Sequence record: MT446389.1
Direction: 5' to 3' (one strand)
DNA: 45,305 bases
From: Escherichia virus TH11
Shown: positions 1-45,305 of the stretch, one piece after another
Numbering within the stretch: position 1 is the first letter of the stretch
How the letters are laid out: the number at the start of each line of letters is the position of its first letter
The notes under the pieces: generated by a model
Seen by the model: the letters and a program-made list of their open reading frames with translations, nothing else
Database searches by the model: none
Told to the model about the DNA's origin: nothing
Program-made: the position numbers and the translations under genes

Positions 1-16
1 TTGAGGAGACAGAGCA

Positions 17-574
17 ATGAAATTACTATTCCGCCGCAAATCGGACGGGCGCATTCTTAAGCCGATACAGACCCTGGACGCATACGTGCGCCTACAACAA
101 CCGGCAAACAAAAAAGTATTCCGCGCGCCAACAAGCACGCTGCCGCAGTTCTTCACGGTACACGCCCACGATATCGAGCGCGGCGATGTGCTGCGTGATA
201 TTCGCGACTGCAGTATGTGGATCGTCGAGTATGTCGGGCTTCATGGCCTGCGTATGCAATCCCGCAAGGATGGCGTAGCCGGTATGACTTACTTCGGCCT
301 CGTAAATTACGAGCGAGTGGGTCGCAAATACAGCCTTCGGGACCGCCAGCCGCATGAGCGCGTCGAGTTCCGCAAGTCGCAGCCAGCCTATGCCACCTAC
401 GACGCGAGCAAAGTGATGGAGCCGATCCGCCAGGCCACGCGTGAGATAGTCAATCGCTTTGATGCCGTGACGAATGCACAGCGCCAGGCGCTGGAATACG
501 GTGCGGGATTTATCCGTGTCGAACCAGACGGCAGCATGAAGGCCATCGACCCGCGCTCGGTGATTCTGAAATGA
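17..574 (+). CDS. hypothetical protein
   Basis: 185-aa ORF from track; stop overlaps next ATG (ATGA at 571-574); no motif recognised. Confidence 0.4.
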   Translation: MKLLFRRKSDGRILKPIQTLDAYVRLQQPANKKVFRAPTSTLPQFFTVHAHDIERGDVLRDIRDCSMWIVEYVGLHGLRMQSRKDGVAGMTYFGLVNYERVGRKYSLRDRQPHERVEFRKSQPAYATYDASKVMEPIRQATREIVNRFDAVTNAQRQALEYGAGFIRVEPDGSMKAIDPRSVILK

Positions 575-717
575 GTGCGTCTATCCGTGATATGCTTCAG
601 CATAACCGCTTCGAGATAGGCGGTAGGGTGTTTCGCAATTACTTCGTGGCGCGTGCATGGGCGCGCCATATTGGCAAACCGGAAGGGGCAATTCGATGCT
701 ATACGTCTTCGCGGTAG
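571..717 (+). CDS. small hypothetical protein (48 aa)
   Basis: ATG overlapping upstream stop; below track size cutoff; own translation. Confidence 0.2.
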   Translation: MSASIRDMLQHNRFEIGGRVFRNYFVARAWARHIGKPEGAIRCYTSSR

Positions 718-797
718 TATGTGGCGGTAGTCTGGCGGCCCTGGTGCTGTTGGCGTCGGTTATTAGTCTGGTTAAATACCTATGGGGCAGATTATGA
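696..797 (+). CDS. small hydrophobic peptide (33 aa)
   Basis: Own translation MLYVFAVVCGGSLAALVLLASVISLVKYLWGRL; one predicted TM helix. Confidence 0.2.
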   Translation: MLYVFAVVCGGSLAALVLLASVISLVKYLWGRL

Positions 798-1081
798 TTC
801 ATGATGTGATTTATTGGTTTGGTTTGATCTGCGGGCTATGCCTGCTTACCGCGGTGCTGTTGGGCATCCTGATGTTCGTCGTATGGCCTGCAGTGGAAGC
901 CGCCAGTATTACCCGCATGACGTTCGAGGTATACAAGCGCCGCGGGATCACGGAGCACCCGACCAGGTTACGCATGTGGTGGCTGTGGTATCGGGATATG
1001 ATTGGGGGCCGGATGTTCGAGGCCGTCCGATCGGAAGGATGGGAATGGAAAGGCGTCGGCAAGTGGTCCGTTTTCGATTAA
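782..1081 (+). CDS. membrane protein, lysis-cassette associated
   Basis: Hydrophobic N-terminal segment; alternative start at 794 overlapping upstream stop; sits before holin genes. Confidence 0.4.
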   Translation: MGQIMIHDVIYWFGLICGLCLLTAVLLGILMFVVWPAVEAASITRMTFEVYKRRGITEHPTRLRMWWLWYRDMIGGRMFEAVRSEGWEWKGVGKWSVFD

Positions 1082-1099
1082 TTATGCAAGCGTGATATA

Positions 1100-1133
1100 G
1101 TCCCAGTGAGCTAAAACTTACTGGGACTTTTTT
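1100..1133 (+). terminator. hairpin plus T-run
   Basis: gtcccagtgag...cttactgggac followed by TTTTTT immediately before ATG 1134. Confidence 0.4.
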
Positions 1134-1424
1134 ATGGATAAGCTAAACGAGTGGTTATTTGCCCTCGCATGTCTGGCGGGTGGCTTCGTAGGCGCACGCA
1201 TTCATGGTGAGGCTACGAAGGGGCCGCTAAACTTCGTTTTGTATGTTGTAGTTGGCTTCCTGTGTGCCATATTTGGCGCACCGGCTATTGCCGAGTGGGC
1301 TGGTTTGTCGGGGGAGCGCACTGTCGCCGGTTTGGGCTTCGTAACCGCAATCTTCTGGATGCCAATCGCCGACCGGATCAGGGAGACTATTGCGTCGTTC
1401 CGACTTCCGGGGGGTGCAAAATGA
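1134..1424 (+). CDS. holin-like membrane protein
   Basis: 96 aa, about three hydrophobic segments, directly upstream of endolysin. Confidence 0.5.
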   Translation: MDKLNEWLFALACLAGGFVGARIHGEATKGPLNFVLYVVVGFLCAIFGAPAIAEWAGLSGERTVAGLGFVTAIFWMPIADRIRETIASFRLPGGAK

Positions 1425-1666
1425 TTATCTCCGTCCTGTTGTTTGTTATCATCGGGGCTTCGTCCCTGTTTAACGTGTATGCGCCGTCCGTCCGGGATGG
1501 CATTTTCGGTCGGGTGCTGTATCTGTTAACGGCAATGGTCTGTATTATCGGATTGTTGCAAACAGGAGACGTATCAGATGCCACCTGGACCGCGTTAATC
1601 TGGCTGTTTGCATTGCGCACACTGCGTAATGCTGTTTTGAATGGGGTAAAACATGCGATTCAGTGA
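1421..1666 (+). CDS. second holin/antiholin-like membrane protein
   Basis: Internal ATG at 1421 overlapping upstream stop (ATGA); 81 aa with about three TM segments; track ORF 1262..1666 trimmed. Confidence 0.45.
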   Translation: MIISVLLFVIIGASSLFNVYAPSVRDGIFGRVLYLLTAMVCIIGLLQTGDVSDATWTALIWLFALRTLRNAVLNGVKHAIQ

Positions 1667-2144
1667 CAACGGTCTAAGATTTACGGCAGCATGGGAGGCT
1701 TTCAGCCCGGTGCCGTATTTCGCGACCAAGAAAGAGCAGGCCCGCGGCCTGTACACTTGGGGTTATGGTCATACCGGCACTAATCCGCCTCGAAGCATTA
1801 CCCGAGCGGAAGCGCTGGATCTGCTTAAGCGCGATGTGGCGTATGCTGAGGACTGGGTGAACAAATACGCGCATAAGAGTATTAACCAGGCGCAATTTGA
1901 CGCGCTGGTGGACCTGGTAATCAACGCCGGTCCTGGTCCGATCGTACCGGATGACGTCGCGAATGATTTCGATGATGCGGTACGGTTGGGCGACTGGGCG
2001 AAGGTCCGTGCTACGCTGCCGCTGTTCCGCAAGCAAGGCGGGGAAGTGCTTAAGGGTCTGGTGCGCCGTGCAATCGGCAGACAGGCGTTGTTTGATGGTA
2101 AGCAGTGGGACGTTGCCGAGCGAATCGGTCGTAACGCAGCATAA
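1653..2144 (+). CDS. endolysin, GH24 lysozyme-like
   Basis: N-terminal WEAF...GLYTWGYGHTG resembles the T4/P22 lysozyme catalytic region; follows holins. Confidence 0.8.
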   Translation: MRFSDNGLRFTAAWEAFSPVPYFATKKEQARGLYTWGYGHTGTNPPRSITRAEALDLLKRDVAYAEDWVNKYAHKSINQAQFDALVDLVINAGPGPIVPDDVANDFDDAVRLGDWAKVRATLPLFRKQGGEVLKGLVRRAIGRQALFDGKQWDVAERIGRNAA

Positions 2145-2160
2145 TACGAGGTGACACAGT

Positions 2161-2328
2161 ATGTTAAAAAGTATTCTTGATCATAATGCGGACGCGCTTG
2201 CCGCACTGGCTAAAACCGAAGATCCGGGCGCACGCGCTATCATCGCGGACACTATCAGCCACGCTGGGGTCTTCGATGCGAAGCTGCCAAGCCCACCACC
2301 GCAGGAGGAATCTGGTCCTGAAGCGTAA
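2161..2328 (+). CDS. small hypothetical protein (55 aa)
   Basis: Own translation; below track cutoff; followed by terminator. Confidence 0.2.
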   Translation: MLKSILDHNADALAALAKTEDPGARAIIADTISHAGVFDAKLPSPPPQEESGPEA

Positions 2329-2334
2329 ACAATC

Positions 2335-2361
2335 AAGCCCGGAATTAACCGGGCTTTTTAT
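2335..2361 (+). terminator. rho-independent terminator
   Basis: agcccgg-aattaa-ccgggct hairpin followed by TTTTTA. Confidence 0.5.
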
Positions 2362-2364
2362 TGC

Positions 2365-2394
2365 TTGACTTGCAACCAACATAGACTCCATACT
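2365..2394 (+). promoter_or_regulatory. candidate sigma70-like promoter with embedded TGCAACCAAC motif
   Basis: TTGACT at 2365-2370, 17-18 nt spacer containing TGCAACCAAC, -10-like CATACT. Confidence 0.35.
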
Positions 2395-2423
2395 GCGACC
2401 AATCAACGAGAGGAGTAATCAAG

Positions 2424-2504
2424 ATGGCACGTAAAGATATTTGGGTATTAGCGATCTGGACCACCGCGGCTTTTATCGGCATGGTTATTTGCGAATTGAT
2501 ATAG
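2424..2504 (+). CDS. small hydrophobic peptide (26 aa)
   Basis: Strong RBS GAGGAG about 8 nt upstream of ATG; own translation. Confidence 0.2.
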   Translation: MARKDIWVLAIWTTAAFIGMVICELI

Positions 2505-2565
2505 CCCGCCGCCATACGGACCGTGGTATATTGTCCCCGGTCCACTAATCAGGAATTAATTAAAT

Positions 2566-3708
2566 ATGCACCCGCAAACTAAAATTACCGATGAGCAATT
2601 GATCGCAGAAATTCAGGCAGGGACTACGGTTAAAGATATTGCGAAGAAATACGGGATTGCCCTACGCAATGTTTATATGCGGAAAGCCCGCCTATCGAAA
2701 AAAGGCATTGGACACGGCAACGATGCCGTAATCCGCAAGCGCGTTGCCGATGGCTTTGGGGTTAAGCGCGTATCGGCCCTGGTGCGCGGTAATGGCGAAG
2801 AGGTCATGTCGTGGATCATCACTGAGCAGGACAAGGAGCGCCAACTCGAAGCTATGCGCGCTGTTGTCGATGGTATGAACAGCGAAATCACACCGGCAGC
2901 GCCCGTAAACGCCCCGCCAGTACCGGTCCATGCACTGGACCTACTCAACCTGTACACCGTGTCCGACTTCCACCTGGGCATGTTGGCCTGGGGCGAGGAG
3001 ACTGGCGAAGACTGGGATATGGCGATTGCAGAAGACCTGTTTTACCGCTGGTTTGTCGAAGCCTTCGCACGCGCACCGGACGCAGGCACTGCCGTAATTA
3101 ATATCCTCGGTGATATGGCGCATTTTGATAGCCTTGATGCGGTCACCCCAGCCAGCGGGCACGTACTGGACGCGGATACCCGCTACCAGAAACTGGTCCG
3201 CTACATGATTCGCATGGTGCGCAACGTGGTAGACTTGGCACTGCAAAAACACCACAAAGTCAAACTTCTAATCGTCCAGGGGAATCATGACGAATCGGGC
3301 ATGATTTGGCTGGCTGAAATGTTCAACACCCTGTACGAGAACGAGCCGCGCGTCGATGTGGATACGTCCCCGGACGTATACAAAATGGTGCAACACGGCA
3401 AGACCACGCTGTTCTTCCACCACGGGCACAAAGCGCGCTTCGATGCTATTGAAACCGTCATGATTTCCAAATTCAGACAGGCGTTCGGGTCCAGCGAGTA
3501 CAGCTACGCGCATGTAGGCCACTTGCACCACCAGAAGATTGTAGAATCCCGCAACATGATTGTTGAACAACACCGGACCCTCGCCGCGAAAGACGCATAT
3601 GCCAGCCGCGGCGGTTGGATGTCCGGTCGTAGCGCCAACGTAATAACCTACAGCGCCAACTACGGCGAAGTAGCGCGCTTAACCATTAGCCCGGAAATGT
3701 TGAAATGA
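2566..3708 (+). CDS. calcineurin-like metallophosphoesterase with N-terminal HTH-like region
   Basis: Motifs SDFHLG, ILGDMAHFD, QGNHDE fit D-x-H / GD / GNH(D/E); N-terminus DIAKKYGIALRNVY is HTH-like. Confidence 0.55.
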   Translation: MHPQTKITDEQLIAEIQAGTTVKDIAKKYGIALRNVYMRKARLSKKGIGHGNDAVIRKRVADGFGVKRVSALVRGNGEEVMSWIITEQDKERQLEAMRAVVDGMNSEITPAAPVNAPPVPVHALDLLNLYTVSDFHLGMLAWGEETGEDWDMAIAEDLFYRWFVEAFARAPDAGTAVINILGDMAHFDSLDAVTPASGHVLDADTRYQKLVRYMIRMVRNVVDLALQKHHKVKLLIVQGNHDESGMIWLAEMFNTLYENEPRVDVDTSPDVYKMVQHGKTTLFFHHGHKARFDAIETVMISKFRQAFGSSEYSYAHVGHLHHQKIVESRNMIVEQHRTLAAKDAYASRGGWMSGRSANVITYSANYGEVARLTISPEMLK

Positions 3709-3917
3709 TTAGACAAGTATTCATGAGCACGCAGGCTGACCGCCTGAAGGAATTACGCAAACAACTCGAAGGCTTGCGCCGATTCGAACGAACGGCAGCG
3801 GCTATAGGCATGTCTATCAGCGAGCGGATCGAGATACTATCGCAAATACGCTACACAGAAGGCGCTATAAGCGAAGTAGAAAGCATGTTAACCCGATACT
3901 ACGGTCGCCCCGTTTAA
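3705..3917 (+). CDS. hypothetical protein
   Basis: 70-aa ORF, start overlaps upstream stop. Confidence 0.4.
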   Translation: MIRQVFMSTQADRLKELRKQLEGLRRFERTAAAIGMSISERIEILSQIRYTEGAISEVESMLTRYYGRPV

Positions 3918-3923
3918 CCATCC

Positions 3924-3951
3924 TAGCCCGCCGATTTGGTGGGCTTTTTTG
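3924..3951 (+). terminator. rho-independent terminator
   Basis: agcccgcc...gtgggct hairpin followed by TTTTTT. Confidence 0.45.
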
Positions 3952-4033
3952 TGCCTGTTATAATCCCCTTAGATGGCAGGGCCGTCTCTTATGTTGCCGA
4001 TGGTCGGCGCATATGCACAAAAGGGCTTATATC

Positions 4034-4585
4034 ATGGCAGAAATTAAAGTTAAGGGCCGACGCGCCAAACTGGACGGACGAGTAGCAGTAACCCCGCGCC
4101 GTAAACCAGGCGAGCAAACCGAGCATACCAATCTCGGACCTGAAATCGAGTACGGCAAGCGCCGTAAAGGCGGCAAATGTGGACGCCCTACTGACTACAG
4201 ATCCGTTTACTGCGACCAGCTTCGCCGCTATTTTGCCGACGCCGACGCCTGGCAGGTCAACTACTCCGATAAAGGCGCTGCGCAAGTAATCCCCCGCAAC
4301 AAAATGCCAACCTTCGGTCGTTTTGCCGCAGAAATTGGCGTAGGCGTTGCCTGCCTGTACCGCTGGGCGCGCGCGCATGAGGAGTTCGCCGAGGCGATGG
4401 CGGACGCTATGGAGCTACAGAAAACTTTCCTGATGGAAGCCGGTGGCGTGACCATCGCGGCAGGCTTCGCTACGTTCCTGCTTAAGGCAAACCACGGCGT
4501 CCGCGACGATGTGCCGCTGGATGACGACGAAGATGATAACGGCGACGTCGTAGTGGAACCTACCGGCAAAGGCCAGGGTGAATAA
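4034..4585 (+). CDS. terminase small subunit
   Basis: Directly upstream of and coupled to large terminase (ATG overlaps stop); basic N-terminus, GRPTDY motif, acidic C-tail; start trimmed to MAEIKVK. Confidence 0.5.
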   Translation: MAEIKVKGRRAKLDGRVAVTPRRKPGEQTEHTNLGPEIEYGKRRKGGKCGRPTDYRSVYCDQLRRYFADADAWQVNYSDKGAAQVIPRNKMPTFGRFAAEIGVGVACLYRWARAHEEFAEAMADAMELQKTFLMEAGGVTIAAGFATFLLKANHGVRDDVPLDDDEDDNGDVVVEPTGKGQGE

Positions 4586-5970
4586 TGCGTAACTATGCGG
4601 CAGAACACCGCGCACTGGAACGCGCGATCGCAAAGCGCAACCGACCGCCGCGCCCGACACGCGTTGCGCAGGCCGTACGCCTTTACCAGCCCGATTGCCT
4701 TCCCCACCAGGTGGAACTACTGCGCGACACAAAGACCAAAATACTCGGCCTGTGTTCCGGCTTCGGTGGCGGAAAGTCATGGGTCGCGGCGCGTAAGGTC
4801 ATCCAGCTTCTGACACTGAACCCGGGTCATGACGGCATCGTGACCGAGCCGACTATCCCACTCCTGGTTAAAATCATGTATCCGGAACTGGAGAAGGCTT
4901 TCGACGAGGCTGGATTCCGGTGGAAGTTCAATAAGCAGGACAAGATTTATAGCGTGCTGGTGAAAGGCAAATGGACCCGCGTTATTTGCGAGTCAATGGA
5001 GAACTACACACGTCTTATCGGTGTTAACGCCGCGTGGATTGTTGCCGACGAGTTCGACACCACGAAGCAAGACGTTGCAATGGCGGCGTATCACAAATTG
5101 CTCGGTCGTCTGCGTGCTGGCTTGGTACGCCAGTTCGTCATCGTGTCCACCCCGGAAGGCTACCGGGCGATGTACCAGATTTTCGAAGTGGAGAAGGACA
5201 GCCAGAAACGTTTGATCCGGGCGAAGACCACGGACAACCACCATTTACCGGCGGACTTTATAGACACGCTGCGCAGTCAGTACCCAGCTAACCTGATCGA
5301 CGCGTACCTGAACGGCCTGTTTGTTAACCTTACGTCGGGCGCGGTGTACAAGATGTTCAACCGCGAGGAGAACGCCAGCACCGAAGAAGTGCAGCCGGAC
5401 GACACACTGATTATCGGTATGGACTTTAACGTCACGAAAATGGCGGCGGTTGTGTATGTCAGACGGCAGCGCGTCACCGAAAACAAGGAGTTCCGCGACG
5501 AGATTCACGCGGTGGATGAATTTGTGGACCTGTTTGACACCCCGGCTATGATTGAGGCGATCGAGGAGCGCTACCCGGAACATTGTGCCGCCGGTAGGGT
5601 CGTCGTTTACCCGGATAGCAGCGGCAAATCCCGCAAGACGGTCAACGCGTCGTCGTCCGATATCGCACAACTGGAAGACGCTGGCTTCGAGGTGGAGTAT
5701 GACAGCGTTAACCCGCCTGTGAAAGACCGACTGATCGCGATGAATACGATGATGTGCAACTCGAAGGGCGTGCGCCAGTATTTTGTCAACCTGGATAAAT
5801 GCCCTACACTAGCGAAATGTCTGGAACAGCAGGTGTACGACCTGAAGAAAGGCGAACCGGATAAAACGGCCGGGGTGGACCACATGAATGATGCAGCGGG
5901 CTATCCAATTGCGCACCTGTTCCCAGTGATTCGTCCGATCGCCGTTGTTCCAACTGTAGACTTCTACTAA
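4585..5970 (+). CDS. terminase large subunit
   Basis: 461 aa, Walker A-like GFGGGKS, acidic nuclease-type C-terminal half, precedes portal. Confidence 0.85.
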   Translation: MRNYAAEHRALERAIAKRNRPPRPTRVAQAVRLYQPDCLPHQVELLRDTKTKILGLCSGFGGGKSWVAARKVIQLLTLNPGHDGIVTEPTIPLLVKIMYPELEKAFDEAGFRWKFNKQDKIYSVLVKGKWTRVICESMENYTRLIGVNAAWIVADEFDTTKQDVAMAAYHKLLGRLRAGLVRQFVIVSTPEGYRAMYQIFEVEKDSQKRLIRAKTTDNHHLPADFIDTLRSQYPANLIDAYLNGLFVNLTSGAVYKMFNREENASTEEVQPDDTLIIGMDFNVTKMAAVVYVRRQRVTENKEFRDEIHAVDEFVDLFDTPAMIEAIEERYPEHCAAGRVVVYPDSSGKSRKTVNASSSDIAQLEDAGFEVEYDSVNPPVKDRLIAMNTMMCNSKGVRQYFVNLDKCPTLAKCLEQQVYDLKKGEPDKTAGVDHMNDAAGYPIAHLFPVIRPIAVVPTVDFY

Positions 5971-5980
5971 GGAAACGAAC

Positions 5981-7501
5981 ATGACCGTTAACGTTGACAA
6001 CCAGCACCCCCTCTATGCGCGCATCGCGCCAGAGTGGAAAATGATCCGGGATTGTGTAGCAGGGGAGCGCGCTGTGAAGGCGTGCGGCCCTTTGTACCTG
6101 CCACATCCTGCCAGCGGCGACAATACTGACCCGAAATCACGGGCGCGGTATAAGGCGTATAAGCAACGCGCTGTATTCCTGAACGCCACCGCCCGCACAC
6201 TTAACGCGCTGTTAGGCGTTGCCTTTGCTAAACCGGTAAGTCTCGACCTTTCCGGGGCGATGGCGGACCTTATTGACGACGTAGACGGCAGTGGTATGCC
6301 GCTGCCGCAACTCCTGCGCGGTGCTATGTCTGAAGTTCTGCAATCAGGTCGTGCGGGCTTTATGGTGGACTACGATCGCCAGGCGCATTTTGATGAACTG
6401 GGTAACGTAGTACCGCAGACAGCCGCTGAGATGGCGTCACACCGCCCGCTTATCCGCCTGTACACGGCAGAACAGATCATCAACTGGCGGCAGACCCACG
6501 GAGCCGATACGCTGATTGTGCTGAAGGAGACGGACGAAATCAGCACCGAAGACCCGGACGACTTCGCAAACCACGAAGTAACAATCTGGACTGAATTGCG
6601 CATGATTAACGGTGCAGCACACGCCCGCCGCTGGTACTACAACGCCGACACGTCCGAGGTGCAAATGGACTTGCCGCGCGGATTCACCCGCACCGACCTG
6701 GTGCCGCTGGTGGATGCTACCGGTAAGGCACTGACACAACTTCCGTTTTGCTGGTGTGGCGCGGTGGACAACAACGCAACGCCAGACGCCGCTCCGCTGG
6801 CAGATATCGCGTCCATCAACATTAAGCACTACAACGCCGAAGCGGACGTCGCCGAGATCGCGCACATCGTGGGCCAACCTACCCTGGTTGCGACGGGCTT
6901 GACTCAATCATGGGCGGACAAGAACCTGAAGGGAGGCATTGCCCTCGGTGCGACTAAGGGCGTTATCCTGGGCCAGAACATGGACGCTAAACTGATCCAG
7001 GCGGAGGAGCGCAACTTGTCGGTTGCACTGTGTGAGCGTCGCGAGTTGCAAATGGCTAAACTTGGCGCAGCCCTGGTTGAGAAGGGGACCGCACCTAAGA
7101 CGGCAACCGAGGCGGCCTACGATGCGCAGACTGATAACAGTATCCTGTCGCTTATTGCCGGTAACGTTGAGAAGGCTTTCAACCGTGCGCTGCAAATCGT
7201 GCAGCTATTCACGGGCGACACCGCCGACCAGCGCGTAACGCTGAACAAGTTCTACACTGAAATCACGGTTGATGCGCAGCTTATGACCGCGATGATGTCG
7301 GGTGTGCAGACTGGTACGGTCCGACTTGCTGACTTCATCAAGTGGATGATGGCCCAGGGCGTCATTGACGACTCGCAAACCGTCGAGCAGGTGGAAGACG
7401 AATTGCGAAATCAGAATCCATTGCCTCAAATGTCCCCTGATGCGGTAGAATCTACCGAAGAAGACCCGGACAAGGTAGCGGACAATGGCGAGAACGATTA
7501 A
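5981..7501 (+). CDS. portal protein
   Basis: 506 aa immediately after large terminase; acidic C-terminus; RBS AAGGAAA. Confidence 0.8.
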   Translation: MTVNVDNQHPLYARIAPEWKMIRDCVAGERAVKACGPLYLPHPASGDNTDPKSRARYKAYKQRAVFLNATARTLNALLGVAFAKPVSLDLSGAMADLIDDVDGSGMPLPQLLRGAMSEVLQSGRAGFMVDYDRQAHFDELGNVVPQTAAEMASHRPLIRLYTAEQIINWRQTHGADTLIVLKETDEISTEDPDDFANHEVTIWTELRMINGAAHARRWYYNADTSEVQMDLPRGFTRTDLVPLVDATGKALTQLPFCWCGAVDNNATPDAAPLADIASINIKHYNAEADVAEIAHIVGQPTLVATGLTQSWADKNLKGGIALGATKGVILGQNMDAKLIQAEERNLSVALCERRELQMAKLGAALVEKGTAPKTATEAAYDAQTDNSILSLIAGNVEKAFNRALQIVQLFTGDTADQRVTLNKFYTEITVDAQLMTAMMSGVQTGTVRLADFIKWMMAQGVIDDSQTVEQVEDELRNQNPLPQMSPDAVESTEEDPDKVADNGEND

Positions 7502-8588
7502 TCAACATATGGCGGATCGCATGATCCGTCGTCACATCTTCACCCAGCGCCTGAGCAATGACCAGGCGCGGCGGGTGCTGGCTATGTGGGAGAAGTTCCG
7601 GCCCACGTTACTGGGTAAGCTGACCGAGTTACTTGATGGCAAAAAGTCCATGAGCAACAAGGCACTTACCACACTATTAACGCAACTCGACAAGACCGTC
7701 AAAACGGAACTGCGCGCCGAGTTTAAAGTGCTGGCGGAGAGCCTTCGGGAGTTCGCCGACACCGAGGCTGATTATCTCGCTGACACACTAACGGCAGCGA
7801 TCCAGCCCGCGGTCGCCGTGCCAGCGGTCGAAGTAGTGGGCGTTGTTACCGGCGCGCAGATTGCAGCGACGGCAATGAAAAACCAGTTCCAGGGTAACAC
7901 CATGATGCAATGGCCTGACTCACTTTCCGAGTGGACCAGGACGCAGATCGGCAATCAGGTGCGCGCTGGATTCATCCAGGGCAAGCCGACTATGGAAATT
8001 ATTGCGGACGTGAGGCGCGCGCTCGGCGGTCGAAGTGCGCAAGCTATCTCAAGCGTTGTTAAGTCCGCGGTCAACCACTATGCGGCGACCGCCCGCGAAC
8101 TAATGGTAAAAGCAAATGACGATATTCTCGAAGGTCGCCAATGGTTGGCTACATTGGACACGCATACTTCTCCCATGTGCCAGCTACGCGATCGCCTGTT
8201 TTATCCGGTTGATGTTACTCCCGACACCAAAGGAAAGCGCGGCGGGAAAGTGGTGGCGGGGTCACAATATGGCGCTGGTCCGGGCAAGCTGCATTATTGC
8301 TGCCGTTCGACGGAGACGTGGAAAGTCAAAGGTATGGAAGATTGGCCCAGTGGTAAGCGTCCGGCACTGAAGGCTGACGCGGGCAGATTGCTGAGCGAGC
8401 AGGTCGACGCGCAGACTGATTTCTTCTCATGGGTGCAGCGCCAGCCGCGCCATATTCTGGAAGAATTATACGGAGTGCAACGCGCCGACCAGATTATGCG
8501 CGGAGTGAAAGTGCCGAAGATGTTCACCGATTCCGGCGAACTAATGACTATCGCACAGCTTAAAAACCGGGGGTTATGGCGTGATTAA
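7485..8588 (+). CDS. head morphogenesis protein (Mu F / SPP1 gp7-like)
   Basis: 367 aa after portal, overlapping start; family assignment from position and composition. Confidence 0.6.
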   Translation: MARTINQHMADRMIRRHIFTQRLSNDQARRVLAMWEKFRPTLLGKLTELLDGKKSMSNKALTTLLTQLDKTVKTELRAEFKVLAESLREFADTEADYLADTLTAAIQPAVAVPAVEVVGVVTGAQIAATAMKNQFQGNTMMQWPDSLSEWTRTQIGNQVRAGFIQGKPTMEIIADVRRALGGRSAQAISSVVKSAVNHYAATARELMVKANDDILEGRQWLATLDTHTSPMCQLRDRLFYPVDVTPDTKGKRGGKVVAGSQYGAGPGKLHYCCRSTETWKVKGMEDWPSGKRPALKADAGRLLSEQVDAQTDFFSWVQRQPRHILEELYGVQRADQIMRGVKVPKMFTDSGELMTIAQLKNRGLWRD

Positions 8589-8910
8589 ATATGCAGCGAT
8601 TGGACTGGTTATCGGTCTGGCGGTAGGATTCTGGCTAGGCGACTCCTATCGTACTGGCGTAGTGGCGGAGGCGGCGCAAGAAGCGCAAGCCCAAGCCCAA
8701 CGGCAGCAAACTAAAGTTGTTGAGCGCTCCGTGCAGGCCGAACAGGCCCGCGACGTAGAATACCGGACTATAACGAAAGAGGTTGTTAAATATGTTACGC
8801 GCCCTAACCGCCCTGATTGTAGTTTTGATGCTGAGCGCGTGCGGATCAAGCAACGTGCCGTTGATGCCGCTAACGGAGTCGGCACTGCGACCGCCGTGCA
8901 AGTTCGATAG
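8581..8910 (+). CDS. putative i-spanin (Rz-like)
   Basis: N-terminal TM helix IGLVIGLAVGFWLG then Q/A/E-rich coiled coil; lipoprotein ORF embedded in +1 frame. Confidence 0.4.
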   Translation: MIKYAAIGLVIGLAVGFWLGDSYRTGVVAEAAQEAQAQAQRQQTKVVERSVQAEQARDVEYRTITKEVVKYVTRPNRPDCSFDAERVRIKQRAVDAANGVGTATAVQVR

Positions 8911-9022
8911 CCCGTCCGCAGACCCCGACGAAGACTTGCTGGTCGATGTTAAGAATATGGAATGTGGTGCGAAGCTGAGGGCGCAAGTGCTGGAGTTGCA
9001 GAAAATAATTCGGGGGCCGTGA
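8783..9022 (+). CDS. putative o-spanin (Rz1-like lipoprotein)
   Basis: Signal peptide with lipobox LSAC, Pro-rich mature part, embedded in and extending beyond 8581..8910. Confidence 0.4.
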   Translation: MLNMLRALTALIVVLMLSACGSSNVPLMPLTESALRPPCKFDSPSADPDEDLLVDVKNMECGAKLRAQVLELQKIIRGP

Positions 9023-9036
9023 TGGCCCCCTTTTTG
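9012..9036. terminator. hairpin terminator between convergent genes
   Basis: gggggcc-gtgat-ggccccc followed by TTTTTG. Confidence 0.5.
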
Positions 9037-9801
9037 TTAGCGCGGAATACCGCAAATCTCGTTTAGCGTCTTCACGTCCAGCGCCACCGCCGTGGACTTC
9101 GGCTTATCCGGGTATGGAATAAACTGTTCAACTTCAGGCCACGCCTTGATCAGTTTCTTATCGGTATTGTGCATATCCAGTACGCCGGTAACTGTTAGTT
9201 TGAACGCGTCATACTTCGCACGCAATTCGCGGCGGGCCTTGTCGTTGCGATCTAGGCGCTTGCAGAAGTCGTGGTCTGCCGGGTAGTCTACGCGACCGCG
9301 CGGAAGATATATCGGCAGCGATTTTCCGTCCTCGTCCACTTCGCACACTGAAGCCAGCATAACTTCCTCGTACCCCGGTACGATATCACCGAGATCGGGA
9401 GATAGCTTGTTCAAATATTTCTCTTCCCAGTATCCGCGGTGCAGGCGGTATCGGTATCCATCGCCGCTCAATGATACGGTGCGAACATTACCGCCTGCGT
9501 TGATATCGAATCCGGCGCTATAAACGCTGCCGATGCCTTTTGGCCGGTCGGAGTTATAGCTATACGTCGCCTTGTCGGTGTAAACGCTAACGCCATACAT
9601 CTGCGACTGGTTATCGCGGATTTCTGCGATATATGCGCGTAACTCGGCGAACGTGCGAATGCCTTCCGGCATACAGTCCAGCGTAATGGCGTACGCCAAG
9701 TCGCGAGAGTCCATCATGATGGATTTTGCTTCGGTCGCGATTTCATGGTCGCGCAGGATGTTAGCCAGAATCTTGTTTTTAACGTCTTTTGTCAGTCTCA
9801 T
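9037..9801 (-). CDS. hypothetical protein, reverse-strand moron in head module
   Basis: 254 aa from internal ATG at 9801 with RBS GAGGA; track ORF to 10248 has a low-complexity extension antisense to the scaffold gene. Confidence 0.55.
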   Translation of the reverse strand: MRLTKDVKNKILANILRDHEIATEAKSIMMDSRDLAYAITLDCMPEGIRTFAELRAYIAEIRDNQSQMYGVSVYTDKATYSYNSDRPKGIGSVYSAGFDINAGGNVRTVSLSGDGYRYRLHRGYWEEKYLNKLSPDLGDIVPGYEEVMLASVCEVDEDGKSLPIYLPRGRVDYPADHDFCKRLDRNDKARRELRAKYDAFKLTVTGVLDMHNTDKKLIKAWPEVEQFIPYPDKPKSTAVALDVKTLNEICGIPR

Positions 9802-9823
9802 TTTTGCGTCCTCGTTGTTGGTG

Positions 9824-9846
9824 TGCAACCAATATATGCAACCAAT
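9824..9846. promoter_or_regulatory. tandem TGCAACCAAT motifs in divergent intergenic region
   Basis: Two copies 13 bp apart between minus gene 9037..9801 and plus gene 9950..10651. Confidence 0.45.
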
Positions 9847-9949
9847 ACGCGGATTGCAAGCGAATTTTGCGATTATTTTTATCACTGATAATATTAGAGG
9901 CGTGAAGTCGAGCGGGTGGCCCGCTCTGCCACAATCCCAGGGGGATAGC

Positions 9950-10651
9950 ATGAAACTTACTAAAGCAGAATATGACGCGTTGCCGGAAGGTATGAAGGCG
10001 CTTTTTGTTGCCGATGGTGACGGGTATAAATCAACGTTCATGACCGCAGAAGAAGTACAGGCGGAGATCAAGGGTCTGAAAGACAACAACGCGAAGCTGG
10101 TGAGCGAGAAGAAAGCAGAAGCTGAACGTCGCGCCGAAGCCGAGCGCCTTGCGAAAGAGAAAGAGGAAGCCGCCGCGCGCAAAAATGGCGACCTCGAAGC
10201 GATCGACAAGTCTTGGAAAGATAAGTTTGCGAAACACGAAGCAGACACATCGGGAAAAATCGAAGCCTATCGCAAGCAGATCCACGATCTAACCATCGGC
10301 AGCGCTGCCAAAGACCTGGCGTCGAAGCTGTTCGGTAAGAATGCGGGCATCATGCAACGCCACGTAATGGACCGCCTGACGCTGGAAGACGGCGAAGACG
10401 GCAGCTTGAAAGTGCGTGTCTTGCAGGATGGCAAACCGTCCGCGCTGACTATGGAAGAGCTTGAAAAAGAGTTCCGTAATAACGCCGATTTCGCATCCGT
10501 CCTGGCCGGCACGCCAGCAGGAGGCGCTCCTAGCAAACCGACGCAGGTTGTCGAAGATGTGAAGTCTAAAATTACGATGGGCCATAGCTTCGGTATCACC
10601 GATCTCACCAAACAGGCCGGGGATATCATCGCTAAAATGGGCGACGAGTAA
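9950..10651 (+). CDS. putative scaffolding protein
   Basis: 233 aa, K/E/A-rich coiled coil, immediately upstream of major capsid gene; start trimmed to MKLTKAEYD. Confidence 0.55.
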   Translation: MKLTKAEYDALPEGMKALFVADGDGYKSTFMTAEEVQAEIKGLKDNNAKLVSEKKAEAERRAEAERLAKEKEEAAARKNGDLEAIDKSWKDKFAKHEADTSGKIEAYRKQIHDLTIGSAAKDLASKLFGKNAGIMQRHVMDRLTLEDGEDGSLKVRVLQDGKPSALTMEELEKEFRNNADFASVLAGTPAGGAPSKPTQVVEDVKSKITMGHSFGITDLTKQAGDIIAKMGDE

Positions 10652-10654
10652 GCG

Positions 10655-10681
10655 GATTGCCCGCGAAAGCGGGCAATTTTG
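10655..10681 (+). terminator. hairpin, possible attenuator
   Basis: attgcccgc-gaaa-gcgggcaat followed by TTTT. Confidence 0.4.
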
Positions 10682-10748
10682 CGAGCGCGTAAAACTAAGG
10701 TAACATTAATGCCACTGGGCGAATGCTCACAACTCAAAGGATTTCGAT

Positions 10749-11849
10749 ATGTCTTTAACAGTGTTCCAGCGTAAACTCGTTACCGCGGTTACGCAAATGA
10801 TCCCCGACAACCTGAACGTTTTCAACGCCGCCGCCAATGGCGCTGTTGTTCTCGGTACTGGTGAAGTGCTGAAGGACGTTATTGAGAAAATGTCCGTAGG
10901 CTTGATCGCCAACCTCGTTACCGACCGTAACGCCTACGCCCCCGTCGGCACTCCGGCGACCGCGAAAGTGCTGGCGCGTATGCTAACCAACTCGGTTAAC
11001 CTTTCCGCAAAAGTGGGTCCGGTAGCAATCACTAAGGCTATGATGGCTAAGATCGAAACCAACGTTAACAGCGTTGCGGCTGAGATTGCGGCACAGGCTA
11101 CTCAAGCGATTATGCTGCACTACCTGAAAGCTGGTATCGGCGCAAGTAAAGCGGCGATCGAAAGCAACGCAGCGGCAAAATACACCCAACCGGCGCGCGT
11201 TGACGGCGTTGGCGGTCGTACCTTCCCGACCCTGGCAGACTTCCCGCTGGCGGCTTCTAAGTTCGGCGATCAGGCGTCTTTGATTAAGTCTTGGTTTATG
11301 GACGGCGTTACCTGGGCAAACTTCATTGCGTACCAGGCACTCCCTTCCGCTGAACAGGTATTCGCAATTGGCGATCTCCAGGTAATGGGTGATGGCCTGG
11401 GCCGTCGCTTCATTATCTCCGATGCCGCTGCCGATGCTATGGGGGCGGGTAACATGCTGGGTCTGGTCCCTGGCGCGGTTGCAGTTACCACCAACGGCCT
11501 CGATATGCTGGCGCAGGAGAAAGGCGGTAACGAGAACATCGAGCGCTGGTGGCAGGGCGAGTTCGACTTCAACGTGGCTGTTAAAGGCTACCGTCTGAAG
11601 GCGTCCGCTCGAACCCCGATCGAAGGTGTGCGCTCGTTCAAACTGGACGATATTACCACTTCCGCTAACTGGGAACTGGACCAGGGCCAGGTAGACAACG
11701 CACCGGCAACCGTTCAGGATGTTGGCGCTGTGGGTGATGGCGATACTAAAGGTCGTCGTAAGACCCAGGCCGCACAGGCAGTGCCTACCCGTCACATCAA
11801 GGAAACCGCGGGCGTACTGGTTACGCTGACGGCTACCACCGCGTCTTAA
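10749..11849 (+). CDS. major capsid protein
   Basis: 366 aa after scaffold and followed by a strong terminator; position and size typical. Confidence 0.75.
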   Translation: MSLTVFQRKLVTAVTQMIPDNLNVFNAAANGAVVLGTGEVLKDVIEKMSVGLIANLVTDRNAYAPVGTPATAKVLARMLTNSVNLSAKVGPVAITKAMMAKIETNVNSVAAEIAAQATQAIMLHYLKAGIGASKAAIESNAAAKYTQPARVDGVGGRTFPTLADFPLAASKFGDQASLIKSWFMDGVTWANFIAYQALPSAEQVFAIGDLQVMGDGLGRRFIISDAAADAMGAGNMLGLVPGAVAVTTNGLDMLAQEKGGNENIERWWQGEFDFNVAVKGYRLKASARTPIEGVRSFKLDDITTSANWELDQGQVDNAPATVQDVGAVGDGDTKGRRKTQAAQAVPTRHIKETAGVLVTLTATTAS

Positions 11850-11865
11850 TCGACGCACATCCCAA

Positions 11866-11893
11866 AGGGGCGGGCTTATGCCCGCCTTTTTTA
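11866..11893 (+). terminator. rho-independent terminator
   Basis: ggcgggc-ttat-gcccgcc followed by TTTTTT. Confidence 0.55.
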
Positions 11894-11907
11894 TAGGAGT
11901 GAATACA

Positions 11908-12408
11908 ATGTATGGCGACCCGCAAACCTTTGTCGATTATGCCACTGCGCGAGGCGTTGAAATTACGCTGGGCGATGCAACGCGACACATTACCATCGTT
12001 AATGACTTCCTTAACGGCATCAACTGGATCGGCGAACAGGCGGACCAGACAGGAATAGACGCATGGCCCCGCATCAATTACCCATCGGACGGGAAGCCGG
12101 TGCGCGACACGCTAACCGAAGCCGTGGCGGTAGTGCCTGTCGGGCAAATCGTAGACTTTGCATCAATCCCCGTTGCCGTTGAGCAAGCTGTTTACCGGCT
12201 GGCGCTGTTGGTGGCGGACGAGATCGATATTTCTCCTGTCGGCGATGGTAAAGAGACTATTCGCGAAACGGTCGGCCCGATCACGATGGAATATGACCCG
12301 GCGTCGATTGGTAGCGGGGTGTCGTTCCCGTGGTGGGATGGCTTGTTAGGCCACTGGGTTGATTCAGGCGGCAACGCCGCAGGCAATTTCGACGTATACA
12401 GGGGGTGA
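11908..12408 (+). CDS. putative head-tail connector / head completion protein
   Basis: 166 aa; start trimmed to MYGDPQ with RBS GGAG; synteny only. Confidence 0.4.
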   Translation: MYGDPQTFVDYATARGVEITLGDATRHITIVNDFLNGINWIGEQADQTGIDAWPRINYPSDGKPVRDTLTEAVAVVPVGQIVDFASIPVAVEQAVYRLALLVADEIDISPVGDGKETIRETVGPITMEYDPASIGSGVSFPWWDGLLGHWVDSGGNAAGNFDVYRG

Positions 12409-12409
12409 T

Positions 12410-12529
12410 ATGAATCCTGCATTACTCGCAGCTATTATCGCTGCAAATACTAAACAGCCGACGGAACAAGAACCGGAGCCAGAACCAGTACCACCAGCAC
12501 AGGAGAGTGAAGAAGATGGCGGGCTTTAA
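12410..12529 (+). CDS. small hypothetical protein (39 aa)
   Basis: ATG at 12410 after GGGGG RBS; own translation. Confidence 0.2.
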   Translation: MNPALLAAIIAANTKQPTEQEPEPEPVPPAQESEEDGGL

Positions 12530-12869
12530 TTACGCGGGGTTAAAGCGGAAAGTCAATCCGCTGATTAAAAAGTTCGGCATGACGGCTACGGTGACGCGTC
12601 CGGGATCGGTTGACCGCGTAGACGGCGACGAAGTGATAATCCCGCCAACGTCGTTCGACGTCATCGGTCTTCGCGAGGAGTACAAGCCTAGCGAGATCGA
12701 CGGAACGCGTATCGTTGCCGGTGATGTGAAGTTTTTATGTCGGGCGGTTGAGCAATTGCGGGTGGGAGACCTGGTTAACCTGGACGGCACTGACTACCGG
12801 GTCGTCAACCCTAACCCACTGCAACCGGCTGGCACTACCATGCTGTTTCAACTACAGCTAAGGGGCTAA
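12516..12869 (+). CDS. putative head-tail joining protein
   Basis: 117 aa; RBS AGGAGAG before ATG 12516; synteny only. Confidence 0.4.
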   Translation: MAGFNYAGLKRKVNPLIKKFGMTATVTRPGSVDRVDGDEVIIPPTSFDVIGLREEYKPSEIDGTRIVAGDVKFLCRAVEQLRVGDLVNLDGTDYRVVNPNPLQPAGTTMLFQLQLRG

Positions 12870-12870
12870 C

Positions 12871-13464
12871 GTGGCTGAAGTCTACTCATTCGCCGCCACT
12901 ATTGCTACGTGGGTGGATAAGACGAAGGAGAACAACGACAAGGCGGTGCGGGCGTACGGTATGCAAATACTCGGACGCCTTATTGAGATCTCCCCGGTGG
13001 GCGACCCCCGCCGGTGGAAAATTAACAAGGCTTACGCGCTTGCACGCGAACACGCGAACAAGGTGAACGCCGCACAGCGCCGCAAGAACGGCGGCAAACT
13101 GAAGCGCGGGCAGAAGAAGCACGCCAGTGTGCTCATCTCATTCAAAACTAAAAACGGCAACGTCACGTTCCGCCAGCGTGGCTGGGCCGCGAAGAATTAC
13201 ACCGGTGGGCGCTTCCGGGGAAACTGGCAGGTTACGTTCGACCGCCCGGCTGTCGGCGCTATCGACCGCGTGGACAAGGCCGGAACGGCAACATTAGCCG
13301 CGGGGCGTGAAGTGCTGGCGCATTACGATTCCGGGGAATACGGGTCGATCTGGTTTACTAACAATGTGCCGTATGCGCAGCGACTTGAGTATGGCTGGAG
13401 TAAACAAGCGCCTGCGGGTATTGTTCGCGTCGTAGCGGCAGAAATTAATTCGAAGGTGAAATAA
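12871..13464 (+). CDS. putative neck / tail completion protein
   Basis: 197 aa, GTG start per track; synteny only. Confidence 0.4.
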   Translation: MAEVYSFAATIATWVDKTKENNDKAVRAYGMQILGRLIEISPVGDPRRWKINKAYALAREHANKVNAAQRRKNGGKLKRGQKKHASVLISFKTKNGNVTFRQRGWAAKNYTGGRFRGNWQVTFDRPAVGAIDRVDKAGTATLAAGREVLAHYDSGEYGSIWFTNNVPYAQRLEYGWSKQAPAGIVRVVAAEINSKVK

Positions 13465-13886
13465 TGAGCAATACTCTAATCCGCAAGGCGCTTAACAGCG
13501 TAGTAGAAGAATTATCGGTTAGCCTGAGCACTAGCACGCGCCCGATAAAGGTTAACTGGGAGAACGTGAGTGGCGACCACGCAAACGGCAGCGGTGTCTA
13601 CCTGGAACCATATCTGCTTCCGGCCCCTACCCAATTTGTGGGCTTCCAGCAGAAGGGCCGGATCTATGCAGGCGTGTATCAGATTGCCGTGGTATTTCCT
13701 GCGGGCACGGGCACACAGTATGCGAGCGAACTGGCTGACGCCATCGCGACGTCTGACAAGTGGCAGGCCGTAAGGCTTACCGGTGCTGCATTCCAGCTTC
13801 AAGACGCGCCATACACCAGTTCGGTGATTGAGGATGTTGATCGCGCCCGCATCGTGGTTACAGTGCCCTATTCCTGTTGTGCCTGA
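13464..13886 (+). CDS. putative tail terminator protein
   Basis: 140 aa directly upstream of major tail protein; synteny only. Confidence 0.4.
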   Translation: MSNTLIRKALNSVVEELSVSLSTSTRPIKVNWENVSGDHANGSGVYLEPYLLPAPTQFVGFQQKGRIYAGVYQIAVVFPAGTGTQYASELADAIATSDKWQAVRLTGAAFQLQDAPYTSSVIEDVDRARIVVTVPYSCCA

Positions 13887-13947
13887 TTTGGCGCAATTCT
13901 GCGCGTGCTGTATCATTAAACCGTATATCTAAACAGGAGCGTTCATT

Positions 13948-14673
13948 ATGGGTTATCAACTTCCTAACGGGTCCAGCGTCCAGATTGGGTCCGTACTGGG
14001 CAGCGGCATCGCTGTTACGGCAGCTACCAACGCCGCCGCATCAATCTCTGACCTTACGCAAGGTTGCGTAATTACCTGCGCGGCTTCGCATGGTCTGGTT
14101 GTTGGCGACGTTGTTATGTTCACTAAAACCCCGTGGGTCCGAGCGCTTAATCGCGCATTCATCGTGGGTAAAGTAGCCGAGAACGACGTGACGCTGGCGC
14201 GCTTCGACTCCTCTGACGTCACAAAATACCCGACCGGCGCTTTCAACGCAGGCACTCCGGGCGAAGTGGTGAAGGTGTCGAGCTTTATCGACTTCCCTTT
14301 CATTACTAACGTTGCCGTGTCGGGTGGCGACCAGCAGACTACTACCTTCCAGCCGTTGCAGGTGAACACCGCAATCAGTCTTAACACCACGAAAAACCCG
14401 TTGGTACAGACTTACACCTTCACCCACGACGAAGAAGACCCGATCCGCCCAATCCTGGAAGACCTGGACGACACACAGAAAACCACTGTGATTAAGTTCA
14501 CTAACCCAGCGGCAGCAAGCGGCAAAGGTGAGATCCGTATCTACCCGGCAAAGGTATCTTTCCAGAAGATTCCTTCCGCTGAAGTAAACAACGTGGAAAC
14601 TGTACAGTCCACTCTGACCATGCAGTCTGATATGGTTATCTACCGTAAGGATCTGGTCGAGGCGTTGTCTTGA
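13948..14673 (+). CDS. major tail protein
   Basis: 241 aa followed by strong terminator and then chaperone genes; lambda V-like position. Confidence 0.6.
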   Translation: MGYQLPNGSSVQIGSVLGSGIAVTAATNAAASISDLTQGCVITCAASHGLVVGDVVMFTKTPWVRALNRAFIVGKVAENDVTLARFDSSDVTKYPTGAFNAGTPGEVVKVSSFIDFPFITNVAVSGGDQQTTTFQPLQVNTAISLNTTKNPLVQTYTFTHDEEDPIRPILEDLDDTQKTTVIKFTNPAAASGKGEIRIYPAKVSFQKIPSAEVNNVETVQSTLTMQSDMVIYRKDLVEALS

Positions 14674-14702
14674 TTTGGTCGCTTAAATAGCGAGTGTTAA
14701 TA

Positions 14703-14730
14703 TGGGGCCAGCACGGCCCCTTTTTTTTTA
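14703..14730 (+). terminator. rho-independent terminator
   Basis: ggggcc-agca-cggcccc followed by nine T. Confidence 0.55.
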
Positions 14731-15108
14731 TTGGAGAATACTACAATGGCTAAAGCACCACTCTTCACACTTGACCCAAAGCCGACCTTTAAGCTGCCGA
14801 TTGAGATCCCGCGCCCTGGTGAGAACGAACCCGGCAAAATGACGTTTACCGTACGCCACCGCCCGATCGACGAATTTTCGCAGACCATGCAGGACACTGA
14901 ACGCAAGCTGTCGGAATATGACGACAATGATCCGGACGGCTTTAATGTTATGGTTGAGGCCATCATGCACGTCGCCGAAGGCTGGAATCTGCCGGACGAA
15001 TTTAACGCGGAGAACGTCCGCCGCCTGGTGGTCAACTATCCACGCGCGTTCGGTGTGTTCCACACGTCGTACTATCTCGAACTGATGGGGTTGCGTGAAA
15101 AAAACTAA
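14731..15108 (+). CDS. tail assembly chaperone (G-like)
   Basis: 125 aa between major tail and tape measure; ends two codons after a slippery heptamer. Confidence 0.65.
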   Translation: MENTTMAKAPLFTLDPKPTFKLPIEIPRPGENEPGKMTFTVRHRPIDEFSQTMQDTERKLSEYDDNDPDGFNVMVEAIMHVAEGWNLPDEFNAENVRRLVVNYPRAFGVFHTSYYLELMGLREKN

Positions 15109-15422
15109 TTGAGGCGGCGCGACGCTTTTATGGTCCGCCGCCACCCTCCGAAGATTTAGCCGCAAGTTTATGGGGTGCGGCCCCCGAAGATGTTTGTCCG
15201 CCTGTTGCGCTATGGCCCGACAACGCGAAGATAGTCGCAGTCTTCACAGATTGCGCCACGCAATGGCGCACCGGATTTGGTGGCGCATACGGCATCGACT
15301 ACGGCGTGCTGGAGTGGTTATTTAAGATGCACGGTATCGAAAACGAGCAGCGCGCGTTTAAAGATATCAAGCTAATGGAACGAATCGCGCTTGATGAGAT
15401 GGCGCAGCAGAACCCCGCATAA
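14731..15422 (+). CDS. tail assembly chaperone GT-like fusion via -1 frameshift
   Basis: -1 frame stays open with no start codon from 15099 to stop at 15420-15422 (about 107 codons); slippery A_AAA_AAC at 15099-15105. Confidence 0.55.
15099..15142 (+). promoter_or_regulatory. programmed -1 frameshift signal
   Basis: Heptamer AAAAAAC in X_XXY_YYZ register; 7-bp stem GGCGGCG/CGCCGCC starting about 8 nt downstream. Confidence 0.5.
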
Positions 15423-15780
15423 TGCAGCGGGACGTCCCGTTTTGTCCCGCCTCTGTAAAACTGCATACCTACTCACACCCACTGCATAAACCAAAAACGG
15501 GACAAACGGGACGTCCCGATCTGTCCCGCCATGTAAATGTGCATACCTATTCAGATTTCGTGCATAAAGTAAGCGGGACAAAAAGCGGGACAAACAAGGA
15601 GCGGGACAAAGCGGGACAGCACCCCGTCCCCGCCAGTGCTGCCGCGGGTTGCGGCCGATCGGGACAAGCGGGACAAACCCCAGTCTTTCAGACTAGACGG
15701 GGGTCAATGGCCCCCCTCGTCTGAGACTGAATAAGGTTTGTTTTAAATTCGCTGATACAATGTCAATCGGCAACTGCATA
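15266..15780. repeat. tandem duplication unit 1 (515 bp)
   Basis: Identical to 15781-16295; track ORFs at +515 offset give identical translations; both junctions read directly. Confidence 0.85.
15426..15729. repeat. GCGGGACAAA repeat array copy 1 with terminal stem-loop
   Basis: At least 12 GGGAC(A/G) cores in both orientations, two GCGGGACGTCCCG palindromes, repeated TGCATACCTAYTCA and TGCATAAA, then GC-rich hairpin at 15680-15729. Confidence 0.75.
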
Positions 15781-16295
15781 GCGCACCGGATTTGGTGGCG
15801 CATACGGCATCGACTACGGCGTGCTGGAGTGGTTATTTAAGATGCACGGTATCGAAAACGAGCAGCGCGCGTTTAAAGATATCAAGCTAATGGAACGAAT
15901 CGCGCTTGATGAGATGGCGCAGCAGAACCCCGCATAATGCAGCGGGACGTCCCGTTTTGTCCCGCCTCTGTAAAACTGCATACCTACTCACACCCACTGC
16001 ATAAACCAAAAACGGGACAAACGGGACGTCCCGATCTGTCCCGCCATGTAAATGTGCATACCTATTCAGATTTCGTGCATAAAGTAAGCGGGACAAAAAG
16101 CGGGACAAACAAGGAGCGGGACAAAGCGGGACAGCACCCCGTCCCCGCCAGTGCTGCCGCGGGTTGCGGCCGATCGGGACAAGCGGGACAAACCCCAGTC
16201 TTTCAGACTAGACGGGGGTCAATGGCCCCCCTCGTCTGAGACTGAATAAGGTTTGTTTTAAATTCGCTGATACAATGTCAATCGGCAACTGCATA
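15781..16295. repeat. tandem duplication unit 2 (515 bp)
   Basis: Perfect copy of 15266-15780; junction caactgcata|gcgcaccgga. Confidence 0.85.
15941..16244. repeat. GCGGGACAAA repeat array copy 2
   Basis: Identical to 15426-15729 as part of the 515-bp duplication. Confidence 0.75.
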
Positions 16296-16312
16296 AAAAA
16301 GGGGACTGCATA

Positions 16313-18955
16313 ATGGCAGATCAAGCGGCAGGCATCACGCTGAAGGCTGATGTTGCACAAATCAGAACGGCAAATACTGTGCTGGACTCCTTCGCACAGA
16401 AATCCGAGAACACAGAAAACAAGGTTAAGAAATTAAACGACACCCTCGGCAAATCCAAAAAGGTCACTGGCGACGCCGCTGGTGGAATGGAGAAGCTGGC
16501 GAACGAATCGCAGCGCGCCGCCGACGGCATGACGAAACAGGAGAGACTTGCCAACAGGTTAGGCATGTCGACCAAAAACCTGGGCTTTGCCTCGCGTAAC
16601 GCCGCATTCCAGTTACAGGATATCGCAGTTACGCTTGAGATGGGTATGCCTGTTCACCGCGTCATGCTTCAGCAGTTACCGCAGCTAACTGGGGCGTTCG
16701 GCGGTCTTGGTAACACGCTGCGTTTTGTTGCGGGCTTCCTCGGTCCGGTAGGGATCGGCATTGCAGCACTAACGGCAACGTTAGGCGTAGGAGTGGCGGT
16801 TACGTCCCGTGCCGAAAACCAGGTCGCAGCGCTTAACAAGACGCTGGCGCTGTCCGGTAACATTTCCGGCCTCACTGCAAACCAGATCCTTGTGCTATCC
16901 GAGAACGCCGAGCGCATGGGCGGGTCATTCCGCAAGACGCGTGACACAATCCAGGCGTTGGCGGCGGCGGGTGTGAAAGCGGGTGCGGACTTCGGCACGC
17001 TGGCGAAAGTGGTGAATGACTTTGCGAAGGTGTCCAGCCAGCCGGTCGAGGATGTGGTCGCGGCGGTGGCGAAGCTGTCTACAGACCCGGTAGGCGGCTT
17101 GCGAGCATTGGCTGATAAGTATCACGTCGTAAACGAAGCGCAGATCCAGCAGGTGCAGTCGCTTGTGGATATGGGTCGCGAAACCGAAGCGGTGGCGCTG
17201 GCTAACAAAACAGCCGCAGCGTCGTTTACCACTATGACCAACGATATTAAGTCCAACATGGGTACGCTTGAGCGTTCGATGAACGTCGTCACATCGGCAG
17301 CTAAATCAATGTGGGATGCCATCCTGGATGTTGGACGCGCGCAGTCCTCTAATGAGTCTGAGATGAAAGCGCGTGAATCATTGCAGAGGCTGACCACGGC
17401 TTACTATGCCGAGATGAAAGCGGTAAACGCTGCCGGTGGGGTGATGACCGAAGCGCAGAAAGCGCGTATTAACATGCTTTACAGCGAACTGGTAGCCCAG
17501 GAGAAGGTGGTGGCATCGCTCACCCTGCGCAACCGTGCCGAGCGAGACAACGCAAATGCCGCGGACGAAGCAGCAAAGGCGAACGAAGAGGCAAACCGCA
17601 CCGCCCGCGACCGCGCTGCGTTTGAGAAGGAGTACGCAACCAACGCGAAGCGGCGAGCCGACGAGATCGCCCGCCTCAATTTGCTGAATAAGCGCGGTGT
17701 TATTAACGAGAAAGAGCTTGCCGAGGCGGTGAAGCAGGTAAACGAGCGTTACAAAGACCCCGCCCCGAAGAAGGCCGCCGCTGTTCGAGTCGATGCCGGG
17801 CTGAAAATGCTGGAAGTCGCGCGAAGCGAATTAGCCCAGCTTCGTGAGTCTGGAAAGCAGATCGAAGCCAACTATTCGACGCAGACCCGCACGCAACGCG
17901 CGCAAGCGGCCCTTAACAAGCTGATTGCCGACAACGAGCAGTTAATCGCTGCGAGCAAAGAAAGGGCGCTGACGGCAGCAGAGAAGCAGCAAATGGCGGG
18001 ATTCGAGGCGGTTAAATCTGTACGCGAGCAGATCGTCGAAGAAGCCAAATTGCTGGACGCGAAAGAGAAGCAGGTCAAGGCGCACGCGCAGATCGACGCC
18101 TTCGTTAAGAACCAGAACGCCGAGCTAAAAGCCACCGCGGCGGGCTATGCGCTTTCCACTCGCGAAGCGGCTAACCTGCGCGAAGAATTGCAGCTAATTG
18201 ACCGCCTTAAGCGGGTGGGCGCTAGTGATACCGATATTGATCTGGCGGTGTCTAAGCTGCGCGAAGTGCAGGAAGCACAGACCGGTGCTAACGCCTCGCT
18301 ATGGGATGGATTAAGCCGCGGGCTTAAGGATAGCGTTGATGAAATGGGTAACGGCTATACGCAGATGGCGTCACTAACAAAATTCACGTTCGGCGCTATG
18401 CAGGACACGATGAACGAGTTTTTCGAGACTGGCAAGCTGAACGCAAAGGATATGGTTAAGTCCATCCTGAGCGAATTAATCAAGCTGGCTACATCGCAGG
18501 CGTTCAAGTCCATCGTTAGCGCTTTCGGTGGCGACGGCGGCAAAAACGGATTGTTCGGTGCTATCTTCTCCGGCCTGACTAAGAATGCGGACGGCGGAGC
18601 GTACGCAGGGGGCAATCTCGCGGCCTATTCGGGGCAAGTGGTAAGCCAGCCTACCTTTTTCAGTTACGGCGTCCAGGCGTTCGCTAAGGGTGCTGGATTG
18701 ATGGGGGAGGCTGGACCCGAGGCCATCATGCCGCTGAAGCGCGGGCCAGACGGGAAACTTGGCGTTGCCGCTGCCGGTGTAGGCGGGGGGATGATTGTAA
18801 CGACCAACGTTAACATGGGGACCGGTAAGACGGATACCAGTGTTAGCGGACCAGACCCGCGCACCGCGCAGGCGTTCGGAAAGCAAATCACCGAGTCGGT
18901 CAAGGCCGAGATCGTGAAGGCGACGAAACCGGGTGGTGTACTTTACAAACGATGA
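16313..18955 (+). CDS. tail tape measure protein
   Basis: 880 aa, A/Q/E/K-rich coiled coil, Gly-rich C-terminus, between chaperone and tip genes. Confidence 0.85.
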   Translation: MADQAAGITLKADVAQIRTANTVLDSFAQKSENTENKVKKLNDTLGKSKKVTGDAAGGMEKLANESQRAADGMTKQERLANRLGMSTKNLGFASRNAAFQLQDIAVTLEMGMPVHRVMLQQLPQLTGAFGGLGNTLRFVAGFLGPVGIGIAALTATLGVGVAVTSRAENQVAALNKTLALSGNISGLTANQILVLSENAERMGGSFRKTRDTIQALAAAGVKAGADFGTLAKVVNDFAKVSSQPVEDVVAAVAKLSTDPVGGLRALADKYHVVNEAQIQQVQSLVDMGRETEAVALANKTAAASFTTMTNDIKSNMGTLERSMNVVTSAAKSMWDAILDVGRAQSSNESEMKARESLQRLTTAYYAEMKAVNAAGGVMTEAQKARINMLYSELVAQEKVVASLTLRNRAERDNANAADEAAKANEEANRTARDRAAFEKEYATNAKRRADEIARLNLLNKRGVINEKELAEAVKQVNERYKDPAPKKAAAVRVDAGLKMLEVARSELAQLRESGKQIEANYSTQTRTQRAQAALNKLIADNEQLIAASKERALTAAEKQQMAGFEAVKSVREQIVEEAKLLDAKEKQVKAHAQIDAFVKNQNAELKATAAGYALSTREAANLREELQLIDRLKRVGASDTDIDLAVSKLREVQEAQTGANASLWDGLSRGLKDSVDEMGNGYTQMASLTKFTFGAMQDTMNEFFETGKLNAKDMVKSILSELIKLATSQAFKSIVSAFGGDGGKNGLFGAIFSGLTKNADGGAYAGGNLAAYSGQVVSQPTFFSYGVQAFAKGAGLMGEAGPEAIMPLKRGPDGKLGVAAAGVGGGMIVTTNVNMGTGKTDTSVSGPDPRTAQAFGKQITESVKAEIVKATKPGGVLYKR

Positions 18956-18961
18956 TAAAAT

Positions 18962-18990
18962 GGCCCTCACTACAACGTGGGGGCTTTTTT
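18962..18990 (+). terminator. hairpin plus T-run, possible attenuator
   Basis: gccctcac...gtgggggc with one wobble pair, then TTTTTT immediately before ATG 18991. Confidence 0.35.
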
Positions 18991-19590
18991 ATGTCACAAG
19001 GTACAATCACACTAACGAACGGAAGTAAGACCGTCACGGGCGCGGGGACGGCGTTCCTGAGCGAGATTGGGAAGGTCCGCGTATTTGCTCGCATCGACGG
19101 CAACGACTACACCGGCAAAATTGCAGCATTCAACTCTAACACCGTCATCACCCTGGCGGATAACTGGGCAGGTCCGACAAAAGCCGGTGTGGCTTATGAG
19201 CTAATCGAAGCGCACGACCCGCGATCAAACGAATGGCCATATTACTGGCACATGCAATTGCAGGGCGGCGGCGACGTGCAGTTAGCTTTCCGATCCGAGG
19301 AATTGCAATTCGGTAATGGTTACGGGCAGAACATCGCGGACGGCCCGAACGCCGAGACGAAACAATTTCCCGTGCAATTCATCGGACTGACTACTGACAA
19401 GTGGTGCGACCCTAAACTGGTTTACAACTTTCTTCGCGGTCACTTCGTCAAGCCGTTTGTTGTCACCGCGCCGGATGGCGAAACAGGTTTATTCGTGGTC
19501 GAGCGTTCGAGCTTGTCGTACACTGACAACGGACACAACACGGCAACGGTATCCGCCACCCTTAAGACAGCTATTGGATTCGTAAGATGA
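18991..19590 (+). CDS. minor tail protein (lambda M-like position)
   Basis: 199 aa first gene after tape measure; N-terminus GTITLTNGSKTVTGAGTAF resembles tail fiber N-terminus at 26465. Confidence 0.5.
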   Translation: MSQGTITLTNGSKTVTGAGTAFLSEIGKVRVFARIDGNDYTGKIAAFNSNTVITLADNWAGPTKAGVAYELIEAHDPRSNEWPYYWHMQLQGGGDVQLAFRSEELQFGNGYGQNIADGPNAETKQFPVQFIGLTTDKWCDPKLVYNFLRGHFVKPFVVTAPDGETGLFVVERSSLSYTDNGHNTATVSATLKTAIGFVR

Positions 19591-20375
19591 ATAAACTATA
19601 TCGCGAGGCGACGCGCTTTGACCCATCGGGCCGCGTTCGCCTGATTCACATTGACGCTCAGGACGTGGAGCCAGGCGATGGCGCGATCGGAGCGGGCCAC
19701 CACTATTTTCACTACTGCTTTATTCCGCACACTGCCGAAGATATTGCTGCCGCGGGTGGTGACGAGGACAAGCTAAAACCTAAATCCATCTTCTTCGGCG
19801 GGCAGGAGTTCGAATTTTGGCCCTTCGATCTGTCCGGCCTTAACTTCTCCACATCAACGGCAGCAGAACCGCAGCTAACCATCGTTGATATTGGCGGCAT
19901 AATCACCCGGCTGTCGCTGAATCACGACCAGCTACTGGGCGCGAAGGTTGAGATCATTGATACGTTCGCGAAGTTCCTGGATAACGGGTCGGATCCAGAC
20001 CCGACGCAAAAACGTGTCCAGGAGTATTACATCGACTCACAGGTAGGGCGCAATCCGGGCAAGCAGATCACCTTCGCGCTATCCTCCCCCGCGGATATGG
20101 AGGGGCAAGTAGTACCCCGCCGCCAGATCATGAACATGTGCGAATGGGCGCTCAATGGGAAGTACGCCAGCGGTGACGGTTGCACATGGAACCTCGCACA
20201 GCCGGGCATCAAGTATTACGACGAGCGCGGAAACGAAGTCATCTCGATGACTATGGACCGATGCGGTGGATGCTTGTCGGACTGCTATCTTCGTTTTGGA
20301 CAAGGTCTTGCGGACCCAAAAGCCGCAGTGTTGGACTTCGGCGGTTTTCCTGGGTCGAAATTGATTAAGGGGTAG
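19587..20375 (+). CDS. minor tail protein L-like
   Basis: 262 aa; C-terminal cysteine cluster as in lambda gpL Fe-S site; synteny M-L-K-I-J. Confidence 0.75.
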   Translation: MNKLYREATRFDPSGRVRLIHIDAQDVEPGDGAIGAGHHYFHYCFIPHTAEDIAAAGGDEDKLKPKSIFFGGQEFEFWPFDLSGLNFSTSTAAEPQLTIVDIGGIITRLSLNHDQLLGAKVEIIDTFAKFLDNGSDPDPTQKRVQEYYIDSQVGRNPGKQITFALSSPADMEGQVVPRRQIMNMCEWALNGKYASGDGCTWNLAQPGIKYYDERGNEVISMTMDRCGGCLSDCYLRFGQGLADPKAAVLDFGGFPGSKLIKG

Positions 20376-20377
20376 TC

Positions 20378-21118
20378 ATGTTGACGAAAAAGGTTAAAAG
20401 TGATATCGCCGCACACGTTGCGGCATGTCTGCCGGAAGAAGCCTGCGGGCTGGTCGTCATGGTGGGCCGTAAGCAAGTATTCATCCCGTGCCTGAACGTC
20501 TTCGAAGACCCGACCGGCGTGCGCTCACGCAGAGACGCATTCACGATTAGTGATATGGCCTGGATGGATGCCGAGGATATGGGCGACGTCGTGCGAGTAG
20601 TCCACTCGCATCCAGGCCAGCGAGAGCTTACACCCTCACTTGGCGACGTTAACGGATGCAACGGCAGCGGCGTAGTCTGGACCATCACTAACGAATATGG
20701 CGACTTTATCGAGATCGACCCTGAAGACCCGCCGCTGGTAGGCCGCCGATTTGTTCTCGGAATTACAGATTGTTATGGCCTCGTCATGGACTGGCACAAA
20801 AAGCAGGGTGTAAACCTGCCAGACTTCCGCGTGCCGTATAACTGGTGGGAGACAGGCGAAAATCTGTATATGGATAATTGGTACGGTGCGGGCTTCAGGG
20901 AATGCGAGGAGAATACGCCGGGGGCAATGGTCATCATGCAGATTAGCGCGCCTGTGCCTAACCACGCTGGGATATTCCTTCCAGGCAACCAACTACTACA
21001 CCATATCTACGGCAGCCTGTCGAGCGTGATTCCCTTCCGGGCAGGATTTTTCCGCGACAATGTGGTTAAATGGGTACGTCATAAAGACCTACCAGGGAAT
21101 ATCACAGAATGGCAATGA
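20378..21118 (+). CDS. tail assembly protein K-like (JAMM/MPN plus NlpC/P60)
   Basis: HSHP...S..D JAMM-type motif (VVHSHPGQRELTPSLGD) and C-terminal Cys/His of NlpC/P60 type. Confidence 0.8.
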   Translation: MLTKKVKSDIAAHVAACLPEEACGLVVMVGRKQVFIPCLNVFEDPTGVRSRRDAFTISDMAWMDAEDMGDVVRVVHSHPGQRELTPSLGDVNGCNGSGVVWTITNEYGDFIEIDPEDPPLVGRRFVLGITDCYGLVMDWHKKQGVNLPDFRVPYNWWETGENLYMDNWYGAGFRECEENTPGAMVIMQISAPVPNHAGIFLPGNQLLHHIYGSLSSVIPFRAGFFRDNVVKWVRHKDLPGNITEWQ

Positions 21119-21726
21119 CCACGTTTAAATTGTACGGCGTCTTAGGGCGTCGTTTTGGTAAAGTGCATAAGCTGGACTGCTTCACACCGGGAGAAGGCAT
21201 CACCGGCCTGTGTGTGAAGTTGCCAGGGTTACAAGACTTTTTAATGTCGGCCCACCTGGACAATATGATGTTCAAGGTGCGCAAAGGCAACCACACGATG
21301 ACCGGTTATGATGAGCTTGGCGAGTTCCACGGCGACCGCGTCGTTACCATCGCGCCGGTTATGACGGGGGCAAAAAGCGGACTGGGCCAATTGCTGGCGG
21401 GTGTCGCGATTGTAGTGGCGTCGTTCTATACTGGCGGACTTGCTACTGCCGCTTTCGGGGCTTCGGCTGCAACCGCTGCCGCTATCGGTACGGCTACATT
21501 TTCGTTTGGCATGTCGCTTGCGCTGGGCGGTGCTATGCAATTGCTGTCGCCGCAGCCGAAAGGATTGCAGACCCGGCAGGACGTGGATAACAAAGCGTCG
21601 TATGCGTTCGGCGGCCCAGTAAACACGACCGCGCAAGGTACGGCGCTTGGTGTATTATGGGGCGAGCGTGAGATCGGCGGCGCTATTATTTCAGCCGGAA
21701 TCGTAACCGAGGATTTGAACGAATGA
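21109..21726 (+). CDS. tail assembly protein I-like
   Basis: 205 aa, Gly/Ala-rich hydrophobic C-terminal half, between K-like and J-like genes. Confidence 0.7.
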   Translation: MAMTTFKLYGVLGRRFGKVHKLDCFTPGEGITGLCVKLPGLQDFLMSAHLDNMMFKVRKGNHTMTGYDELGEFHGDRVVTIAPVMTGAKSGLGQLLAGVAIVVASFYTGGLATAAFGASAATAAAIGTATFSFGMSLALGGAMQLLSPQPKGLQTRQDVDNKASYAFGGPVNTTAQGTALGVLWGEREIGGAIISAGIVTEDLNE

Positions 21727-24700
21727 CGATTGTCTATGACGTCACAGGCCATAAAGGCGGCGGTGGCAAACAGCACACCCCACAGGAGACACCCGATAGC
21801 CTGCATTCGCTGGCTAAAATCCGCATCTTGCTTGCGCTGGGAGAAGGTGAGTTCGAAGGTATTCCAGACCCTAACGAATTACGGCGGCGCGTATATCTGG
21901 ACGGAACACCGATCCAGAATGCAGACCTGTCTGAAAACTTCCCAGGCGCGCGTGTGGAGTTCCGCCCCGGAACACAGCACCAGGATGTGATCCACGGATT
22001 TTCAGCGGTGGAAAGTGAGCAATCTGTCGGCGTAAAACTGGAAAACGGCACGCCGTGGGTGCGCCAGATTAACGACACCAGTTTGGACGCCGTGCGCATT
22101 CGCATCGGCATTCCGGCCCTGTACACAAACGAAGATAATGGCGACCTGGTGGGCGGGCGCATCGACTATAAGATCGTTGTGTATACGGATAACGCGGACC
22201 CGCGTGAGTTCAGATTCGCCGCCGTTGGTAAAACAATGTCGCTGTATGAGCGTGACCACCGCATCGAATTACCTCCGAACGTTAACACCGGCTGGCGCGT
22301 GGAGGTGCACCGCATAACGGCAGACTCCACATCGGCGAAAGTGGTTAATGATATCCAGGTGCAATCCATCACTGAGATTATTGACGCCCGCCTGCGTTAC
22401 CCGCTAACCGCGCTGTTGTTCGTGGAGTTCGACGCTAAAGCGTTCCAGAACATCCCGCGCGTGTCCATTAAGTGCAAAGGTCGCAAGGTGTTGATCCCGA
22501 ACAACTACGACCCGATTAACCATACCTATTCGGGCGACTGGGACGGCACGTTTAAACGCGCATGGACGGATAACCCAGCGTGGCACTGGTACGATATTTG
22601 TATTACTGAGCGCTTCGGCCTCGGGCGTAGGATCAAGCCGCAAATGCTGAACCGGTACGCGCTATACCAGATTGCGCAGCGCTGCGACCAGATGGTAAGC
22701 GACGGCAACGGCGGGCAGGAAATCCGATTTAAGAATGATATGTACATCCAGTCGCAGACCGACGCCTGGACCGTGCTTAAGGATCTAGCTGCCATCTTTG
22801 CCGGTATGACCTGGTGGGGAAACCAGATGTTGAATATCGTAAGCGACCAGCCGGTCGCAGCGGTATCGCACACTATCACCAACGCCTCGGTTATTGATGG
22901 TAGATTCGACTACGCATCGGGTAGCCAGAAAACTCGCTATTCCACGTTCGCGGTAGCATACGGCAACCCGAAGAACCACTACGAAGACGCCATCGCAACG
23001 GGCCAGCGTGTCGAACTGGTGCGCCGCCATAAAATCAACCGCCTTGATATTACGGCGATCGGCTGTACGCGTGAATCAGAAGCGCAACGCCGCGGTCACT
23101 GGGCGCTAATCTCCAACCAGCTTGACCAGCAAGTTAGCTTTAAGGTTGGCATGGAGGGACTTTTCTTTATTCCGGGTAGCGTAGTCGCGATCGCGGATAC
23201 AAACATTTCTGGCGGCTTCGAGACTCGCGGCGGTCGCCTGTTGTCGGATCCTGGCACGCGGACGGTGCTGAACACAGACAGCGAAATCACGTTCCGCCCT
23301 GGCGATAAATTCCTGGTACGCACCGATAGCGGTAATGTGGAGACTCGCGAGATCGCCAGCGTCAACGGCAACAAGGTTACGCTAAAAACCGCACTGGATG
23401 CCGACCCGATTCCGGACCAGCCGTTTTGCGTTGATGGCGACGATATCCAGTTGCAGAAGTTCCGCATCACCGACCTGGAATATGACGACTCTACCAGCAC
23501 TTTTTCAGTGCGCGGGATCGAGTACAACGATAGCAAATACGATGCCGTTGATAATGGCGCTCGTCTTGACCCAGGCATCTTTACGCAAGTGCCTGACGGC
23601 GTAATGAAGGGGCCGGAGTCCGTGACCATCACCCCGTCGCAGATTTCATCGCAAGGCCAGCTAATCACCAACGTGGATATTGTTTTCCCGCCGGTGAAGG
23701 ATGCCGTTGTATATGAAATCCAGTGGCGGCGTACCAGCCTGCAGAATATGGAAATCCAGTGGGGTAACGACTGGGTGAACATTCCCCGCACGGCATCGAA
23801 CGGTGCGCACATCCCGAACGTGTTTTCCGGAAACTATCAGGCGCGCGTTCGCGCAATCGGTATGGGCGAAATTTCATCCCCGTGGGTGTCGTCTGCCATC
23901 ACGCCGATCGAAGGTCGTCTCGGTGGGCTTAACGCGCCTATCATCACAAACGCTATTCCGGGCCTCCACCAAATTCTATGGAAGTGGAACCACAACAACG
24001 CCGCTACGGATATATCATACACCGAGCTTGAAGTCCGCAAGCGGGGCGAAATGGAATGGAAGTTCTTGACCAACGTCCCATATCCGGGGTCAGACTATGC
24101 GCAAACGTCGCTGGAGTTCGGGATCTACCAGCAGTTGCGCGCCCGTGTAGCAGATAAAATCGGCAACCTGTCGGACTGGTCCGCCCCGTTTGAAGGCCAG
24201 GTGAGTGACAAAGTTGACGAGTACATGAAGGGGCTTGATGACGAGTTCTTGACTTCCGAGGATGGTAAACACTTCCAGGAAGCAATAGACACGATCCCGC
24301 AAGGTATCTATGAGTCTATGCTCACCGACGCCCAGCAGCTATTCAATGCCCGCGCCGAGTATAAAGGGATTTATGCGGAAATAACGGTGGCGTATAACGT
24401 GGCGACGGACGCCCACAAGGCGGTAGCGCAACTTGAGACGTTGATCGGAACGCGCCTTGACGATGCGGAAGCGTCAATCCACACGTTGCAGACCGCGCAA
24501 AGCACGCACGAACAAGCGTTCGCCCAGTACCAACAAACTGTTGCCGCTAAGTTCGGGGAACAGGAAGCCGCCATCCAGCAAGTACAAACGGCAACGGCAG
24601 ACGTAGCGGGCGCACTGGCGGAGTATAAGACCCAGGTCGCGGCGCAGTTCGGGCAGCAGTCCGCAGCTATCGAGCAGAAGATGACGTCCACGTTTAACCA

Positions 24701-25169
24701 TGCCGGTGGCAACGCCACATACAGCCTTAAGGCGGGCGTGACGTATAACGGGACTTACTACGATGCCGGTATGCAGCTTTCAGTTGTGGCGGAAGGCGGT
24801 GCGGTTAAATCCCGCATCGCGTTCAAGGCGGACCAGTTCTACATCATGCACCCGTCGAATGGGTCGCTTACATCCGCGTTTATCGTCGACGGCGGGCAGG
24901 TGTACATCGACACAGCACGTATCAAGAACGCGTCAATCAACTTCGCGCAGATCACTGACACGCTTCAGTCCAATAACTGGAATCCGGGCAGCAGCGGCTG
25001 GCGTATCGCGAAGGATGGCGGGGCGGAGTTCAACAACGTAACGGTACGCGGCAACCTGTTCGCGACCACGGGTAACTTCGGATTCTCCGGCGGGTCGGTA
25101 CAGATCGACGCAACCGGCATTAACGTGCCATTACCTGGAGGGGGTAGGGTGAAAGTAGGGACGTGGTAA
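21723..25169 (+). CDS. central tail fiber / host specificity protein J-like
   Basis: 1148 aa following I-like gene; size and synteny typical of lambda J. Confidence 0.85.
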   Translation: MTIVYDVTGHKGGGGKQHTPQETPDSLHSLAKIRILLALGEGEFEGIPDPNELRRRVYLDGTPIQNADLSENFPGARVEFRPGTQHQDVIHGFSAVESEQSVGVKLENGTPWVRQINDTSLDAVRIRIGIPALYTNEDNGDLVGGRIDYKIVVYTDNADPREFRFAAVGKTMSLYERDHRIELPPNVNTGWRVEVHRITADSTSAKVVNDIQVQSITEIIDARLRYPLTALLFVEFDAKAFQNIPRVSIKCKGRKVLIPNNYDPINHTYSGDWDGTFKRAWTDNPAWHWYDICITERFGLGRRIKPQMLNRYALYQIAQRCDQMVSDGNGGQEIRFKNDMYIQSQTDAWTVLKDLAAIFAGMTWWGNQMLNIVSDQPVAAVSHTITNASVIDGRFDYASGSQKTRYSTFAVAYGNPKNHYEDAIATGQRVELVRRHKINRLDITAIGCTRESEAQRRGHWALISNQLDQQVSFKVGMEGLFFIPGSVVAIADTNISGGFETRGGRLLSDPGTRTVLNTDSEITFRPGDKFLVRTDSGNVETREIASVNGNKVTLKTALDADPIPDQPFCVDGDDIQLQKFRITDLEYDDSTSTFSVRGIEYNDSKYDAVDNGARLDPGIFTQVPDGVMKGPESVTITPSQISSQGQLITNVDIVFPPVKDAVVYEIQWRRTSLQNMEIQWGNDWVNIPRTASNGAHIPNVFSGNYQARVRAIGMGEISSPWVSSAITPIEGRLGGLNAPIITNAIPGLHQILWKWNHNNAATDISYTELEVRKRGEMEWKFLTNVPYPGSDYAQTSLEFGIYQQLRARVADKIGNLSDWSAPFEGQVSDKVDEYMKGLDDEFLTSEDGKHFQEAIDTIPQGIYESMLTDAQQLFNARAEYKGIYAEITVAYNVATDAHKAVAQLETLIGTRLDDAEASIHTLQTAQSTHEQAFAQYQQTVAAKFGEQEAAIQQVQTATADVAGALAEYKTQVAAQFGQQSAAIEQKMTSTFNHAGGNATYSLKAGVTYNGTYYDAGMQLSVVAEGGAVKSRIAFKADQFYIMHPSNGSLTSAFIVDGGQVYIDTARIKNASINFAQITDTLQSNNWNPGSSGWRIAKDGGAEFNNVTVRGNLFATTGNFGFSGGSVQIDATGINVPLPGGGRVKVGTW

Positions 25170-25172
25170 ATG

Positions 25173-25197
25173 CGAAGGGGCCATATGGCCCCTTTTA
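25173..25197. terminator. bidirectional hairpin terminator
   Basis: Palindrome aaggggccatatggcccctt between convergent genes. Confidence 0.55.
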
Positions 25198-26160
25198 ATA
25201 TATGTTAGGAATGACGAGTAACGGGGTTGGTACTGCAATATTTTTACCCGGCATTTGGAATTGTTGCCGTGAGTAGTTGCCAATGACGCGGTTTTTAGCT
25301 ATGCGCACATTATTGCCCGCCATTCGTATACCGTTCATGCGTACGTGGTTATAGCCGCCGTTGTTCTCAATAAGCGCGCCGGTGTATGAAAGCTGGACCA
25401 GGCTGTTACCGATGTACTGATCGCCGCCGCCGATATTAATAAGGCGGTCATAAACAAACGGCTTATTCACAGTTGAGAACGTGACCTGACCCTGGTTGTT
25501 TGTCATGGTGATGCCGTTCCCAGGGGTGGGCGGCGTATTGTTGAATATAACCAAGTCCATTTCAACAGCCGCGCCTACGTCGTCAATCCCACCATAGGAT
25601 GCATTACGGACGATAATACTTCCGCCATCGAAGCCGACAGACACGTTTCCGTCGTCCCAGCGCGCGAACGGAACGCCGCTTACTGGTAACGGCATACTTC
25701 CGTTCACCCACACGCGCTGCGCATATTGGCAGGTCATCAGCCTGGATACGTTCGATATCGCGGTGAAGTCCGTCGAGTTCGCCACCAGTAAGCCCGCGTT
25801 GCGCGACCCCACCGGCAGCACTTCCATAATCACCCCGCCCCATGAGGGAAGCCCGCTATATGCGTTATACGCGTCCTCACCGCGCAAGGTGATTCCGCTA
25901 TCCCCGTTACGCTGTATTGACGTTATGTAAAACGGATCTGGCAAGACCAGTGTCTGGTCGAAGACTTCCATCACTTCAACGGGACTTGTTAGCACGACGA
26001 CCAGATCTGACCCCGGCGTTAGCGGAGTGTTAATAGTTAGCGTCTTATCAGACTGGCAGCGCTGATAGAATGATGTACAGAATGACGGCGCGCGAAGTCC
26101 TGCGGTAATCTCCATGCGCGGCCTTCCGTCGTTGTAGTCGATAAGTATCCCAGCGCCCAT
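25195..26160 (-). CDS. hypothetical Gly/Asn/Ser-rich protein, possibly tail-associated
   Basis: About 321 aa from ATG at 26160 with RBS GGGAG; no signal peptide; co-oriented with upstream lipoprotein gene. Confidence 0.45.
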   Translation of the reverse strand: MGAGILIDYNDGRPRMEITAGLRAPSFCTSFYQRCQSDKTLTINTPLTPGSDLVVVLTSPVEVMEVFDQTLVLPDPFYITSIQRNGDSGITLRGEDAYNAYSGLPSWGGVIMEVLPVGSRNAGLLVANSTDFTAISNVSRLMTCQYAQRVWVNGSMPLPVSGVPFARWDDGNVSVGFDGGSIIVRNASYGGIDDVGAAVEMDLVIFNNTPPTPGNGITMTNNQGQVTFSTVNKPFVYDRLINIGGGDQYIGNSLVQLSYTGALIENNGGYNHVRMNGIRMAGNNVRIAKNRVIGNYSRQQFQMPGKNIAVPTPLLVIPNIY

Positions 26161-26162
26161 TA

Positions 26163-26384
26163 TTACCACTCCCGTGATTTAACTGATACCGTACCAGAGA
26201 AGTTGCCGTCACTATCGGCAGACAGACCAGTGAAGCGCATATCCACATCTCCGGCTGGCACTTTCTTCCCGTCGACGTAGCGCAACATGCAGCTACCGTA
26301 GGCAACCGTAATGCAATCGCCGTTGTTGCGTTCTACAGCACAACCGGACAACAGAACCGCACAAATCATAATTAAAGTTTTCAT
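26163..26384 (-). CDS. small lipoprotein, candidate superinfection-exclusion factor
   Basis: 73 aa from internal ATG; signal peptide MKTLIMICAVLLSGC with lipobox; RBS AGGAG; between RBP-type genes. Confidence 0.55.
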   Translation of the reverse strand: MKTLIMICAVLLSGCAVERNNGDCITVAYGSCMLRYVDGKKVPAGDVDMRFTGLSADSDGNFSGTVSVKSREW

Positions 26385-26438
26385 GGTATCATCTCCTATA
26401 TTTGGTTGAGTTTTAGTATTACACCGCTCGATCAAGAA

Positions 26439-26448
26439 TGCAACCAAT
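26439..26448. promoter_or_regulatory. TGCAACCAAT motif between divergent lipoprotein and tail fiber genes
   Basis: Motif with -35-like TTGCAT on minus strand and TACTAA about 18 nt downstream, pointing at lipoprotein gene. Confidence 0.4.
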
Positions 26449-26464
26449 TTACGAGGATTTAGCT

Positions 26465-28288
26465 ATGGCAGCGGGTACTCTATCCGTAACGAATAACAGC
26501 AAGGCGGTTGTCGGGGTAGGCACGACGTTTACCACGTTTACAGCTGGCGACTTCTTAACGCTGGTGGTAGGGCAAGTCCCATACACTGTTGCTATCGCGT
26601 CAGTCGAAAGCGACACCGCGCTTACGCTGGTGCTGCCGTTCGACGGCCCCACGGCAACCGATCTCGCGTGGGATGGCGTTAAGCGCGATACCATGTCACT
26701 GGCGACGATGGGCGTAACCGTACAGGCACAGAAAGCATTGCGCTTGATGCTTGCAGATGAAAACAACTGGCGTGCAATCTTCGGCGACGCTGAAGAAATA
26801 ACCGTGACGTTGCCTAACGGGCAGGTAATGCAGGGTATGTCATGGGGATATCTGTCGCAGTTGATGAAACAGGTCGACCCAGTTGAGATGCGCAACCTGC
26901 AACAGCAAGCCGCCGCATCGGAAGCCGCCGCGCTGGTGTCACGCAACGAGGCCGAAGGCTTCAAGACTGAGACGGCAGGCATTCGCGACGCCACCAATCA
27001 GATTAAGGCAGACACACAGGCGATCCACGACGCCACGAATACCATCAAGACGCAGACCGACCAGATTAAGACCGACACGCAGGCCATCAAGGACCAGACG
27101 AACCAGATCAAGACCGACACCGGCGTTATGAGGGACGAGGCAAACACCGCGAAGACTGACGCGCAAGCCGCCAGCACTGCCGCGCAGGGATATCGCGACC
27201 AGGCCGAGGAATGGGCGCAAAGCGTTAACGCGGATAACCTGCTAACCAAATCCGGCAACCTCGCGGGGCTTGCGGACAAAAGTGCGTCGTGGGCTAACCT
27301 TATGCCGTCCGGCCCGCTTCGAGTAGGCGCTGATCCCGTCGACAATCTGGACGCTGCGACTAGAGGATGGGTGTGGCGCGGTCTTGATGACGTGGGGGTG
27401 TGGGCCTTACGCAATAACTATGCTTCGGAACCCGCTGGCGGCGCAGAAGTATACGGCGGTCGCTTCGACTCATCTGCGAACGTCGCAGGGGCCGAAAAAT
27501 ACAGAATGTCGCTGCAACTTCAGGGATTTAATAACGTAGACGCCTGGACACGTTTGGTTACCGCTGACGTCCGCAGCATGGTGAACGCGGCGACGTGGGA
27601 CTTTAAGATCGATGGTAAGTTGCTTTTCAACAAAGGATTGGTTACATCATCCATCTCGGCGTCGCCCGGTAACACCTATGTCACCCTTGCGAATACATGG
27701 AGTGACAGCCAATACTCAGGCCACGTAGGTTTTGTCGGAGGGGGAACTGGGGTGTCTAATGGTGGGTGGCGTAACTTTATTTCGTTCGGGGCGCTGATCC
27801 ACCCACTAGCCGGTAACTCACACCCCCACGCTATGATTTCGCAGGTCTTTGACTATGATTTGTCGACTGGGGTACAGCCCAACGGCGATATCGTTCGAAA
27901 CACAACATTCAACCCCGAAGCATACGATATTACTTTCGGCAACAACTCAGGGACTGTTAACTATCTTTTTTCAAAGTCCCCAGTATCCGACAGGGCGCTG
28001 AAGCATGATATCGCCAGGATCGATACTCAAGTCGCGTACGATAACGTTATGGCTATGGAGTACTCGTCCTTTGTTTATAACTACGACAAAAAAGAGACGG
28101 TTAGACGTGGTTTTATCGCGCAGCAGTTGGAAGAGATCGACCCGCAGTATGTCCGTAAGTACGCCAACGCAACCGGTAAAGAGTCTCTGGCATTGGATGA
28201 AAACGTTCTACTACTGGACCTTATCGCGACTGTTCAGCATTTAGCGGCAAAGGTTGAAGCCTTAGAAAGTAAGTTAGCGGATAAATAA
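26465..28288 (+). CDS. tail fiber protein with C-terminal S74-type intramolecular chaperone domain
   Basis: C-terminus SDRALKHDIARID...; coiled-coil repeats TxQIKxDTQAI; start trimmed to MAAGTLSV because the track ATG lies inside the regulatory motif. Confidence 0.7.
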   Translation: MAAGTLSVTNNSKAVVGVGTTFTTFTAGDFLTLVVGQVPYTVAIASVESDTALTLVLPFDGPTATDLAWDGVKRDTMSLATMGVTVQAQKALRLMLADENNWRAIFGDAEEITVTLPNGQVMQGMSWGYLSQLMKQVDPVEMRNLQQQAAASEAAALVSRNEAEGFKTETAGIRDATNQIKADTQAIHDATNTIKTQTDQIKTDTQAIKDQTNQIKTDTGVMRDEANTAKTDAQAASTAAQGYRDQAEEWAQSVNADNLLTKSGNLAGLADKSASWANLMPSGPLRVGADPVDNLDAATRGWVWRGLDDVGVWALRNNYASEPAGGAEVYGGRFDSSANVAGAEKYRMSLQLQGFNNVDAWTRLVTADVRSMVNAATWDFKIDGKLLFNKGLVTSSISASPGNTYVTLANTWSDSQYSGHVGFVGGGTGVSNGGWRNFISFGALIHPLAGNSHPHAMISQVFDYDLSTGVQPNGDIVRNTTFNPEAYDITFGNNSGTVNYLFSKSPVSDRALKHDIARIDTQVAYDNVMAMEYSSFVYNYDKKETVRRGFIAQQLEEIDPQYVRKYANATGKESLALDENVLLLDLIATVQHLAAKVEALESKLADK

Positions 28289-28291
28289 GGA

Positions 28292-28316
28292 GAAGGGGCC
28301 ATACGGCCCCTTTTTA
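28292..28316. terminator. bidirectional hairpin terminator
   Basis: aaggggcc-atac-ggcccctt followed by TTTTT; between convergent genes. Confidence 0.55.
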
Positions 28317-28889
28317 GTTTGAGTTTTCCCAGTCCATTTTGCGCCGCACCAGCGGACTCTCGTAATACTCCTTACCCTCCACTTCCACCAAAGGCCAGTC
28401 GTTCACGATTACGTACGGTTCCGCGATATCCTCAATCACGCCGTGCGCGCTATGTTGCCCGAACGCTACGCCAACCAGGATGACACCGGCAACTCGACGG
28501 GATAGATATTCTCGAGCGCAACGTGCCTCGACCAGTCCGCGACGGATGCCGCTGGTGGCTTTGACCTCGTAGGTCCAGACGGCATCAATCATGTGCTCAC
28601 GGAAGTCGGGGCCGGACTTAACCTTGCGCTTACCGACCATGATAATATCGCCGCGGTCGATAGTATTTGCGCTAAACAGGCCAGTACGCATAAGCAAACC
28701 TTGCGGGATACAACTACGCCCGCCTGCCAGCCCTTCAAGGTACATGCCTGCAAACATCTCGCCCAGCACACCGACAAGACGGCTTTGCTTGCACGCGTCA
28801 GACTTTAAGCGCCACTGGTCAAACTCGACGCTTGCTAACATTGCCGCGATGTGGAATTGTTTACCGGTTATTTCATATTCGCCGTACAT
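28314..28889 (-). CDS. hypothetical protein, possible PD-(D/E)XK-like fold
   Basis: 191 aa, last gene of leftward operon; weak GD...D...EVK pattern only. Confidence 0.45.
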   Translation of the reverse strand: MYGEYEITGKQFHIAAMLASVEFDQWRLKSDACKQSRLVGVLGEMFAGMYLEGLAGGRSCIPQGLLMRTGLFSANTIDRGDIIMVGKRKVKSGPDFREHMIDAVWTYEVKATSGIRRGLVEARCAREYLSRRVAGVILVGVAFGQHSAHGVIEDIAEPYVIVNDWPLVEVEGKEYYESPLVRRKMDWENSN

Positions 28890-28931
28890 TGTGAAGCCCT
28901 CATTGCTGCGGGCCGAAGCCCGCTATTAGAA

Positions 28932-29264
28932 TTATTTAAGTGCGCTAGTCACCAGTGTTTTTTCCATATTGCGGAAGTCTTCCGGCGTCATGAGGATTTT
29001 GGACCCATCCTCGCCAGTGAGCACGACCATAGGCTGGACTTCTTGATCCGCAATGCCGAAATTGGCGGCTTTAACGGTCTTCCCTAACGAGGCCACCGTA
29101 TCCTCGGCAACGCGCATTCCACTGTTATACGCATTAATCTCGCCATCCAGGCGCACGGACAGGTCCGAAGGCTTGAACGCGCCGCCGGTCTTGATAGGCC
29201 AGCCCTTGAGGCTGTCGAATTGCGCTGCCGTTGTATCGATCTGAATCTCGTCATGCACGGTCAT
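28932..29264 (-). CDS. hypothetical protein
   Basis: 110 aa from internal ATG (MTVHDEIQ); track N-terminal extension overlaps a better-supported small gene. Confidence 0.4.
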   Translation of the reverse strand: MTVHDEIQIDTTAAQFDSLKGWPIKTGGAFKPSDLSVRLDGEINAYNSGMRVAEDTVASLGKTVKAANFGIADQEVQPMVVLTGEDGSKILMTPEDFRNMEKTLVTSALK

Positions 29265-29406
29265 GTAAGACTCGCCCGGTAAGCGCGTTAAACACGGCAG
29301 CGATCTGTTTCGCGCTGCGTTCTTCTTTCGCGTTGTCATAGCCGTTTTCTTTTCCGCGCTGTTCCATAGTGGTGGCGGCGTTTTTGCAGTATTCGTATGC
29401 TTTCAT
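29254..29406 (-). CDS. small hypothetical protein (50 aa)
   Basis: Strong RBS AGGAG 7 nt upstream of ATG at 29406; own translation. Confidence 0.3.
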
Positions 29407-29423
29407 GGTTTGTCTCCTTTTAG

Positions 29424-29453
29424 GGGAGGCAGTATTGCCTCCCGATGTGGTTG
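29424..29453. repeat. conserved stem-loop element copy 1
   Basis: GGGAGGC-AGTATT-GCCTCCC followed by GATGTGGTT. Confidence 0.5.
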
Positions 29454-29457
29454 TGTG

Positions 29458-29727
29458 TTATTTCTTGGCCCACTCCAGAGTTTTACACTCGTAGTCTTCT
29501 TCGGCCTGGCTGAGCACACACGTCATCATGTGCTCCGCATTGTCAAATCCGCTGGATTTAGCGTATTTATCTGCTCCTCCAACCTCTGCAATCTCGGCGT
29601 TTAGCGCCTCTACAGAATGCAGTTCGATATTATTAAGATAAGGGCTTGAAACGCCTTCTTTGTCTTCAATCATTGACCAGAATGCGTTGATTTTGTTGTC
29701 CAGGTCCGCACTAATGAATTGTTTCAT
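29458..29727 (-). CDS. hypothetical protein
   Basis: 89 aa from internal ATG (MKQFISADL) with RBS AAGGTG; track start lies in TGCAACCAAT motifs. Confidence 0.45.
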   Translation of the reverse strand: MKQFISADLDNKINAFWSMIEDKEGVSSPYLNNIELHSVEALNAEIAEVGGADKYAKSSGFDNAEHMMTCVLSQAEEDYECKTLEWAKK

Positions 29728-29748
29728 AATATTCACCTTTTTGTTGCG

Positions 29749-29778
29749 GGAGGCGGTATTGCCTCCCGATGTGGTTAA
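29749..29778. repeat. conserved stem-loop element copy 2
   Basis: GGGAGGC-GGTATT-GCCTCCC followed by GATGTGGTT. Confidence 0.5.
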
Positions 29779-29784
29779 TATAGT

Positions 29785-29805
29785 TGGTTGCATTATTGGT
29801 TGCAA
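29785..29805. promoter_or_regulatory. tandem ATTGGTTGCA motifs, candidate leftward promoter
   Basis: Minus strand reads TTGCAA, 17 nt, TATATT upstream of gene 29458..29727. Confidence 0.45.
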
Positions 29806-30263
29806 GTGAATTTTGCAAGATTCACAGAATAAATATGCGGGACCAGTTCTTCACACGCCCGTTTGATGGCGGCGATGTTCTTCGCGCAGTCGTCAATGAT
29901 GACCAGTTCGTTAACTTCTGCATAGCACACCAGGCCAAATACGGAACGGGCCTTGTACTCTGGCGGCGGCGTGTCATCAAGCATATGGCGTAAGAACAGA
30001 CGACCTTTCGGGAATCTATCCAATTGCTCTTTCGTTGACTCCCAGCAATCTGACTGGCGGTTTGACAGGTACGCAATGTCGAAGCCCTGTTTAGCGTACA
30101 TGCGCAATAACGGCAGCATGTCATAATTAATGTCTTCGCGGACGTGGGCCTTATGCCACTTCGCCCAAAACGTTGATTTAGTCTTGATCCCCGGAACTAG
30201 GTCGTCGCGCACACTGCTTGACCCGTTGATAACGCCATCTAAATCGCAAATCAGTAGTTTCAT
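29793..30263 (-). CDS. HAD-superfamily phosphatase-like protein
   Basis: Motif I CDLDGVI, motif II IAYLSNR, motif IV VIIDD. Confidence 0.55.
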   Translation of the reverse strand: MKLLICDLDGVINGSSSVRDDLVPGIKTKSTFWAKWHKAHVREDINYDMLPLLRMYAKQGFDIAYLSNRQSDCWESTKEQLDRFPKGRLFLRHMLDDTPPPEYKARSVFGLVCYAEVNELVIIDDCAKNIAAIKRACEELVPHIYSVNLAKFTCNQ

Positions 30264-30481
30264 TTTAATTCCGCCATTAAATTTTCACGTACAATACGGG
30301 CCGAGAATGCGTCGCACACAAGATGGCAACGCGCCGTCATGACAAGCCAGCCAGTTAGGTCAAGGCCCAGCAATTGATGAGGTTGGCTTGCGCGCCTTAC
30401 TTTATTTCCAGGGAAAACCTGGTAGCGTTTAATTATTTCATCCACGACGCGAGGACTTCGGTCGACGACTAAGATATTCAT
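30260..30481 (-). CDS. hypothetical protein
   Basis: 73-aa ORF overlapping neighbours at both ends. Confidence 0.35.
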   Translation of the reverse strand: MNILVVDRSPRVVDEIIKRYQVFPGNKVRRASQPHQLLGLDLTGWLVMTARCHLVCDAFSARIVRENLMAELK

Positions 30482-30947
30482 TTAATTCACCTTCGCTCAT
30501 TATTTCGATTTGTGCGCTGCCGTTTGGCGGCACTTCTTCAAAGATTATCAATTGCTGGCACTTGTTGTTACTCGGCCCGACTTCGCCGGTGACGGCGTGT
30601 ATAAATCTAATCCGCCAGTCCAGAAGAATTATCAGGTTTGCAGTCTTCCTGGCCAGCTTCGCCCACTTCGTCGACGTGTCCTGATTCAGTAGCATGACCG
30701 TCCGGCGTCCGTGCGCTGCGCACTCTACCCACGGCAGCGGATCGGAATACGGCGGATTGCACCACTTCCACCCTTTCAACTCGGACCAGTCCACATCAAG
30801 CGCACTGTGTTCCGCCGTGAAGTAACGCGGTAGCAGATGATTGGCGTCGCTTGCCGCCATATCGTAACGGAATCGGTATTTCCGACGAAGCGGTTTAAAT
30901 AAAGCTGGCGGCGTGCGCCAGCTATCTTTTTGCTCATTCTCCGTCAT
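30438..30947 (-). CDS. DNA N6-adenine methyltransferase (phage Dam-type)
   Basis: 169 aa with WRTPP N-terminal motif and catalytic NPPY (WCNPPYS). Confidence 0.7.
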   Translation of the reverse strand: MTENEQKDSWRTPPALFKPLRRKYRFRYDMAASDANHLLPRYFTAEHSALDVDWSELKGWKWCNPPYSDPLPWVECAAHGRRTVMLLNQDTSTKWAKLARKTANLIILLDWRIRFIHAVTGEVGPSNNKCQQLIIFEEVPPNGSAQIEIMSEGELNEYLSRRPKSSRRG

Positions 30948-31392
30948 AGTCGGGATCTATCGCATACAGGGCGGTTTTCTTGCCACTGGATAGCACGCGT
31001 TGGACTCGGGATAGCTCCGCCCTACTGAGCGGTCGGCTATCGGAATAGTAGCTGCCGTTTGCACGCCACGCTATACGCACCAGTCCTTTCCGCGGGATCG
31101 AAGACTGGCTGCCCTTCGGACGGACGTACTCCTCGGCCAGTTTGCAATGCTCGCGCAGACCTTCGGCAGTGATGCGGTTTAGCGCGACGGTGGTTGTGTA
31201 CCCGGTGCGCTGCATAATACCCATCAACTCATACAGCAGTTCGAAGCGCTCCTCTAACTCCTTGCGCATCTTTTCCTCGCCTTCATAGCTCGCCAGGTAG
31301 GTATCCGCGAGCGCGTTCGCCCGTTCGACCTGTTCGCGGGCTTCGAGGCATTGCGCGGCCCAGTAATTTTTCTCTTCTTGTAAAATTTTCAT
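30934..31392 (-). CDS. hypothetical protein
   Basis: 152 aa, coiled-coil N-terminus. Confidence 0.45.
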   Translation of the reverse strand: MKILQEEKNYWAAQCLEAREQVERANALADTYLASYEGEEKMRKELEERFELLYELMGIMQRTGYTTTVALNRITAEGLREHCKLAEEYVRPKGSQSSIPRKGLVRIAWRANGSYYSDSRPLSRAELSRVQRVLSSGKKTALYAIDPDYDGE

Positions 31393-31446
31393 CGTGTTGT
31401 CTCCAGGTATTAAAAAAGGCGTCCAAACCGGACACCCTTAAGATAA

Positions 31447-31473
31447 TGCAACCAATATGATTATGCAACCAAT
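31447..31473. promoter_or_regulatory. tandem TGCAACCAAT motifs, candidate leftward promoter
   Basis: Minus strand reads TTGCAT, 17 nt, TATCTT upstream of gene starting 31392. Confidence 0.45.
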
Positions 31474-31797
31474 TTACGCATAAAAGTTCGGGTCGCGTGC
31501 GACGTCTACCAGGTAAAGGTTGCTTATGCGGTTGCCGTAGTGCCCTGGAGTGCGCTGGCGGCACACAACGGCGAAGCCTGGAGGGATTGTATTGCCCGTC
31601 TCAATAATCCACGCCACGCGTGCGCCAGACAGCGTCTTTCCGTTGCATTCGATACGTGTTCCACCATCGGCAGTATTGATGTTGCCAATCTTGCAGCCGG
31701 TGGACTTCAGACGGATGACTCCGGTTTTGCTGTCGTAGGTGAATAGCTGGTTAGTCATTGCGACTGAAAAATCGATGGTTTCGTATGTAGCGTTCAT
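31474..31797 (-). CDS. hypothetical protein, possible degenerate HNH_3-like
   Basis: 107 aa; Gly-rich beta-hairpin pattern loosely like HNH_3 but catalytic His not evident. Confidence 0.3.
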   Translation of the reverse strand: MNATYETIDFSVAMTNQLFTYDSKTGVIRLKSTGCKIGNINTADGGTRIECNGKTLSGARVAWIIETGNTIPPGFAVVCRQRTPGHYGNRISNLYLVDVARDPNFYA

Positions 31798-32504
31798 TTT
31801 AAATTTTCCTCGTTAACCGCTATCGCGAAGCCGCGCGGAGTGAGTGAGCGGATTAATTTTGTACGAGCGGATTTACCACCGAGGCGACTATACTGTTTCG
31901 AGTACCCTTTTTCAACGAAAACAGGTTTCTTCTCTGGCATACGGAAGCCGTTGCCGGTCCATAAGCAAGTCAGCTTCGGATATGAATCGCGGGCGTTGAT
32001 GTATTCCGGGAAGAGCGGGTGTACGTCATCCTCCGGCAGATACCCCCCATACTCCCACGGGTCGAACGAGTGATCCGGCTTGCGCCACTGGGTGGAAAGC
32101 ACACTGCGCGGATTCTCAATCATATATGGCACTTCGAAGAAGTCACCCAGGTAAGCGGCGATCTTCGCGGTGCGCACCGCCTTAAGCTGAAAGGCGGGGT
32201 CTTTTGCACGTTTGCGCGGGAAAGCTGGCGCGCCGCTCACTGCCAGATCCGTACACGGAGGGAACGCATAGATTATATCCGGCGTACCGAAATCGCCATT
32301 CATCGCGCGGTCCACAAAGTCCATATCGATAAACTCATTGCGATATCGGATTCCACGACCATAAATCCGGTAGTCAAGGTATGATCCGTGATCGGCTTCG
32401 GAGTAGTTGAAGCAATAACACTTATGCCCCATCTCGGCAGCACGCTCAATCATCAAGCCGCTGCCGTCAAACAATGACCAGATTGTCATTTTCGCAATAG
32501 TCAT
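31794..32504 (-). CDS. DNA cytosine-5 methyltransferase-like protein (short)
   Basis: Motif I-like LFDGSG, motif IV-like FPPCTDLAVSG, motif VI-like IENPRSVL; 236 aa is short for a full C5-MTase. Confidence 0.5.
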   Translation of the reverse strand: MTIAKMTIWSLFDGSGLMIERAAEMGHKCYCFNYSEADHGSYLDYRIYGRGIRYRNEFIDMDFVDRAMNGDFGTPDIIYAFPPCTDLAVSGAPAFPRKRAKDPAFQLKAVRTAKIAAYLGDFFEVPYMIENPRSVLSTQWRKPDHSFDPWEYGGYLPEDDVHPLFPEYINARDSYPKLTCLWTGNGFRMPEKKPVFVEKGYSKQYSRLGGKSARTKLIRSLTPRGFAIAVNEENLK

Positions 32505-33925
32505 TTGCGCGCCTTCTTAGCTTTCATGTATTCCATCAAGTCGTCCTGAATGTCTCGCTTACTGTCGCGACGCTCGGCGACCAATTCGTCCAGTGTCCCG
32601 CGAGCCTGGATAATGTAGACGAATACTGGTCGAGGGTGTCCGGCTTGCATCTGGCGAACCGGCCCGATACGTTCAACGATCTGCGAAAAGTGTTCAAAGT
32701 TCCAGGTGTCTGAGAAGATTGCCAGGTGATGACCGCCGTCCTGCAAGTTAAGGCCGTGACCAGCCGATGCCGGGTGTGCGAACATGATGGGGATCTCGCC
32801 TCTGTTCCACGCTTCCATATCCTTATTGCCTTGCTTACCCTTACCCAGCGCTACGCCGTGCGGAAATTTCTTCTTAAGACGTGCCAGGTCATGCTTATAC
32901 TGATACGCAACGAGCAACGGCGCGCCGTTCAACTCCTCCACGATACTTTCCAGCGCGTCCAGTTTAGCGTCGTGAATTTTCACCCATTCATCGGTGCGCT
33001 CGCCGTCTTCGTCGACCTTATATACGGCCCCGGAAGCAAGCTGAAGGCACTTAATGGTCTTCGACGCGGCGTTTGCGGCCTCCACAGTTCCGCTTTCCAG
33101 TTCGGCAAATAGCTCACTTTCAAACTGGTCGTAAATCTTGCGGGCTTTCTTCGGCAGGTCCACGACAACCGGCGTATAGATTGGCTTGTCGCACCCGAAG
33201 TATTCAGCCGCGTCAACGGTTAGTGATACGTCAGACAGGCGTTGTTGTATTTCTTTCTCGGAGTTCTTTAGCGGGGCGTGCTGCATAGTGAAGCTGCCAG
33301 GCTTAACCGGCTTGCTAATGAACCAGCGATCGGTAAATGCCTTATAGCTACTGCCGAGGCGTTCGCCACCGTCGACAAACCACGTCTGACCCCACAGGTC
33401 TTTCAGTCCGTTTGGAGCGGGCGTGCCGGTCAGGTTAATCCAGCGCTTGACGTGCTTATGTGCGATCGCCGCCAGGGCGCGGGCGCGCTTACTGCCCTGC
33501 TTGCTGCGGTAGCCTTTCAGCTTAGTGGATTCATCGGCAACAACGACCGTAAAGGGCCACGCATCGCCGTAATAGTCAACCAACCACTCAACCACATCAT
33601 AGTTAACACAAACCACGTTAGCGTCGCTCTCAAGCGCTGCAATACGGTCCTTCTCAGGTCCAGTGCCGTCTACGACCAGCAGGGATGAGAATCGCCATTT
33701 CTCCTGCTCCGGTGGCCAGGTGCCGGACGCAACGCGCAGCGGGGCCAGCACCAGTACGCGGTCCTCATGATGGGACAGGACGCCAGTCTGGAACATTTTA
33801 TTCAGCGCCCACATTGTCGCGCCGGTTTTACCGGATCCCATTGTCGCCCATATATTACATCGCTTATGCTTGAGGATGAACGCGGTTATCAACTTCTGAT
33901 ATTCGCGGCGTCGGAATCTTGCCAT
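32501..33925 (-). CDS. SNF2-family ATP-dependent helicase
   Basis: Walker A MGSGKTG, motif II VVADESTK; start at internal ATG 33925, track GTG at 34015 would overlap upstream gene. Confidence 0.7.
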   Translation of the reverse strand: MARFRRREYQKLITAFILKHKRCNIWATMGSGKTGATMWALNKMFQTGVLSHHEDRVLVLAPLRVASGTWPPEQEKWRFSSLLVVDGTGPEKDRIAALESDANVVCVNYDVVEWLVDYYGDAWPFTVVVADESTKLKGYRSKQGSKRARALAAIAHKHVKRWINLTGTPAPNGLKDLWGQTWFVDGGERLGSSYKAFTDRWFISKPVKPGSFTMQHAPLKNSEKEIQQRLSDVSLTVDAAEYFGCDKPIYTPVVVDLPKKARKIYDQFESELFAELESGTVEAANAASKTIKCLQLASGAVYKVDEDGERTDEWVKIHDAKLDALESIVEELNGAPLLVAYQYKHDLARLKKKFPHGVALGKGKQGNKDMEAWNRGEIPIMFAHPASAGHGLNLQDGGHHLAIFSDTWNFEHFSQIVERIGPVRQMQAGHPRPVFVYIIQARGTLDELVAERRDSKRDIQDDLMEYMKAKKARK

Positions 33926-33929
33926 GTCT

Positions 33930-34154
33930 TTATTCCGCCTTTTTCCAGACTTCTGTCTCACTGTTCCAGTTCCTTTTTGTGGCGTCGTAGTTGGTGGCGT
34001 GTCCGATGTGGACACCGGTAGCCCGGAAGCTCTTAAATTTTTGCCAGCACACCGTCAACGGCAGCGGGTAATTCATGCCTGCGATAAACCACACGCGATC
34101 GCCCGGTTTACATTCGCCCAGCTTGGTGAGTCGGTAATGTTCTTTCATCGTCAT
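33930..34154 (-). CDS. hypothetical protein
   Basis: 74-aa ORF; weak RBS. Confidence 0.3.
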   Translation of the reverse strand: MTMKEHYRLTKLGECKPGDRVWFIAGMNYPLPLTVCWQKFKSFRATGVHIGHATNYDATKRNWNSETEVWKKAE

Positions 34155-34192
34155 GTCTCTCTAAAAATGGCGGGACAAGCCCGCCGTATTGA

Positions 34193-34366
34193 TTATTCTT
34201 GTTCTGCGCGATAGCGGCGCTGCCGTTCGCGCTCTTTCTTATTGCGGCACGACTTGCACTCGGCCCGATGCCCGTCCGGGCTGCGCGCAGTCTTACCGGT
34301 GTATTTGTGGAACTGGGACAGCGGCTTGATGCAGCCGCAATTACTGCAACGTTTTTCTTCAATCAT
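34193..34366 (-). CDS. small zinc-ribbon protein
   Basis: 57 aa from internal ATG; CSNCGC...CKSC four-Cys pattern, basic C-terminus. Confidence 0.35.
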   Translation of the reverse strand: MIEEKRCSNCGCIKPLSQFHKYTGKTARSPDGHRAECKSCRNKKERERQRRYRAEQE

Positions 34367-34406
34367 TTCTAAAATCCTCGATAGTGCTAACCGGCACACT
34401 ATACCG

Positions 34407-34685
34407 CTACGCGACCAATTCAGCAACCAATAAATCACAGTCGGCTATGTTGTCGATAACGCGAACGTCCGCACCGCGGCGGGCCATTCGTTCATGTTCA
34501 CGTACCTGGTGCGGCTTCGGTTTCCCACCTGGGCGCTTCACTTCGACGAACACTATTTTGCCGTTGATGATAATAATCAGGTCGGGCGCACCTGCGCGCC
34601 CCTCCCATGCCAGTTTTCGGCAGAATCCCCCAACGGCTTTAACCAGCTTCATCAGGTGACTTTGTATCTTGCCTTCTGGTGTCAT
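34407..34685 (-). CDS. VRR-NUC domain nuclease
   Basis: 92 aa with PD-(D/E)XK core GAPDLIII...VFVEVKRPGGKP...Q. Confidence 0.7.
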   Translation of the reverse strand: MTPEGKIQSHLMKLVKAVGGFCRKLAWEGRAGAPDLIIIINGKIVFVEVKRPGGKPKPHQVREHERMARRGADVRVIDNIADCDLLVAELVA

Positions 34686-34873
34686 TTGGTCTGCAACTCC
34701 ACGTTACGCAGACGAAGGTCTACCGGTATATCCGACCGGCCGGTTAGTGCCAGCGCCAGGTTTTCAGGCGTGACGAGTGCCGTAATGGTCTTGCCACGTT
34801 CCAGTCTAATGACGATTCGAATCTCGTCATTGTCCGTCGCGCCAGCGCGCATAATGCTCATTTCTGCTTTCAT
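34682..34873 (-). CDS. hypothetical protein
   Basis: About 63 aa from internal ATG (MKAEMS) abutting DNA polymerase stop. Confidence 0.35.
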   Translation of the reverse strand: MKAEMSIMRAGATDNDEIRIVIRLERGKTITALVTPENLALALTGRSDIPVDLRLRNVELQTK

Positions 34874-34877
34874 AATC

Positions 34878-37169
34878 TTACTTCCTGTACCTGTACATAA
34901 TGTCGCCTTCGGCGGCAAGTGGGAAGCCTTTCGCCCAAATAGGCAGGTCGCACATCAGCGCGCAAAGCTCCTCGGTCGTGTAGTCGTCGGTGTCCGGCAC
35001 TTCTGTGATCAATTCGTCGTGTACTGACAGGACGATTTCATATCCGGCAGCTTCAACGCCTGGCATGGACCATGCGAGAATATCGCGGCACAACGCCTGT
35101 ACGATGTTCTCCGTCAGTTTGCCGCCGTAGGTGTACTGGAAGCCCCACTGGCGCGTAGTCTGATTCTCGCCCTGGTATTTGATGCGGGTGCTGGTGCGCT
35201 TCTTGCCGGTGTCTTCGTCAATCTCGGTCGTGACCGACAGCGCGATGCCTGGGTAGCTCATGATGCGCCCGGACGGCAACTCAATTTTCAACCACCACCC
35301 AGCGGCGTTCGGGTCGTCGCGCTCCTCGTCGAAGGTTGGGTCGTGCTTCGCCTTCGTGCGCACAATCTTAAGCGCTTTCCTACCGTCCGGGCGAACGTTC
35401 GCGCCGGCCCAGTATGCTTTGCCAGGATTGCGGATCGCACATAACACCGCGTCCTCAAGCTCGGCCCAAAAGGCTACCGTCTTCGGGTGAGCCTCGCGCC
35501 ACATACGTTTGATTGCGTCACAAGTCAGCCATACGTTTTTCGGCAGTATGTATGTTGGGCGCTCGTCCTTCTTACCGGGCTTCGGCGGGCGCTTCGCTTC
35601 GTTAATGCGGGCGTACTCATAACCACGTTTCGCCGCGGCCCAAATGTGATCCGGGAACGTGCCTTTCATCACGTCCGCCATAGTGTAAAGGTCGAGGCCC
35701 AGGTTTTTAGCGAACTGCAAGAACGCCGCGACGCCGCCACCATAGCCCAGTCCCAATTCACACGCCTTACCGATCTGGCGCAAGTCTTTGCGGTTGGCTT
35801 TGATGTAATCCGGGTCAAGGCCGAACATCTTACCGGCAGTCTCGCAATAGATATCGCGACCGGCCTTAAACACCATTAGCGCGGTTTTCTCGCCCGCGAT
35901 CCAGGCAAGGCCACGCCCTTCCACGTTGGAGTAGTCCGCGACGACAAACTTCTTGCCCTTCGCCGGAATGATGCACCCACGAACGGTCGAGGCGGTCAGC
36001 TTAGATATGTCATACGCCCAGTGCGCGGTCCCGCGTAACAGGGAGTTGATGCCGTTGGTGAGCATGTGCGACCGCACCCAAAACGAGACGTCGCTCTCGC
36101 CTTCGCGGCGCTTAATCTTCCCTTCGTGGTCGTCGCTATACTCGCCGCGTGCCAGGTTTTGCGGCTGGAAGCCTTTACCTGCCCAGCGCAGCGTGCGCTT
36201 TGCACCACCATACTGAAGACACCCACGGCGGCGACCATCTGCGGATAAGCCATTAACGAGCGGATTGTACTTAGTCGAGGCCGTTGATGACGCGCCGAGG
36301 CGCATTTCGATAAGCGCTTTGCCTTCGTCGGGGAAGTCCGTGTCTTCAAGCAGGTCGTTAAGTGTGGATTTCTGCGCGTTGTGGATTGTGAACGCCGGGG
36401 CGATATCACGCAGGATTGGCAGGAAGTCATTGCCTGTCAGTTTACCACCAAATCGCTCCCAGGCTTCCTCCTTCAATTCTTCCTTATGCGCCTGCACCGC
36501 TTTGATCGCGGCGTTCGCCAGGTCAACGTCCACATAGAATCCGCGGTCGTTGATCAACTGGTCAATAAGCAGTATCTCGTCTTCCTTCGGAGTATTACCC
36601 CAGTCCGGTATGCGCCAGTAGACCTCACGCATCGCGATAATATCCAGCGCGGCATATCGCAGAAATTTGGCCCATTCTTCAGGGTGAGTCTCGCGCGTGT
36701 AGCGGCGTATTTTGTAGGTCTTAGGGGTAGGCTTACAGAATCGTTTGATCAGCGCCTTGCCTGCCTTATCCTTCGCGTGCTCTGCGTCAACGCCCAGCAC
36801 CTGACACTGCATATCGAGGCTACCCGGCAGCGCGTGCCGAAAGGCCATAATCATGGTATCTTCGATCTGGCACACTGGCAGGTCAATGCCCCACTTCTCG
36901 CGAATGACCAGGCGGTCAAACAGGAGGCCGTTAGCCATCACGATTTTTGCTTTCTTGCGGCATACCTGGCGGAGCGCCTTGCGCAGTTCACGCGGCATTG
37001 TTGGGGATTCAGTGGCATCCCATGTCTGCACGCGGCCCTCGTCGATGGCGTATGTGCAAATCATAATCTCGGTGGTTGGGTGCTCTGCGTAGGCGTACGC
37101 CCCTACTTTCTTCAGGTCAACCCCGCTGAATGTCTCGGTGTCGAGAAACAGGCGTTCGAAGTCTTTCAT
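34878..37169 (-). CDS. DNA polymerase, family A, with 3'-5' exonuclease domain
   Basis: 763 aa; Exo I motif FLDTETFSG; typical Pol I-like C-terminal polymerase region. Confidence 0.9.
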   Translation of the reverse strand: MKDFERLFLDTETFSGVDLKKVGAYAYAEHPTTEIMICTYAIDEGRVQTWDATESPTMPRELRKALRQVCRKKAKIVMANGLLFDRLVIREKWGIDLPVCQIEDTMIMAFRHALPGSLDMQCQVLGVDAEHAKDKAGKALIKRFCKPTPKTYKIRRYTRETHPEEWAKFLRYAALDIIAMREVYWRIPDWGNTPKEDEILLIDQLINDRGFYVDVDLANAAIKAVQAHKEELKEEAWERFGGKLTGNDFLPILRDIAPAFTIHNAQKSTLNDLLEDTDFPDEGKALIEMRLGASSTASTKYNPLVNGLSADGRRRGCLQYGGAKRTLRWAGKGFQPQNLARGEYSDDHEGKIKRREGESDVSFWVRSHMLTNGINSLLRGTAHWAYDISKLTASTVRGCIIPAKGKKFVVADYSNVEGRGLAWIAGEKTALMVFKAGRDIYCETAGKMFGLDPDYIKANRKDLRQIGKACELGLGYGGGVAAFLQFAKNLGLDLYTMADVMKGTFPDHIWAAAKRGYEYARINEAKRPPKPGKKDERPTYILPKNVWLTCDAIKRMWREAHPKTVAFWAELEDAVLCAIRNPGKAYWAGANVRPDGRKALKIVRTKAKHDPTFDEERDDPNAAGWWLKIELPSGRIMSYPGIALSVTTEIDEDTGKKRTSTRIKYQGENQTTRQWGFQYTYGGKLTENIVQALCRDILAWSMPGVEAAGYEIVLSVHDELITEVPDTDDYTTEELCALMCDLPIWAKGFPLAAEGDIMYRYRK

Positions 37170-37336
37170 TGCTTTATCCTCACTACGGCGTCAGCGCTGC
37201 CGATCATGGAGAAGATGCCGTCGGACAGGGCGATCTCTTCTCCATTGTTGCGAATCTCGGCAACTGTGAAATACTCGCCCAGCAATTTGGACCATACCTG
37301 CATTCCGACTTTTACTTCGCTGGCTTTAATACGCAT
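37166..37336 (-). CDS. small hypothetical protein (56 aa)
   Basis: Stop overlaps polymerase ATG (ATGA); own translation; weak RBS. Confidence 0.3.
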   Translation of the reverse strand: MRIKASEVKVGMQVWSKLLGEYFTVAEIRNNGEEIALSDGIFSMIGSADAVVRIKQ

Positions 37337-37350
37337 TTTTCATTGTCCTA

Positions 37351-37377
37351 TTAAAAAGCCCGCATTAAGCGGGCTTG
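37351..37377 (-). terminator. rho-independent terminator on minus strand
   Basis: aagcccgc-attaa-gcgggctt with T-run on the minus strand. Confidence 0.5.
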
Positions 37378-37394
37378 AATAGTGGGCTTTGCCC

Positions 37395-38180
37395 TTAACG
37401 GCGGCGACGTTTACGTGGCGCTTCGTCTTCGTCGTCGTCCTCATCTTCGTCATCGCGTGGCTTACGACGTTTGCGAGGTTTTTCATCTTCCTCATCGTCG
37501 TCATCACGACGTTTTGACTTTTTGGACTTGCGCGGCTTGTCATCTTCATCATCGTCATCACGACGTTTTGACTTTTTGGACTTGCGCGGTGCTTCGTCTT
37601 CGTCGTCGTTGTCGTTGTCCAGGTCTTCATCGGAGCAAGAAGACCCGCCACCTCCGAAGGCTTCGCCGTCTTCACGGAATCGCAGACCCAGCAAGCCAGC
37701 CCCGAGACCTTTGCCGTTGGTATTGTTCCATGCCCAAATATCAAGGGACACGTTGCAATAACAACCGGAGTAGATCTCCTGGCCTTCGATCTCGTCGCCT
37801 TCTACGTTCAGACCTTGTTCCGTCTGCTTCTCGCCGAGTGACGTTTGAATGATCGGCTGTTTGAACGATTTGGCGTTGATATACAACATGCCTTCGAATT
37901 CTTCGGTTACTTCGTCGCGCTCGTCACCGTCGCGAACTGCGCATTCCTTAGAATCCTGGGCGTAGTGGCGGTCCATCCACTTATCGGCATTCTTCTCGGA
38001 TTTCAGCTTATCGGTGAGCACTGCGCGCGCTGCCGCTTCCACTTTGTCCACCTGCGGATCTTCTTTATCCAGAAGAATAACGGCACGGTATGCCGGTTTT
38101 TGACCATCCTGTTTAGGGGTATCACGTTCCCAAATTTTAAGGAAGCATACGCGCACATTTTTCAGGTTGACTTTAGCCAT
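37395..38180 (-). CDS. putative ssDNA-binding protein with charged repetitive C-terminal tail
   Basis: Sits between Cas4-like exonuclease and polymerase; Gly hinge then alternating acidic and K/R blocks ending RKRRRR; start trimmed to MAKVNLK. Confidence 0.5.
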   Translation of the reverse strand: MAKVNLKNVRVCFLKIWERDTPKQDGQKPAYRAVILLDKEDPQVDKVEAAARAVLTDKLKSEKNADKWMDRHYAQDSKECAVRDGDERDEVTEEFEGMLYINAKSFKQPIIQTSLGEKQTEQGLNVEGDEIEGQEIYSGCYCNVSLDIWAWNNTNGKGLGAGLLGLRFREDGEAFGGGGSSCSDEDLDNDNDDEDEAPRKSKKSKRRDDDDEDDKPRKSKKSKRRDDDDEEDEKPRKRRKPRDDEDEDDDEDEAPRKRRRR

Positions 38181-38236
38181 TTTCCAATTCCTCATTTTCA
38201 CATGTATCGGGGTTATTGTGAGCCACCCCGTCCGGC

Positions 38237-38262
38237 TTGGTTGCTAATCTACTTGGTTGCGC
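38237..38262. promoter_or_regulatory. tandem TTGGTTGC motifs upstream of SSB-like gene
   Basis: Two copies 17 bp apart in intergenic region 38202-38270. Confidence 0.4.
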
Positions 38263-38270
38263 CTGAGCGG

Positions 38271-38513
38271 TCAAGCATTTTTATTAAAAAGATTTCGTGT
38301 CACGTAGTTGGTGGCGTTCTCGATCCAGCTTAACGGCGGGCGTTCGATGTTCTTTTCCACCCAATCGACGGCAACTTCGCTATAGCCGTCATCCAGCCAG
38401 CGGGTCGGATGGCGAATCATCCACGCCACCATTAACACGCCTTGCACGCAATGCAGGATAAAGCCCAGCGCTCCGAGCAAAAACATCAATAAGATTGCGA
38501 ATACTTTATTCAT
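38271..38513 (-). CDS. small membrane protein
   Basis: 80 aa with two hydrophobic helices. Confidence 0.4.
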   Translation of the reverse strand: MNKVFAILLMFLLGALGFILHCVQGVLMVAWMIRHPTRWLDDGYSEVAVDWVEKNIERPPLSWIENATNYVTRNLFNKNA

Positions 38514-39936
38514 TGCTTAAGTCCTCGTCAGTAGCTTCCGACCACGCAGGGCGCGGGTCGTCGATTGGTGCTAACACCGGTTTGGCAGGTGCGCGCGTGA
38601 TTTTATCACACAGCTTCGCCCACACTTTCGGTTTTTCGTCCTTCAGTACCTTCTCGGCATCCGTAGGGCTGAGCAATGTTTCTTTGTACATCACATCGCG
38701 CTTGATCCGGGCCTTCGTGAAGATTTCAATAACTTCGCTCTCGTCCGCCCACTTACGGATCCCTTCCTTACCGGCAACCATCTTGAGGCCCAGCGATTCG
38801 CCATCGCCCGCCATAACCGCTTTGAATACCGCGGACTCGATAGCCTTGATGTGCTGGCGCATTGCGTCAAGACCTTCATATGCCTTGCGCAGTTCCGCCG
38901 CGCTCATAGCGCCTGGTGCCGCTTCTTTCTCACCACGCTTCGCACGTCGTGCCGCTTTGCGGGCTTCGCGGGCCATATTGCGGTCGTGATTGGCGCATTC
39001 TTCCTCTGTCGCAATACTCACGTCGTCGCCCAGGTCTTCGTCTGTTGCCGTTGGTGGGGTCATCGTGTCGATTGCAGCCTTAGCGCGGGCGCTACACTGA
39101 TCCGCAAATCTGCACCACTGGCACGCATCGACGCTGGGCCGGAAGTCTGCGCGGGTTAGTCCCTTTTTGCCGCGGGCGTACGCTTCCAGGGCGGCGATAG
39201 CACGCTTGGACGCAAACTTCGCGAATATCTCCAGGGCTTCTACAGAAATATCCCACTCCGACGCCCCGCCGCAATACGGCTGGAAGATAACCAGGCGCAC
39301 GGTCGTAATATCGTACATGGTTTGCAGCTTGCGCAGCAGGCCCAGCGCATACAACATAAGCTGTTTGTTTTCTTTCGCCTCGACCTTATGTCGTCCCGTC
39401 TTCAGGTCGCCAACAATCAGCATGTACGTGCCGTCGGTCTTCTTCATGACCATGACCATATCGGCAGTACCGAACGTCTTAACCCGGTTGCCGTCGATCT
39501 CGAAGCCGGAGTGTAGGACGCGGGTAAGATCGGCGCGCATCTCAAGCTGAACAAACTCCGCCACTTCGAGGAGCGGTCGCCAGTGGTCGATGTATGCGTC
39601 GCACTGTTTCACCATATCGTCGTTGACCAGTACGCCACCTTTCGGTGCTTTCGGGTGCGCCTTTACCGGTCCCTTACCTTCGTTCTCTACGTAGCACCCT
39701 TTGTACGTCTTCGCTGTTATTCCCTTCTCACCGGCGATAATGCGGTTGAGCACGACTTCAGATACGGTGTGCATACTCGTACCGTTAATCGCCGCCTGCC
39801 CGGATTCGTTCGGGATATCTTTTTCTACCACCAGGGCGGCAGGGCAACCCATCCATTTTTTAGCACCGGATGGGCCGAGTAAAGAGTGTTCCGTGTTGCT
39901 ACCGGATTGCGTTTTACGTTTTGGTTTAATCGCCAT
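38506..39936 (-). CDS. Cas4-like PD-(D/E)XK exonuclease
   Basis: N-terminal GPSGAKKWMGCPA and C-terminal CQWCRFADQC give a Cas4-type four-Cys pattern; long charged C-terminal extension. Confidence 0.7.
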   Translation of the reverse strand: MAIKPKRKTQSGSNTEHSLLGPSGAKKWMGCPAALVVEKDIPNESGQAAINGTSMHTVSEVVLNRIIAGEKGITAKTYKGCYVENEGKGPVKAHPKAPKGGVLVNDDMVKQCDAYIDHWRPLLEVAEFVQLEMRADLTRVLHSGFEIDGNRVKTFGTADMVMVMKKTDGTYMLIVGDLKTGRHKVEAKENKQLMLYALGLLRKLQTMYDITTVRLVIFQPYCGGASEWDISVEALEIFAKFASKRAIAALEAYARGKKGLTRADFRPSVDACQWCRFADQCSARAKAAIDTMTPPTATDEDLGDDVSIATEEECANHDRNMAREARKAARRAKRGEKEAAPGAMSAAELRKAYEGLDAMRQHIKAIESAVFKAVMAGDGESLGLKMVAGKEGIRKWADESEVIEIFTKARIKRDVMYKETLLSPTDAEKVLKDEKPKVWAKLCDKITRAPAKPVLAPIDDPRPAWSEATDEDLSNE

Positions 39937-40124
39937 TATTCCACCCTTGAAAATTGAGCAATGTAATAGTCGTGTTTAACATTGGCCCGCTTCGCGGCTT
40001 CGTTCATGGTCGATGCCAGTCCTCGGGCTTGCGTCCAGCAGCAATTCCAGTTTTGATTCATAACAATTTCGGGCTGCTCGTCGCCGGTGATACGGCAACG
40101 AAATAAAACAAAGAATATAGCCAT
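39936..40124 (-). CDS. hypothetical protein
   Basis: 62-aa ORF coupled to downstream gene. Confidence 0.35.
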   Translation of the reverse strand: MAIFFVLFRCRITGDEQPEIVMNQNWNCCWTQARGLASTMNEAAKRANVKHDYYIAQFSRVE

Positions 40125-40376
40125 TTATTTCGTCTCCCAGCGGTCAATCGTTCTTGCTTCGGATGCAACCGCAAAGCGAACATATTCCAGATTGGAGTCC
40201 GCCCAAATATAAAAGTCGGGGTTAGTAAAGGTGGTGCGCTTGATTTGCGCGGGCGTGTTACGGCGTTTATCTATTACGGCAACGCGGGATTGAAAGCTGC
40301 CGATGCGTTCGAATAGCCAATAGTACGGGCGCTGGTCGCGGGAATCCACCGCCTCGATTAGCGTGAATCGTGCCAT
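40125..40376 (-). CDS. hypothetical protein
   Basis: 83-aa ORF with RBS GAGGA. Confidence 0.4.
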   Translation of the reverse strand: MARFTLIEAVDSRDQRPYYWLFERIGSFQSRVAVIDKRRNTPAQIKRTTFTNPDFYIWADSNLEYVRFAVASEARTIDRWETK

Positions 40377-40388
40377 TGTCTCGTCCTC

Positions 40389-40418
40389 TAAAAAGAGGCC
40401 CGCTAATATGCGGGCCGG
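40389..40418 (-). terminator. intra-operon terminator/attenuator on minus strand
   Basis: ggcccgc-taatat-gcgggcc followed by CTTTTT on the minus strand. Confidence 0.45.
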
Positions 40419-40424
40419 ATAATA

Positions 40425-40550
40425 TTAATCTTCACCGCCGAGTTGTTTATAAACCTCGTCCGGGTCGTCGCCTCTTTCTTCGCAGAAGGCGGTGAATGCC
40501 GCCCAATTTTCTGCTATGAAATCGAGCATGATTCTCATTTCATAGTCCAT
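40425..40550 (-). CDS. small acidic hypothetical protein (41 aa)
   Basis: Own translation MDYEMRIMLDFIAENW...; weak RBS. Confidence 0.2.
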   Translation of the reverse strand: MDYEMRIMLDFIAENWAAFTAFCEERGDDPDEVYKQLGGED

Positions 40551-40554
40551 GATA

Positions 40555-41073
40555 TTAGTCTTCCAGTTCGAAATAAGTCTCGACGATTTCTTTTAAATCT
40601 TTGTGGAAGTCTTCGACGTCGTCGTCTTCCAGCTTGGCGATTGATTTGATCTCGAACGCTTCCAGCAGGTCGTCAAATTCGTCGTTAGCATCGTCGTCAT
40701 CGCCACCGGCGATAATCGCGGCGTACTGCTTGATCTCGTCGCGCATCTCTGCCAGCGGATCGGCATCTTTCTTCCCTTTGCCTTTCGCCGGAGCTTTTTT
40801 ACCCTTCGCCGGTTTTTCGTCTTCGGCTTCTTCATCGTCGTCATCTTCTACGACTTCTTTTTTGGCCTTACCTTTAGCCGGGGATTTTTTAGATTTAGCC
40901 GGTTTTTCGTCTTCGGCGTCATCGTCGTCATCTTCGACAACTTCTTTTTTGGCCTTAGACGGCTTCTTATCTTCCTGTTTACCAACGGCAGCGCCAACGG
41001 TTTCATAATGCTTTGCAATGGTTTCCAGTGCTACTACGCCGCGAGTGATCAGGTTTACGATTTGCTCAAACAT
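40555..41073 (-). CDS. charged tandem-repeat protein, candidate DNA mimic or nucleoid-associated factor
   Basis: 172 aa from internal ATG with RBS GGAGAT; two in-frame repeats KKEVVEDDDD..EDEKPAK.KK.PAKGK; first gene of leftward early operon. Confidence 0.55.
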   Translation of the reverse strand: MFEQIVNLITRGVVALETIAKHYETVGAAVGKQEDKKPSKAKKEVVEDDDDDAEDEKPAKSKKSPAKGKAKKEVVEDDDDEEAEDEKPAKGKKAPAKGKGKKDADPLAEMRDEIKQYAAIIAGGDDDDANDEFDDLLEAFEIKSIAKLEDDDVEDFHKDLKEIVETYFELED

Positions 41074-41269
41074 GGTATATCTCCGATTGGTTAAGTTTAG
41101 GTGTCGGCAGTTAACTTCGTCGCTGGCCTTAACATATTGCCAGGTTACGCGTTCTCCCGTTCGGGTAGTGGACCTGGTTATATAATCACGGTTGGGAATC
41201 CTGACACTTCGATCCGGCCCCTGCGTTGCCCCTCTCCAGTTTGCGTCCTGCATCCTGTCGACGGAGTGA

Positions 41270-41299
41270 ATGATAGATTGGTTGCAGGATAGGTGTCAA
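41270..41299 (-). promoter_or_regulatory. candidate early leftward promoter with operator-like motif in spacer
   Basis: Minus strand TTGACA, 18-nt spacer containing TGCAACCAAT, TATCAT. Confidence 0.4.
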
Positions 41300-41310
41300 C
41301 AACTAATTTC

Positions 41311-41346
41311 AAAAAAAAAGCGCCGAGGCAAAATGCGACGGCGCTA
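41311..41346 (-). terminator. rho-independent terminator on minus strand
   Basis: 7-bp stem AGCGCCG/CGGCGCT followed on minus strand by nine T. Confidence 0.45.
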
Positions 41347-41368
41347 ACCAATAAGAGACAATGAGACG
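41311..41368 (-). ncRNA. candidate short leftward transcript (about 58 nt)
   Basis: Minus-strand TTGAAA, 16 nt, TAATAA promoter about 60 nt upstream of the terminator; no ORF. Confidence 0.25.
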
Positions 41369-41415
41369 AGAATTATTATTACACGCGTGCGCGCCCGTTT
41401 CAATATCCAAAGGAT

Positions 41416-41444
41416 TTGACACCGTGCAGTTTTGGGTGTAGTTT
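41416..41444 (+). promoter_or_regulatory. candidate rightward sigma70-like promoter
   Basis: Perfect -35 TTGACA at 41416-41421, 17-nt spacer, weak -10 TAGTTT, upstream of gene at 41476. Confidence 0.4.
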
Positions 41445-41475
41445 CGTTGGTCATTAACCAACTGAGGGCAGAGCA

Positions 41476-41805
41476 ATGAATGTAAACGACGCAATCGAAA
41501 TGTTAACGAAGACTGTTTGCAGTGAGACAAGCCGGTCGTGGGCATACACCGATGCCGTGGGGGCTGTGTTATTTGAAATCGAACGACTGCGGCTTACCGA
41601 AAAAGAATTGCGCGCCAGGCTGGAACTACTCAACGGTACAGCAGCAAGCAAGCTGCAAAAACACAATGAAGAAATGGAAGAATACAAAAAGCAGGTTATC
41701 CGTTTGCGCGCCGAGGGTAAATCATGGGCGATGATTGCCGAGTTGACCGGGATTAATCAGAGCACAGTGCGCTCCTGGGTACGCAATAATAAAACTTCTA
41801 AGTAA
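41476..41805 (+). CDS. HTH DNA-binding regulator
   Basis: 109 aa; C-terminal KSWAMIAELTGINQSTVRSWV is a helix-turn-helix; first gene of rightward operon. Confidence 0.55.
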   Translation: MNVNDAIEMLTKTVCSETSRSWAYTDAVGAVLFEIERLRLTEKELRARLELLNGTAASKLQKHNEEMEEYKKQVIRLRAEGKSWAMIAELTGINQSTVRSWVRNNKTSK

Positions 41806-41815
41806 GGCCACGGCA

Positions 41816-44080
41816 ATGAGCTTGATTAAATTCGCTGTAACAAAACCCGCTAAAAAAGGCGAAAAAGCCAGGGCGGAAAACTTCCAGATGACGACCGATG
41901 AGTTTTTCGAATTTATCAAAGATGCGAAAGAAATCTCCTCGGTGCATATCAACAAGACGGAAGATAAAGCCGAGTATGCGCGCCGCAAGCGTAAGGCCGA
42001 TGGCATCGTGGCGTATACCAGTGACGGATTGCGTCGTAAGACCAGTGCGGTGGACCGCTCGATCCTGTTCTTTGATATTGACCGCACCGACACCCGCACC
42101 CTGCGCCGCTGCCGTAAGGCGTTCATCGACGCGGGACTGGAACATGTATTTCACACCACAACCGGCGACCGCCACCCGCTGAAAGGTGGCACGCGTTGCG
42201 CTCGTTTCCTGGTGCTCACCGACAAGCCTGTACCGGCGGAAGACCTAGGCCGCGTACAGTATGCACTGTTACACCAACTGGGCCTGTCAGATGTGGACTT
42301 CGATGATTGTACGAAAGACACAAACCGCCTTATGTACCTACCACACCAGCAGTCCGTTGTTAAGTGTCACTACGGCAAACGTGCCCGCGTCCGTCGTCTG
42401 CTTCGCCTGGCGGATAAGCTGGGAGTGGAAAAAGAGGAAGTACGACGCGAACTGACCCAGGGCGATGACGGCGTGGCTGACGGTATTCTGGATTGGTGCT
42501 TCCAGGCGGGATTCGAACCGCTGTCGTCCGGTCGTGGTTATGAAGTGCCATGCCCGAACGAACACCTGCACAGTGGTGAAGGGTCCACCGCTATCATGGT
42601 TAAGGATGGCGAGATCCGTTTCAAGTGTATGCATACCGGCAACGAGTGTTGCTCGGAGCTGAACAGACACCAGCACCTGGCGCTACGTCTTATCGGGATC
42701 CCGGACCACCTGAACGTCGAACCGCACAACATGTCACGTAAGCAAATCGCCGCCATCCTTCCAGGACTGGACGACGAGGAAGTGGAATCGTGCTATGCGC
42801 ATATCGTTGATGCGGTCGGAGACGGCGACGAGTACGGCGGATGTACAGATGCAGACCTGGACAACGAGCCGGTTGCGCTGTTCAGTAAGCACGACCCGAT
42901 CATCGAGGGGCTGATTAACTTCAAATCGACCTGGTATCTTGCTGGCGAGTCGAACATCGGTAAATCGTTCTACGTGCTGGGCCAGATGGCGTCAGTATCT
43001 GCCGGTATTCCGTTCGGCGGCGCGAAGGTCGTCCAGTGCCACAACTTCTATTTCGACGCGGAAGGTGGTGAAGCCTCCAACCAGCGTAAGGAAGCATTGC
43101 AGATCAAATATGAGCACGACCTGGACAAGCTGCACATTATCGATCTGCAGTCACGCGGCTGGGATATCACCAGCAAATCCGGCTTGCGTGAAGTTATCAG
43201 CTTTATCAACCGCACCGCTAACGGCGAGCCGGTTGGCCTGGTGGCGTTCGACTCACTCAACCAGACTGTCGCGTTGCGGTCAGCCGATGCTAAACCGTTC
43301 GACGAGAACAACGCCAGCGATATGGGCGAAGTGGTCAAAGCGCTGAAGGCTATTGCGGAAAACACAGGCGGCAGTGCGGGAGTCATCCACCACCCGGCGA
43401 AAGGTGCAAACGGCAGCAGATCTCCCCGCGGGTCCGGCGCGCTGCATGGTGCTGTCGATTCCGCGTTCTTCCTGGAGCAACCGGACGACAATCAGCCGGG
43501 CCAATTGAACCTGTACCATGAGAAGGCACGTAACGGCATCAAGCAAGCGCCGCGCGGCTTCGTCCTGCTTAAGTGCAAGGTTAAGGTGGATCTCCGCAAG
43601 TCAGAGGCGTTCGAATCGCACCAGTCCACCAGCACCGGGCCTGACTTCGGTGATGTGGTTGCAGGATGGGACGTCAAGCCGATCGCATCAACGCCACGCG
43701 ACGAGACTCTTTACCTCGTACCTGTCGCCCTGGCACCGTTCGCTATTGAGCAGGCGAAGGCCGCGGGTAAGGCAGCAGTTAAGGAAGAGAACCCCGCAGG
43801 ACCGCGCAACGAAAAAGAGAAAGTGCTTTATGCGGCGCTGGAAAAACTGATGGAAGATAACCCGGACCATACCGGATTCAGTAAATCGGCAATCGTCCGC
43901 CAGGCTGGACTTGCGAAAGGTGGCACATCGACGAAGGCAATAGACGATATGGTCGAGCGCGGCGTGCTCGGTTTCTATACAGATCCGCACACCGGGGCCA
44001 TCTATGGGTCATCGAATATCGTCATCAAAACGAATATACCCATCACGCTTTCGGCGACCGATGATGATTTAAAAGATTAA
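41816..44080 (+). CDS. bifunctional primase-polymerase / helicase
   Basis: N-terminal AEP-like FFDIDRTD, Cys/His zinc cluster, C-terminal Walker A AGESNIGKS and Walker B LVAFDSL. Confidence 0.8.
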   Translation: MSLIKFAVTKPAKKGEKARAENFQMTTDEFFEFIKDAKEISSVHINKTEDKAEYARRKRKADGIVAYTSDGLRRKTSAVDRSILFFDIDRTDTRTLRRCRKAFIDAGLEHVFHTTTGDRHPLKGGTRCARFLVLTDKPVPAEDLGRVQYALLHQLGLSDVDFDDCTKDTNRLMYLPHQQSVVKCHYGKRARVRRLLRLADKLGVEKEEVRRELTQGDDGVADGILDWCFQAGFEPLSSGRGYEVPCPNEHLHSGEGSTAIMVKDGEIRFKCMHTGNECCSELNRHQHLALRLIGIPDHLNVEPHNMSRKQIAAILPGLDDEEVESCYAHIVDAVGDGDEYGGCTDADLDNEPVALFSKHDPIIEGLINFKSTWYLAGESNIGKSFYVLGQMASVSAGIPFGGAKVVQCHNFYFDAEGGEASNQRKEALQIKYEHDLDKLHIIDLQSRGWDITSKSGLREVISFINRTANGEPVGLVAFDSLNQTVALRSADAKPFDENNASDMGEVVKALKAIAENTGGSAGVIHHPAKGANGSRSPRGSGALHGAVDSAFFLEQPDDNQPGQLNLYHEKARNGIKQAPRGFVLLKCKVKVDLRKSEAFESHQSTSTGPDFGDVVAGWDVKPIASTPRDETLYLVPVALAPFAIEQAKAAGKAAVKEENPAGPRNEKEKVLYAALEKLMEDNPDHTGFSKSAIVRQAGLAKGGTSTKAIDDMVERGVLGFYTDPHTGAIYGSSNIVIKTNIPITLSATDDDLKD

Positions 44081-44155
44081 ATTTTGCGCGCATTGGTTGC
44101 CGATATGGGAATTCCCATATCGCTAGAAGATTAAATTTTGCGCGCATTGGTTGCC
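44073..44155. repeat. direct repeat - palindrome - direct repeat element
   Basis: 29-bp direct repeat at 44073-44101 and 44127-44155 flanking perfect 20-bp palindrome gatatgggaattcccatatc at 44102-44121. Confidence 0.7.
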
Positions 44156-44213
44156 ATTTTGAGTGTTTTTATCTGGTCGTATTGGTTGCCGTGTAGTGTA
44201 AATATAGTGAATA

Positions 44214-44402
44214 GTTATGCAGTTTTATTGCATAAAGTAAGCGGGACAAAAAGCGGGACAAACAAGGGGCGGGACAAAGCGGGACAGCACCCCTGTCCCA
44301 CCCCGGATGACGCGGCCTGGAGAGGAGCGGGACAGGCGGGACAACCCCCAGTCTTTCAGACTAGACGGGGGGTCAATGGCCCCCCTCGTCTGAGACTGAA
44401 TA
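44214..44402. repeat. GCGGGACAAA repeat array copy 3 with terminal stem-loop
   Basis: Paralogue of 15565-15735 with a few substitutions; preceded by AT-rich stretch; hairpin at 44350-44398. Confidence 0.7.
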
Positions 44403-44543
44403 AAATCCGGGGATTGCAAAATACACGGCAGCATGATGCGAAGTGCGGTCGAGGATGAACTAGGCAACCAATGCGAGATGCATTATGCTGAGTGAAAAAT
44501 GCAGTTTGCAGTCACAGCAGATAGCGATCAACTTTTTCATGCG

Positions 44544-44594
44544 CATGTTTGATATTGGTTGCATTCAACCCGGCACCTGGCTATATTGGTTGCG
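44544..44594. promoter_or_regulatory. ATTGGTTGC motif pair upstream of gene at 44616
   Basis: ATTGGTTGCA at 44544-44553 and ATTGGTTGC at 44584-44592; reverse-orientation copy near 44466. Confidence 0.4.
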
Positions 44595-44615
44595 CACCAA
44601 CATGAGGACTGAACA

Positions 44616-44906
44616 ATGAGAGCGTTAATCTGGAATTACACAATGGCAGTGGCAAAACCGGTCGAAGCGAGATATACCAACGGCAGAGCACCGTGGGAGC
44701 GCCTGGTAGCTCCGACCTGGTTTGCGGTCATGGATGCGACCGCGGGCATGGAAGACCCCGAGCCGTTGCGCGCGGCTATCAGGGCTTACGCGCTTGCATT
44801 TGCCCGTGAACGCCTGGCCTATCGCTTCGGTATTGGCGATAAGGCAGTGACAAACGTCGCCCGGATTAAAGCCCAGCGCGAACTATTCTCCAAGCTTGCG
44901 AAATAA
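44616..44906 (+). CDS. hypothetical protein
   Basis: 96-aa ORF with RBS GAGGA. Confidence 0.45.
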   Translation: MRALIWNYTMAVAKPVEARYTNGRAPWERLVAPTWFAVMDATAGMEDPEPLRAAIRAYALAFARERLAYRFGIGDKAVTNVARIKAQRELFSKLAK

Positions 44907-44915
44907 GGGGCCAAA

Positions 44916-45185
44916 ATGAGCCGTAGGCGCGCTAAACAGCTTTCCTGGCATATCCCCCTGCATTGCATACGAATATGGGCTGAGAATGCGGTTGAGGGCG
45001 AATCTGTATTCTGGTGCTATCGCGATGATGTGAAGCCGTTGACGCAGACTCGCTACTTGCACCAGTTCGCAGCACAACACGATTTCAGGGTGCGTACTTC
45101 CTTGCAACCAATTGGAATACGTATTACATTACGCCGGAAGCCCGCCGTTGAGCGGGTAGGCAAACACTGGAGACTGAGCAAATGA
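44916..45185 (+). CDS. hypothetical protein
   Basis: 89-aa ORF; stop overlaps next ATG. Confidence 0.4.
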   Translation: MSRRRAKQLSWHIPLHCIRIWAENAVEGESVFWCYRDDVKPLTQTRYLHQFAAQHDFRVRTSLQPIGIRITLRRKPAVERVGKHWRLSK

Positions 45186-45305
45186 CACCAGCACTAATGG
45201 CGGGATTCTCGCAGAAGTTTATTTCTGTTGATGCCTGCATAGCAGATTATGAGATGGACGGCATCGCTACTGTATGCGATGGCGACACGAAAACTGCCGA
45301 TGAGA
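45182..45305 (+). CDS. hypothetical protein, 5' fragment truncated by window end
   Basis: ATG at 45182 overlapping upstream stop; open to end of window. Confidence 0.3.
   Translation, partial: MTPALMAGFSQKFISVDACIADYEMDGIATVCDGDTKTADE

Follow-up and report, generated by a model that had tools for sequence, protein, structure and literature searches.

Moron and regulatory-cassette shuffling is typified by the morons of lambdoid phages and by the promoter-stem-loop (PeSL) cassettes of T4-type phages. Two small proteins described in phages are more directly relevant to the locus considered here. The first, Ksap1 of SECphi18, Bas17 and Pal009, is a direct-binding trigger of Avs2 immune sensors (Bechon et al. 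2024, PMC11564622; preprint 10.64898/2026.04.30.721860). Its gene, ksap1, encodes ~74 aa and is placed between the genes for a Dam-like methyltransferase and a phosphatase (PMC11564622), and the literature on Ksap1 reports that deletions in ksap1 are tolerated. Residues K30, L39 and F60 have been implicated in KpAvs2 recognition, and L47 and T50 in escape (PMC11564622; preprint 10.64898/2026.04.30.721860). The second, anti-Tmn, was identified experimentally as ORF35 of phage SM_S22 (Yamashita et al. 2025, PMC11846954), and its activity varies with the allele and with the Tmn variant (PMC11846954).

The window analysed here, 45,305 nucleotides in full, is a 100% match to the record of Escherichia virus TH13 (MT446391.1; genus Dhillonvirus), and at 28314-30481 it holds a leftward block of small genes. 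We consider this block likely to be the non-essential accessory tail of a leftward replication and DNA-metabolism operon, made up of five genes of which one is broken. Most of it is ordinary and is largely explained by prior knowledge.

Gene content and operon position of the block

An ORF check found minus-strand ORFs at all six positions at which a sequence-only reading had placed leftward genes, so that the coordinates and the orientation stand. The count of six does not, since the ORFs of 51 aa and 110 aa are parts of one DUF6378 gene and the six ORFs together make five genes. Across 15 relatives, the ORFs of the block are conserved and under purifying selection (dN/dS 0.07-0.22), which supports coding, with a ratio of ~0.21 for Ksap1, anti-Tmn and DUF6378 versus 0.07-0.09 for the nuclease, HAD, Dam and Dcm genes. 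Taken literally, the earlier reading would make the block six independent, mostly unassignable small early genes that are candidate host-takeover toxins. The ORFs are indeed real, they lie in an early-type operon and several of their products are without an assigned function, but two of them are fragments of a single gene, the 73-aa protein is Ksap1, and a Dhillonvirus gene-by-gene co-expression library found 1 of 58 genes to be constitutively toxic (preprint 10.64898/2026.04.30.721860). This literal version is refuted on gene count, and we give it next to no weight as a whole.

The block would be read leftward and end at a bidirectional intrinsic terminator (28290-28315, both strands), which a terminator scan placed on a G+C stem of 8-11 bp with T-runs on both strands and which adjoins the convergent tail-fibre gene (26438-28288, plus strand). 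In the record of phage WFI, a terminator is annotated at the corresponding site. The earlier proposal had put the block at the distal end of an early operon. Its position stands, as the terminator parts the block from the tail-fibre gene at the promoter-distal end of a leftward operon, but the operon is one of replication and DNA metabolism and we only infer that it is early. Rfam and tRNA scans across the region returned no matches.

Gene losses among relatives show how much of the block a phage of this kind can do without. LM40P1 is without the HAD gene, the HAD genes of Bas16 and SM_W22 are truncated, and Bas17 KarlBarth is without the HAD, DUF6378 and nuclease genes, all together. Since natural variants exist without HAD, or without HAD, DUF6378 and nuclease, the distal genes are dispensable.

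Ksap1 and the anti-Tmn neighbour

The first gene to be transcribed would be the 73-aa gene (30260-30481, minus strand), which had been regarded as unassignable. By synteny and homology it is a Ksap1 ortholog. The gene lies between its upstream neighbour, the Dam methyltransferase gene (30438-30947), and the HAD gene (29793-30263), the same placement as that of ksap1, and a tblastn search with the 73-aa query against SECphi18 gave a full-length match (identity = 52.7%, E = 9e-19; pairwise identity = 53.4%). Identity to the Bas17 Ksap1 is 81%. As in the Ksap1 proteins of SECphi18, Bas17 and Pal009, the length is 73-74 aa and L39, L47, T50 and F60 are kept; position 30 carries the R of the Bas17 allele, which binds and activates KpAvs2. 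The TH13-type ksap1 differs in being a divergent allele and in overlapping a longer Dam gene by 44 nt, versus ~20 nt in most relatives. Since these residues of an Avs2-activating allele are retained in the TH13 protein, we predict that Avs2 senses TH13 through Ksap1, a small protein that these NLR-like sensors would bind directly as a signal of infection. This gives a testable prediction, namely that Avs2 systems should restrict TH13 via its Ksap1 allele.

Just upstream of the block, at 30934-31392 (minus strand), lies the gene for a 152-aa protein (phrog_10530) that is an anti-Tmn homolog. This neighbour is 100% identical to the SECphi18 copy, and over its first 60 residues it shows one difference from the SMS24 anti-Tmn homolog (Supplementary Fig. 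5, PMC11846954). It is a member of the anti-Tmn family and shares an elevated evolutionary rate with Ksap1 and DUF6378, whereas the TH13 allele shares 79% identity with the SM_S22 protein, which is active, and the gene falls outside the coordinates of the block. Some records label the 152-aa protein a DNA ligase, a label that we reject as the protein consists of a coiled coil and a small beta-domain and its family has been shown experimentally to be anti-Tmn. The anti-Tmn neighbour shows that validated anti-defence functions do occur in this segment of the operon.

These two genes bear on the idea that distal early genes form a reservoir of host-takeover and anti-defence functions. In its favour are the Ksap1 ortholog, of a kind sensed by Avs2, and the adjacent anti-Tmn homolog, but Ksap1 is so far documented as a trigger of defence and not as an anti-defence factor, so that the idea holds only in part. 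The OLD and escaper-mutant literature names no gene of the block. A link to the Dazbog methylase was also considered and rejected, as it concerns the Bacillus phage SPR and not a Dhillonvirus.

The HAD phosphatase, the DUF6378 remnant and the terminal nuclease

Second in transcription order would be a gene for an intact predicted HAD phosphatase of 156 aa (29793-30263, minus strand). The proposal of a HAD-type phosphatase is well founded: the protein matches PHROG 415 (E = 1.2e-30) over positions 21-172 of the 218-position profile, and the motifs D7-L-D9-G-V (DxDGV), YL(S/T)NR (the S/T motif), K104 and II(D/E)D are kept in 8 of 8 aligned orthologs, distant ones included. With a dN/dS of 0.09 and all four catalytic motifs intact, it is, as far as its sequence tells, a HAD-superfamily phosphatase. 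No Pfam family matched above its cut-off (the best weak profiles being Acid_phosphat_B with 22 bits versus 27 and HAD_PNKP with 14.6 versus 27.6, E = 0.036), and the NCBIfam matches were far under their cut-offs. The four HAD motifs and these weak profiles recall the phosphatase domain of PNK and the class IIIB acid phosphatases, but the TH13 protein stands alone at 156 aa, under the Pfam and NCBIfam thresholds. Pfam and PHROG gave no kinase match; the protein is HAD-like over its whole length, without an N-terminal P-loop kinase domain. A bifunctional polynucleotide kinase/phosphatase of the T4 Pnk type is ruled out by the absence of that domain.

The same facts decide how much can be made of a module for healing and repairing nucleic-acid ends, whose role would be to counter defences that act by nicking or by cleaving tRNA. 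PHROG 415 bears the label polynucleotide kinase, there is the weak HAD_PNKP match, and the 152-aa neighbour appears as a DNA ligase in some records. However, the 156-aa protein is a phosphatase-type HAD domain alone, the supposed ligase is a protein of the anti-Tmn family, and a curated relative has no ligase annotated elsewhere. We regard such a module as very unlikely.

The fourth gene would be a DUF6378 gene with a hypervariable linker, inactivated by a deletion private to TH13. The ORF of 51 aa (29251-29406, minus strand), given as 50 aa in the earlier reading, and the ORF of 110 aa (28932-29264, minus strand), which starts at an internal ATG of a 135-aa ORF, derive from a single gene (phrog_9871, 184 aa), the first from its N-terminal and the second from its C-terminal part. 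They match positions 1-49 and 108-184 of phrog_9871, respectively, and in intact orthologs it is the C-terminal part with which the second aligns. DUF6378 (PF19905) is found in the intact orthologs at residues 16-85 (37.5 bits versus a cut-off of 27.1), and Pfam gave no match on either TH13 fragment because the deletion takes out about half of the domain. The deletion is 119 nt long and frameshifting (alignment columns 201-319), with flanks of GGGCG microhomology and a junction at ~29278|29277; the N-terminal fragment is in frame for about its first 44 codons and continues as a frameshifted tail, and the C-terminal fragment comprises the variable linker and a conserved C-terminal module of ~35 aa. 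Restoring the 119 nt yields a single ORF of 197 aa that is 93-94% identical to intact alleles, and in 145 related records the junction occurs only in TH13. By this alignment, TH13 carries a remnant of the DUF6378 family, a pseudogene. A single GenBank deposit, itself unannotated, is the source of the 119-nt deletion, which could be an artefact of assembly.

The DUF6378 family is broad: its members are 130-218 aa long and fall into more than 120 clusters at 90% identity. The label phosphofructokinase that it carries in PHROG looks like propagated annotation. A MazG-like pyrophosphatase was considered for DUF6378 and dropped when a Pfam scan of 25 members (E<=10) gave it no support. An AF2 model of DUF6378 was poor (pLDDT 63, pTM 0.26), and Foldseek against the PDB gave only meaningless matches (all E>0.5). 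Sequence searches of the PDB returned nothing usable, whether the query was the 191-aa, HAD or DUF6378 protein or a DUF6378 profile.

The fifth and last gene of the operon (28314-28889, minus strand; phrog_10558) would encode a strongly conserved predicted nuclease of 191 aa. What had been called a possible PD-(D/E)XK-like protein does have the PD-(D/E)XK nuclease fold: the restriction-endonuclease-like alpha/beta core is present, D81 directly precedes strand 82-85, and E108-V-K110 lies within strand 104-112. The residues D81, E108 and K110 are invariant in 7 homologs, the lowest identity being 54%. The protein shares the core fold and the D...ExK signature on the expected strands with minimal PD-(D/E)XK nucleases (I-Ssp6803I, archaeal Hjc, fusellovirus D212 and small type II restriction enzymes), but at 9-15% identity the sequence similarity is undetectable, and the TH13 protein adds N-terminal helices and a C-terminal beta/alpha extension. 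Further, an exhaustive profile search of 1.84 billion proteins found only 15 representatives, all of them outside any Pfam family, and a BFVD fold search matched only uncharacterised phage proteins. Nearly every phage of the genus has the gene, on which purifying selection is strong, and this fits the term accessory poorly for a predicted nuclease, despite the loss in Bas17. That the protein is instead a Holliday-junction resolvase or a selfish homing endonuclease, and no accessory factor, seems to us quite improbable.

T5 couples host DNA degradation to a 5'-deoxynucleotidase. The HAD, DUF6378 and nuclease proteins might similarly form one pathway of nucleic-acid and nucleotide breakdown, in which DNA of the host or of competitors would be degraded by the nuclease, leaving products for the phosphatase and a nucleotide hydrolase to work on, the substrates of both TH13 enzymes being presumed. 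The three lie side by side in every relative, distant ones included, and are jointly missing in Bas17; in unrelated phages, DUF6378 genes occur in modules for nucleotide and DNA metabolism, and in a Klebsiella siphophage a homolog of the nuclease likewise comes at the end of a replication operon, with two DNA methyltransferases upstream of it. However, HAD alone has been lost in LM40P1 and DUF6378 alone in TH13, the evolutionary rates of the genes are ~threefold apart, HAD is set apart from DUF6378 and the nuclease by a predicted internal promoter and the variable slot for cargo, and no catalytic assignment for DUF6378 was obtained from PDB, AF2/Foldseek or Pfam searches. We therefore think a shared pathway unlikely and retain an accessory operon tail as the preferred reading.

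The predicted promoter-and-hairpin module and its cargo

Between the HAD and DUF6378 genes, the block would be re-primed by an internal sigma-70-like promoter. This predicted promoter (TTGCAA-N17-TATATT; 29777-29805, minus strand) is drawn from two TGCAACCAA(T/C) 10-mers at 29795-29804 and 29783-29792, of which the first overlaps the HAD gene at its last codons; these are the tandem motifs that had been noted before one of the genes, found at 29783-29804. The TGCAACCAAT 10-mer motif has 19 matches in the window (3.45 expected), and the 10-mer pair, the -10 element and a hairpin are kept among relatives, even ones as remote as L033 and L034. The promoter scores 9 of 12 in a scan that is not enriched over shuffles (13 hits versus 9.9 expected); the prediction draws on motif enrichment and conservation as well as on the scan.

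A transcript from this promoter would start with a stable hairpin of G+C pairs that probably serves to stabilise the 5' end or as a signal for processing. Copy 1 (29748-29776, minus strand; RNA fold -17.2 kcal/mol, z = -4.1) starts 9 nt past the -10 hexamer, and copy 2 (AACCACATC-GGGAGGCA-ATAC-TGCCTCCC; 29424-29452, minus strand; RNA fold -16.0 kcal/mol, z = -3.7) lies just upstream of the DUF6378 ribosome-binding site. The 29-nt repeat thus occurs twice, with 0 expected by chance, and brackets the 89-aa gene, in agreement with the claim that a stem-loop precedes two genes. When each leader was folded individually, the hairpin was in the same place in 15 of 15 leaders, with differing stem sequences. 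An intrinsic terminator was considered for the repeated stem-loop and ruled out, as the A-rich CCTAAAAGG and GCAACAAAAAGG follow it in place of a U-tract and the terminator scan did not list it.

The third gene (29458-29727, minus strand; phrog_7287) would be an 89-aa acidic cargo (pI 4.5), probably gained and losable via recombination between the hairpin copies. Its occurrence is sporadic (3 of 15 Dhillonviruses compared), and in related contigs unrelated cargo occupies its slot. JLBYU60 has one hairpin and is without the gene, which in TH13, McMelon and Pandora71 is accompanied by two hairpins; in Pandora71, a HAD 3' end of the majority type is joined to a TH13-type cassette at the 10-mer. 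A homolog search with the 89-aa protein gave one near-identical cluster only, and more distant homologs (~37-59% identity) are found in Vequintavirinae, Krischvirus and Citrobacter siphophages. The protein is thus shared with rV5-like and RB49-like phages.

Taken together, the TGCAACCAAT 10-mers and the hairpin form a conserved module of predicted promoter and hairpin that also has the look of a recombination joint. As with lambdoid morons and PeSL cassettes, a short promoter-and-hairpin module bounds a slot with differing small genes, and repeats of the module flank the insert. The TH13 module differs in belonging to a siphovirus, in its motif, in the hairpin that follows the promoter and has no U-tract, and in that recombination at its sites is suggested by sequence comparison. 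A more speculative and rather doubtful extension is that such modules are joints that shuffle immune-interface genes, with DUF6378 and the 89-aa protein as undiscovered anti-defence factors or triggers and the TH13 knockout as an escape lesion; in a related version, the nuclease would act with Dam and Dcm as a restriction-like weapon against unmodified DNA.

Current understanding is not overturned by these results. Rather, they correct the annotation of a therapy-relevant phage genus, for which the block now reads as five genes, one of them a pseudogene, with the 73-aa gene named Ksap1, and the recurrent labels of DNA ligase and polynucleotide kinase are misleading. If the cassette idea is true, it would explain how small genes that interact with host immunity are exchanged among Dhillonviruses, and the DUF6378 and 89-aa proteins would be the next candidates for defence-system screens.

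Operon setting and gene content

Our comparison with phage records showed that the region matches Escherichia virus TH13 (MT446391.1) at 100%, and ~158 records, nearly all Dhillonviruses, match it at 80-95%. The leftward operon of well-annotated relatives encodes DNA polymerase I, SSB, a large PD-(D/E)XK nuclease, an SNF2-type helicase, Dcm-like and Dam-like methyltransferases and an HNH endonuclease, and the block genes come last, convergent with a lateral tail-fibre gene. A hairpin with T-runs on both strands (28290-28315) separates the leftward and tail-fibre transcription units, and WFI has an annotated terminator at the equivalent position. Given this gene order and terminator, the block (28314-30481, minus strand) is the promoter-distal end of a replication and DNA-metabolism operon, presumably an early one. 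Elsewhere in the window, a 92-aa VRR-NUC domain protein (34407-34685, minus strand; Pfam 26.7 bits, cut-off 23.8) may be a structure-specific nuclease or a resolvase; records of relatives call it no more than "hypothetical" or "endonuclease". At 37402-37633 and 40607-40966 lie imperfect direct repeats of several families, rich in TCGTC and TCATC, which on the minus strand would give Asp/Glu-rich repeated segments in two leftward-operon genes.

The sequence-only reading counted six minus-strand genes, and all six ORFs lie where it placed them, but the 51-aa (29251-29406) and 110-aa (28932-29264) ORFs are one gene, so the block holds five. The former aligns to positions 1-49 and the latter to positions 108-184 of the 184-position profile phrog_9871, and every relative has a single gene at this DUF6378 locus, with an annotated length of 150-184 aa. 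Pfam DUF6378 scores above threshold in the intact gene and, in the Pfam scan, in neither TH13 fragment. DNA alignment with relatives revealed a clean gap of 119 nt in TH13 with GGGCG microhomology at its flanks; as 119 is not a multiple of three, the reading frame shifts. With the 119 nt restored, one ORF of 197 aa results, sharing 93-94% identity with intact alleles of that length. A junction-spanning query matched in one piece only in TH13, while the 144 other matching records have the extra 119 nt, so the lesion either arose recently in TH13 alone or is an assembly error of the one unannotated deposit. Members of the family itself, 130-218 aa long and forming >120 clusters at 90% identity, share an N-terminal DUF6378 domain (residues 1-88) and a C-terminal module of ~35 aa, both conserved, joined by a linker whose length ranges from 0 to ~70 residues.

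The proposed HAD-type phosphatase was borne out: the 156-aa protein (29793-30263) matches PHROG 415 (E = 1.2e-30), and all four HAD motifs are kept even where the relative's nuclease shows just 55% identity. Its Pfam and NCBIfam matches to HAD IIIB and PNKP-type phosphatases are below threshold. We found no kinase domain in this protein, so the "polynucleotide kinase" labels it carries are wrong. The 191-aa protein (28314-28889) has a PD-(D/E)XK nuclease fold, and one GenBank record already names its family "restriction endonuclease". In Klebsiella phage Carter_MM5 (L037, 3480-4007) a homolog with ~31% identity closes the replication operon, 3' of two genes for DNA methyltransferases and right ahead of the lysis cassette; the pairing of methyltransferases with this nuclease therefore recurs in a siphovirus group that is unrelated.

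Ksap1 and its upstream neighbours

Ksap1 was described by Bechon et al. as a 74-aa protein encoded between methyltransferase and phosphatase genes in the Dhillonvirus SECphi18; by binding the C-terminal sensor domain, it triggers the NLR-like nuclease KpAvs2 (PMC11564622). Escape mutants carry L47R, T50P or deletions in Ksap1, and natural alleles of SECphi6 and Bas16 escape KpAvs2 recognition (PMC11564622); large deletions are tolerated by the phage. A 2026 preprint reports that Ksap1 activates EcAvs2 as well, and notes its resemblance to the terminase ATPase core and a possible anti-defence role (10.64898/2026.04.30.721860).

The 73-aa gene (30260-30481), earlier called unassignable, we identify as Ksap1 by homology: it is syntenic with SECphi18 Ksap1, of the same length and 53% identical, and is 81% identical to the protein of Bas17, which binds and activates KpAvs2. 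L39, L47, T50 and F60 are common to all three proteins, and R30 to TH13 and Bas17. Because it keeps these residues of a KpAvs2-activating allele, TH13 is probably sensed by Avs2. In most relatives the Dam protein has 161 aa and its gene overlaps Ksap1 by ~20 nt; in TH13-type phages it has 169 aa and the overlap is 44 nt (30438-30481).

Upstream, a 152-aa gene (30934-31392, minus strand) encodes a homolog of an experimentally validated anti-Tmn protein (PMC11846954); its identity to the copy in SECphi18 is 100% and to the active protein of SM_S22 79%, and its widespread annotation as "DNA ligase" is incorrect. The general idea that distal genes are an anti-defence reservoir is thus partly right, in that Ksap1 is immune-sensed and an anti-Tmn family gene lies immediately upstream of the block.

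A probable regulatory module and a variable cargo slot

Both sequence elements singled out earlier hold up. The stem-loop, a 29-nt direct repeat, occurs exactly twice (29424-29452 and 29748-29776) against 0 expected by chance, and the 10-mer TGCAACCAAT has 19 matches in the window with at most one mismatch against 3.45 expected. This 10-mer (reverse complement ATTGGTTGCA), ~fivefold enriched, is found at 2371-2403, 9824-9846, 26439-26448, 29783-29804, 31447-31473, 41277-41286, 44092-44594 and 45103-45112, often paired and adjoining -10-like hexamers where operons of both strands begin.

The HAD gene of every relative ends within a 10-mer, which is followed by a second copy, inverted in most phages and direct in TH13-type phages; both copies are reversed in LM40P1 and in two more distant Dhillonvirus-like contigs (L033 and L034). 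After the pair comes a -10-like TATAGT or TATATT, with a TTGCAA or TTGCAC -35 element supplied by the first 10-mer at a spacing of 17-18 nt, then 8-10 nt later a G+C hairpin of 5-8 bp, a Shine-Dalgarno sequence and the next gene. We infer that these elements form an internal promoter and 5' hairpin. The hairpin keeps its position with at least four stem sequences (GGGAGGC, GGGGGC, GGGGCGG and CCGGGTCG), which argues for selection on structure. Across relatives the pair changes orientation (direct, inverted, reversed), always adjacent to the -10, and the 10-mer may act as a promoter element specific to the genus or as the operator of a regulator. The same architecture, with two ATTGGTTGCA 10-mers and TATCTT, recurs between the HNH and anti-Tmn genes (31393-31473, minus strand); since TTTTTT comes after the hairpin there (GGTGTCC-GGTTT-GGACGCC), a terminator and a promoter seem to overlap, and the equivalent site of WFI carries a terminator annotation.

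TH13, McMelon and Pandora71 carry the leader-plus-hairpin segment in duplicate, one copy on each side of the 89-aa gene (29458-29727), while JLBYU60 has a single copy and no 89-aa gene. In Pandora71 a majority-type HAD 3' end is fused at the 10-mer to a TH13-type cassette, and L033 and L034 hold unrelated small genes in the slot. Because gene presence varies, the cargo differs and repeats flank the 89-aa gene, the slot resembles a moron site in its behaviour, and the regulatory repeats may well serve as its recombination joints. Homologs of the acidic 89-aa protein (pI 4.5), with ~37-59% identity to it, are encoded by Vequintavirinae, Krischvirus and Citrobacter siphophages, in each case amid small genes that have no annotation. 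The cargo of L033 (4846-5287) and L034 (5160-5465) includes a 98-aa or 101-aa protein, unrelated to the 89-aa one, with a hydrophobic signal-peptide-like N-terminal segment; L033 also has a 44-aa Cys-containing ORF there.

Gene loss and the nature of the block

Natural variants indicate that the distal genes are dispensable. LM40P1 lacks the HAD gene, Bas16 and SM_W22 have truncated HAD genes, Pandora71 and Bas16 have an altered Ksap1 C-terminus, and TH13 appears to lack a functional DUF6378 gene. Bas17 (KarlBarth) has none of the HAD, DUF6378 and nuclease genes and tail-fibre genes stand there instead, which suggests module replacement; on its contig (L036, 1461-2622) Ksap1 is directly followed by three extra convergent genes, two annotated as tail fibre. 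Among the 15 phages compared every gene is under purifying selection, with dN/dS of 0.07-0.095 for the nuclease, HAD, Dam, Dcm and HNH genes and ~0.21 for Ksap1, the DUF6378 gene and the neighbouring anti-Tmn gene; Ksap1 has the highest dN in the block (0.25). That the HAD, DUF6378 and nuclease genes are lost independently and evolve at unequal rates weakens the view that they form one catabolic pathway, and a repair module fails as an explanation, there being no kinase and no ligase.

The phage, the locus architecture, Ksap1 and anti-Tmn are already known. The fold assignment of the 191-aa family, the private pseudogenisation of the DUF6378 gene in TH13 and the 10-mer, promoter and hairpin module as a cassette boundary appear to have no earlier report in the literature searched, where we found nothing relevant on the TGCAACCAAT motif; these three points are incremental. 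The best-supported reading is that the block is an accessory operon tail of five separately replaceable genes, which would comprise one documented immune-sensed protein, one mobile cargo gene, one decayed gene and two predicted enzymes for nucleic acids or nucleotides.

Follow-up and report, generated by a model that had tools for sequence, protein, structure and literature searches.

Why does a short G/C hairpin occur twice in the leftward operon of a small coliphage, in each case immediately upstream of the ribosome-binding site of a small gene, and what does it do there? A sequence-only reading of the window (by which we mean the whole 45.3-kb stretch of DNA analyzed) had described two near-identical 30-bp elements with a 7-bp GC stem and a 6-nt loop, had judged them unlikely to be terminators, and had suggested that they could be RNA processing sites, translational operators or protein-binding sites placed before two consecutive early genes. 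It further proposed a covariance-model search for additional copies and pointed to conservation in relatives as a check. Here we follow up these suggestions by comparing the locus with its relatives and with known hairpin systems.

The repeated element

A pattern scan of the window found exactly two matches to GGGAGGC-N6-GCCTCCC, at 29424-29443 and 29748-29767, compared with a mean of 0.17 matches in dinucleotide shuffles (n = 100), none of which contained two or more; the stem and loop dimensions of the sequence-only reading are thereby confirmed. The repetition itself also stands, with altered boundaries: the shared unit is 29 nt rather than 30 bp, the 30th base being different, and it occupies 29424-29452 (copy 1) and 29748-29776 (copy 2), so that the interval given earlier for the second element, 29749-29778, was off by 1-2 nt. 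The two copies agree at 28 of 29 positions, and their sole mismatch lies in the loop (A/G on the plus strand, T/C on the minus strand). Read on the minus strand, the repeat is AACCACATC-GGGAGGC-AATACY-GCCTCCC. Copy 2 (29748..29776, minus strand) consists of AACCACATC (29776-29768), comprising the promoter discriminator and start region, followed by GGGAGGC-AATACC-GCCTCCC (29767-29748), and copy 1 (29424..29452, minus strand) is a promoter-less duplicate of these 29 nt with the loop AATACT.

The minus-strand RNA folds with an energy of -16.8 kcal/mol at copy 2 and -16.0 kcal/mol at copy 1 (z-scores of -3.9 and -4.3 relative to shuffles). Both copies lie 5' of a Shine-Dalgarno sequence and an ATG on this strand, the transcribed one, just upstream of ribosome-binding sites as first described; copy 1 follows the stop codon of an 89-aa gene and precedes the Shine-Dalgarno sequence of a DUF6378 gene, AAGGAG. 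After the stem the minus strand reads GCAACAAAAAGG at copy 2 and CTAAAAGGAG at copy 1, and the plus strand reads GATGTGGTT; the downstream tract is A-rich, not U-rich, no T-run follows the stem on either strand at either copy, and neither copy was reported by a terminator scan. The earlier judgment on termination thus holds, and we rejected an intrinsic terminator on the grounds that there is no U-tract, that the copies stand 6-12 nt before a Shine-Dalgarno sequence, and that the real terminator of the unit is at 28293-28312.

In the window, a covariance model scored copy 2 at 36.7 bits and copy 1 at 36.9 bits and, with filters off, yielded no third copy; the next-best match, at 13 bits, was the element's own reverse strand, followed by the operon terminator. 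Rfam gave zero matches across the whole window at gathering thresholds, and with permissive thresholds over 29300-29900 it gave one chance-level match only, away from the element. The element had zero matches among 5,426 complete E. coli genomes, which rules out a host REP/BIME-type palindrome or a host-derived origin. Exact-pattern scans of IMG/VR for the two main hairpin types returned Dhillonvirus contigs and chance-level matches only, the latter being an ordinary terminator in contig L029 and a look-alike 5' of baseplate gene W in the P2-like prophage contigs L033 and L035.

Genome and operon

Database matches to the region comprise Escherichia virus TH13 at 100% and about 155 further records at 80-99%, nearly all of them from Dhillonvirus; judged by these matches, the window is a Dhillonvirus genome (HK578-like, an E. 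coli siphovirus of ~44 kb). Its minus-strand genes occupy ~28.3-41.3 kb, and the structural genes are on the plus strand. The hairpin pair lies towards the 3' end of this leftward block, shortly before a bidirectional intrinsic terminator (28293..28312) that ends both the leftward unit and the convergent tail-fibre gene.

Copies 1 and 2 bracket an inserted gene of 89 aa (29458..29727, minus strand; phrog_7287), the start of which is supported by homologs that align from residue 1. A longer frame of 111/115 aa proposed by some gene callers was rejected as an artifact, as it spans the promoter and the hairpin and the homologs start at residue 1. The 89-aa protein had no match in Pfam, NCBIfam or PDB. 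The native downstream cistron is the DUF6378 gene (28932..29406, minus strand; phrog_9871, with Pfam PF19905 matched on an intact homolog). In alignment with JLBYU60, McMelon and Pandora71, the gene in the window is missing 119 nt, resulting in a frameshift that leaves a 51-codon N-terminal ORF (29251..29406) and an out-of-frame remainder of a protein that is 173-184 aa when intact. Of the two small genes named in the sequence-only reading, the one at 29458..29727 is therefore genuine, with homologs aligning from its first residue, and the one at 29254..29406 is the remnant of the DUF6378 deletion. A second intercistronic hairpin, GCGGGC-UUCG-GCCCGC (28908..28923, minus strand), stands before the Shine-Dalgarno sequence of a 191-aa gene; it has no U-run and is nearly invariant among relatives.

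Promoter and predicted transcription start

A sigma70-type promoter, TTGCAA-17-TATATT (29777..29805, minus strand; 9 of 12 consensus matches), carries two TGCAACCAA motifs and directly precedes copy 2, the nine bases AACCACATC spanning the distance from the -10 hexamer to the stem. From the usual 7-nt distance to the -10 hexamer, the predicted transcription start is the A at 29770, which would place the beginning of the stem at +3/+4. The predicted RNA would open with AUC followed by the stem, and in the fold of copy 2 the C also pairs, leaving two unpaired nucleotides. A promoter at copy 1 was rejected because the -10 is absent: neither a -35 nor a -10 hexamer lies upstream of that copy (ACACAC/TAACAC, with …AAATAACACAC abutting AACCACATC).

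Among the relatives, the -35 and -10 hexamers are kept in all loci with a spacer of 17-18 nt, including loci with a divergent spacer sequence or a different upstream gene, giving TTGCAA-17/18-TAT(A/C)(T/G)T. The distance from the -10 to the stem is 9 nt at every locus but the L025/L053 variant (7 nt), which is also the one exception to the presence of a purine at the seventh nucleotide past the -10. Nucleotides +1 to +3, as predicted, are themselves base-paired in several variants, and the number of unpaired 5' nucleotides across the loci, as predicted from promoter geometry alone, is 0-3.

A literature search found no transcript map, transcription start site or promoter study for Dhillonvirus, and the HK578 record has promoters annotated elsewhere and nothing at the hairpin site. 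The other predicted promoters of the window genome lack a comparable hairpin, so that such an element is no general rule of promoter design here. The TGCAACCAA motif, present in about 20 copies at promoter-like sites, is the obvious candidate for a DNA operator of this genome.

Conservation of the hairpin among relatives

The comparison covered 43 related loci, taken from deposited phage genomes, IMG/VR and metagenomic data; some of these loci represent the same phage from two sources. The gene and signal order is the same in all 43: a phosphatase/PNK-like gene, the promoter, 9 nt (7 in L025/L053), the G/C hairpin, 6-12 nt, a Shine-Dalgarno sequence, and the ATG or GTG of the DUF6378 gene. The hairpin is thus found at one fixed place in 43 of 43 related loci, bearing out its conservation in relatives. 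A cmsearch with the covariance model, built from 18 variants, gave a single match per locus in 40 related loci and two matches apiece in McMelon (L001), Pandora71 (L002) and the window, with none elsewhere in these sequences, and a single match in the complete HK578 genome. The search for further copies therefore added one per related locus and none within the window.

Three stem types occur, GGGAGGC/GCCTCCC (7 bp), GGGGGC/GCCCCC (6 bp) and GGGGC/GCCCC (5 bp), with fold energies of -11.7 to -17 kcal/mol among the variants. The 9-nt upstream stretch reads AACCACATC, AAACGTGTC or TAACGCGTC, and the three stem lengths share upstream contexts, for example TATCTTAATCACGTC in L006, L040 and L045. 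Over 32 distinct sequences, 98.4% of the cells are paired, versus 58-70% when the 3' partners were slid. One pair is G-C in 17 of these sequences, A-U in 12 and unpaired in three, and the outer pair is G-U in two sequences; using an independent alignment, RNAalifold predicted the hairpin stem as the only helix. These comparisons indicate that it is the pairing of the stem rather than its sequence that is conserved. The covariation is thin, since it concerns a single pair, probably reflects few independent events, and comes from closely related genomes in which the neighboring gene has 75-100% protein identity. An internal mismatch goes uncompensated in four stem variants, as A.G in Ioannina/LM40P1 and as A.C in L014/L018; the A.C mismatches would read G.U on the opposite strand, and in a wobble-pair strand test two variants favor the sense and two the antisense strand. 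In none of the folds is the Shine-Dalgarno sequence sequestered by the hairpin.

The loop is mostly AAUACN, with the variants AACGCC (in phage vB_Eco_Lzu_P1, hereafter Lzu_P1), AAUAAA, AAUCCG, GAUAUG and AUUACC. Conservation of AAUAC exceeds the need of a purely structural stabilizer and thus leaves room for a binding factor.

Acquisition of the second copy

Two hairpin copies were found only in TH13, McMelon, Pandora71 and the metagenome contigs L037-L039, and among Dhillonviruses the 89-aa gene is present in the same three phages and three contigs only. The 29-nt repeats are the exact flanks of the 89-aa gene insertion; beyond them, the sequence on the left side of copy 1 is unrelated to that on the right side of copy 2. 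Since the relatives keep one hairpin at a fixed place and have two only together with the 89-aa gene, copy 2 is best read as the native, promoter-proximal leader hairpin, and the ancestral state, as judged from these sequences, is one hairpin directly 3' of the conserved promoter. The notion of two parallel regulatory sites for two genes overlooks this history, the additional copy occurring only with the inserted gene and having no promoter of its own.

Outside Dhillonvirus, a tblastn search identified homologs of the 89-aa protein in rV5-like (Vequintavirinae) myoviruses that are 50-60% identical, have their own sigma70 promoter and are flanked by different small G/C hairpins without U-runs. 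No direct donor was found, these 50-60% identical homologs being the only ones shown by tblastn and a large protein database returning the same cluster only. Within Dhillonvirus, the window and Pandora71 share 99.4% identity over the cassette that runs from copy 2 to copy 1, compared with 75.8% over the adjacent phosphatase gene and 87-95% over the DUF6378 gene, and the left junction of the high-identity block falls within the conserved promoter. Both loop alleles are known as single copies elsewhere, AATACC in slur06 and AATACT in JLBYU60, and the loop allele of copy 1 together with its downstream leader is identical to the single copy of JLBYU60. This sequence mosaic indicates modular exchange via conserved regulatory sequence. 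The duplication could have arisen by homologous recombination in the 29-nt leader, or a circular [hairpin + gene] molecule could have integrated, an event that would leave a direct repeat of the kind observed; the 29-nt repeat would also permit precise loss of the 89-aa gene.

A second insertion has occurred at the same leader. In Lzu_P1 and contig L057, a different gene of 74 aa follows the same promoter and hairpin; its homologs are proteins of 38-47% identity in Rtp/T1-like phages, and the 74-aa and 89-aa proteins are alike over their first ten residues only. The duplicated piece in L057 is the ribosome-binding site and start (AGGAAAACATCATGAAA), and in both L057 and Lzu_P1 another hairpin, GGCCCC-GAAA-GGGGCC without a U-run, stands before the DUF6378 gene. 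After insertion, the Shine-Dalgarno sequence of each cistron is preceded, within a few nucleotides, by a G/C hairpin. The finding of two unrelated insertions behind one hairpin marks the DUF6378 leader as a recurrent landing site.

Comparison with known systems

The closest described parallel is found in T4-type phages, whose PeSL (promoter-early stem-loop) cassettes (Arbiol, Comeau et al. 2010, PMC2839356; Comeau et al. 2014, PMC4122927) join a sigma70 promoter to a G-run/C-run stem-loop and shuffle variable ORFans, including via mini-circles (PMC2839356). The composite of promoter, G/C stem-loop, Shine-Dalgarno sequence and ATG is present at copy 2 and not at copy 1. As with PeSLs, the repeats enclose small ORFans whose presence varies among close relatives, and recombination within the repeat accounts for how the cassette is inserted, deleted and spread horizontally. 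PeSLs, however, occur in dozens of copies in the hyperplastic regions of large myoviruses, whereas here each 44-kb siphovirus genome has a single locus, and each PeSL has its own promoter, whereas the part duplicated here is the 29 nt of start region and hairpin, leaving copy 1 promoter-less. On this comparison the element appears PeSL-like in its evolution and should not be classed as a PeSL.

A second resemblance is to the 5'-terminal stabilizers of ompA, papA and T7 gene 10, a class defined by a stem that starts about 0-4 nt from the primary 5' end. The stem at copy 2 is predicted to start 0-3 nt from the 5' end, and it leaves the ribosome-binding site unoccluded; the differences are that the 5' end is here a prediction from the promoter and that there is no sequence similarity to those leaders. 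Copy 1 and the GCGGGC-UUCG-GCCCGC hairpin resemble intercistronic stem-loops without a U-tract (the T4 C(UUCG)G hairpins and REP sequences such as that of malE-malF) in being non-terminator G/C stems, and by this analogy they could hold back 3' exonucleases or set the ends of processed RNAs. Unlike such elements, copy 1 was recently duplicated from a promoter-proximal element and is not ancestrally intercistronic, and it has no host REP match.

The lambda nut sites also combine a short conserved single strand with a small hairpin 3' of a promoter and occur in two copies, but they have a 5-bp stem and a GNRA-like pentaloop where the present element has a 5-7-bp stem and an AAUACN hexaloop, and both copies here lie in one short operon and derive from an ancestral single copy. 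The boxA consensus is CGCTCTTA-like; a lambda-type nut site was rejected, there being no boxA-like sequence in the upstream 9 nt and the loop being wrong. Cleavage by RNase III, one of the processing routes raised by the sequence-only reading, is likewise improbable and was rejected, the stem of only 5-8 bp (at most 7-8 bp) falling short of the about 20 bp, or two helical turns, of its sites and no longer consensus helix being nearby.

Proposed role and alternative explanations

We propose, with roughly even confidence, that the last leftward transcription unit of Dhillonvirus has the element as its 5' leader hairpin, and that a foreign gene recombining into this leader doubled it here. Host RNA polymerase would start at the conserved purine 7 nt past the -10 (29770), and in the transcript the stable stem would be preceded by 0-3 unpaired nucleotides. 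According to the review PMC3997798 and its refs 92-95, base pairing at the 5' terminus hinders RppH and the 5'-end attack of RNase E in E. coli and prolongs mRNA life, the classical cases given there being ompA, papA and the phage T7 gene 10 leader (Emory/Bouvet/Belasco 1992, via PMC3997798). Copy 2 would act in the same manner, hindering RppH and 5'-end-dependent RNase E and thereby stabilizing the whole transcript. Copy 1 would be primarily a recombination joint and at most an internal barrier that guards the flanking cistron ends after processing; it may hinder exonucleases or define processed ends, and it may also be functionless. The alternatives that we considered are each less well supported than this leader-hairpin proposal.

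The foremost of them, although unlikely, takes the stem-loop to be a PeSL-like insulator that attenuates or terminates read-through from the long upstream operon and thereby leaves the genes behind it reliant on their own promoter, the portable promoter-plus-stem-loop cassette serving to shuffle genes. The order of sigma70 promoter, poly-G/poly-C stem-loop, Shine-Dalgarno sequence and ATG matches, and resembles in particular the PeSL subclass with the stem-loop just 3' of the -10; the drop in reporter expression caused by one PeSL stem-loop was close to that with rrnB T1 (PMC2839356). The repeats flanking an ORFan of variable presence, the mosaicism of the cassette between backbones and the second insertion at the same site are equally in keeping with it. 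An insulator of this kind would, however, lie 3' of its own start site, so that an efficient terminator would stop the transcripts of its own promoter, and the tract after the stem is A-rich where a terminator calls for U. The many copies of PeSLs in hyperplastic regions, set against one locus per genome here, and the lack of a promoter at copy 1 also argue against it.

Only slightly less probable, and still improbable, is an RNA operator, in which the AAUAC-loop hairpin would be bound by a phage or host protein (a translational repressor or a processivity factor of the nut/boxB type) controlling the downstream cistrons, the inserted gene having gained this control with its copy. Loop positions 1-5 are AAUAC in most variants while the upstream 9 nt and the sixth loop base vary freely, and the site lies after the promoter and before the ribosome-binding sites, a position comparable to those of lambda nutL and of the phage coat-protein and RegA-type operators. 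Against this, the loop departs from AAUAC in the variants AACGCC, AAUAAA, AAUCCG, GAUAUG and AUUACC, and in Lzu_P1 and L057 the DUF6378 gene follows the wholly different GGCCCC-GAAA-GGGGCC hairpin. There is also no boxA-like sequence, no pentaloop and a single site per ancestral genome, and the unit, with two genes and a strong terminator at its end, offers antitermination no obvious use. The zero matches to Rfam families and the unoccluded Shine-Dalgarno sequence count against an operator as well, and the translational operator or protein-binding site envisaged in the sequence-only reading found no support, the Shine-Dalgarno sequence being free and the loop not invariant.

We attach the same low probability to the absence of any dedicated function, according to which the hairpin would persist only because the promoter-leader around it is short and diverges slowly, copy 1 being a neutral scar of recombination. 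The close relationship of all compared genomes (75-100% protein identity in the neighboring gene), the single covarying pair and the internal mismatches tolerated by four variants are what would be expected of such persistence. It accounts poorly for the 9-nt spacer and the post-stem leader, which diverge far more than the stem, and for changes in stem length that are matched on both arms in various flanking contexts. Insertion of the other gene, moreover, still leaves a G/C hairpin before the ribosome-binding site of DUF6378, and the next cistron is preceded by the second conserved UUCG hairpin.

A more speculative and somewhat less probable extension holds that the hairpin might serve as a dedicated docking site, turning the leader of the DUF6378 (nucleotide-modification-associated) operon into a programmed hot spot where accessory and possibly anti-defense genes insert; a phage factor (a recombination helper or an RNA-binding regulator) might recognize the AAUAC loop. 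If this were true, the locus would be a one-locus counterpart of the T4 PeSL cassettes in small siphoviruses, and the inserted genes would inherit the same control.

Least probable of all is a DNA operator, in which the 20-bp inverted repeat centered at ~+13 would bind a dimeric phage regulator that blocks or modulates the promoter: although its perfect palindromic arms cover the start region, a frequent location of repressor operators, and change jointly, as those of a symmetric protein site would, the arm length varies (5, 6 or 7 bp) around an asymmetric center, G.U-type changes in L016 and L054/L055 preserve RNA pairing and break DNA symmetry, the repeat is present at one promoter only in a genome where TGCAACCAA is the obvious operator candidate, and copy 1 lies away from any promoter.

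Implications

The element is real, conserved and previously unannotated, yet of a familiar kind, a leader hairpin duplicated by a horizontally acquired gene, and it reveals no new regulatory principle. Its analysis provides a concrete promoter-leader architecture for poorly studied, widely used coliphages. Dhillonviruses feature in the BASEL collection and in anti-defense studies. The locus also shows the site and manner in which small accessory genes are gained, genes of rV5 type and of T1/Rtp type having been acquired independently behind one hairpin, and the most useful product of the comparison is this recurrent insertion site together with a testable promoter-leader in Dhillonviruses. The leader would constitute a natural 'landing pad' for the engineering of payload genes in these phages. 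Lastly, two annotations are corrected: the 89-aa gene is called 111 aa in some records, and the 51-codon ORF is a deletion remnant.

The GCAACCAA/TTGGTTGC motif at promoter-like regions

The window contains 21 occurrences of the 8-mer GCAACCAA/TTGGTTGC and phage HK578 (locus L046) contains 19, against an expectation of ~1.3; sites in the window lie at 2372, 9825/9838, 26440, 29784/29796, 31448/31465, 34423, 38237/38253, 41278, 44093/44147/44182, 44464, 44555/44586 and 45104. The sites are mostly paired at a spacing of 12-17 nt within promoter-like intergenic regions, where they often overlap the -35 element (TTGCAACCAA) or stop 1-2 nt short of the -10 element. In many relatives, the pair in the promoter that precedes copy 2, the native leader hairpin, forms a perfect inverted repeat (TGCAACCAATAGGTTGGTTGCA). 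The motif probably serves as operator for a phage regulator, or else as a promoter element specific to the phage; no description of it was found.

A 32-nt direct repeat, TA(A/G)AAGATTAAATTTTGCGCGCATTGGTTGCC, is present in two copies 54 nt apart (window 44070-44101 and 44124-44155), each of which contains one TTGGTTGC motif, and a third such motif lies at 44182. The arrangement resembles an array of iteron-like or operator sites. On the minus strand at 31380-31490, a promoter-like TTGCAT-17-TATCTT, which contains two TTGGTTGCA motifs, overlaps the intrinsic terminator AAGGGTGTCC-GGTTT-GGACGCCTTTTTT; its predicted start falls within the 5' arm of the terminator, making a compact terminator-promoter composite.

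Variation at the promoter-hairpin locus

In two related loci, metagenome contig L057 (1-400) and phage vB_Eco_Lzu_P1 (L059, 270-620), the same promoter and hairpin are followed by a different inserted gene, of 74 aa, which has homologues among Rtp/T1-like phages. A new hairpin, GGCCCC-GAAA-GGGGCC, precedes the DUF6378 gene in both, and L057 also carries a duplication of the ribosome-binding site and start. A natural deletion variant was also observed (L037, Logan contig ERR13989581_22318, 1400-1560), which lacks the 152-aa gene, Dam, the 73-aa gene and the phosphatase; here the 152-aa gene's start region has been joined into the spacer of the promoter that precedes copy 2, with loss of that promoter's -35 element. 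In phage McMelon (CDS0030, L001 1178-1513) and in protein P0001, the 89-aa gene is annotated or called with a start further upstream, giving 111 aa; this reading frame crosses the promoter and hairpin and is likely a mis-annotation.

Relative to JLBYU60, McMelon and Pandora71, the DUF6378 gene of the window (28932-29406) carries a 119-nt frameshifting deletion and has probably become a pseudogene here; in some relatives DUF6378 is annotated as a nucleotide-modification-associated protein. Between this gene and the 191-aa gene, on the minus strand, lies the intercistronic hairpin GCGGGC-UUCG-GCCCGC (28908-28923), which has a UUCG tetraloop and no U-run and is nearly invariant in all relatives examined.

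Two P2-like prophage contigs of ~36 kb harbor a near-identical hairpin, GTCGGGGGCGATACTGCCCCC (L033 936-962 and L035 3090-3110), which abuts the ATG start of a gpW/gp25-like baseplate gene and is preceded by an inserted 282-aa gene. It scores 30 bits with the covariance model of the leader hairpin, and given the size of the collection the resemblance is probably due to chance.

Duplicated and repetitive sequences

The tail-chaperone/tape-measure upstream region contains a perfect 515-bp tandem duplication (window 15263-15777 and 15778-16292). The unit is single-copy in the deposited TH13 record and in all relatives, where the 1601-nt query aligns to ~1086 nt, so the duplication either arose very recently or reflects an artefact of assembly. 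A 36-nt sequence, GGGGGTCAATGGCCCCCCTCGTCTGAGACTGAATAA, occurs in three perfect copies (15699-15734, 16214-16249 and 44368-44403) and forms the end of two paralogous ORFs, one of ~100 aa close to the tape-measure gene and one of 106 aa near 44.2 kb; the paralogous stretch at 44207-44384 is 82% identical, and neither product has a Pfam match. Lastly, two leftward genes contain repetitive coding DNA (37400-37630 and 40670-40950, minus strand), which, as read from the DNA repeats, apparently encodes alternating acidic (D/E-rich) and K-rich stretches.

Follow-up and report, generated by a model that had tools for sequence, protein, structure and literature searches.

Positions 30438-34685 of the window (the whole stretch of DNA that was analysed, 45,305 nucleotides of Escherichia virus TH11, record MT446389.1) are the conserved middle part of the Dhillonvirus leftward DNA-replication/DNA-modification operon, located downstream of the gene for DNA polymerase I. 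This operon probably holds two active orphan methyltransferases (MTases) acting on the phage's own replicating DNA, accompanied by a nuclease, a helicase and a dead HNH relic. The cluster, a conserved replication and self-methylation block of the already described coliphage TH13 (genus Dhillonvirus), is real but ordinary.

The window is 100% identical to MT446391 (phage TH13, Dhillonvirus). The leftward block to which the interval belongs extends from ~41.3 kb down to 28.3 kb, with sigma70-like promoter matches upstream of it (41270-41506) and a bidirectional terminator-like hairpin (28290-28315) at its end. Its expression would be early. The interval comprises eight conserved leftward ORFs, in the order Dam, orf152, HNH-like, C5-MTase, SNF2, orf74, Zn-ribbon and VRR-NUC. 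The earlier note on this DNA had described five adjacent leftward genes. All five exist as minus-strand ORFs, and the note gave the outer coordinates exactly, but the genes are not strictly adjacent, as three conserved small ORFs are interspersed among them. The region is matched by 160 phage records, 149 of which cover at least 80% of it, and the gene order of the block is kept in phage KarlBarth and in the divergent contig L008. The dN/dS values against KarlBarth range from 0.014 to 0.21 for all genes of the block. Because of this conservation in 160 phage records and the low dN/dS, the genes are far beyond chance ORFs. In a related genus, represented by eiAU-183, the same place holds a helicase, a homologue of the HNH-like protein, a C5-MTase (PF00145) and a PF05869 Dam.

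Conserved leftward ORFs of the interval, with coordinates in the window.
Feature	Coordinates	Strand	Family or motif
Dam-type N6-adenine DNA methyltransferase, 169 aa	30438..30947	-	PF05869, NPPY
Conserved 152-aa ORF, between the HNH-like gene and Dam	30934..31392	-	phrog_10530
Predicted HNH_3 homing endonuclease relic, nuclease-dead, 107 aa	31474..31797	-	phrog_99
Short Dcm-like C5-cytosine methyltransferase (predicted), 236 aa (231 aa from ATG 32489)	31794..32504	-	phrog_757
SNF2-family helicase/ATPase, 474 aa from ATG 33925	32501..33925 (longest ORF to GTG 34015)	-	PF00176
Conserved 74-aa ORF	33930..34154	-	phrog_9291
CxxC...CxxC zinc-ribbon protein, 57 aa from ATG (81 aa from GTG 34438)	34193..34366	-	
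VRR-NUC (PD-(D/E)xK) nuclease, 92 aa	34407..34685	-	PF08774

The SNF2-family helicase was correctly named by the earlier note. Its match to PF00176 (E 1.9e-10, 40.8 bits) is above the cutoff of 24.9 and it carries a Walker A motif GSGKT at residue 30 and DES at residue 131, with Helicase_C remaining below threshold (17.2 vs 23.5). It also matches phrog_62 (E 6.4e-157), and its dN/dS is 0.020. Translation probably starts at the ATG and not at the upstream GTG (see table), as in the KarlBarth annotation, which gives the same 474 aa (1425 nt). The VRR-NUC assignment was likewise sound: the PF08774 match (E 6.2e-6, 26.7 bits; cutoff 23.8) is supplemented by one to phrog_93 (E 9.8e-31), and the catalytic residues of the PD-(D/E)xK type are present as PD 34-35 and EVK 48-50. 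The dN/dS of this gene is 0.084. The two proteins would act in replication or recombination.

Among the three small ORFs, the 152-aa ORF matches phrog_10530, labelled 'DNA ligase' (E 8.8e-90), with no Pfam or NCBIfam match even at E 10; its synteny is kept in KarlBarth and contig L008, and its dN/dS is 0.21. The 74-aa ORF, syntenic in KarlBarth, matches phrog_9291 (E 4.1e-47), while the Pfam search gave no match. The zinc-ribbon ORF, annotated in KarlBarth with a length of 174 nt, matches the 'Lar-like' phrog_5558 (E 1.8e-17) and also the Zn-ribbon parts of endonuclease VII/HNH phrogs, with no Pfam family over threshold.

The HNH-like gene begins inside the C5-MTase gene, sharing 4 nt with it at the stop codon. 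Its product matches phrog_99 (E 3e-16) and, below threshold, the Pfam family HNH_3 (PF13392; 13 bits, cutoff 24.8), where the match is confined to profile positions 5-21. An N-terminal YD..TG..K..G..NGK..(H)R.AW module and NR..NL are held in common with HNH_3 (+AP2) homing endonucleases, which indicates homology, and the best structural match, though weak, was I-HmuI. Where bona fide HNH_3 members read IDHIN...DNR..NLR...N..N in the alignment, the phage protein reads VVCRQRTPGHYGNRISNLYL and ends 11 residues later. The phage protein lacks the catalytic His, the Asn/His metal ligands of the C-terminal region and the AP2 DNA-binding domain, and the position of the catalytic His is occupied by Cys, Leu or Pro in its closest relatives. 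Homing endonucleases are sporadic, whereas the HNH-like gene is found at one locus throughout the genus. Judging from these alignments, the gene encodes what is left of an HNH_3 homing endonuclease, fixed in the genus and catalytically dead. The suspicion of a possibly degenerate HNH protein was therefore borne out and can be made more precise: what has been lost is the catalytic His together with the C-terminal end of the motif.

The Dam-type MTase is a member of PF05869, with a match (E 4.2e-36, 124.6 bits) far over the cutoff of 28.1 that spans profile positions 4-147 of 169. The catalytic motif IV, (D/N)PPY, is present as NPPY at residues 64-67, in agreement with the small NPPY enzyme proposed in the earlier note, and YDMAAS at residues 28-33 holds a putative SAM-binding Asp. 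The protein also matches phrog_111 (E 4.6e-55) and the PADLOC orphan MTase profile (E 2.5e-11), and it falls below the TIGR01712 equivalog cutoff (88.3 bits vs 97.05). The gene has a dN/dS of 0.071 against KarlBarth, and its PF05869 family is present in 1948 phage records. By its strong Pfam match, NPPY motif and small size, the protein resembles the small PF05869/TIGR01712 phage Dams (T1-like phages, Stx phages such as VT2-Sakai, and eiAU-183), sharing 40% identity with the eiAU-183 homologue, 37% with that of VT2-Sakai and 30-31% with T1-like phage Dams. The non-specific Hia5-type enzymes belong to a different, DPPY Dam/DpnM-like family. Specificity for GATC is known for some PF05869/TIGR01712 members. 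On the strength of these characterized members and of the reported Dam methylation of phage AAS23 DNA, the enzyme would most likely produce N6-methyladenine with GATC as its target.

The short C5 protein contains motifs I, IV and VI as the earlier note had claimed: FDGSG at residues 12-16 (F12, G14, S15 and G16 invariant in 37 family members), PPC at 82-84, with Cys84 in the position of the nucleophile, and ENP at 130-132; the residues P82-P83-C84 and E130-N131-P132 are also invariant in all 37. A lysine, K177, sits in a motif VIII-like strand (177-184). A large target-recognition domain between motifs VIII and IX was not found; the strand is followed by ~45 residues (185-222) and then by a C-terminal helix (224-234), which is preceded by the invariant R219-S220-L221-x-P223-R224 and lacks the G-N of motif X. 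The match to phrog_757, 'DNA methyltransferase', covers residues 2-234 (E 5.5e-84), and 1419 of 1530 phage matches span at least 80% of the query. Searches of Pfam gave no match at E<0.1, the PF00145 threshold being missed, and those of NCBIfam and PADLOC gave none. Three relatives that are 62-63% identical (P0023, P0026 and P0055) pass the PF00145 cutoff of 22 with 24.7-28.5 bits, in motifs I-IV only, and the Dcm of phage KarlJaspers scores 11.1 bits. The protein is thus non-canonical, as the earlier note had suggested: it has 231-236 aa, lies below the Pfam threshold, and a small segment replaces the target-recognition domain. Its AF2 model (pLDDT 88.7) has a C5-MTase fold, every top structural match being a DNA C5-MTase and the nearest ones DNMT3 catalytic domains. 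Sequence searches retrieved none of the solved C5-MTases. The dN/dS of the gene, 0.014, is the lowest of the block and as low as those of PolA and SNF2. Related genes occur in unrelated phage groups with unrelated neighbours, namely Drexlerviridae, rV5-like and T4-like phages.

Experiments on relatives bear on the function of this protein. The Dcm of phage K42 triggers retron Ec86/Eco1 and raises 5mC on msDNA, as detected by LC-MS, and the mutations C82A/E128A/K175A/K176A abolish both the 5mC rise and Ec86 triggering (bioRxiv 10.1101/2023.08.16.553469). The defence of Ec86 against K42 needs the CCTGG site of the msDNA; the assignment of CCWGG to the K42 enzyme comes from the 'Dcm-like' label and from the loss of defence upon mutation of this site, not from a genome-wide motif determination (bioRxiv 10.1101/2023.08.16.553469). 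The virion DNA of Pantoea phage AAS23 was reported to be Dam- and Dcm-methylated, as judged from a panel of restriction digestions including EcoRII and MboI (PMC8004638), although this methylation could come from the Dam and Dcm of its host. The AAS23 protein gp52 had 'no conserved domain' in BLASTP and matched C5-MTases in HHpred (PMC8004638). By analogy with these homologues, the short C5 protein is best viewed as a minimal but functional C5-cytosine MTase of the phage 'Dcm-like' family, whose target would most likely be CCWGG. In such an enzyme, Cys84 would be the nucleophile attacking the flipped cytosine at C6, with Glu130 protonating N3 and the FDGSG loop binding SAM.

Both MTases (N6-adenine and C5-cytosine) are orphans, as originally proposed, with no cognate restriction gene, and both sit within the replication module. 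The standard reading of such a pair is that the phage methylates its own DNA, which the K42 Dcm and AAS23 experiments support. No methylation data for TH13 or any Dhillonvirus were found in the searchable literature. The window contains 170 GATC sites (O/E 0.80) and 156 CCWGG sites (O/E 0.99), so that neither is strongly avoided, and the 6-bp palindromes GAATTC, CTGCAG and AAGCTT are depleted 4- to 14-fold. These counts fit with GATC and CCWGG being shielded by methylation. Phage replication outpaces the host Dam (lambda DNA is only ~50% Dam-methylated), so that with enzymes of its own the phage could methylate its progeny DNA in full. Full methylation would in turn shield the DNA from restriction that is blocked by Dam or Dcm methylation (MboI/DpnII-type and EcoRII-type), also in hosts without these methylases, so that both enzymes are expected to bring an anti-restriction benefit. 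The cost would be detection by retron defences, since phage Dcm triggers Retron-Eco1/Ec86 and phage Dam triggers Retron-Sen2.

Any such benefit is probably narrow. Dhillonvirus and Drexlerviridae phages are described in the BASEL study as resisting type I and II RM systems less well than Queuovirinae do, and the methyltransferase genes of Drexlerviridae had no simple link to restriction resistance there. Moreover, E. coli hosts usually carry Dam and Dcm and thus already methylate GATC and CCWGG, so the selective advantage of the phage copies is not obvious. These observations speak for a different main role of active methylases, in which they mark the phage DNA for replication timing, packaging, mismatch-repair escape or expression control. 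Such a role would also suit the location of the genes inside a replication operon, flanked by the helicase and further genes of DNA metabolism, the very strong selection on both of them, and the retention of the pair in two genera. However, no methylation-dependent phage process is known in this group, the C5 gene moves among unrelated phage groups as expected of a portable counter-defence gene, and spontaneous K42 mutants without dcm still plaque (bioRxiv 10.1101/2023.08.16.553469). We therefore regard a main role outside anti-restriction as unlikely and retain self-methylation with a restriction-related benefit as the preferred reading.

The earlier note had also allowed that the short C5 protein may be inactive, and a related possibility is that it is not a DNA methyltransferase at all, acting for instance as a DNA-binding decoy or an RNA methylase. 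The failure of the Pfam, NCBIfam and PADLOC searches and of the comparison with solved C5-MTases is in line with this, as are the short segment in place of the target-recognition domain and a motif X that could not be confidently placed. The catalytic Cys, the Glu of ENP and the SAM loop are nonetheless invariant, purifying selection on the gene is very strong and the predicted fold is that of a DNA C5-MTase. In addition, a 54%-identical homologue is close to the K42 enzyme, whose 5mC production in vivo depends on the Cys/Glu/Lys residues, and a 52%-identical homologue is encoded by AAS23, the DNA of which was reported as Dcm-methylated. With motifs conserved throughout the family and homologues that are active, inactivity does not hold up, and we judge it highly improbable.

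The remaining alternative to plain methylation is suggested by CmoX of Synechococcus phage S-B43 (PDB 8yf3), a DNA cytosine C5-carboxymethyltransferase that accepts only Cx-SAM (PMC12783734). Motif I of the phage protein aligns with FAGGG of CmoX and motif IV with its PPC (C98). The enzyme might transfer a carboxymethyl group from host-made carboxy-SAM, instead of or beside methyl, to give 5-carboxymethylcytosine. There is very little chance of this, as K42 Dcm yielded a clear 5mC signal, the one alignment to extend this far, a very-low-confidence hhalign result (R219-S220 opposite CmoX G349-R350), puts Ser220 and not Arg opposite Arg350, DNMT3A also has Arg at that position (GRSW) yet uses SAM, the SPPC that defines CmoX is FPPC here, and no CmoA or CmoY homologue was found in the window (best tblastn E 3.7). 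Enzymes of the CmoX type are marked by SPPC, an Arg at the M.HhaI Asn304 position and adjoining cmoA and ligase genes. CmoX is also longer (372 aa vs 236 aa), has clear motifs IX and X, and adjoins CmoA and the ligase CmoY.

Among known systems, the methylating enzyme of K42 is one of those nearest to the Dhillonvirus C5-MTase. The Dcm of KarlJaspers (Bas06) was used for the comparison in place of that of K42; the genomes of these two phages are 95.4% identical, their dcm genes are equal in length (711 bp) and the residue numbers agree. The KarlJaspers and Dhillonvirus proteins, both of 236 aa and of the same PHROG family, are 54% identical over their full length and share the DNMT3-like predicted fold. 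Residues C82, E128 and K175 of the K42/KarlJaspers enzyme align with C84, E130 and K177, whereas K176 corresponds to Leu178, so that one of the two mutated Lys residues is conserved. K42 and KarlJaspers represent a different phage family, Drexlerviridae, and the neighbours of their dcm genes are unrelated to those in Dhillonvirus. AAS23 (Sauletekiovirus, Drexlerviridae) has relatives of both MTases: gp52, which is 52% identical to the C5 protein, and a Dam-superfamily methylase of the longer T1-like form (246 aa), which is 31% identical to the Dhillonvirus Dam. Unlike the Dhillonvirus pair, the two AAS23 genes lie far apart.

Canonical PF00145 C5-MTases, such as E. coli Dcm and M.HhaI, run to ~330-470 aa and include a large recognition domain; their motifs IX and X are clear. 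Compared with the M.EcoKDcm/M.HhaI type, the phage protein is much shorter, sub-threshold in Pfam and without sequence-detectable similarity to solved C5-MTases. The catalytic domains of DNMT3A and DNMT3B, its nearest structural matches, are only 13-17% identical to it, and it has neither their regulatory domains nor a DNMT3L-type partner. Its likeness to DNMT3 may reflect the shared loss of the large recognition domain.

The ORF list and family scans recovered every gene that the earlier note had named in this cluster, namely a small Dam-type N6-adenine methyltransferase, a short C5-cytosine methyltransferase (C5-MTase), an HNH-like protein, an SNF2-family helicase and a VRR-NUC nuclease, and the outer coordinates of the cluster proved exact. 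All five are real, but the count of five was wrong: the interval contains eight conserved ORFs, the additional ones encoding a 152-aa protein (orf152), a 74-aa protein (orf74) and a small zinc-ribbon protein. MT446391 (Escherichia virus TH13, an unannotated record) matches the interval 30200-34950 at 100% identity, and ~150 other Dhillonvirus phages match it at 88-96%; there are 160 matching records, with 149 of these covering at least 80% of the query. In annotated relatives (for example, KarlBarth of the BASEL collection), the shared gene order reads 'Dam-like N6-adenine methyltransferase', 'putative homing endonuclease', 'Dcm-like C5 cytosine methyltransferase', 'DNA helicase' and DNA polymerase I. 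The same annotated genes occur in more than 100 relatives. The phage is in GenBank and the cluster is already known; its discovery value is low, and the practical value of the analysis lies in correct annotation of an unannotated record.

Features of the methyltransferase cluster and its surroundings in the window
Feature	Coordinates	Strand	Matches and motifs
Bidirectional terminator-like hairpin	28290-28315		
156-aa ORF	29793-30263	-	begins DLDG (DxD-type motif)
Dam	30438-30947	-	PF05869 E 4e-36; NPPY at 64-67
Inverted repeat in Dam	30903-30923		perfect, 8 bp
orf152	30934-31392	-	
Gap with hairpin	31393-31473	-	
HNH-like protein	31474-31797	-	Pfam HNH_3 sub-threshold; phrog_99 E 3e-16
Short C5-like protein	31794-32504	-	FDGSG 12-16, PPC 82-84, ENP 130-132; phrog_757 E 5.5e-84; Pfam none
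SNF2 helicase	start ATG 33925 (most likely)	-	PF00176 E 2e-10
Zn-ribbon ORF	34193-34438	-	CxxC...CxxC
VRR-NUC	34407-34685	-	PF08774 barely over cutoff; PD...EVK present
Strong terminator-like hairpin	40397-40416		
Sigma70-like promoter matches	41270-41506	-	three, up to 11/12 positions

The cluster genes belong to a single leftward block running from ~41.3 kb to 28.3 kb, with sigma70-like promoter matches upstream and a bidirectional terminator-like hairpin at its end. The three promoter matches are clustered at the upstream end of the block, where early leftward transcription probably begins; a strong terminator-like hairpin was also observed, at 40397-40416. We infer 'early' timing for the cluster genes. 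Overlaps of 4-14 nt between several of them point to translational coupling. The most likely helicase start gives a protein of 474 aa, as in the KarlBarth annotation, with a GTG at 34015 as the alternative. The C5-MTase start is ambiguous: one candidate is 32504, which is preceded by an SD-like sequence (GAAGG) and overlaps the helicase stop; the other is 32489, the start annotated in relatives (231 aa). All genes of the block are under purifying selection. The dN/dS values for window/TH13 versus KarlBarth were 0.014 for the C5-MTase, 0.020 for the SNF2 helicase, 0.025 for PolA, 0.038 for the HNH-like protein, 0.071 for Dam, 0.084 for VRR-NUC, 0.20 for orf74 and, above most of its neighbours, 0.21 for orf152.

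The short C5-MTase is widespread. Matches to its family, mostly full length, were found by tblastn in 1530 of 50,697 phage records, including those of Drexlerviridae, Klebsiella siphoviruses, and rV5-like and T4-like myoviruses, and the protein search returned 2880 clusters. Across 37 family members, motifs I, IV and VI show no variation. A few relatives (62-63% identity) exceed the Pfam PF00145 threshold, over motifs I-IV only. The description of the protein as non-canonical was borne out by its size and by the near-absence of a recognition domain, as only ~45 residues separate the motif VIII-like strand from the C-terminal helices. PDB sequence searches with the protein, its 37-sequence profile and Dam returned nothing useful, and only fold comparison worked.

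The activity of this family has already been shown in a related phage. The 'Dcm-like' protein of the Drexlerviridae phage KarlJaspers (BASEL collection) is 54% identical to the C5-MTase of the window over the whole 236 aa, and the genome of phage K42 is 95.4% identical to that of KarlJaspers, with a dcm gene of the same length (711 bp). All K42 mutants escaping retron Ec86 had lost or disrupted dcm, the gene expressed alone was toxic to retron-carrying cells, and LC-MS revealed more 5-methylcytosine (5mC) on the retron msDNA in the presence of K42 Dcm, with no such rise for a C82A/E128A/K175A/K176A mutant (bioRxiv 10.1101/2023.08.16.553469). These four residues align with C84, E130, K177 and L178 of the window protein. 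Phage Dcm is an accepted Retron-Eco1 trigger in later papers. In addition, gp52 of the Pantoea phage AAS23 is 52% identical to the window protein, and restriction digests of AAS23 virion DNA were reported to indicate both Dam and Dcm methylation (PMC8004638). The suggestion that the protein might be inactive finds no support, given the invariant motifs and 5mC formation by the K42 homologue. The short family is one of working enzymes, and the 'Dcm-like' gene, in the window too, is best read as a working methylase.

A more unusual reading is that the C5-MTase may also use carboxy-SAM (Cx-SAM) from host CmoA, placing 5-carboxymethylcytosine on coliphage DNA. It is suggested by the invariant family segment R219-S220-L221-x-P223-R224, directly before the last helix, in which R219 and R224 would flank the motif-X position. 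The residue at that position is an asparagine in M.HhaI (Asn304). In the phage carboxymethyltransferase CmoX, it is the Cx-SAM-binding Arg350 (PMC12783734). When the family profile was compared with CmoX using hhalign, only motifs I-IV were aligned (probability 14%); a forced longer alignment had near-zero confidence past motif IV and placed R219-S220, at low confidence, opposite G349-R350. By eye, P223-R224-G-F resembles G-R-S-W of DNMT3A, which uses SAM despite an arginine at this position. The published work on the K42 homologue measured 5mC only, so that 5-carboxymethylcytosine would have escaped (bioRxiv 10.1101/2023.08.16.553469). We consider carboxymethylation very improbable, because DNMT3A uses SAM, 5mC is the product seen with the K42 enzyme, and no CmoA or ligase homologue was detected in the window.

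By its sequence, the 169-aa protein belongs unambiguously to the small phage Dam family PF05869, which was found in 1948 phage records, including Stx and T1-like phages. It is 40% identical to Dam of the Edwardsiella phage eiAU-183, 37% to the VT2-Sakai homologue and 30-31% to the Dams of T1-like phages, and it falls short of the stricter TIGR01712 cutoff. Some characterised PF05869 relatives have GATC specificity, and from these and the AAS23 result the same specificity is predicted for the window enzyme. Membership of the Hia5/Hin1523 non-specific adenine methylases (one member of whose family is stated to have 281 residues) in this family was rejected, as these enzymes have a DPPY motif and are relatives of EcoDam, T4Dam and DpnM. 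The literature searched for a Dhillonvirus methylome, PF05869 specificity and T1 Dam gave no direct data. The first Dam codons, right after the orf152 overlap, contain a perfect inverted repeat of 8 bp (AGCTGGCG...CGCCAGCT); it scored as terminator-like on both strands and might affect Dam translation.

The earlier note had proposed that two orphan methyltransferases protect the genome by self-modification, and the self-methylation reading holds by analogy with the characterised relatives. The polymerase, VRR-NUC and SNF2 helicase would serve replication and recombination, while the two orphan methylases would modify nascent phage DNA. Host Dam lags behind phage replication, and lambda DNA is only about half Dam-methylated; because the host enzyme does not keep up, a phage-encoded Dam would give complete GATC methylation, also in hosts lacking methylases of their own. 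Complete CCWGG methylation by the phage C5-MTase would follow by analogy. Relative to a maximal-order Markov expectation, the window contains 170 GATC (O/E 0.80) and 156 CCWGG (O/E 0.99) sites. The self-methylation picture fits, since these counts are near expectation while the 6-bp palindromes GAATTC (2 versus 7.6 expected), CTGCAG (4 versus 15.1) and AAGCTT (1 versus 13.7) are strongly depleted. CTAG is depleted as well (19 versus 53). This suggests restriction-site avoidance alongside methylation. A Dcm-type site (C-5mC-WGG) escapes the R-5mC pattern recognised by McrBC, and such avoidance would fit the isolation of these phages on E. coli K-12, as listed for the hosts of the matching records.

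In the BASEL work, Dhillonvirus and Drexlerviridae are described as less resistant to type I and II restriction-modification than Queuovirinae, and in Drexlerviridae the restriction phenotype was not linked in any simple way to the methylase genes. Any anti-restriction benefit must therefore be narrow. Its cost would be detection by retrons. Since retron defences are known to be triggered by Dcm and Dam of phages, the two genes bear on the outcome of phage-host encounters. Their presence helps to predict whether a phage is sensitive to Retron-Eco1 and Retron-Sen2 and whether it resists restriction of the EcoRII and MboI types.

Several labels attached to the small ORFs were not retained. The 'DNA ligase' label of orf152 (phrog_10530), copied into several GenBank annotations, looks unfounded, as Pfam and NCBIfam gave no match even at E 10; nor did they back the label 'Lar-like restriction alleviation' on the Zn-ribbon ORF. 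This ORF matches a PHROG of that name, together with Zn-ribbon parts of endonuclease VII/HNH proteins, and could be another counter-defence factor or a mere nuclease fragment. A PADLOC scan returned only generic orphan-MTase and SNF2 similarities. The gap between the HNH-like gene and orf152, among the few in the block, contains a hairpin with a 10-bp stem (AGGGUGUCC...GGACGCCUU) followed by a U-tract, and two copies of the direct repeat TTGGTTGCAT; an attenuator or promoter internal to the block could lie here, and the fold z-score (-1.1) is not significant. Downstream of the cluster, the 156-aa ORF has weak HAD-phosphatase matches (Acid_phosphat_B, E 1e-4; PNKP phosphatase, 0.04) and is a possible nucleotide or polynucleotide phosphatase.

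Searched as a profile against 1.84 billion representative proteins, the HNH-like protein gave only 24 relatives, the distant ones being bona fide HNH_3(+AP2) endonucleases. In the alignment, these read AHR...IDHINGN..DNR..NLR...N..N, with an AP2 domain after it; the counterpart in the Dhillonvirus protein is GAR...VVCRQRTPGHYGNRISNLYL, and that protein ends 11 residues further on. The suspicion that it is degenerate was thus strengthened: the catalytic His and the C-terminal part of the HNH_3 motif are gone, and the protein is predicted to be a domesticated, nuclease-dead relic, so that an 'HNH endonuclease' annotation should not be read as a nuclease. Unlike mobile homing endonucleases, the gene is fixed at one place in Dhillonvirus; it was found full length at the same locus in 161 phage records, nearly all Dhillonvirus, and its start overlaps the C5-MTase stop codon. 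MG065648, MG065663 and MG065685 (A144/A134/A112a), labelled as Campylobacter jejuni phages, also carry Dhillonvirus-like genes, among them the C5-MTase and an HNH-like protein with 90% identity; mislabelling or contamination of these assemblies is probable.

The relic adjoins C5-methylase genes in two phage genera and is under strong selection; in a further, speculative reading, it assists or regulates the C5-MTase as a partner protein. It is not needed for methylation, because the neighbours of the C5 gene are unrelated in Drexlerviridae and the K42 enzyme works alone. A conserved partnership of the C5 gene with HNH and SNF2 genes outside the Dhillonvirus and Eiauvirus lineage was rejected, the KarlJaspers neighbours being unrelated to both. 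In eiAU-183 (Eiauvirus), a 41%-identical HNH-like homologue lies between the helicase and a C5-MTase of canonical length (PF00145), followed by a PF05869 Dam. The order within 1-6400 of that genome is PolA, VRR-NUC, helicase, HNH-like relic, C5-MTase and Dam, and the relic has an extra NUMOD-like N-terminus. The eiAU-183 C5-MTase (330 aa) is unrelated to that of the window, and an hhalign comparison with the short-family profile was uninformative. Since eiAU-183 keeps the module order with an unrelated C5-MTase, the C5-methylase slot appears to have been refilled during evolution.

Follow-up and report, generated by a model that had tools for sequence, protein, structure and literature searches.

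A conserved charge-striped, arginine-terminated tail on the Enc34-type single-stranded DNA-binding protein of Escherichia virus TH11

Escherichia virus TH11 encodes an ordinary protein for binding single-stranded DNA (an SSB) whose long, disordered C-terminal tail alternates between acidic and arginine-rich blocks and ends in RKRRRR. This tail is not junk, as it is conserved among relatives and under purifying selection. Just past its glycine hinge lies a short S/T-D-x-D-L motif, which is shared by the SSB, the neighbouring exonuclease and the primase-helicase encoded in the same window (the whole analysed stretch of 45,305 nucleotides, record MT446389.1; Table 1). Overall, the SSB, which would serve replication and recombination, probably carries a tail of three layers, namely a hinge, a docking peptide and a charge-block extension, where we infer the targets of the motif and the function of the blocks.

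Table 1 Coordinates of the SSB gene, its parts and related features in the window
Feature	Position	Strand	Basis or remark
SSB gene	37395..38180	-	261 aa + stop; PF10991/Enc34-type, T7 gp2.5-like
OB-fold core, residues 1-175	37656..38180	-	AF2 and Foldseek
Gly hinge GGGGSSC, residues 176-182	37635..37655	-	Near-invariant FGGGG in family alignment; pLDDT <50 at 177-180
SDEDL, residues 183-187 of SSB	37620..37634	-	Proximal acidic-hydrophobic putative docking motif, just past Gly hinge
Charge-block extension, residues 188-261	37398..37619	-	Acidic blocks alternate with P-R/K-rich blocks; C-terminus RKRRRR
54-bp in-frame tandem DNA repeat	37492..37609	-	TRF; 2.2 copies, 87% match; encodes PRKSKKSKRRDDDDEDDK twice
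TDEDL at exonuclease C-terminus (...EATDEDLSNE*)	38518..38532	-	Motif scan and relatives
TDEDL inside exonuclease (TATDEDLGDD), past nuclease domain	39031..39045	-	Conserved in some relatives only
TDDDL at primase-helicase C-terminus (...SATDDDLKD*)	44057..44071	+	Motif scan and relatives
TDADL in primase-helicase linker (CTDADLDNEP), directly before AAA_25 domain	42845..42859	+	Motif scan
Promoter-like site TTGACC-17-TAGATT, upstream of SSB gene	38246..38274	-	Consensus match only; 1 found vs 1.0 expected in shuffles
Hairpin AAGCCCGC-TTAAT-GCGGGCTT then T run, about 20 nt past SSB stop	37353..37376	-	RNA fold -24.6 kcal/mol, z = -4.7

The protein was assigned to the Pfam family PF10991 (Enc34_ssDNA-bd, DUF2815) with 110.3 bits (cut-off 26; E 1.1e-31) over residues 3-194 and to PHROG 112 (E 6.6e-55), and phmmer matched it to the solved relatives 4klk, 4jg2 and 5odj at E values of about 1e-11. 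Its AF2 model reaches a pLDDT of 92-98 across residues 1-170, and a Foldseek search with this core returned 4klk, 5odl (Enc34 SSB with ssDNA), 5odj, 4jg2 and 1je5 (T7 gp2.5) as the top structures, all with a probability of 1.00. The earlier note had proposed an SSB-like protein, to be compared with OB-fold families such as T7 gp2.5 and DUF2815; an OB fold is now predicted with confidence (core pLDDT >92), and its proposal is supported. Two of the residues by which Enc34 SSB contacts ssDNA, Trp150 and Asn154, correspond to W149 and N153, whereas its second stacking aromatic, Tyr156, aligns with N155 (W151 is close by) and Lys46 with A30 (K28 lies two residues before). No match to the canonical bacterial-type SSB family PF00436 was obtained at E <= 0.01, the terminus being RKRRRR and not DDDIPF, and in NCBIfam neither the SSB and p172 nor the exonuclease and primase-helicase were assigned to a family.

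The reading frame starts at ATG 38180, which is preceded by a GAGGA Shine-Dalgarno sequence, and homologues begin with the same MAKVNLKN. The gene is 100% identical in Escherichia virus TH13; matches to it were found in 154 phage records, mostly of Dhillonvirus, and matches to the core in 681. Based on the family matches and the model, we are confident that the gene product is an ordinary T7 gp2.5/Enc34-type SSB, for which preferential ssDNA binding is predicted; within PF10991, this activity has been demonstrated for Enc34 ORF6 only (PMC5686142). The assignment itself is already known from the annotation of close relatives, and it is the tail that represents a new variant of the PF10991 family tail, the core remaining a regular member.

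The gene is located between a DUF2800/PD-(D/E)XK exonuclease (38506..39936) and a family A polymerase (34878..37169). This bears out the position given in the earlier note, between a Cas4-like exonuclease and the DNA polymerase, with one small ORF separating the SSB gene from its neighbour on either side. The resulting order duf2800-SSB-polA corresponds to the duf2800-gp2.5-polA module described previously (PMC8093625), and no second ssb gene was found nearby. The hairpin past the stop codon is likely an intrinsic terminator, as supported by folding, although a pattern scan for terminators did not include it among its calls. In SETP3, a promoter is annotated at the position equivalent to the promoter-like site upstream of the TH11 gene. 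Overlapping genes in other frames (ORFs 37340..37744 on the minus strand, 37382..37852 and 37471..37761 on the plus strand) were considered and rejected: it is the repetition of GAN/AAR codons that keeps these frames open, and the frameshifted products in the database (P0002 and P0005, see below) are single-member clusters.

The tail (residues 176-261) reads FGGGG-SSC-SDEDL-DNDNDDEDEA-PRKSKKSKRR-DDDDEDDK-PRKSKKSKRR-DDDDEEDEK-PRKRRKPR-DDEDEDDDEDEA-PRKRRRR and thus comprises four acidic and four basic blocks, the latter at P198-R207, P216-R225, P235-R242 and P255-R261. It contains 28 K/R and 36 D/E in 85 residues, and it has a charged fraction of 0.74 and a net charge per residue of -0.09. The alternation noticed earlier is real: like charges are gathered into only 8 runs, compared to 32.5±3.9 (minimum 18) in 20,000 shuffles, and the local patterning measure is 0.43 versus 0.09±0.03. 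With its high charged fraction and segregated like charges, the tail therefore qualifies as a blocky polyampholyte. The AF2 pLDDT of about 47-53 over the extension, rising to 61 at the final residue, indicates disorder. An extreme sequence charge decoration had been expected, but the value of -1.18 (0.02±1.02 in shuffles, 11% of which are lower) is not extreme, and strong compaction was therefore dropped as a prediction; since the tail is multi-block rather than diblock, charge decoration predicts neither strong compaction nor phase separation. At the DNA level, part of the extension is encoded by a tandem repeat, which the earlier note had placed, closely enough, at 37484-37590 with a unit of about 50 bp; the first 36 nt of the 54-bp unit are identical between the units.

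According to the textbook rule, restated in the paper on the Enc34 structure, both bacterial and phage SSB tails are acidic (PMC5686142), and within PF10991 the 54 acidic-tail homologues found here agree with the earlier statement that canonical tails are purely acidic. The closest comparison is the Enc34 ORF6 SSB, which together with the other solved PF10991 members (PDB 5ODJ/5ODK/5ODL, 4KLK, 4JG2) shares the family, the fold and the conserved stacking Trp and Asn with the TH11 protein. Enc34 ORF6 also has the same hinge (DGEAFGGG), the same disordered tail with an acidic start and the same gene order. However, the tails of Enc34 and the other solved members comprise about 20-30 purely acidic residues, whereas TH11 SSB carries about 64 further residues of alternating blocks. 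Likewise, Enc34 ends in WDEDEV and most family tails in a hydrophobic residue, while the disordered TH11 tail begins with about 14 acidic residues, continues with 28 K/R and terminates in arginines. A literature search retrieved no paper on the TH11-type tail.

At a core identity of 44% or more, every complete, in-frame homologue has a mixed tail. A minimal unit of an acidic block and PRRERRRR persists at 37-39% core identity in SETP3 (Jerseyvirus) and Bas70 (Kagunavirus), so that all relatives at or above 37% (Dhillonvirus, Jerseyvirus, Kagunavirus and allies) have at least one acidic and one Arg-rich block. In the family as a whole, which comprises 2125 clusters, the mixed tail is a minority architecture; among 146 new representatives of 50%-identity clusters, about 13 have it.

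Beyond what the earlier note had remarked, the S/T-D-x-D-L motif is shared by the SSB, the exonuclease and the primase-helicase. A search for [STNA]D[DEA]DL in all six frames of the window gave five matches, compared to 0.3 expected, and all of them lie in these three proteins (Table 1). In the SSB, AF2 places a short helix at residues 184-187, and relatives conserve the motif as (T/N/S)D(D/E)DL or DDLE. Across lineages it co-varies, as DDLE/EDDLE/EGDLE in SETP3, as EEDLE in Bas70 and, in the short-tail phages, as DDFDDIS...ELI versus DFDDVS...DLI. In line with this, SSB tails scored higher against the exonuclease C-terminus of their own phage (28.7) than against non-cognate ones (22.5; permutation p<5e-5, a value that ignores phylogenetic non-independence), and the control comparison of cognate SSB tail and polymerase C-terminus gave 13.6. 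Copying at the DNA level between the SSB and exonuclease tails was considered and rejected; the likeness lies at the protein or codon level, with no recent DNA copying.

In bacteriophage T7, the SSB gp2.5 and the helicase-primase gp4 also share a matching acidic-hydrophobic C-terminal peptide, and gp2.5 has the same type of OB fold as TH11 SSB (Foldseek 1je5, E 5e-7) at a sequence identity of 11-16%. The gp4 C-terminal DTDF peptide is seen bound to gp5 in PDB 6P7E, the gp2.5 tail has been modelled at this site by alignment to the DTDF peptide, and simulations put it on the front basic patch of gp5 (PMC12339929). In contrast to T7, where a C-terminal Phe is needed, the hydrophobic residue of the TH11 motif is Leu, which in the SSB lies internally, 74 residues from the C-terminus and followed by charge blocks, and the exonuclease carries the motif as well.

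Based on these comparisons, we infer how the tail may work. The Gly hinge forms the first layer and an acidic segment of the canonical type, opening with S/T-D-x-D-L, the second. This motif would act as a common docking peptide of the SSB, the exonuclease and the primase-helicase, much as the matching gp4 and gp2.5 tails do in T7. Docking would likely take place on the polymerase or in the ssDNA-binding groove of the SSB itself, so that the motif would bring in partners and act as a competitor of DNA; in DUF2815 crystals, the proximal tail occupies the beta-sheet groove of a neighbouring molecule (PMC5686142). The third layer is an extension specific to the clade. It consists of one to four units of nearly balanced charge, in which an acidic block precedes a P-R/K-rich one, and it nearly always ends in a run of Arg, with or without a few additional acidic residues. 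The extension holds the net charge of the tail near -8 and at the same time would add multivalent, oppositely charged stickers. Acidic and basic blocks may then pair between the tails of adjacent SSBs, with the basic blocks also contacting nucleic acid, and the outcome would be higher cooperativity on ssDNA, a concentration of replisome parts and favoured strand annealing.

Two further systems offer partial likenesses. In T4 gp32, a basic K/R/S/T-rich N-terminal peptide (LAST motif) provides SSB-SSB cooperativity and an acidic C-terminal segment binds partners. The PRKSKKSKRR blocks resemble this basic peptide, but no homology is claimed, as gp32 belongs to an unrelated fold family and its basic and acidic segments lie unrepeated at opposite ends of the protein. 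The TH11 tail also resembles the blocky polyampholytes and Arg-rich mixed-charge regions of eukaryotic condensates in its very high charged fraction, its near-neutral net charge and the segregation of like charges into alternating blocks of about 7-11, with Arg prevailing. The likeness is no more than an analogy: the TH11 tail belongs to a bacterial virus, comprises just 85 residues and, as described above, shows no extreme charge decoration.

It is possible, although doubtful, that nucleic acid, and not a neighbouring tail, is the main partner of the basic blocks, as histone H1-like or Arg-rich arms on neighbouring ssDNA, dsDNA or RNA primers. They would then speed up the strand annealing to be expected when a gp2.5-type annealing protein works with the exonuclease next to it, or would fix the SSB at ss/ds junctions. 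The gp2.5-like family (PHROG 112) is indeed classed as ssDNA-binding and annealing proteins (PMC8093625), the basic residues of blocky tails are mostly Arg (832 R versus 316 K), and the docking motif on the exonuclease is consistent with an exonuclease/annealase pair. Moreover, Enc34 SSB binds dsDNA once its tail is deleted (PMC5686142), which shows that tail charge tunes DNA selectivity in the PF10991 family. However, all basic blocks have equal acidic neighbours and the tail stays net negative, so that on its own it should bind DNA less well. Nucleic-acid binding by the basic blocks is compatible with tail pairing.

A neutral origin of the charge blocks, by slippage in GAT/GAC/AAA-rich codons of a tolerant disordered tail whose function would reside in the acidic part only, appears unlikely. 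It would fit the tandem repeat, the clearly hypervariable and deletable charged repeat nearby at 40555..41073, and the variation between two and four blocks among relatives with at least 95% identity, which indicates that valency is not tightly fixed. Furthermore, the tail is frameshifted in P0005 and in P0002, the latter from an isolated phage, so that only a DDDL motif is left in these two database entries; if real, such tails mean that the blocks are dispensable for plaque formation. A frameshifted tail is recorded for phage vB_EcoS-22664B1. These frameshifted forms are, however, single-member clusters, compared to 537 members for the intact P0003, and the tail is as constrained as the core (pN/pS 0.08 versus 0.06). 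In sister Dhillonviruses, the pair of PRKSKKSKRR units differs at 7/36 positions, all of them synonymous and none non-synonymous, so that duplicate units have diverged while the peptide stayed identical. The acidic plus Arg-rich unit is kept at core identities between 100% and 37%, and other lineages acquired it as well. Finally, K/R and D/E counts correlate across tails (r = 0.82), and the net charge of blocky tails (-8.3±4.4) matches that of canonical tails (-8.0±2.3), which argues against unconstrained expansion.

We regard it as very unlikely that host defence shapes the tail variant, with extra blocks altering the sensing of SSB-coated ssDNA by retrons, DARNA and other systems or hiding the acidic tail. 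Phage SSBs do set off Retron-Eco8 and help to activate DARNA, the type IX retron Sen3 responds to the neighbouring DUF2800 nuclease in Dhillonvirus Bas14, and block number changes rapidly between close phages. On the other hand, activation of Retron-Eco8 by T7 SSB does not need the C-terminal tail, deletion of the C-terminal Phe leaves DARNA toxicity in place, and the strong purifying selection on the blocks points to housekeeping more than to an arms race. The papers on Retron-Eco8 and DARNA, dealing with T7, T4 and T5 SSBs, contain nothing on a charge-block tail, and the Dhillonvirus trigger given in the Retron-Eco7 paper is a different protein from the SSB, of unknown function.

That the repeat acts as DNA, be it through origin iterons of the lambda gene O kind, embedded in a replication gene, or as a hotspot of recombination, with the peptide as a by-product, is hardly credible: direct repeats do lie in a gene of the replication module, with a second repeat 3 kb away, but there are just 2.2 copies, the synonymous divergence of the sister units with an unchanged peptide is the opposite of DNA-level constraint and led us to reject an iteron function, distant relatives encode this peptide pattern by unrelated DNA, the module showed no initiator that would bind iterons, and the AT-rich divergent region at 41-42 kb (GC 0.475) is a better origin candidate. 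The GC-skew profile follows transcription direction only.

The likeness of the tail to the repeats of the protein at 40555..41073 had been taken as a sign of either a shared interaction or a shared mechanism of repeat expansion. The first is not supported. The likeness is compositional: at the DNA level, the match to 40901-40974 is weak (75% across 75 bp; E 1.6e-5 in the window) and is explained by the shared GAT/GAC/GAA/AAA codon composition. In addition, the protein at 40555..41073 is hypervariable (115 to 179 aa) or absent among near-identical relatives, and in several relatives its charged linker is not blocky, whereas the SSB always keeps an acidic and an Arg-rich unit. The structure prediction for p172 (mean pLDDT 49) was too poor for a fold search. 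A shared tendency for repeat expansion in GA(T/C)/AA(A/G)-rich codon runs is plausible.

Going one step further than the three-layer tail, we tentatively propose a portable "tail code" in replication modules of the Dhillonvirus/Guernseyvirinae type, an idea we put forward as a speculation. One S/T-D-x-D-L peptide might dock the SSB, the Cas4-like exonuclease and the primase-helicase on a common hub, and the Arg-terminated multi-block tail might zip SSBs together on ssDNA, perhaps with the clade-specific acidic protein at 40555..41073. A small siphovirus would thus possess a replication/recombination assembly or condensate.

Replisomes have their switchboard in the SSB tails, and among coliphages and Salmonella phages several groups that are large and well sampled (represented by Dhillonvirus, SETP3 and Bas70) carry, in place of the acidic textbook tail, a selected, charge-striped and Arg-terminated one. 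Throughout the family, the tail of the SSB is mirrored by that of its partner exonuclease, a pattern that provides a candidate docking code for the widespread but little-studied duf2800-gp2.5-polA module. Phages of the BASEL collection are among the carriers and already serve in the search for what triggers retrons and other defences, so that tail mutants could be quickly made and read out. If the blocks drive cooperative assembly, this tail would be a compact natural case of charge-pattern-encoded assembly in a bacterial virus.

The gene between the exonuclease and the family A DNA polymerase is a minus-strand ORF with exactly the coordinates and position proposed in an earlier note. A longer reading from GTG 38201 is unused by the homologues, whose starts are MAKVNLKN or MGIKVNLKN. 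One small ORF separates the gene from its neighbour on either side, the primase-helicase is divergently transcribed, and the duf2800-gp2.5-polA module has already been described (PMC8093625). The gene is 100% identical in Escherichia virus TH13, and 154 phage records match it, nearly all of them Dhillonvirus coliphages, with annotations reading hypothetical, DUF2815 or “Gp2.5-like ssDNA binding and annealing protein”. The product of the small ORF on the exonuclease side has a strongly hydrophobic N-terminus (MNKVFAILLMFLLGALGFILHCVQGVLMVAWMI) and is, judging from its sequence, likely a small membrane protein within the replication module. The cumulative GC skew shows a late-window (local) minimum at 40-41 kb, just before the stretch of lowest GC, which is a better candidate for an origin or early promoter than the repeats in the SSB tail.

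Coordinates of the SSB gene, its neighbours and associated sequence features
Feature	Coordinates	Strand	Remarks
Family A DNA polymerase	34878..37169		
Hairpin and T run	~20 nt after SSB stop		strong
SSB gene	37395..38180	-	261 residues; start ATG 38180, GAGGA ribosome-binding site ahead
Tail tandem repeat	37492-37609		54-bp unit, 2.2 copies (TRF)
PRKSKKSKRR units	37506..37589	-	two units
Promoter-like TTGACC-17-TAGATT	upstream of SSB gene		consensus match only
Small ORF	38271..38513	-	80 aa; between exonuclease and SSB; PHROG 11211, function unknown
DUF2800/PD-(D/E)XK exonuclease	38506..39936	-	
Charged-repeat protein	40555..41073	-	172 aa; PHROG 3127, function unknown
Linker repeat of this protein	40781-40957		90 bp x2
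Lowest GC of window	41000..42000		GC 0.475; junction of leftward replication genes and rightward primase-helicase
Primase-helicase	41816..44080	+	

The earlier description of the product as SSB-like is borne out by matches of residues 3-194 to PF10991 (Enc34_ssDNA-bd, formerly DUF2815; Pfam, E 1.1e-31) and of the protein to PHROG 112 (E 6.6e-55), and by the solved relatives found with phmmer (DUF2815 proteins 4klk and 4jg2; Enc34 SSB 5odj/5odk). In an AlphaFold2 model with 56 homologues as input, residues 1-170 reach pLDDT 92-98, and Foldseek with this model returned 4klk, the Enc34 SSB-ssDNA complex 5odl and T7 gp2.5 (1je5), each with probability 1.00. Two Enc34 residues that contact DNA, Trp150 and Asn154, have W149 and N153 as their aligned counterparts; Tyr156, the other stacking residue of Enc34, shows no conservation at the same column. 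The protein is almost certainly an Enc34-type SSB, an identity that is already known and of an ordinary kind.

The tail (residues 176-261) reads, after FGGGG, SSC-SDEDL-DNDNDDEDEA-PRKSKKSKRR-DDDDEDDK-PRKSKKSKRR-DDDDEEDEK-PRKRRKPR-DDEDEDDDEDEA-PRKRRRR, with 28 K/R and 36 D/E in 85 residues (charged fraction 0.74, net charge per residue -0.09). Its charged residues fall into 8 runs vs 32.5±3.9 (minimum 18) in 20,000 shuffles, so the alternation of acidic and basic blocks noticed earlier is real and far from random, and the tandem repeat claimed with it was recovered close to its estimated position. Sequence charge decoration is not extreme (lower in 11% of shuffles), and the tail is multi-block, not diblock. 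In the model it has pLDDT ~47-65 and a single short helix at 184-187 (DEDL).

A homologue search covering 5.8 billion proteins showed that homologues whose core (residues 1-175) is 44% identical or more measure 210-290 aa, except two fragments (P0012, P0021), and that all carry alternating blocks apart from these and two frameshifted entries (P0002, P0005). Such tails usually end in RRRR(R) or RRRRNRDED. Homologues of at most 37% identity measure 170-200 aa and have short acidic tails with a hydrophobic last residue, with four exceptions (P0085, P0098, P0105, P0117) that combine blocks with an acidic-hydrophobic end. Of the phage isolates, Jerseyvirus SETP3 (...VDDLEDDEDETPRRERRRNR) and Kagunavirus Bas70 (...VNDLEDDEEDEAPRRERRRR) share a minimal layout of a single acidic and a single Arg block, and the tail of Serratia phage Otaku contains three blocks. 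When 1.84 billion cluster representatives were scanned exhaustively with HMMER, 2125 family members were obtained at E<=1e-3; since a truly mixed tail occurs in ~13 of the 146 representatives that were newly listed, this is a recurring minority architecture. The charged-block tail is a conserved new variant on a known kind of SSB, and no description of it was found in the literature searched.

Some relatives show peculiarities of their own. In P0002 (phage vB_EcoS-22664B1) and P0005, a 1-nt frameshift directly behind the DDDL motif places the blocks in another frame (...MTKMKHRARLRSPNVV...GFLLGQ; region equivalent to 37395..37630) with translation past the terminator; this reflects a sequencing error or, alternatively, a viable mutant that lacks the charge blocks. 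In an unrelated temperate-like phage (L008, IMG 3300031180 contig; genes 4088-4522 and 6009-6791), the independently evolved SSB block tail ends ...RRDDDDVV and a small upstream protein ...GEEEDDVV, another case of matching C-terminal ends inside one replication module. In SETP3 (L005; 8676-11774 and 12972-15437), the length of the polymerase (1032 aa vs ~730-760 aa in relatives) suggests an insertion element, and the SNF2 helicase is intein-containing by annotation; the window holds neither such a long polymerase nor an intein-containing SNF2 helicase.

The earlier note had also likened the SSB tail to the repeats of the 40555..41073 product and suggested a shared interaction or repeat-expansion mechanism. 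This protein, whose true start is likely ATG 41073 (preceded by a GGAG SD) and not the annotated upstream ATG 41253, consists of a conserved helix at the N-terminus, a hypervariable charged linker arising from the 90-bp repeat and a conserved acidic helical C-terminal region with a nearly invariant DEFDDLLE; its AF2 model is poor (pLDDT 49). In several relatives the linker lacks a blocky pattern, and among close relatives the protein length varies from 115 to 179 aa, with the repeat wholly absent in some. The repeat is therefore a spacer that can be dispensed with, in contrast to the SSB blocks, and a shared interaction through the repeats is unsupported. An HMM of the protein recovers the blocky-tail clade exactly and in full (20 loci) and 0 of the 69 other SSB-bearing loci (68 short acidic-tailed plus L008); as all 20 belong to one clade, a possible partnership with the SSB is only a lead. 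DEFDDLLE resembles the ancestral SSB/exonuclease DDFDDL motif.

Directly behind the SSB hinge, SDEDL fits the pattern [STNA]D[DEA]DL, which has exactly 5 matches in all six frames of the 45-kb window (0.3 expected). One lies in the SSB, and exonuclease and primase-helicase each carry one linker and one extreme C-terminal copy (exonuclease: TATDEDLGDD, internal, and ...EATDEDLSNE; primase-helicase: CTDADLDNEP, before the AAA_25 domain, and ...SATDDDLKD). This previously unreported motif is conserved and co-varies across phages and loci.

Motif variants in the SSB and at the C-termini of its replication partners
Phage or locus	SSB	Exonuclease	Primase-helicase
SETP3	VDDLE	TEDDLE	TEGDLE
Bas70	VNDLE	TEEDLE	TEEDLE
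Otaku	TDDDL	SDEDLA	TYDDLE
L043 (short tail)	PDDFDDISEGADAGELI	NDFDDVSDDALAADLI	homologue not found
L039	PTDFSDL	PTDFQPV	homologue not found

The C-terminal copy of the primase-helicase was seen only in the blocky-tail clade; in short-tail relatives, the last 20 residues of the exonuclease mimic the whole SSB tail. In BLOSUM62 local alignments over 74 non-redundant loci, SSB tails scored 28.7 with the last 20 residues of their own exonuclease vs 22.5 with those of other loci (permutation p<5e-5), 18.7 with shuffled cognate ends and 13.6 with polymerase ends, which, as shared ancestry is ignored, is support for the pattern and not proof. The similarity lies at the protein level, since the DNA resemblance is only codon-level. 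We lean towards the motif being a shared docking peptide, and precedents from T7 and DUF2815 crystals lead us to infer that it would dock on the polymerase or in the SSB groove. In T7, PDB 6P7E shows gp5 with the C-terminal DTDF peptide of gp4 bound, and the gp2.5 tail has been modelled at the same site, with simulations anchoring it on the front basic patch of gp5 (PMC12339929). Crystal structures of Enc34 ORF6, of the two other DUF2815 proteins and of gp2.5 place the proximal tail in the beta-sheet groove of a neighbour, and the Enc34 SSB gains dsDNA binding when its tail is deleted (PMC5686142). Judged by its name, B14T would be a product of BASEL phage Bas14 (TheodorHerzl, a Dhillonvirus) and hence an orthologue of the window exonuclease; the shared motif falls in the disordered region that the literature describes.

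Within Dhillonvirus, the tail bears marks of selection, with a pN/pS over aligned codons of 0.08 vs 0.06 for the core. The PRKSKKSKRR units of sister phages (L001, L010, L012, L014) show 7 synonymous differences per 36 nt and 0 amino-acid differences, whereas the first 36 nt of both TH11 units are identical (36/36), which suggests that the TH11 lineage recently underwent gene conversion or re-duplication. The conserved level in the repeat is the peptide, not the DNA. Among phages at least 95% identical (218-261 aa), the block number varies from 2 to 4, with the opening acidic block and the terminal PRKRRRR kept in every case. Net charge is equal in blocky (-8.3±4.4, n=62) and canonical tails (-8.0±2.3, n=54), K/R and D/E counts correlate (r = 0.82), and the added units are charge-neutral add-ons on a canonical net-negative tail. 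The block pattern is probably functional.

As to how the blocks work, we infer that the proximal motif and first acidic block would act as the canonical tail, to which the extension would add multivalent opposite charges at unchanged net charge. Most economically, acidic and basic blocks would pair electrostatically between adjacent SSB tails and Arg-rich blocks would partly contact nucleic acid; cooperativity on ssDNA would be expected to rise, replisome parts to become locally concentrated and annealing together with the partner exonuclease to speed up. Tail-to-tail pairing is put forward tentatively as the main role, and nucleic-acid binding in its place seems rather unlikely. Neutral expansion, or pure slippage junk, is improbable because the peptide is kept while the unit DNA diverges at 7 synonymous sites, and defence evasion through the blocks is very improbable. 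On the same grounds of peptide conservation, an iteron or origin role is rejected and any DNA-level role is scarcely credible. The finding would be somewhat surprising to specialists and is easily tested, and the motif common to three replication proteins is its most useful new lead.

Follow-up and report, generated by a model that had tools for sequence, protein, structure and literature searches.

What is encoded in the gap between the leftward early operon and the rightward operon of Escherichia virus TH11? We analysed the whole available stretch (MT446389.1; 45,305 nucleotides, hereafter the window), which belongs to a Dhillonvirus and is 100% identical to Escherichia virus TH13. The gap spans about 402 bp (41074-41475), with a leftward gene for an acidic protein on one side and a rightward gene for a helix-turn-helix (HTH) protein on the other. 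An earlier note, made from the letters alone, had described a divergent regulatory region of about 400 bp here, and this description is borne out: 41074-41475 is an early control region between leftward and rightward operons, and all the promoter and terminator elements that the note had listed are found where it placed them. The same note treated the interval 41100-41270 as empty spacer, which is wrong, since it encodes a highly conserved structured RNA. This overlooked RNA is the most notable object in the interval.

We read the control region as four units, and we assign a probability of about 0.6 to this reading as a whole. The rightward promoter P_R (41416-41444, + strand) would drive the HTH gene and the primase-helicase gene, and the leftward promoter P_L (41299-41270) the leftward early operon; an RNA of ~58 nt would be made from a strong leftward extended -10 promoter (41403-41375) that is followed by a terminator (41345-41311); and the P_L transcript would begin with 160 nt (41262-41103) that adopt a conserved fold of six or seven helices. 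Our literature search found no Dhillonvirus transcriptome, and no paper on Dhillonvirus transcription or on the 160-nt leader RNA.

Promoters and terminator of the divergent gap

Hexamers of the sigma-70 type, separated by a 16-18-nt spacer, are present in all three promoters. P_L (41270-41299, - strand) combines TTGACA (41299-41294), an 18-nt spacer and TATCAT (41275-41270), matching the consensus at 11 of 12 positions in the promoter scan, with a predicted transcription start near 41263. The short-RNA promoter (41375-41403, - strand) consists of TTGAAA (41403-41398), a 17-nt spacer and TGt-AATAAT (hexamer at 41380-41375), that is, 10 of 12 matches plus the TG of an extended -10. Both leftward promoters of the earlier note, the one with its -35 at 41299-41294 and a motif in its spacer and the third candidate beginning with TTGAAA, are therefore present, and they are the two top scores in the 19 kb scanned, P_L being the best. 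The rightward promoter that had been claimed fared less evenly: its TTGACA (41416-41421) is a perfect and invariant -35 located where it had been reported, but the -10 that follows after a 17-nt spacer (TAGTTT, 41439-41444) is weak, and the scanner did not call P_R because this -10 matches at only three of six positions. P_R and the short-RNA promoter stand back to back, with their -35 boxes 12 bp apart. The number of promoter-like sites in the gap is not significant by itself (3 vs. 1.6 +/- 1.4 expected).

An alignment of variants showed that the listed promoters and the terminator are conserved across the genus Dhillonvirus. P_L remains promoter-like in the variants (e.g., TTGACT-17-TAATAT), while the -35 of the short-RNA promoter is invariant in the alignment, and the divergent phage L017 carries TTGCGC-17-TATTAT at the same place. 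The intrinsic terminator (41311-41345, - strand; hairpin 41345-41319, U9 tract 41319-41311), which the earlier note had placed at 41311-41346, has a folding energy of -16.7 kcal/mol (z = -2.45; 4 of 200 shuffled sequences were equally stable) and a stem with compensatory changes in L015 and LM40P1; L017 has a different terminator at the identical place. These sequence comparisons support the view that both leftward promoters and the terminator are functional. Consensus-based GenBank annotation includes these same three promoters in HK578 (JQ086375.1) and this terminator in CS16, both computational only. The promoter and terminator layout is confirmed, at the level of sequence, as real, ordinary and partly annotated already.

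A repeated motif and a candidate regulator

The motif in the P_L spacer, TGCAACCAAT (41277-41286, - strand), occurs at 19 sites genome-wide with at most one mismatch, vs. 3.45 expected, a number that none of 100 shuffles reached. Its copy in the P_L spacer is invariant in the Dhillonvirus alignment, and the L017 spacer has two copies. A related inverted repeat, TTGGT-CATTA-ACCAA (41447-41461), spans the predicted P_R start and is kept in all aligned Dhillonvirus variants except the recombinant HK578; it is a candidate operator or, alternatively, a candidate 5' hairpin of the HTH mRNA. The neighbouring gene (41476-41805, + strand) encodes a 109-aa protein that had been called an HTH protein, correctly so, given that its residues 65-105 match Pfam HTH_23 (2.3e-7), HTH_28 and Sigma70_r4_2 in a C-terminal helix-turn-helix. 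Because the inverted repeat covers the start predicted for the promoter of the HTH gene itself, a reasonable candidate regulator of the motif-bearing promoters is the HTH protein.

A predicted short terminated RNA upstream of P_L

The promoter and the Rho-independent terminator with its U tail together predict a short RNA of about 58 nt (41311-41368, - strand), in which the terminator is preceded by an unpaired, pyrimidine-rich stretch, UCGUCUCAUUGUCUCUUAUUGGUUA, at the 5' end. The same unit, in which a promoter and a terminator flank ~25 unpaired nt and would yield an RNA of ~58-65 nt, is kept in the divergent L017 with a different sequence, and 10 nt of the short RNA, CUCAUUGUCU, are conserved between TH13 and L017 while the flanks diverge. 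The earlier note had offered either an RNA of about 58 nt or an attenuated leader. The former is plausible. The latter is unlikely, given the nine-U tail of the terminator and the strong P_L downstream of it.

It is possible, if tentative, that the short RNA acts as a small regulatory RNA, with its terminator-proximal region base-pairing to the ribosome-binding site (RBS) at the first gene behind P_L. The linker at 41093-41080, in the RBS region of that gene, is complementary to the short RNA, with UCUCUUAUUGGUUA and UAACCAAUCGGAGA as the stretches of predicted pairing between the short RNA and the start region of the gene. The predicted duplex of the short RNA with the RBS of its own operon reaches -15.9 kcal/mol in TH13 (p = 0.0045) and -18.4 in L017 (p = 0.004), and the two phages achieve this complementarity with different sequences; the cross-lineage duplexes are weak (-10.2 and -6.3). 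This predicted target comes only 21st among the 180 ribosome-binding sites of the window, and a site at the HTH gene is equally good (-17.9). In TH13, a pair of inverted copies of the DNA motif AACCAAT accounts for part of the complementarity, and in phages of the L015/LM40P1 type only a 7-8-nt anti-Shine-Dalgarno match remains. A search for further divergent lineages in which to test the pairing found only LM40P1, which is of the L015 type.

In a genome-wide target search, the best match of the short RNA was no better than that of shuffled seeds (p = 0.23). Seed matches at start codons, CAAUGAG (primase-helicase and the 44616 ORF) and AGACAAUG (the 40376 gene), were rejected; CAATGAG occurs at five sites in the window, about the chance level, and the 10-mer with up to two mismatches showed only a modest excess (38 vs. 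27.9 expected). Alternatively, the promoter-terminator unit (41403-41311) might act without any function at the RNA level, its sole role being to insulate or to compete for RNA polymerase. The back-to-back arrangement with P_R and the non-significant genome-wide target prediction are compatible with such a role, and so is the position of the terminator directly upstream of the P_L -35, where it would shield P_L from upstream leftward transcription. However, CUCAUUGUCU being kept between lineages with diverged flanks and the lineage-specific complementarity to the neighbouring RBS speak against this explanation, which we consider rather unlikely.

Short regulatory RNAs of 60-80 nt, terminated and encoded in control regions, are familiar from other phages, examples being c4 of P1/P7, sar of P22 and oop of lambda. 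The short RNA resembles these in being terminated and encoded in a phage control region, and resembles c4 in its complementarity to a non-overlapping RBS, that of the adjacent operon. It differs in coming from a virulent phage and from its own promoter, as opposed to being processed from a longer transcript, and in having a target that is predicted, with imperfect pairing that is not conserved in every lineage.

A structured leader RNA at the 5' end of the P_L transcript

The first P_L gene (40555-41073, - strand; ATG 41073-41071) encodes a 172-aa acidic repeat protein (phrog_3127) and is preceded by an A/C-rich unstructured linker (41074-41102, - strand) with the Shine-Dalgarno sequence GGAG at 41084-41081. 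The remainder of the transcript's 5' end is a structured leader RNA of about 160 nt (41103-41262, - strand). Our model of its fold, based on a MAFFT alignment and RNAalifold with compensatory pairs visible, has seven helices and a three-way junction, all on the minus strand: the closing helix P0 (41262-41256 with 41109-41103), the P1 hairpin with a GGA loop (41255-41239), P2 (41232-41228 with 41127-41122), P3/P3a (41226-41188), P4, which is placed tentatively (41185-41180 with 41135-41129), P5 (41177-41172 with 41145-41140) and the P6 hairpin (41168-41154). In P0, the extreme 5' end of the transcript pairs with a stretch ~30 nt upstream of the start codon.

Covariation argues for this conserved, aptamer-like fold. 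Across 40 distinct sequences, 95.3% of the cells are paired, vs. 31-44% in slid controls; 20 of the 37 predicted pairs show changes on both sides; and the covariation score is 0.398, vs. at most 0.092 in slid controls. One P5 pair alternates between A-U, U-A and C-G within the Dhillonviruses; such compensatory changes within the genus indicate that selection acts on the structure of the leader. A covariance model gave a single match in the window (41270-41101, - strand; 141.5 bits), and its matches overall score 141-196 bits. The leader is no more stable than shuffled sequence (z = 0.09). Pairwise column covariation was also used to look for additional helices or pseudoknots; this analysis was too confounded by two large clades, and the middle pair of P4 and a possible pair 102:125 were all that it supported. 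ARAGORN found no tRNA or tmRNA cloverleaf in the window. A protein-coding explanation, i.e., a 232-aa ORF from 41253 that is annotated in phage McMelon, was rejected because stops break the frame in three relatives (L003, L007 and L116).

About 80 nucleotides, roughly half of the 160, are invariant across phage families that otherwise share no DNA. The position of the leader is also constrained: in every lineage a -10-like TAnnnT box lies 6-8 nt upstream of the closing helix, with differing -35 regions and operators, and P0 begins 1-4 nt past the predicted start, while across lineages the leader ends 20-50 nt before a ribosome-binding site and in most of them a (U)UAA(A)C motif follows 5-12 nt past P0. 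The stem of P1 covaries, and its loop always keeps a GGA in the form CAGGAUG, CAAGGAU or CAGGACG, with a second GGA 10-13 nt downstream.

Distribution of the leader among phages

In 87 Dhillonvirus records the 136-nt core of the leader is conserved at 99% identity or more, and the 2 kb around it are 90-95% identical in 128 of 175 records. In a sensitive blastn search of 50,697 phage records, the matches listed were all to Dhillonviruses and to unrelated siphovirus lineages (Drexlerviridae, Murrayvirus, Jilinvirus, Sortsnevirus and others). It is present as a single copy per genome and, in 10 unrelated phages, is oriented as the flanking genes are; no homology was found between lineages among the genes downstream of it. 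In some Dhillonviruses a small 5' hairpin is all that occupies its position, and therefore the leader is an accessory module. Phage Sloth has a short hairpin of this kind.

Among 185,579 bacterial and archaeal genomes, a pattern scan gave 47 matches, of which model search confirmed one, on a phage-sized contig inside a metagenome-assembled genome, the others being chance matches; a metagenome scan found 15 loci, all of known types. No copy was detected in 5,426 E. coli genomes or in plasmids, and Rfam, searched with 2.5 kb of sequence and with the element alone from two lineages, gave no match close to threshold; for the element, Rfam 15 gave none even at E <= 10 with lax filters. Phages with and without the leader exist that are otherwise near-identical. 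At the level of sequence, these comparisons establish the fold of the leader, its horizontal spread among unrelated virulent enterobacterial siphoviruses and its fixed position after the -10-like box; they also show that the leader is dispensable and independent of the downstream gene.

Could the element act as DNA, be it as an origin, as a structure for single-strand initiation or as a selfish mobile insertion? Replication genes adjoin it in several lineages (primase-helicase here, primase in Arya/HeidiAbel and helicase in MQ-4), in Dhillonviruses it appears to be inserted into the loop of a pre-existing hairpin, and its near-identity across genomes could reflect recent spread. Nevertheless, the element is always co-directional with transcription, always follows the -10-like box and precedes the ribosome-binding site at the distances given above, and keeps G-U pairs only on the strand that is transcribed; it comes with neither a transposase nor an endonuclease, and it is not an essential origin because relatives without it are viable. 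Hence, a role at the DNA level appears highly improbable.

Possible roles of the leader RNA

We infer that the leader is a portable module that acts in cis on the early transcript through a host component common to Enterobacteriaceae. Under this hypothesis, it would engage a conserved host machine from within its own early transcript, and several forms of such action can be compared with known systems.

The first is that the leader makes RNA polymerase resistant to termination or pausing, by analogy with put of phage HK022, an option that we regard as somewhat unlikely. The putL element is cis-acting and lies at the very start of the early-left transcript (first paired at +3), put acts independently of downstream genes with host RNA polymerase sufficing, and it measures about 70-73 nt, folded into two stem-loops in a V shape (PMC9378689). 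Like put, the leader would lie just downstream of an early promoter, in the 5' part of an early operon (the start sites being predicted), and, as in the put operon, the leftward operon of Dhillonviruses has an internal intrinsic terminator (40389-40416, - strand, about 705 nt downstream of the leader). Read-through of terminators by put involves the zinc-binding domain of the beta' subunit of RNA polymerase. Unlike put, the leader is ~160 nt long with six or seven helices and a three-way junction, has no sequence similarity to putL or putR, and is found in virulent, non-lambdoid siphoviruses, with no lambdoid phage among the blastn matches listed. A link between the leader and the in-operon terminator was considered and rejected because every Dhillonvirus examined has this terminator, whether or not the leader is there; that leader-less phages keep the terminator also counts against a put-like role.

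A second form, in which the leader shields the 5' end from RNase E or boosts translation, seems unlikely. Stem-loops at the 5' end can stabilise transcripts, the ompA 5' UTR being an example, and the leader resembles such stabilisers in that its paired 5' end is 1-4 nt from the predicted start and in that leader-less Dhillonviruses show a plain hairpin at exactly that place. Yet a simple hairpin is enough for a stabiliser, in contrast to the complex fold and ~80 invariant nt found across families here; because a plain hairpin does that job in relatives, simple stabilisation fails to explain these invariant nucleotides.

Alternatively, the leader might be cleaved off in its A/C-rich, UUAAC-type linker and work in trans as a stand-alone non-coding RNA, a decoy or sponge for CsrA or for an antiviral sensor. 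CsrA-binding RNAs include CsrB and RsmZ as well as the flhDC leader, on which CsrA bound near the 5' end blocks RNase E. The leader is reminiscent of these in its invariant loop GGA (CAGGAUG, a context that matches the CsrB repeat CAGGA(U/C/A)G), in its second GGA and in the location of both near the 5' end. Being accessory, present once per genome and one of the earliest stretches to be transcribed from an early promoter close to consensus, with the (U)UAA(A)C motif following P0 in most lineages, would also suit a decoy. On the other hand, the leader has only two or three GGA motifs, most of its conserved core contains no GGA, and CsrA sites account for only a small part of the invariant core; it has neither a terminator nor a proven processing site, and no similarity to a host RNA was found in the 5,426 E. 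coli genomes. We judge action in trans to be decidedly unlikely.

A riboswitch, in which a small ligand (such as a nucleotide second messenger or a defence signal) would bind to the core and the formation of P0 would set downstream expression, is very unlikely in our assessment. The leader does resemble riboswitch aptamers in its 5' UTR site shortly upstream of the ribosome-binding site, in its conserved multi-helix, three-way junction with GGAGAG and CGACGAAG strands, and in its pattern of invariant junction and loop nucleotides with covarying peripheral stems. Unlike riboswitches, however, it matched no Rfam class and has no expression platform that we could find: by inspection, no terminator follows the leader and no helix sequestering the Shine-Dalgarno sequence is conserved across lineages, and the downstream genes are unrelated and share no coherent function. 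An alternative, anti-Shine-Dalgarno pairing by the 3' strand of P0 was inconsistent across lineages, again by inspection, and was rejected.

Finally, the leader may be the founding member of an undescribed class of phage RNA, complex-folded and reprogramming a host machine directly, that moves between phage families as a portable promoter-proximal cassette, although we view this as doubtful at present. Such a class could take the form of a put-like, RNA-only antiterminator in virulent coliphages, or of a sensor or decoy directed at host immunity or global regulation.

Implications

Both phage-defence research and phage therapy collections rely heavily on Dhillonviruses and T1-like phages, and the promoter and terminator map presented here is useful for annotating and engineering Dhillonviruses. 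The leader is unannotated, or mis-annotated as protein, in about 170 GenBank genomes. Its conservation across unrelated families suggests that it contacts something conserved in enteric bacteria, and the partner of the leader could reveal a new RNA-only control of transcription, mRNA decay or immunity.

A structured leader RNA at the start of the leftward early transcript

The gap at 41074-41475 is the boundary of two gene sets, with a leftward early operon on one side (an acidic repeat protein, small ORFs and a DUF2800/PD-(D/E)XK exonuclease) and a rightward operon on the other (a 109-aa HTH protein, 41476-41805, and an AAA_25-domain primase-helicase of 754 aa). Escherichia virus TH13 is 100% identical over the 2 kb surrounding this gap, and ~175 further records match the same 2 kb at 90-99% identity, nearly all of them Dhillonviruses, i.e., HK578/SO-1-like virulent siphoviruses. 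The first leftward gene (40555-41073, minus strand) encodes a very acidic product with tandem KKEVVEDDDD..EDEKPAK repeats (phrog_3127); its repeat region is annotated in phage welsh, and the repeat number varies among relatives.

The main interest of the interval is an undescribed, ~160-nt structured leader RNA (41262-41103, minus strand) at the 5' end of the transcript from the leftward early promoter, P_L, which the earlier note overlooked and for which our literature search found no describing paper. With the gap as query in a sensitive blastn search, ~41146-41251 proved 77-94% identical to stretches lying between genes in unrelated phages. The alignment contains invariant blocks (GGAGAGG.GC.ACGC.GGGGC, GGAUUCC.AACCGUGA, CACU, AGAACGC and CGACGAAG) and, between them, stems that vary in compensatory fashion; RNAalifold predicts 33 pairs, and double changes occur in 11. 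A closing helix, P0, was added to this structure by eye; in it, the first nucleotides beyond the -10 box base-pair with the segment directly 3' of CGACGAAG, and its sequence differs per lineage (GUCGACA/UGCCGAC, GGGCG/CGCCC, GACGGG/CCUGUC, GACGGGC/GCCCGUC, GGGCGGCG/CGCCGCCC and GGCAG/CUGCC).

The resulting covariance model has one match in the window (41270-41101, minus strand, 141.5 bits) and matches 49 other loci at 142-196 bits. Across 40 distinct sequences, standard pairs fill 95.3% of pair cells, compared with 31-44% after sliding the partners by 1-3 columns, changes occur on both sides in 20 of the 37 pairs, and the covariation score is 0.398 (reached by 0/500 shuffles) vs. ≤0.092 in the slid controls. 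One P5 pair alternates between A-U, U-A and C-G even among near-identical Dhillonviruses, while P4, the register of which is uncertain, is supported by a change of CGA:UCG to CAG:CUG and by a concerted exchange seen in the TH13 type. Thermodynamic stability is unremarkable (z = 0.09). The TH13 copy, the lowest-scoring of the family, carries G at 41123 vs. C in all 17 other distinct Dhillonvirus sequences aligned, which converts the P2 pair 41231:41123 from G-C to G.G. The invariant AGGAUUCCCAACCGUG (41187-41202) resembles the -35 region of the rightward candidate promoter P_R on the opposite strand, AGGATTTGACACCGTG (41411-41426), at 12/16 positions, which may be chance.

Judged from these alignments, the element is a non-coding RNA opening a transcript, with predicted start sites. 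A TAnnnT hexamer lies 6-8 nt upstream of P0 in every lineage (TATAGT, CATAAT, TATTAT, TATCAT, TAGTAT and others), the -35 regions and operator-like repeats farther upstream are completely different between lineages, and in several lineages a terminator stands just upstream. From the end of the RNA to the next ribosome-binding site there are 20-50 nt of A/C-rich linker. G-U pairs are conserved on the leader strand alone; that the element works at the DNA level is very improbable. An in-frame ORF from 41253, annotated as a longer protein in McMelon, was rejected as a coding reading given frameshifts and stop codons in loci L003, L007 and L116, no tRNA was detected, and no Rfam family matched, even at E ≤ 10 with lax filters.

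Deposited annotations place proteins over the RNA or the promoters at three loci, namely McMelon (L002; an N-terminally extended 229-aa protein at 3004-3693 and a 50-aa CDS at 3749-3901), HeidiAbel (L029; Bas97_0052, 2448-2567, on the RNA) and PHB17 (L021; a methyltransferase, 2549-3307, whose annotated C-terminus extends into it). At loci L025, L028, L029 and L034, a palindrome, TTTAC-N4-GTAAA, lies ~15-30 nt upstream of the -10 box and reads TTTAA-N4-TTAAA in Arya; since the half-sites change in step, the promoter driving this same leader RNA may carry a lineage-specific operator.

Distribution of the leader RNA

The leader RNA was found in 171 of 50,697 phage records, including Drexlerviridae (slyngel, KMI8, PHB17, Motto and others), the Murrayvirus Lumpael, the Jilinvirus Arya, the Sortsneviruses IME279 and sortkaff, and the unclassified phages BUCT618, HeidiAbel_Bas97 and Serratia MQ-4. 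Its core is ≥99% identical in 87 Dhillonvirus records, vs. mostly 90-95% for the 2 kb around it. In all ten loci examined, it occupies a 200-270-bp gap within a co-directional gene block and its orientation relative to the flanking genes is constant, which identifies the minus strand of the window as the relevant one. Searches of 5,426 E. coli genomes and 72,556 plasmids turned up no copy, and of the matches from a pattern search across 185,579 species genomes just one was real, lying on a contig of phage size that had been binned into a MAG. This 42.8-kb contig (QFQS01000013.1, "Cereibacter sphaeroides" MAG; 185.7 bits) closely resembles Klebsiella phage IME279 in the flanks compared, and is probably a mis-binned Sortsnevirus-like phage genome. 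Three records, ON843697.1 (Motto, labeled Pseudomonas), OQ221563.1 (NJ01, Acinetobacter) and MG065648.1 (A144, Campylobacter), carry Drexlerviridae or Dhillonvirus sequence with 86-100% identity to the window's leader RNA, and their host labels look doubtful.

Promoters, terminator and a predicted short RNA

The promoters and terminator that the earlier note had proposed for this gap are all present. P_L (minus strand) consists of TTGACA (41299-41294), an 18-nt spacer and TATCAT (41275-41270), matching at 11/12 positions, and the motif noted in its spacer, ATTGGTTGCA, shows no variation across the 17 distinct versions of 41255-41500 in our Dhillonvirus alignment. The second leftward promoter measures as TTGAAA (41403-41398), a 17-nt spacer and AATAAT (41380-41375) with an extended -10 TG (10/12 matches); these two have the top promoter scores in the 19 kb scanned. 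P_R (plus strand) combines a perfect TTGACA (41416-41421) with a weak -10, TAGTTT (41439-41444), and an inverted repeat spanning its predicted start, TTGGT-N5-ACCAA (41447-41461), is conserved in the alignment, with the recombinant HK578 as the exception. The minus-strand intrinsic terminator (hairpin 41345-41319 followed by nine U; -16.7 kcal/mol, z = -2.45) shows compensatory stem changes in L015 and LM40P1 (GCGCCG/CGGCGC to CCCCG/CGGGG), and the divergent lineage L017 has another terminator and another promoter (TTGCGC-17-TATTAT) at unchanged positions. Hexamers are likewise retained or swapped for other promoter-like ones (e.g., TTGACA-18-TATCAT to TTGACT-17-TAATAT), which, together with the compensated or replaced terminator, confirms the earlier observation and indicates that the short-RNA promoter-terminator unit is under selection. 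The same three promoters are annotated in the HK578 GenBank record and the terminator in that of CS16, in both cases by consensus alone; being real, conserved and already annotated elsewhere, these features are ordinary.

The unit predicts a 58-nt RNA (~41368-41311, minus strand) whose pyrimidine-rich 5' part is unpaired and leads into the terminator, and this RNA is probably made. CUCAUUGUCU is common to TH13 and L017 despite different flanks, and the terminator-adjacent UCUCUUAUUGGUUA is complementary to UAACCAAUCGGAGA, which includes the SD of the first P_L gene. The TH13 duplex reaches -15.9 kcal/mol (p = 0.0045 vs. shuffled seeds); in L017 both partners differ (CGGACUCCUGAA and UUUAGGAGUACG) and yet pair at -18.4 (p = 0.004), with cross-lineage duplexes being weak (-10.2 and -6.3). 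Repression of the neighboring ribosome-binding site is nevertheless only a tentative reading: this site ranks just 21st of 180 in the window, the HTH gene site pairs at -17.9, the anti-SD match is reduced to 7-8 nt in the L015 type, inverted copies of the AACCAAT DNA motif account for part of the TH13 complementarity, and a genome-wide target search was not significant. The main alternative is that the unit serves as an insulator or in promoter competition.

The HTH protein and a repeat region

The earlier note also proposed the HTH protein as regulator of motif-bearing promoters. Allowing ≤1 mismatch, TGCAACCAAT occurs at 19 sites in the window vs. 3.45 expected, often as tandem pairs 12-23 bp apart in or beside promoter-like sequence (2371/2394, 9824/9837, 29783/29795 and 31447/31464, with further sites at 26439 and 45103), and clusters at 44092-44594; it could represent a promoter or operator element of a phage-specific kind. 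Because this enrichment is accompanied by a genuine C-terminal HTH in the 109-aa protein and by a motif-related palindrome (41447-41461) on the predicted start of its own promoter, the protein is a reasonable candidate regulator. Downstream of the primase-helicase gene, 44070-44594 looks like an iteron or origin-type region, with a pair of 97% identical 32-nt direct repeats at 44070-44101 and 44124-44155, both of which have ATTGGTTGCC at their end, more GGCAACCAAT copies nearby, and GCGGGACAA four times at 44234-44287.

Possible roles of the leader RNA

Several Dhillonviruses (L006, L008 or phage Sloth, L009, L015, LM40P1 and L017) are without the core and retain P_L, the first transcript nucleotides, the linker and the ribosome-binding site, the core being replaced by a tiny hairpin (GGGC-AUACC-GCCC or GUCG-AAA-CGAC). 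On this comparison, the leader RNA is dispensable; within this genus, the complex fold has the appearance of an insert in a 5'-terminal hairpin.

The reading that we place first, at a probability of roughly 0.3, is that the leader RNA acts on elongating RNA polymerase, as the put antiterminator RNAs of HK022 do; protection of the 5' end or enhancement of translation comes second, at a slightly lower probability. The leader RNA sits at the transcript start, as does putL, which begins at +3 of its transcript (PMC9378689), and a strong intrinsic terminator (40416-40389, minus strand; GGCCCGC..GCGGGCC, then a U-rich tail) lies 705 nt downstream within the leftward operon, between its first two genes and the recombination genes, where it would suit antitermination. 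However, this terminator is present in all Dhillonviruses examined, equally with or without the leader RNA. For the recombination genes beyond it, no separate promoter is obvious.

A GGA is retained in the loop of P1 in all cases (as CAGGAUG, CAAGGAU or CAGGACG) and another follows 10-13 nt downstream, an arrangement that resembles CsrA sites; a released decoy or sponge is a rather improbable role. A riboswitch is less probable still, no expression platform of that type being visible near the RNA. The first downstream genes are unrelated across lineages and of unknown function, and thus the leader RNA travels with a promoter and 5' end, not with a particular gene. Hence, we infer that it is a portable RNA that would engage something common to enteric hosts.
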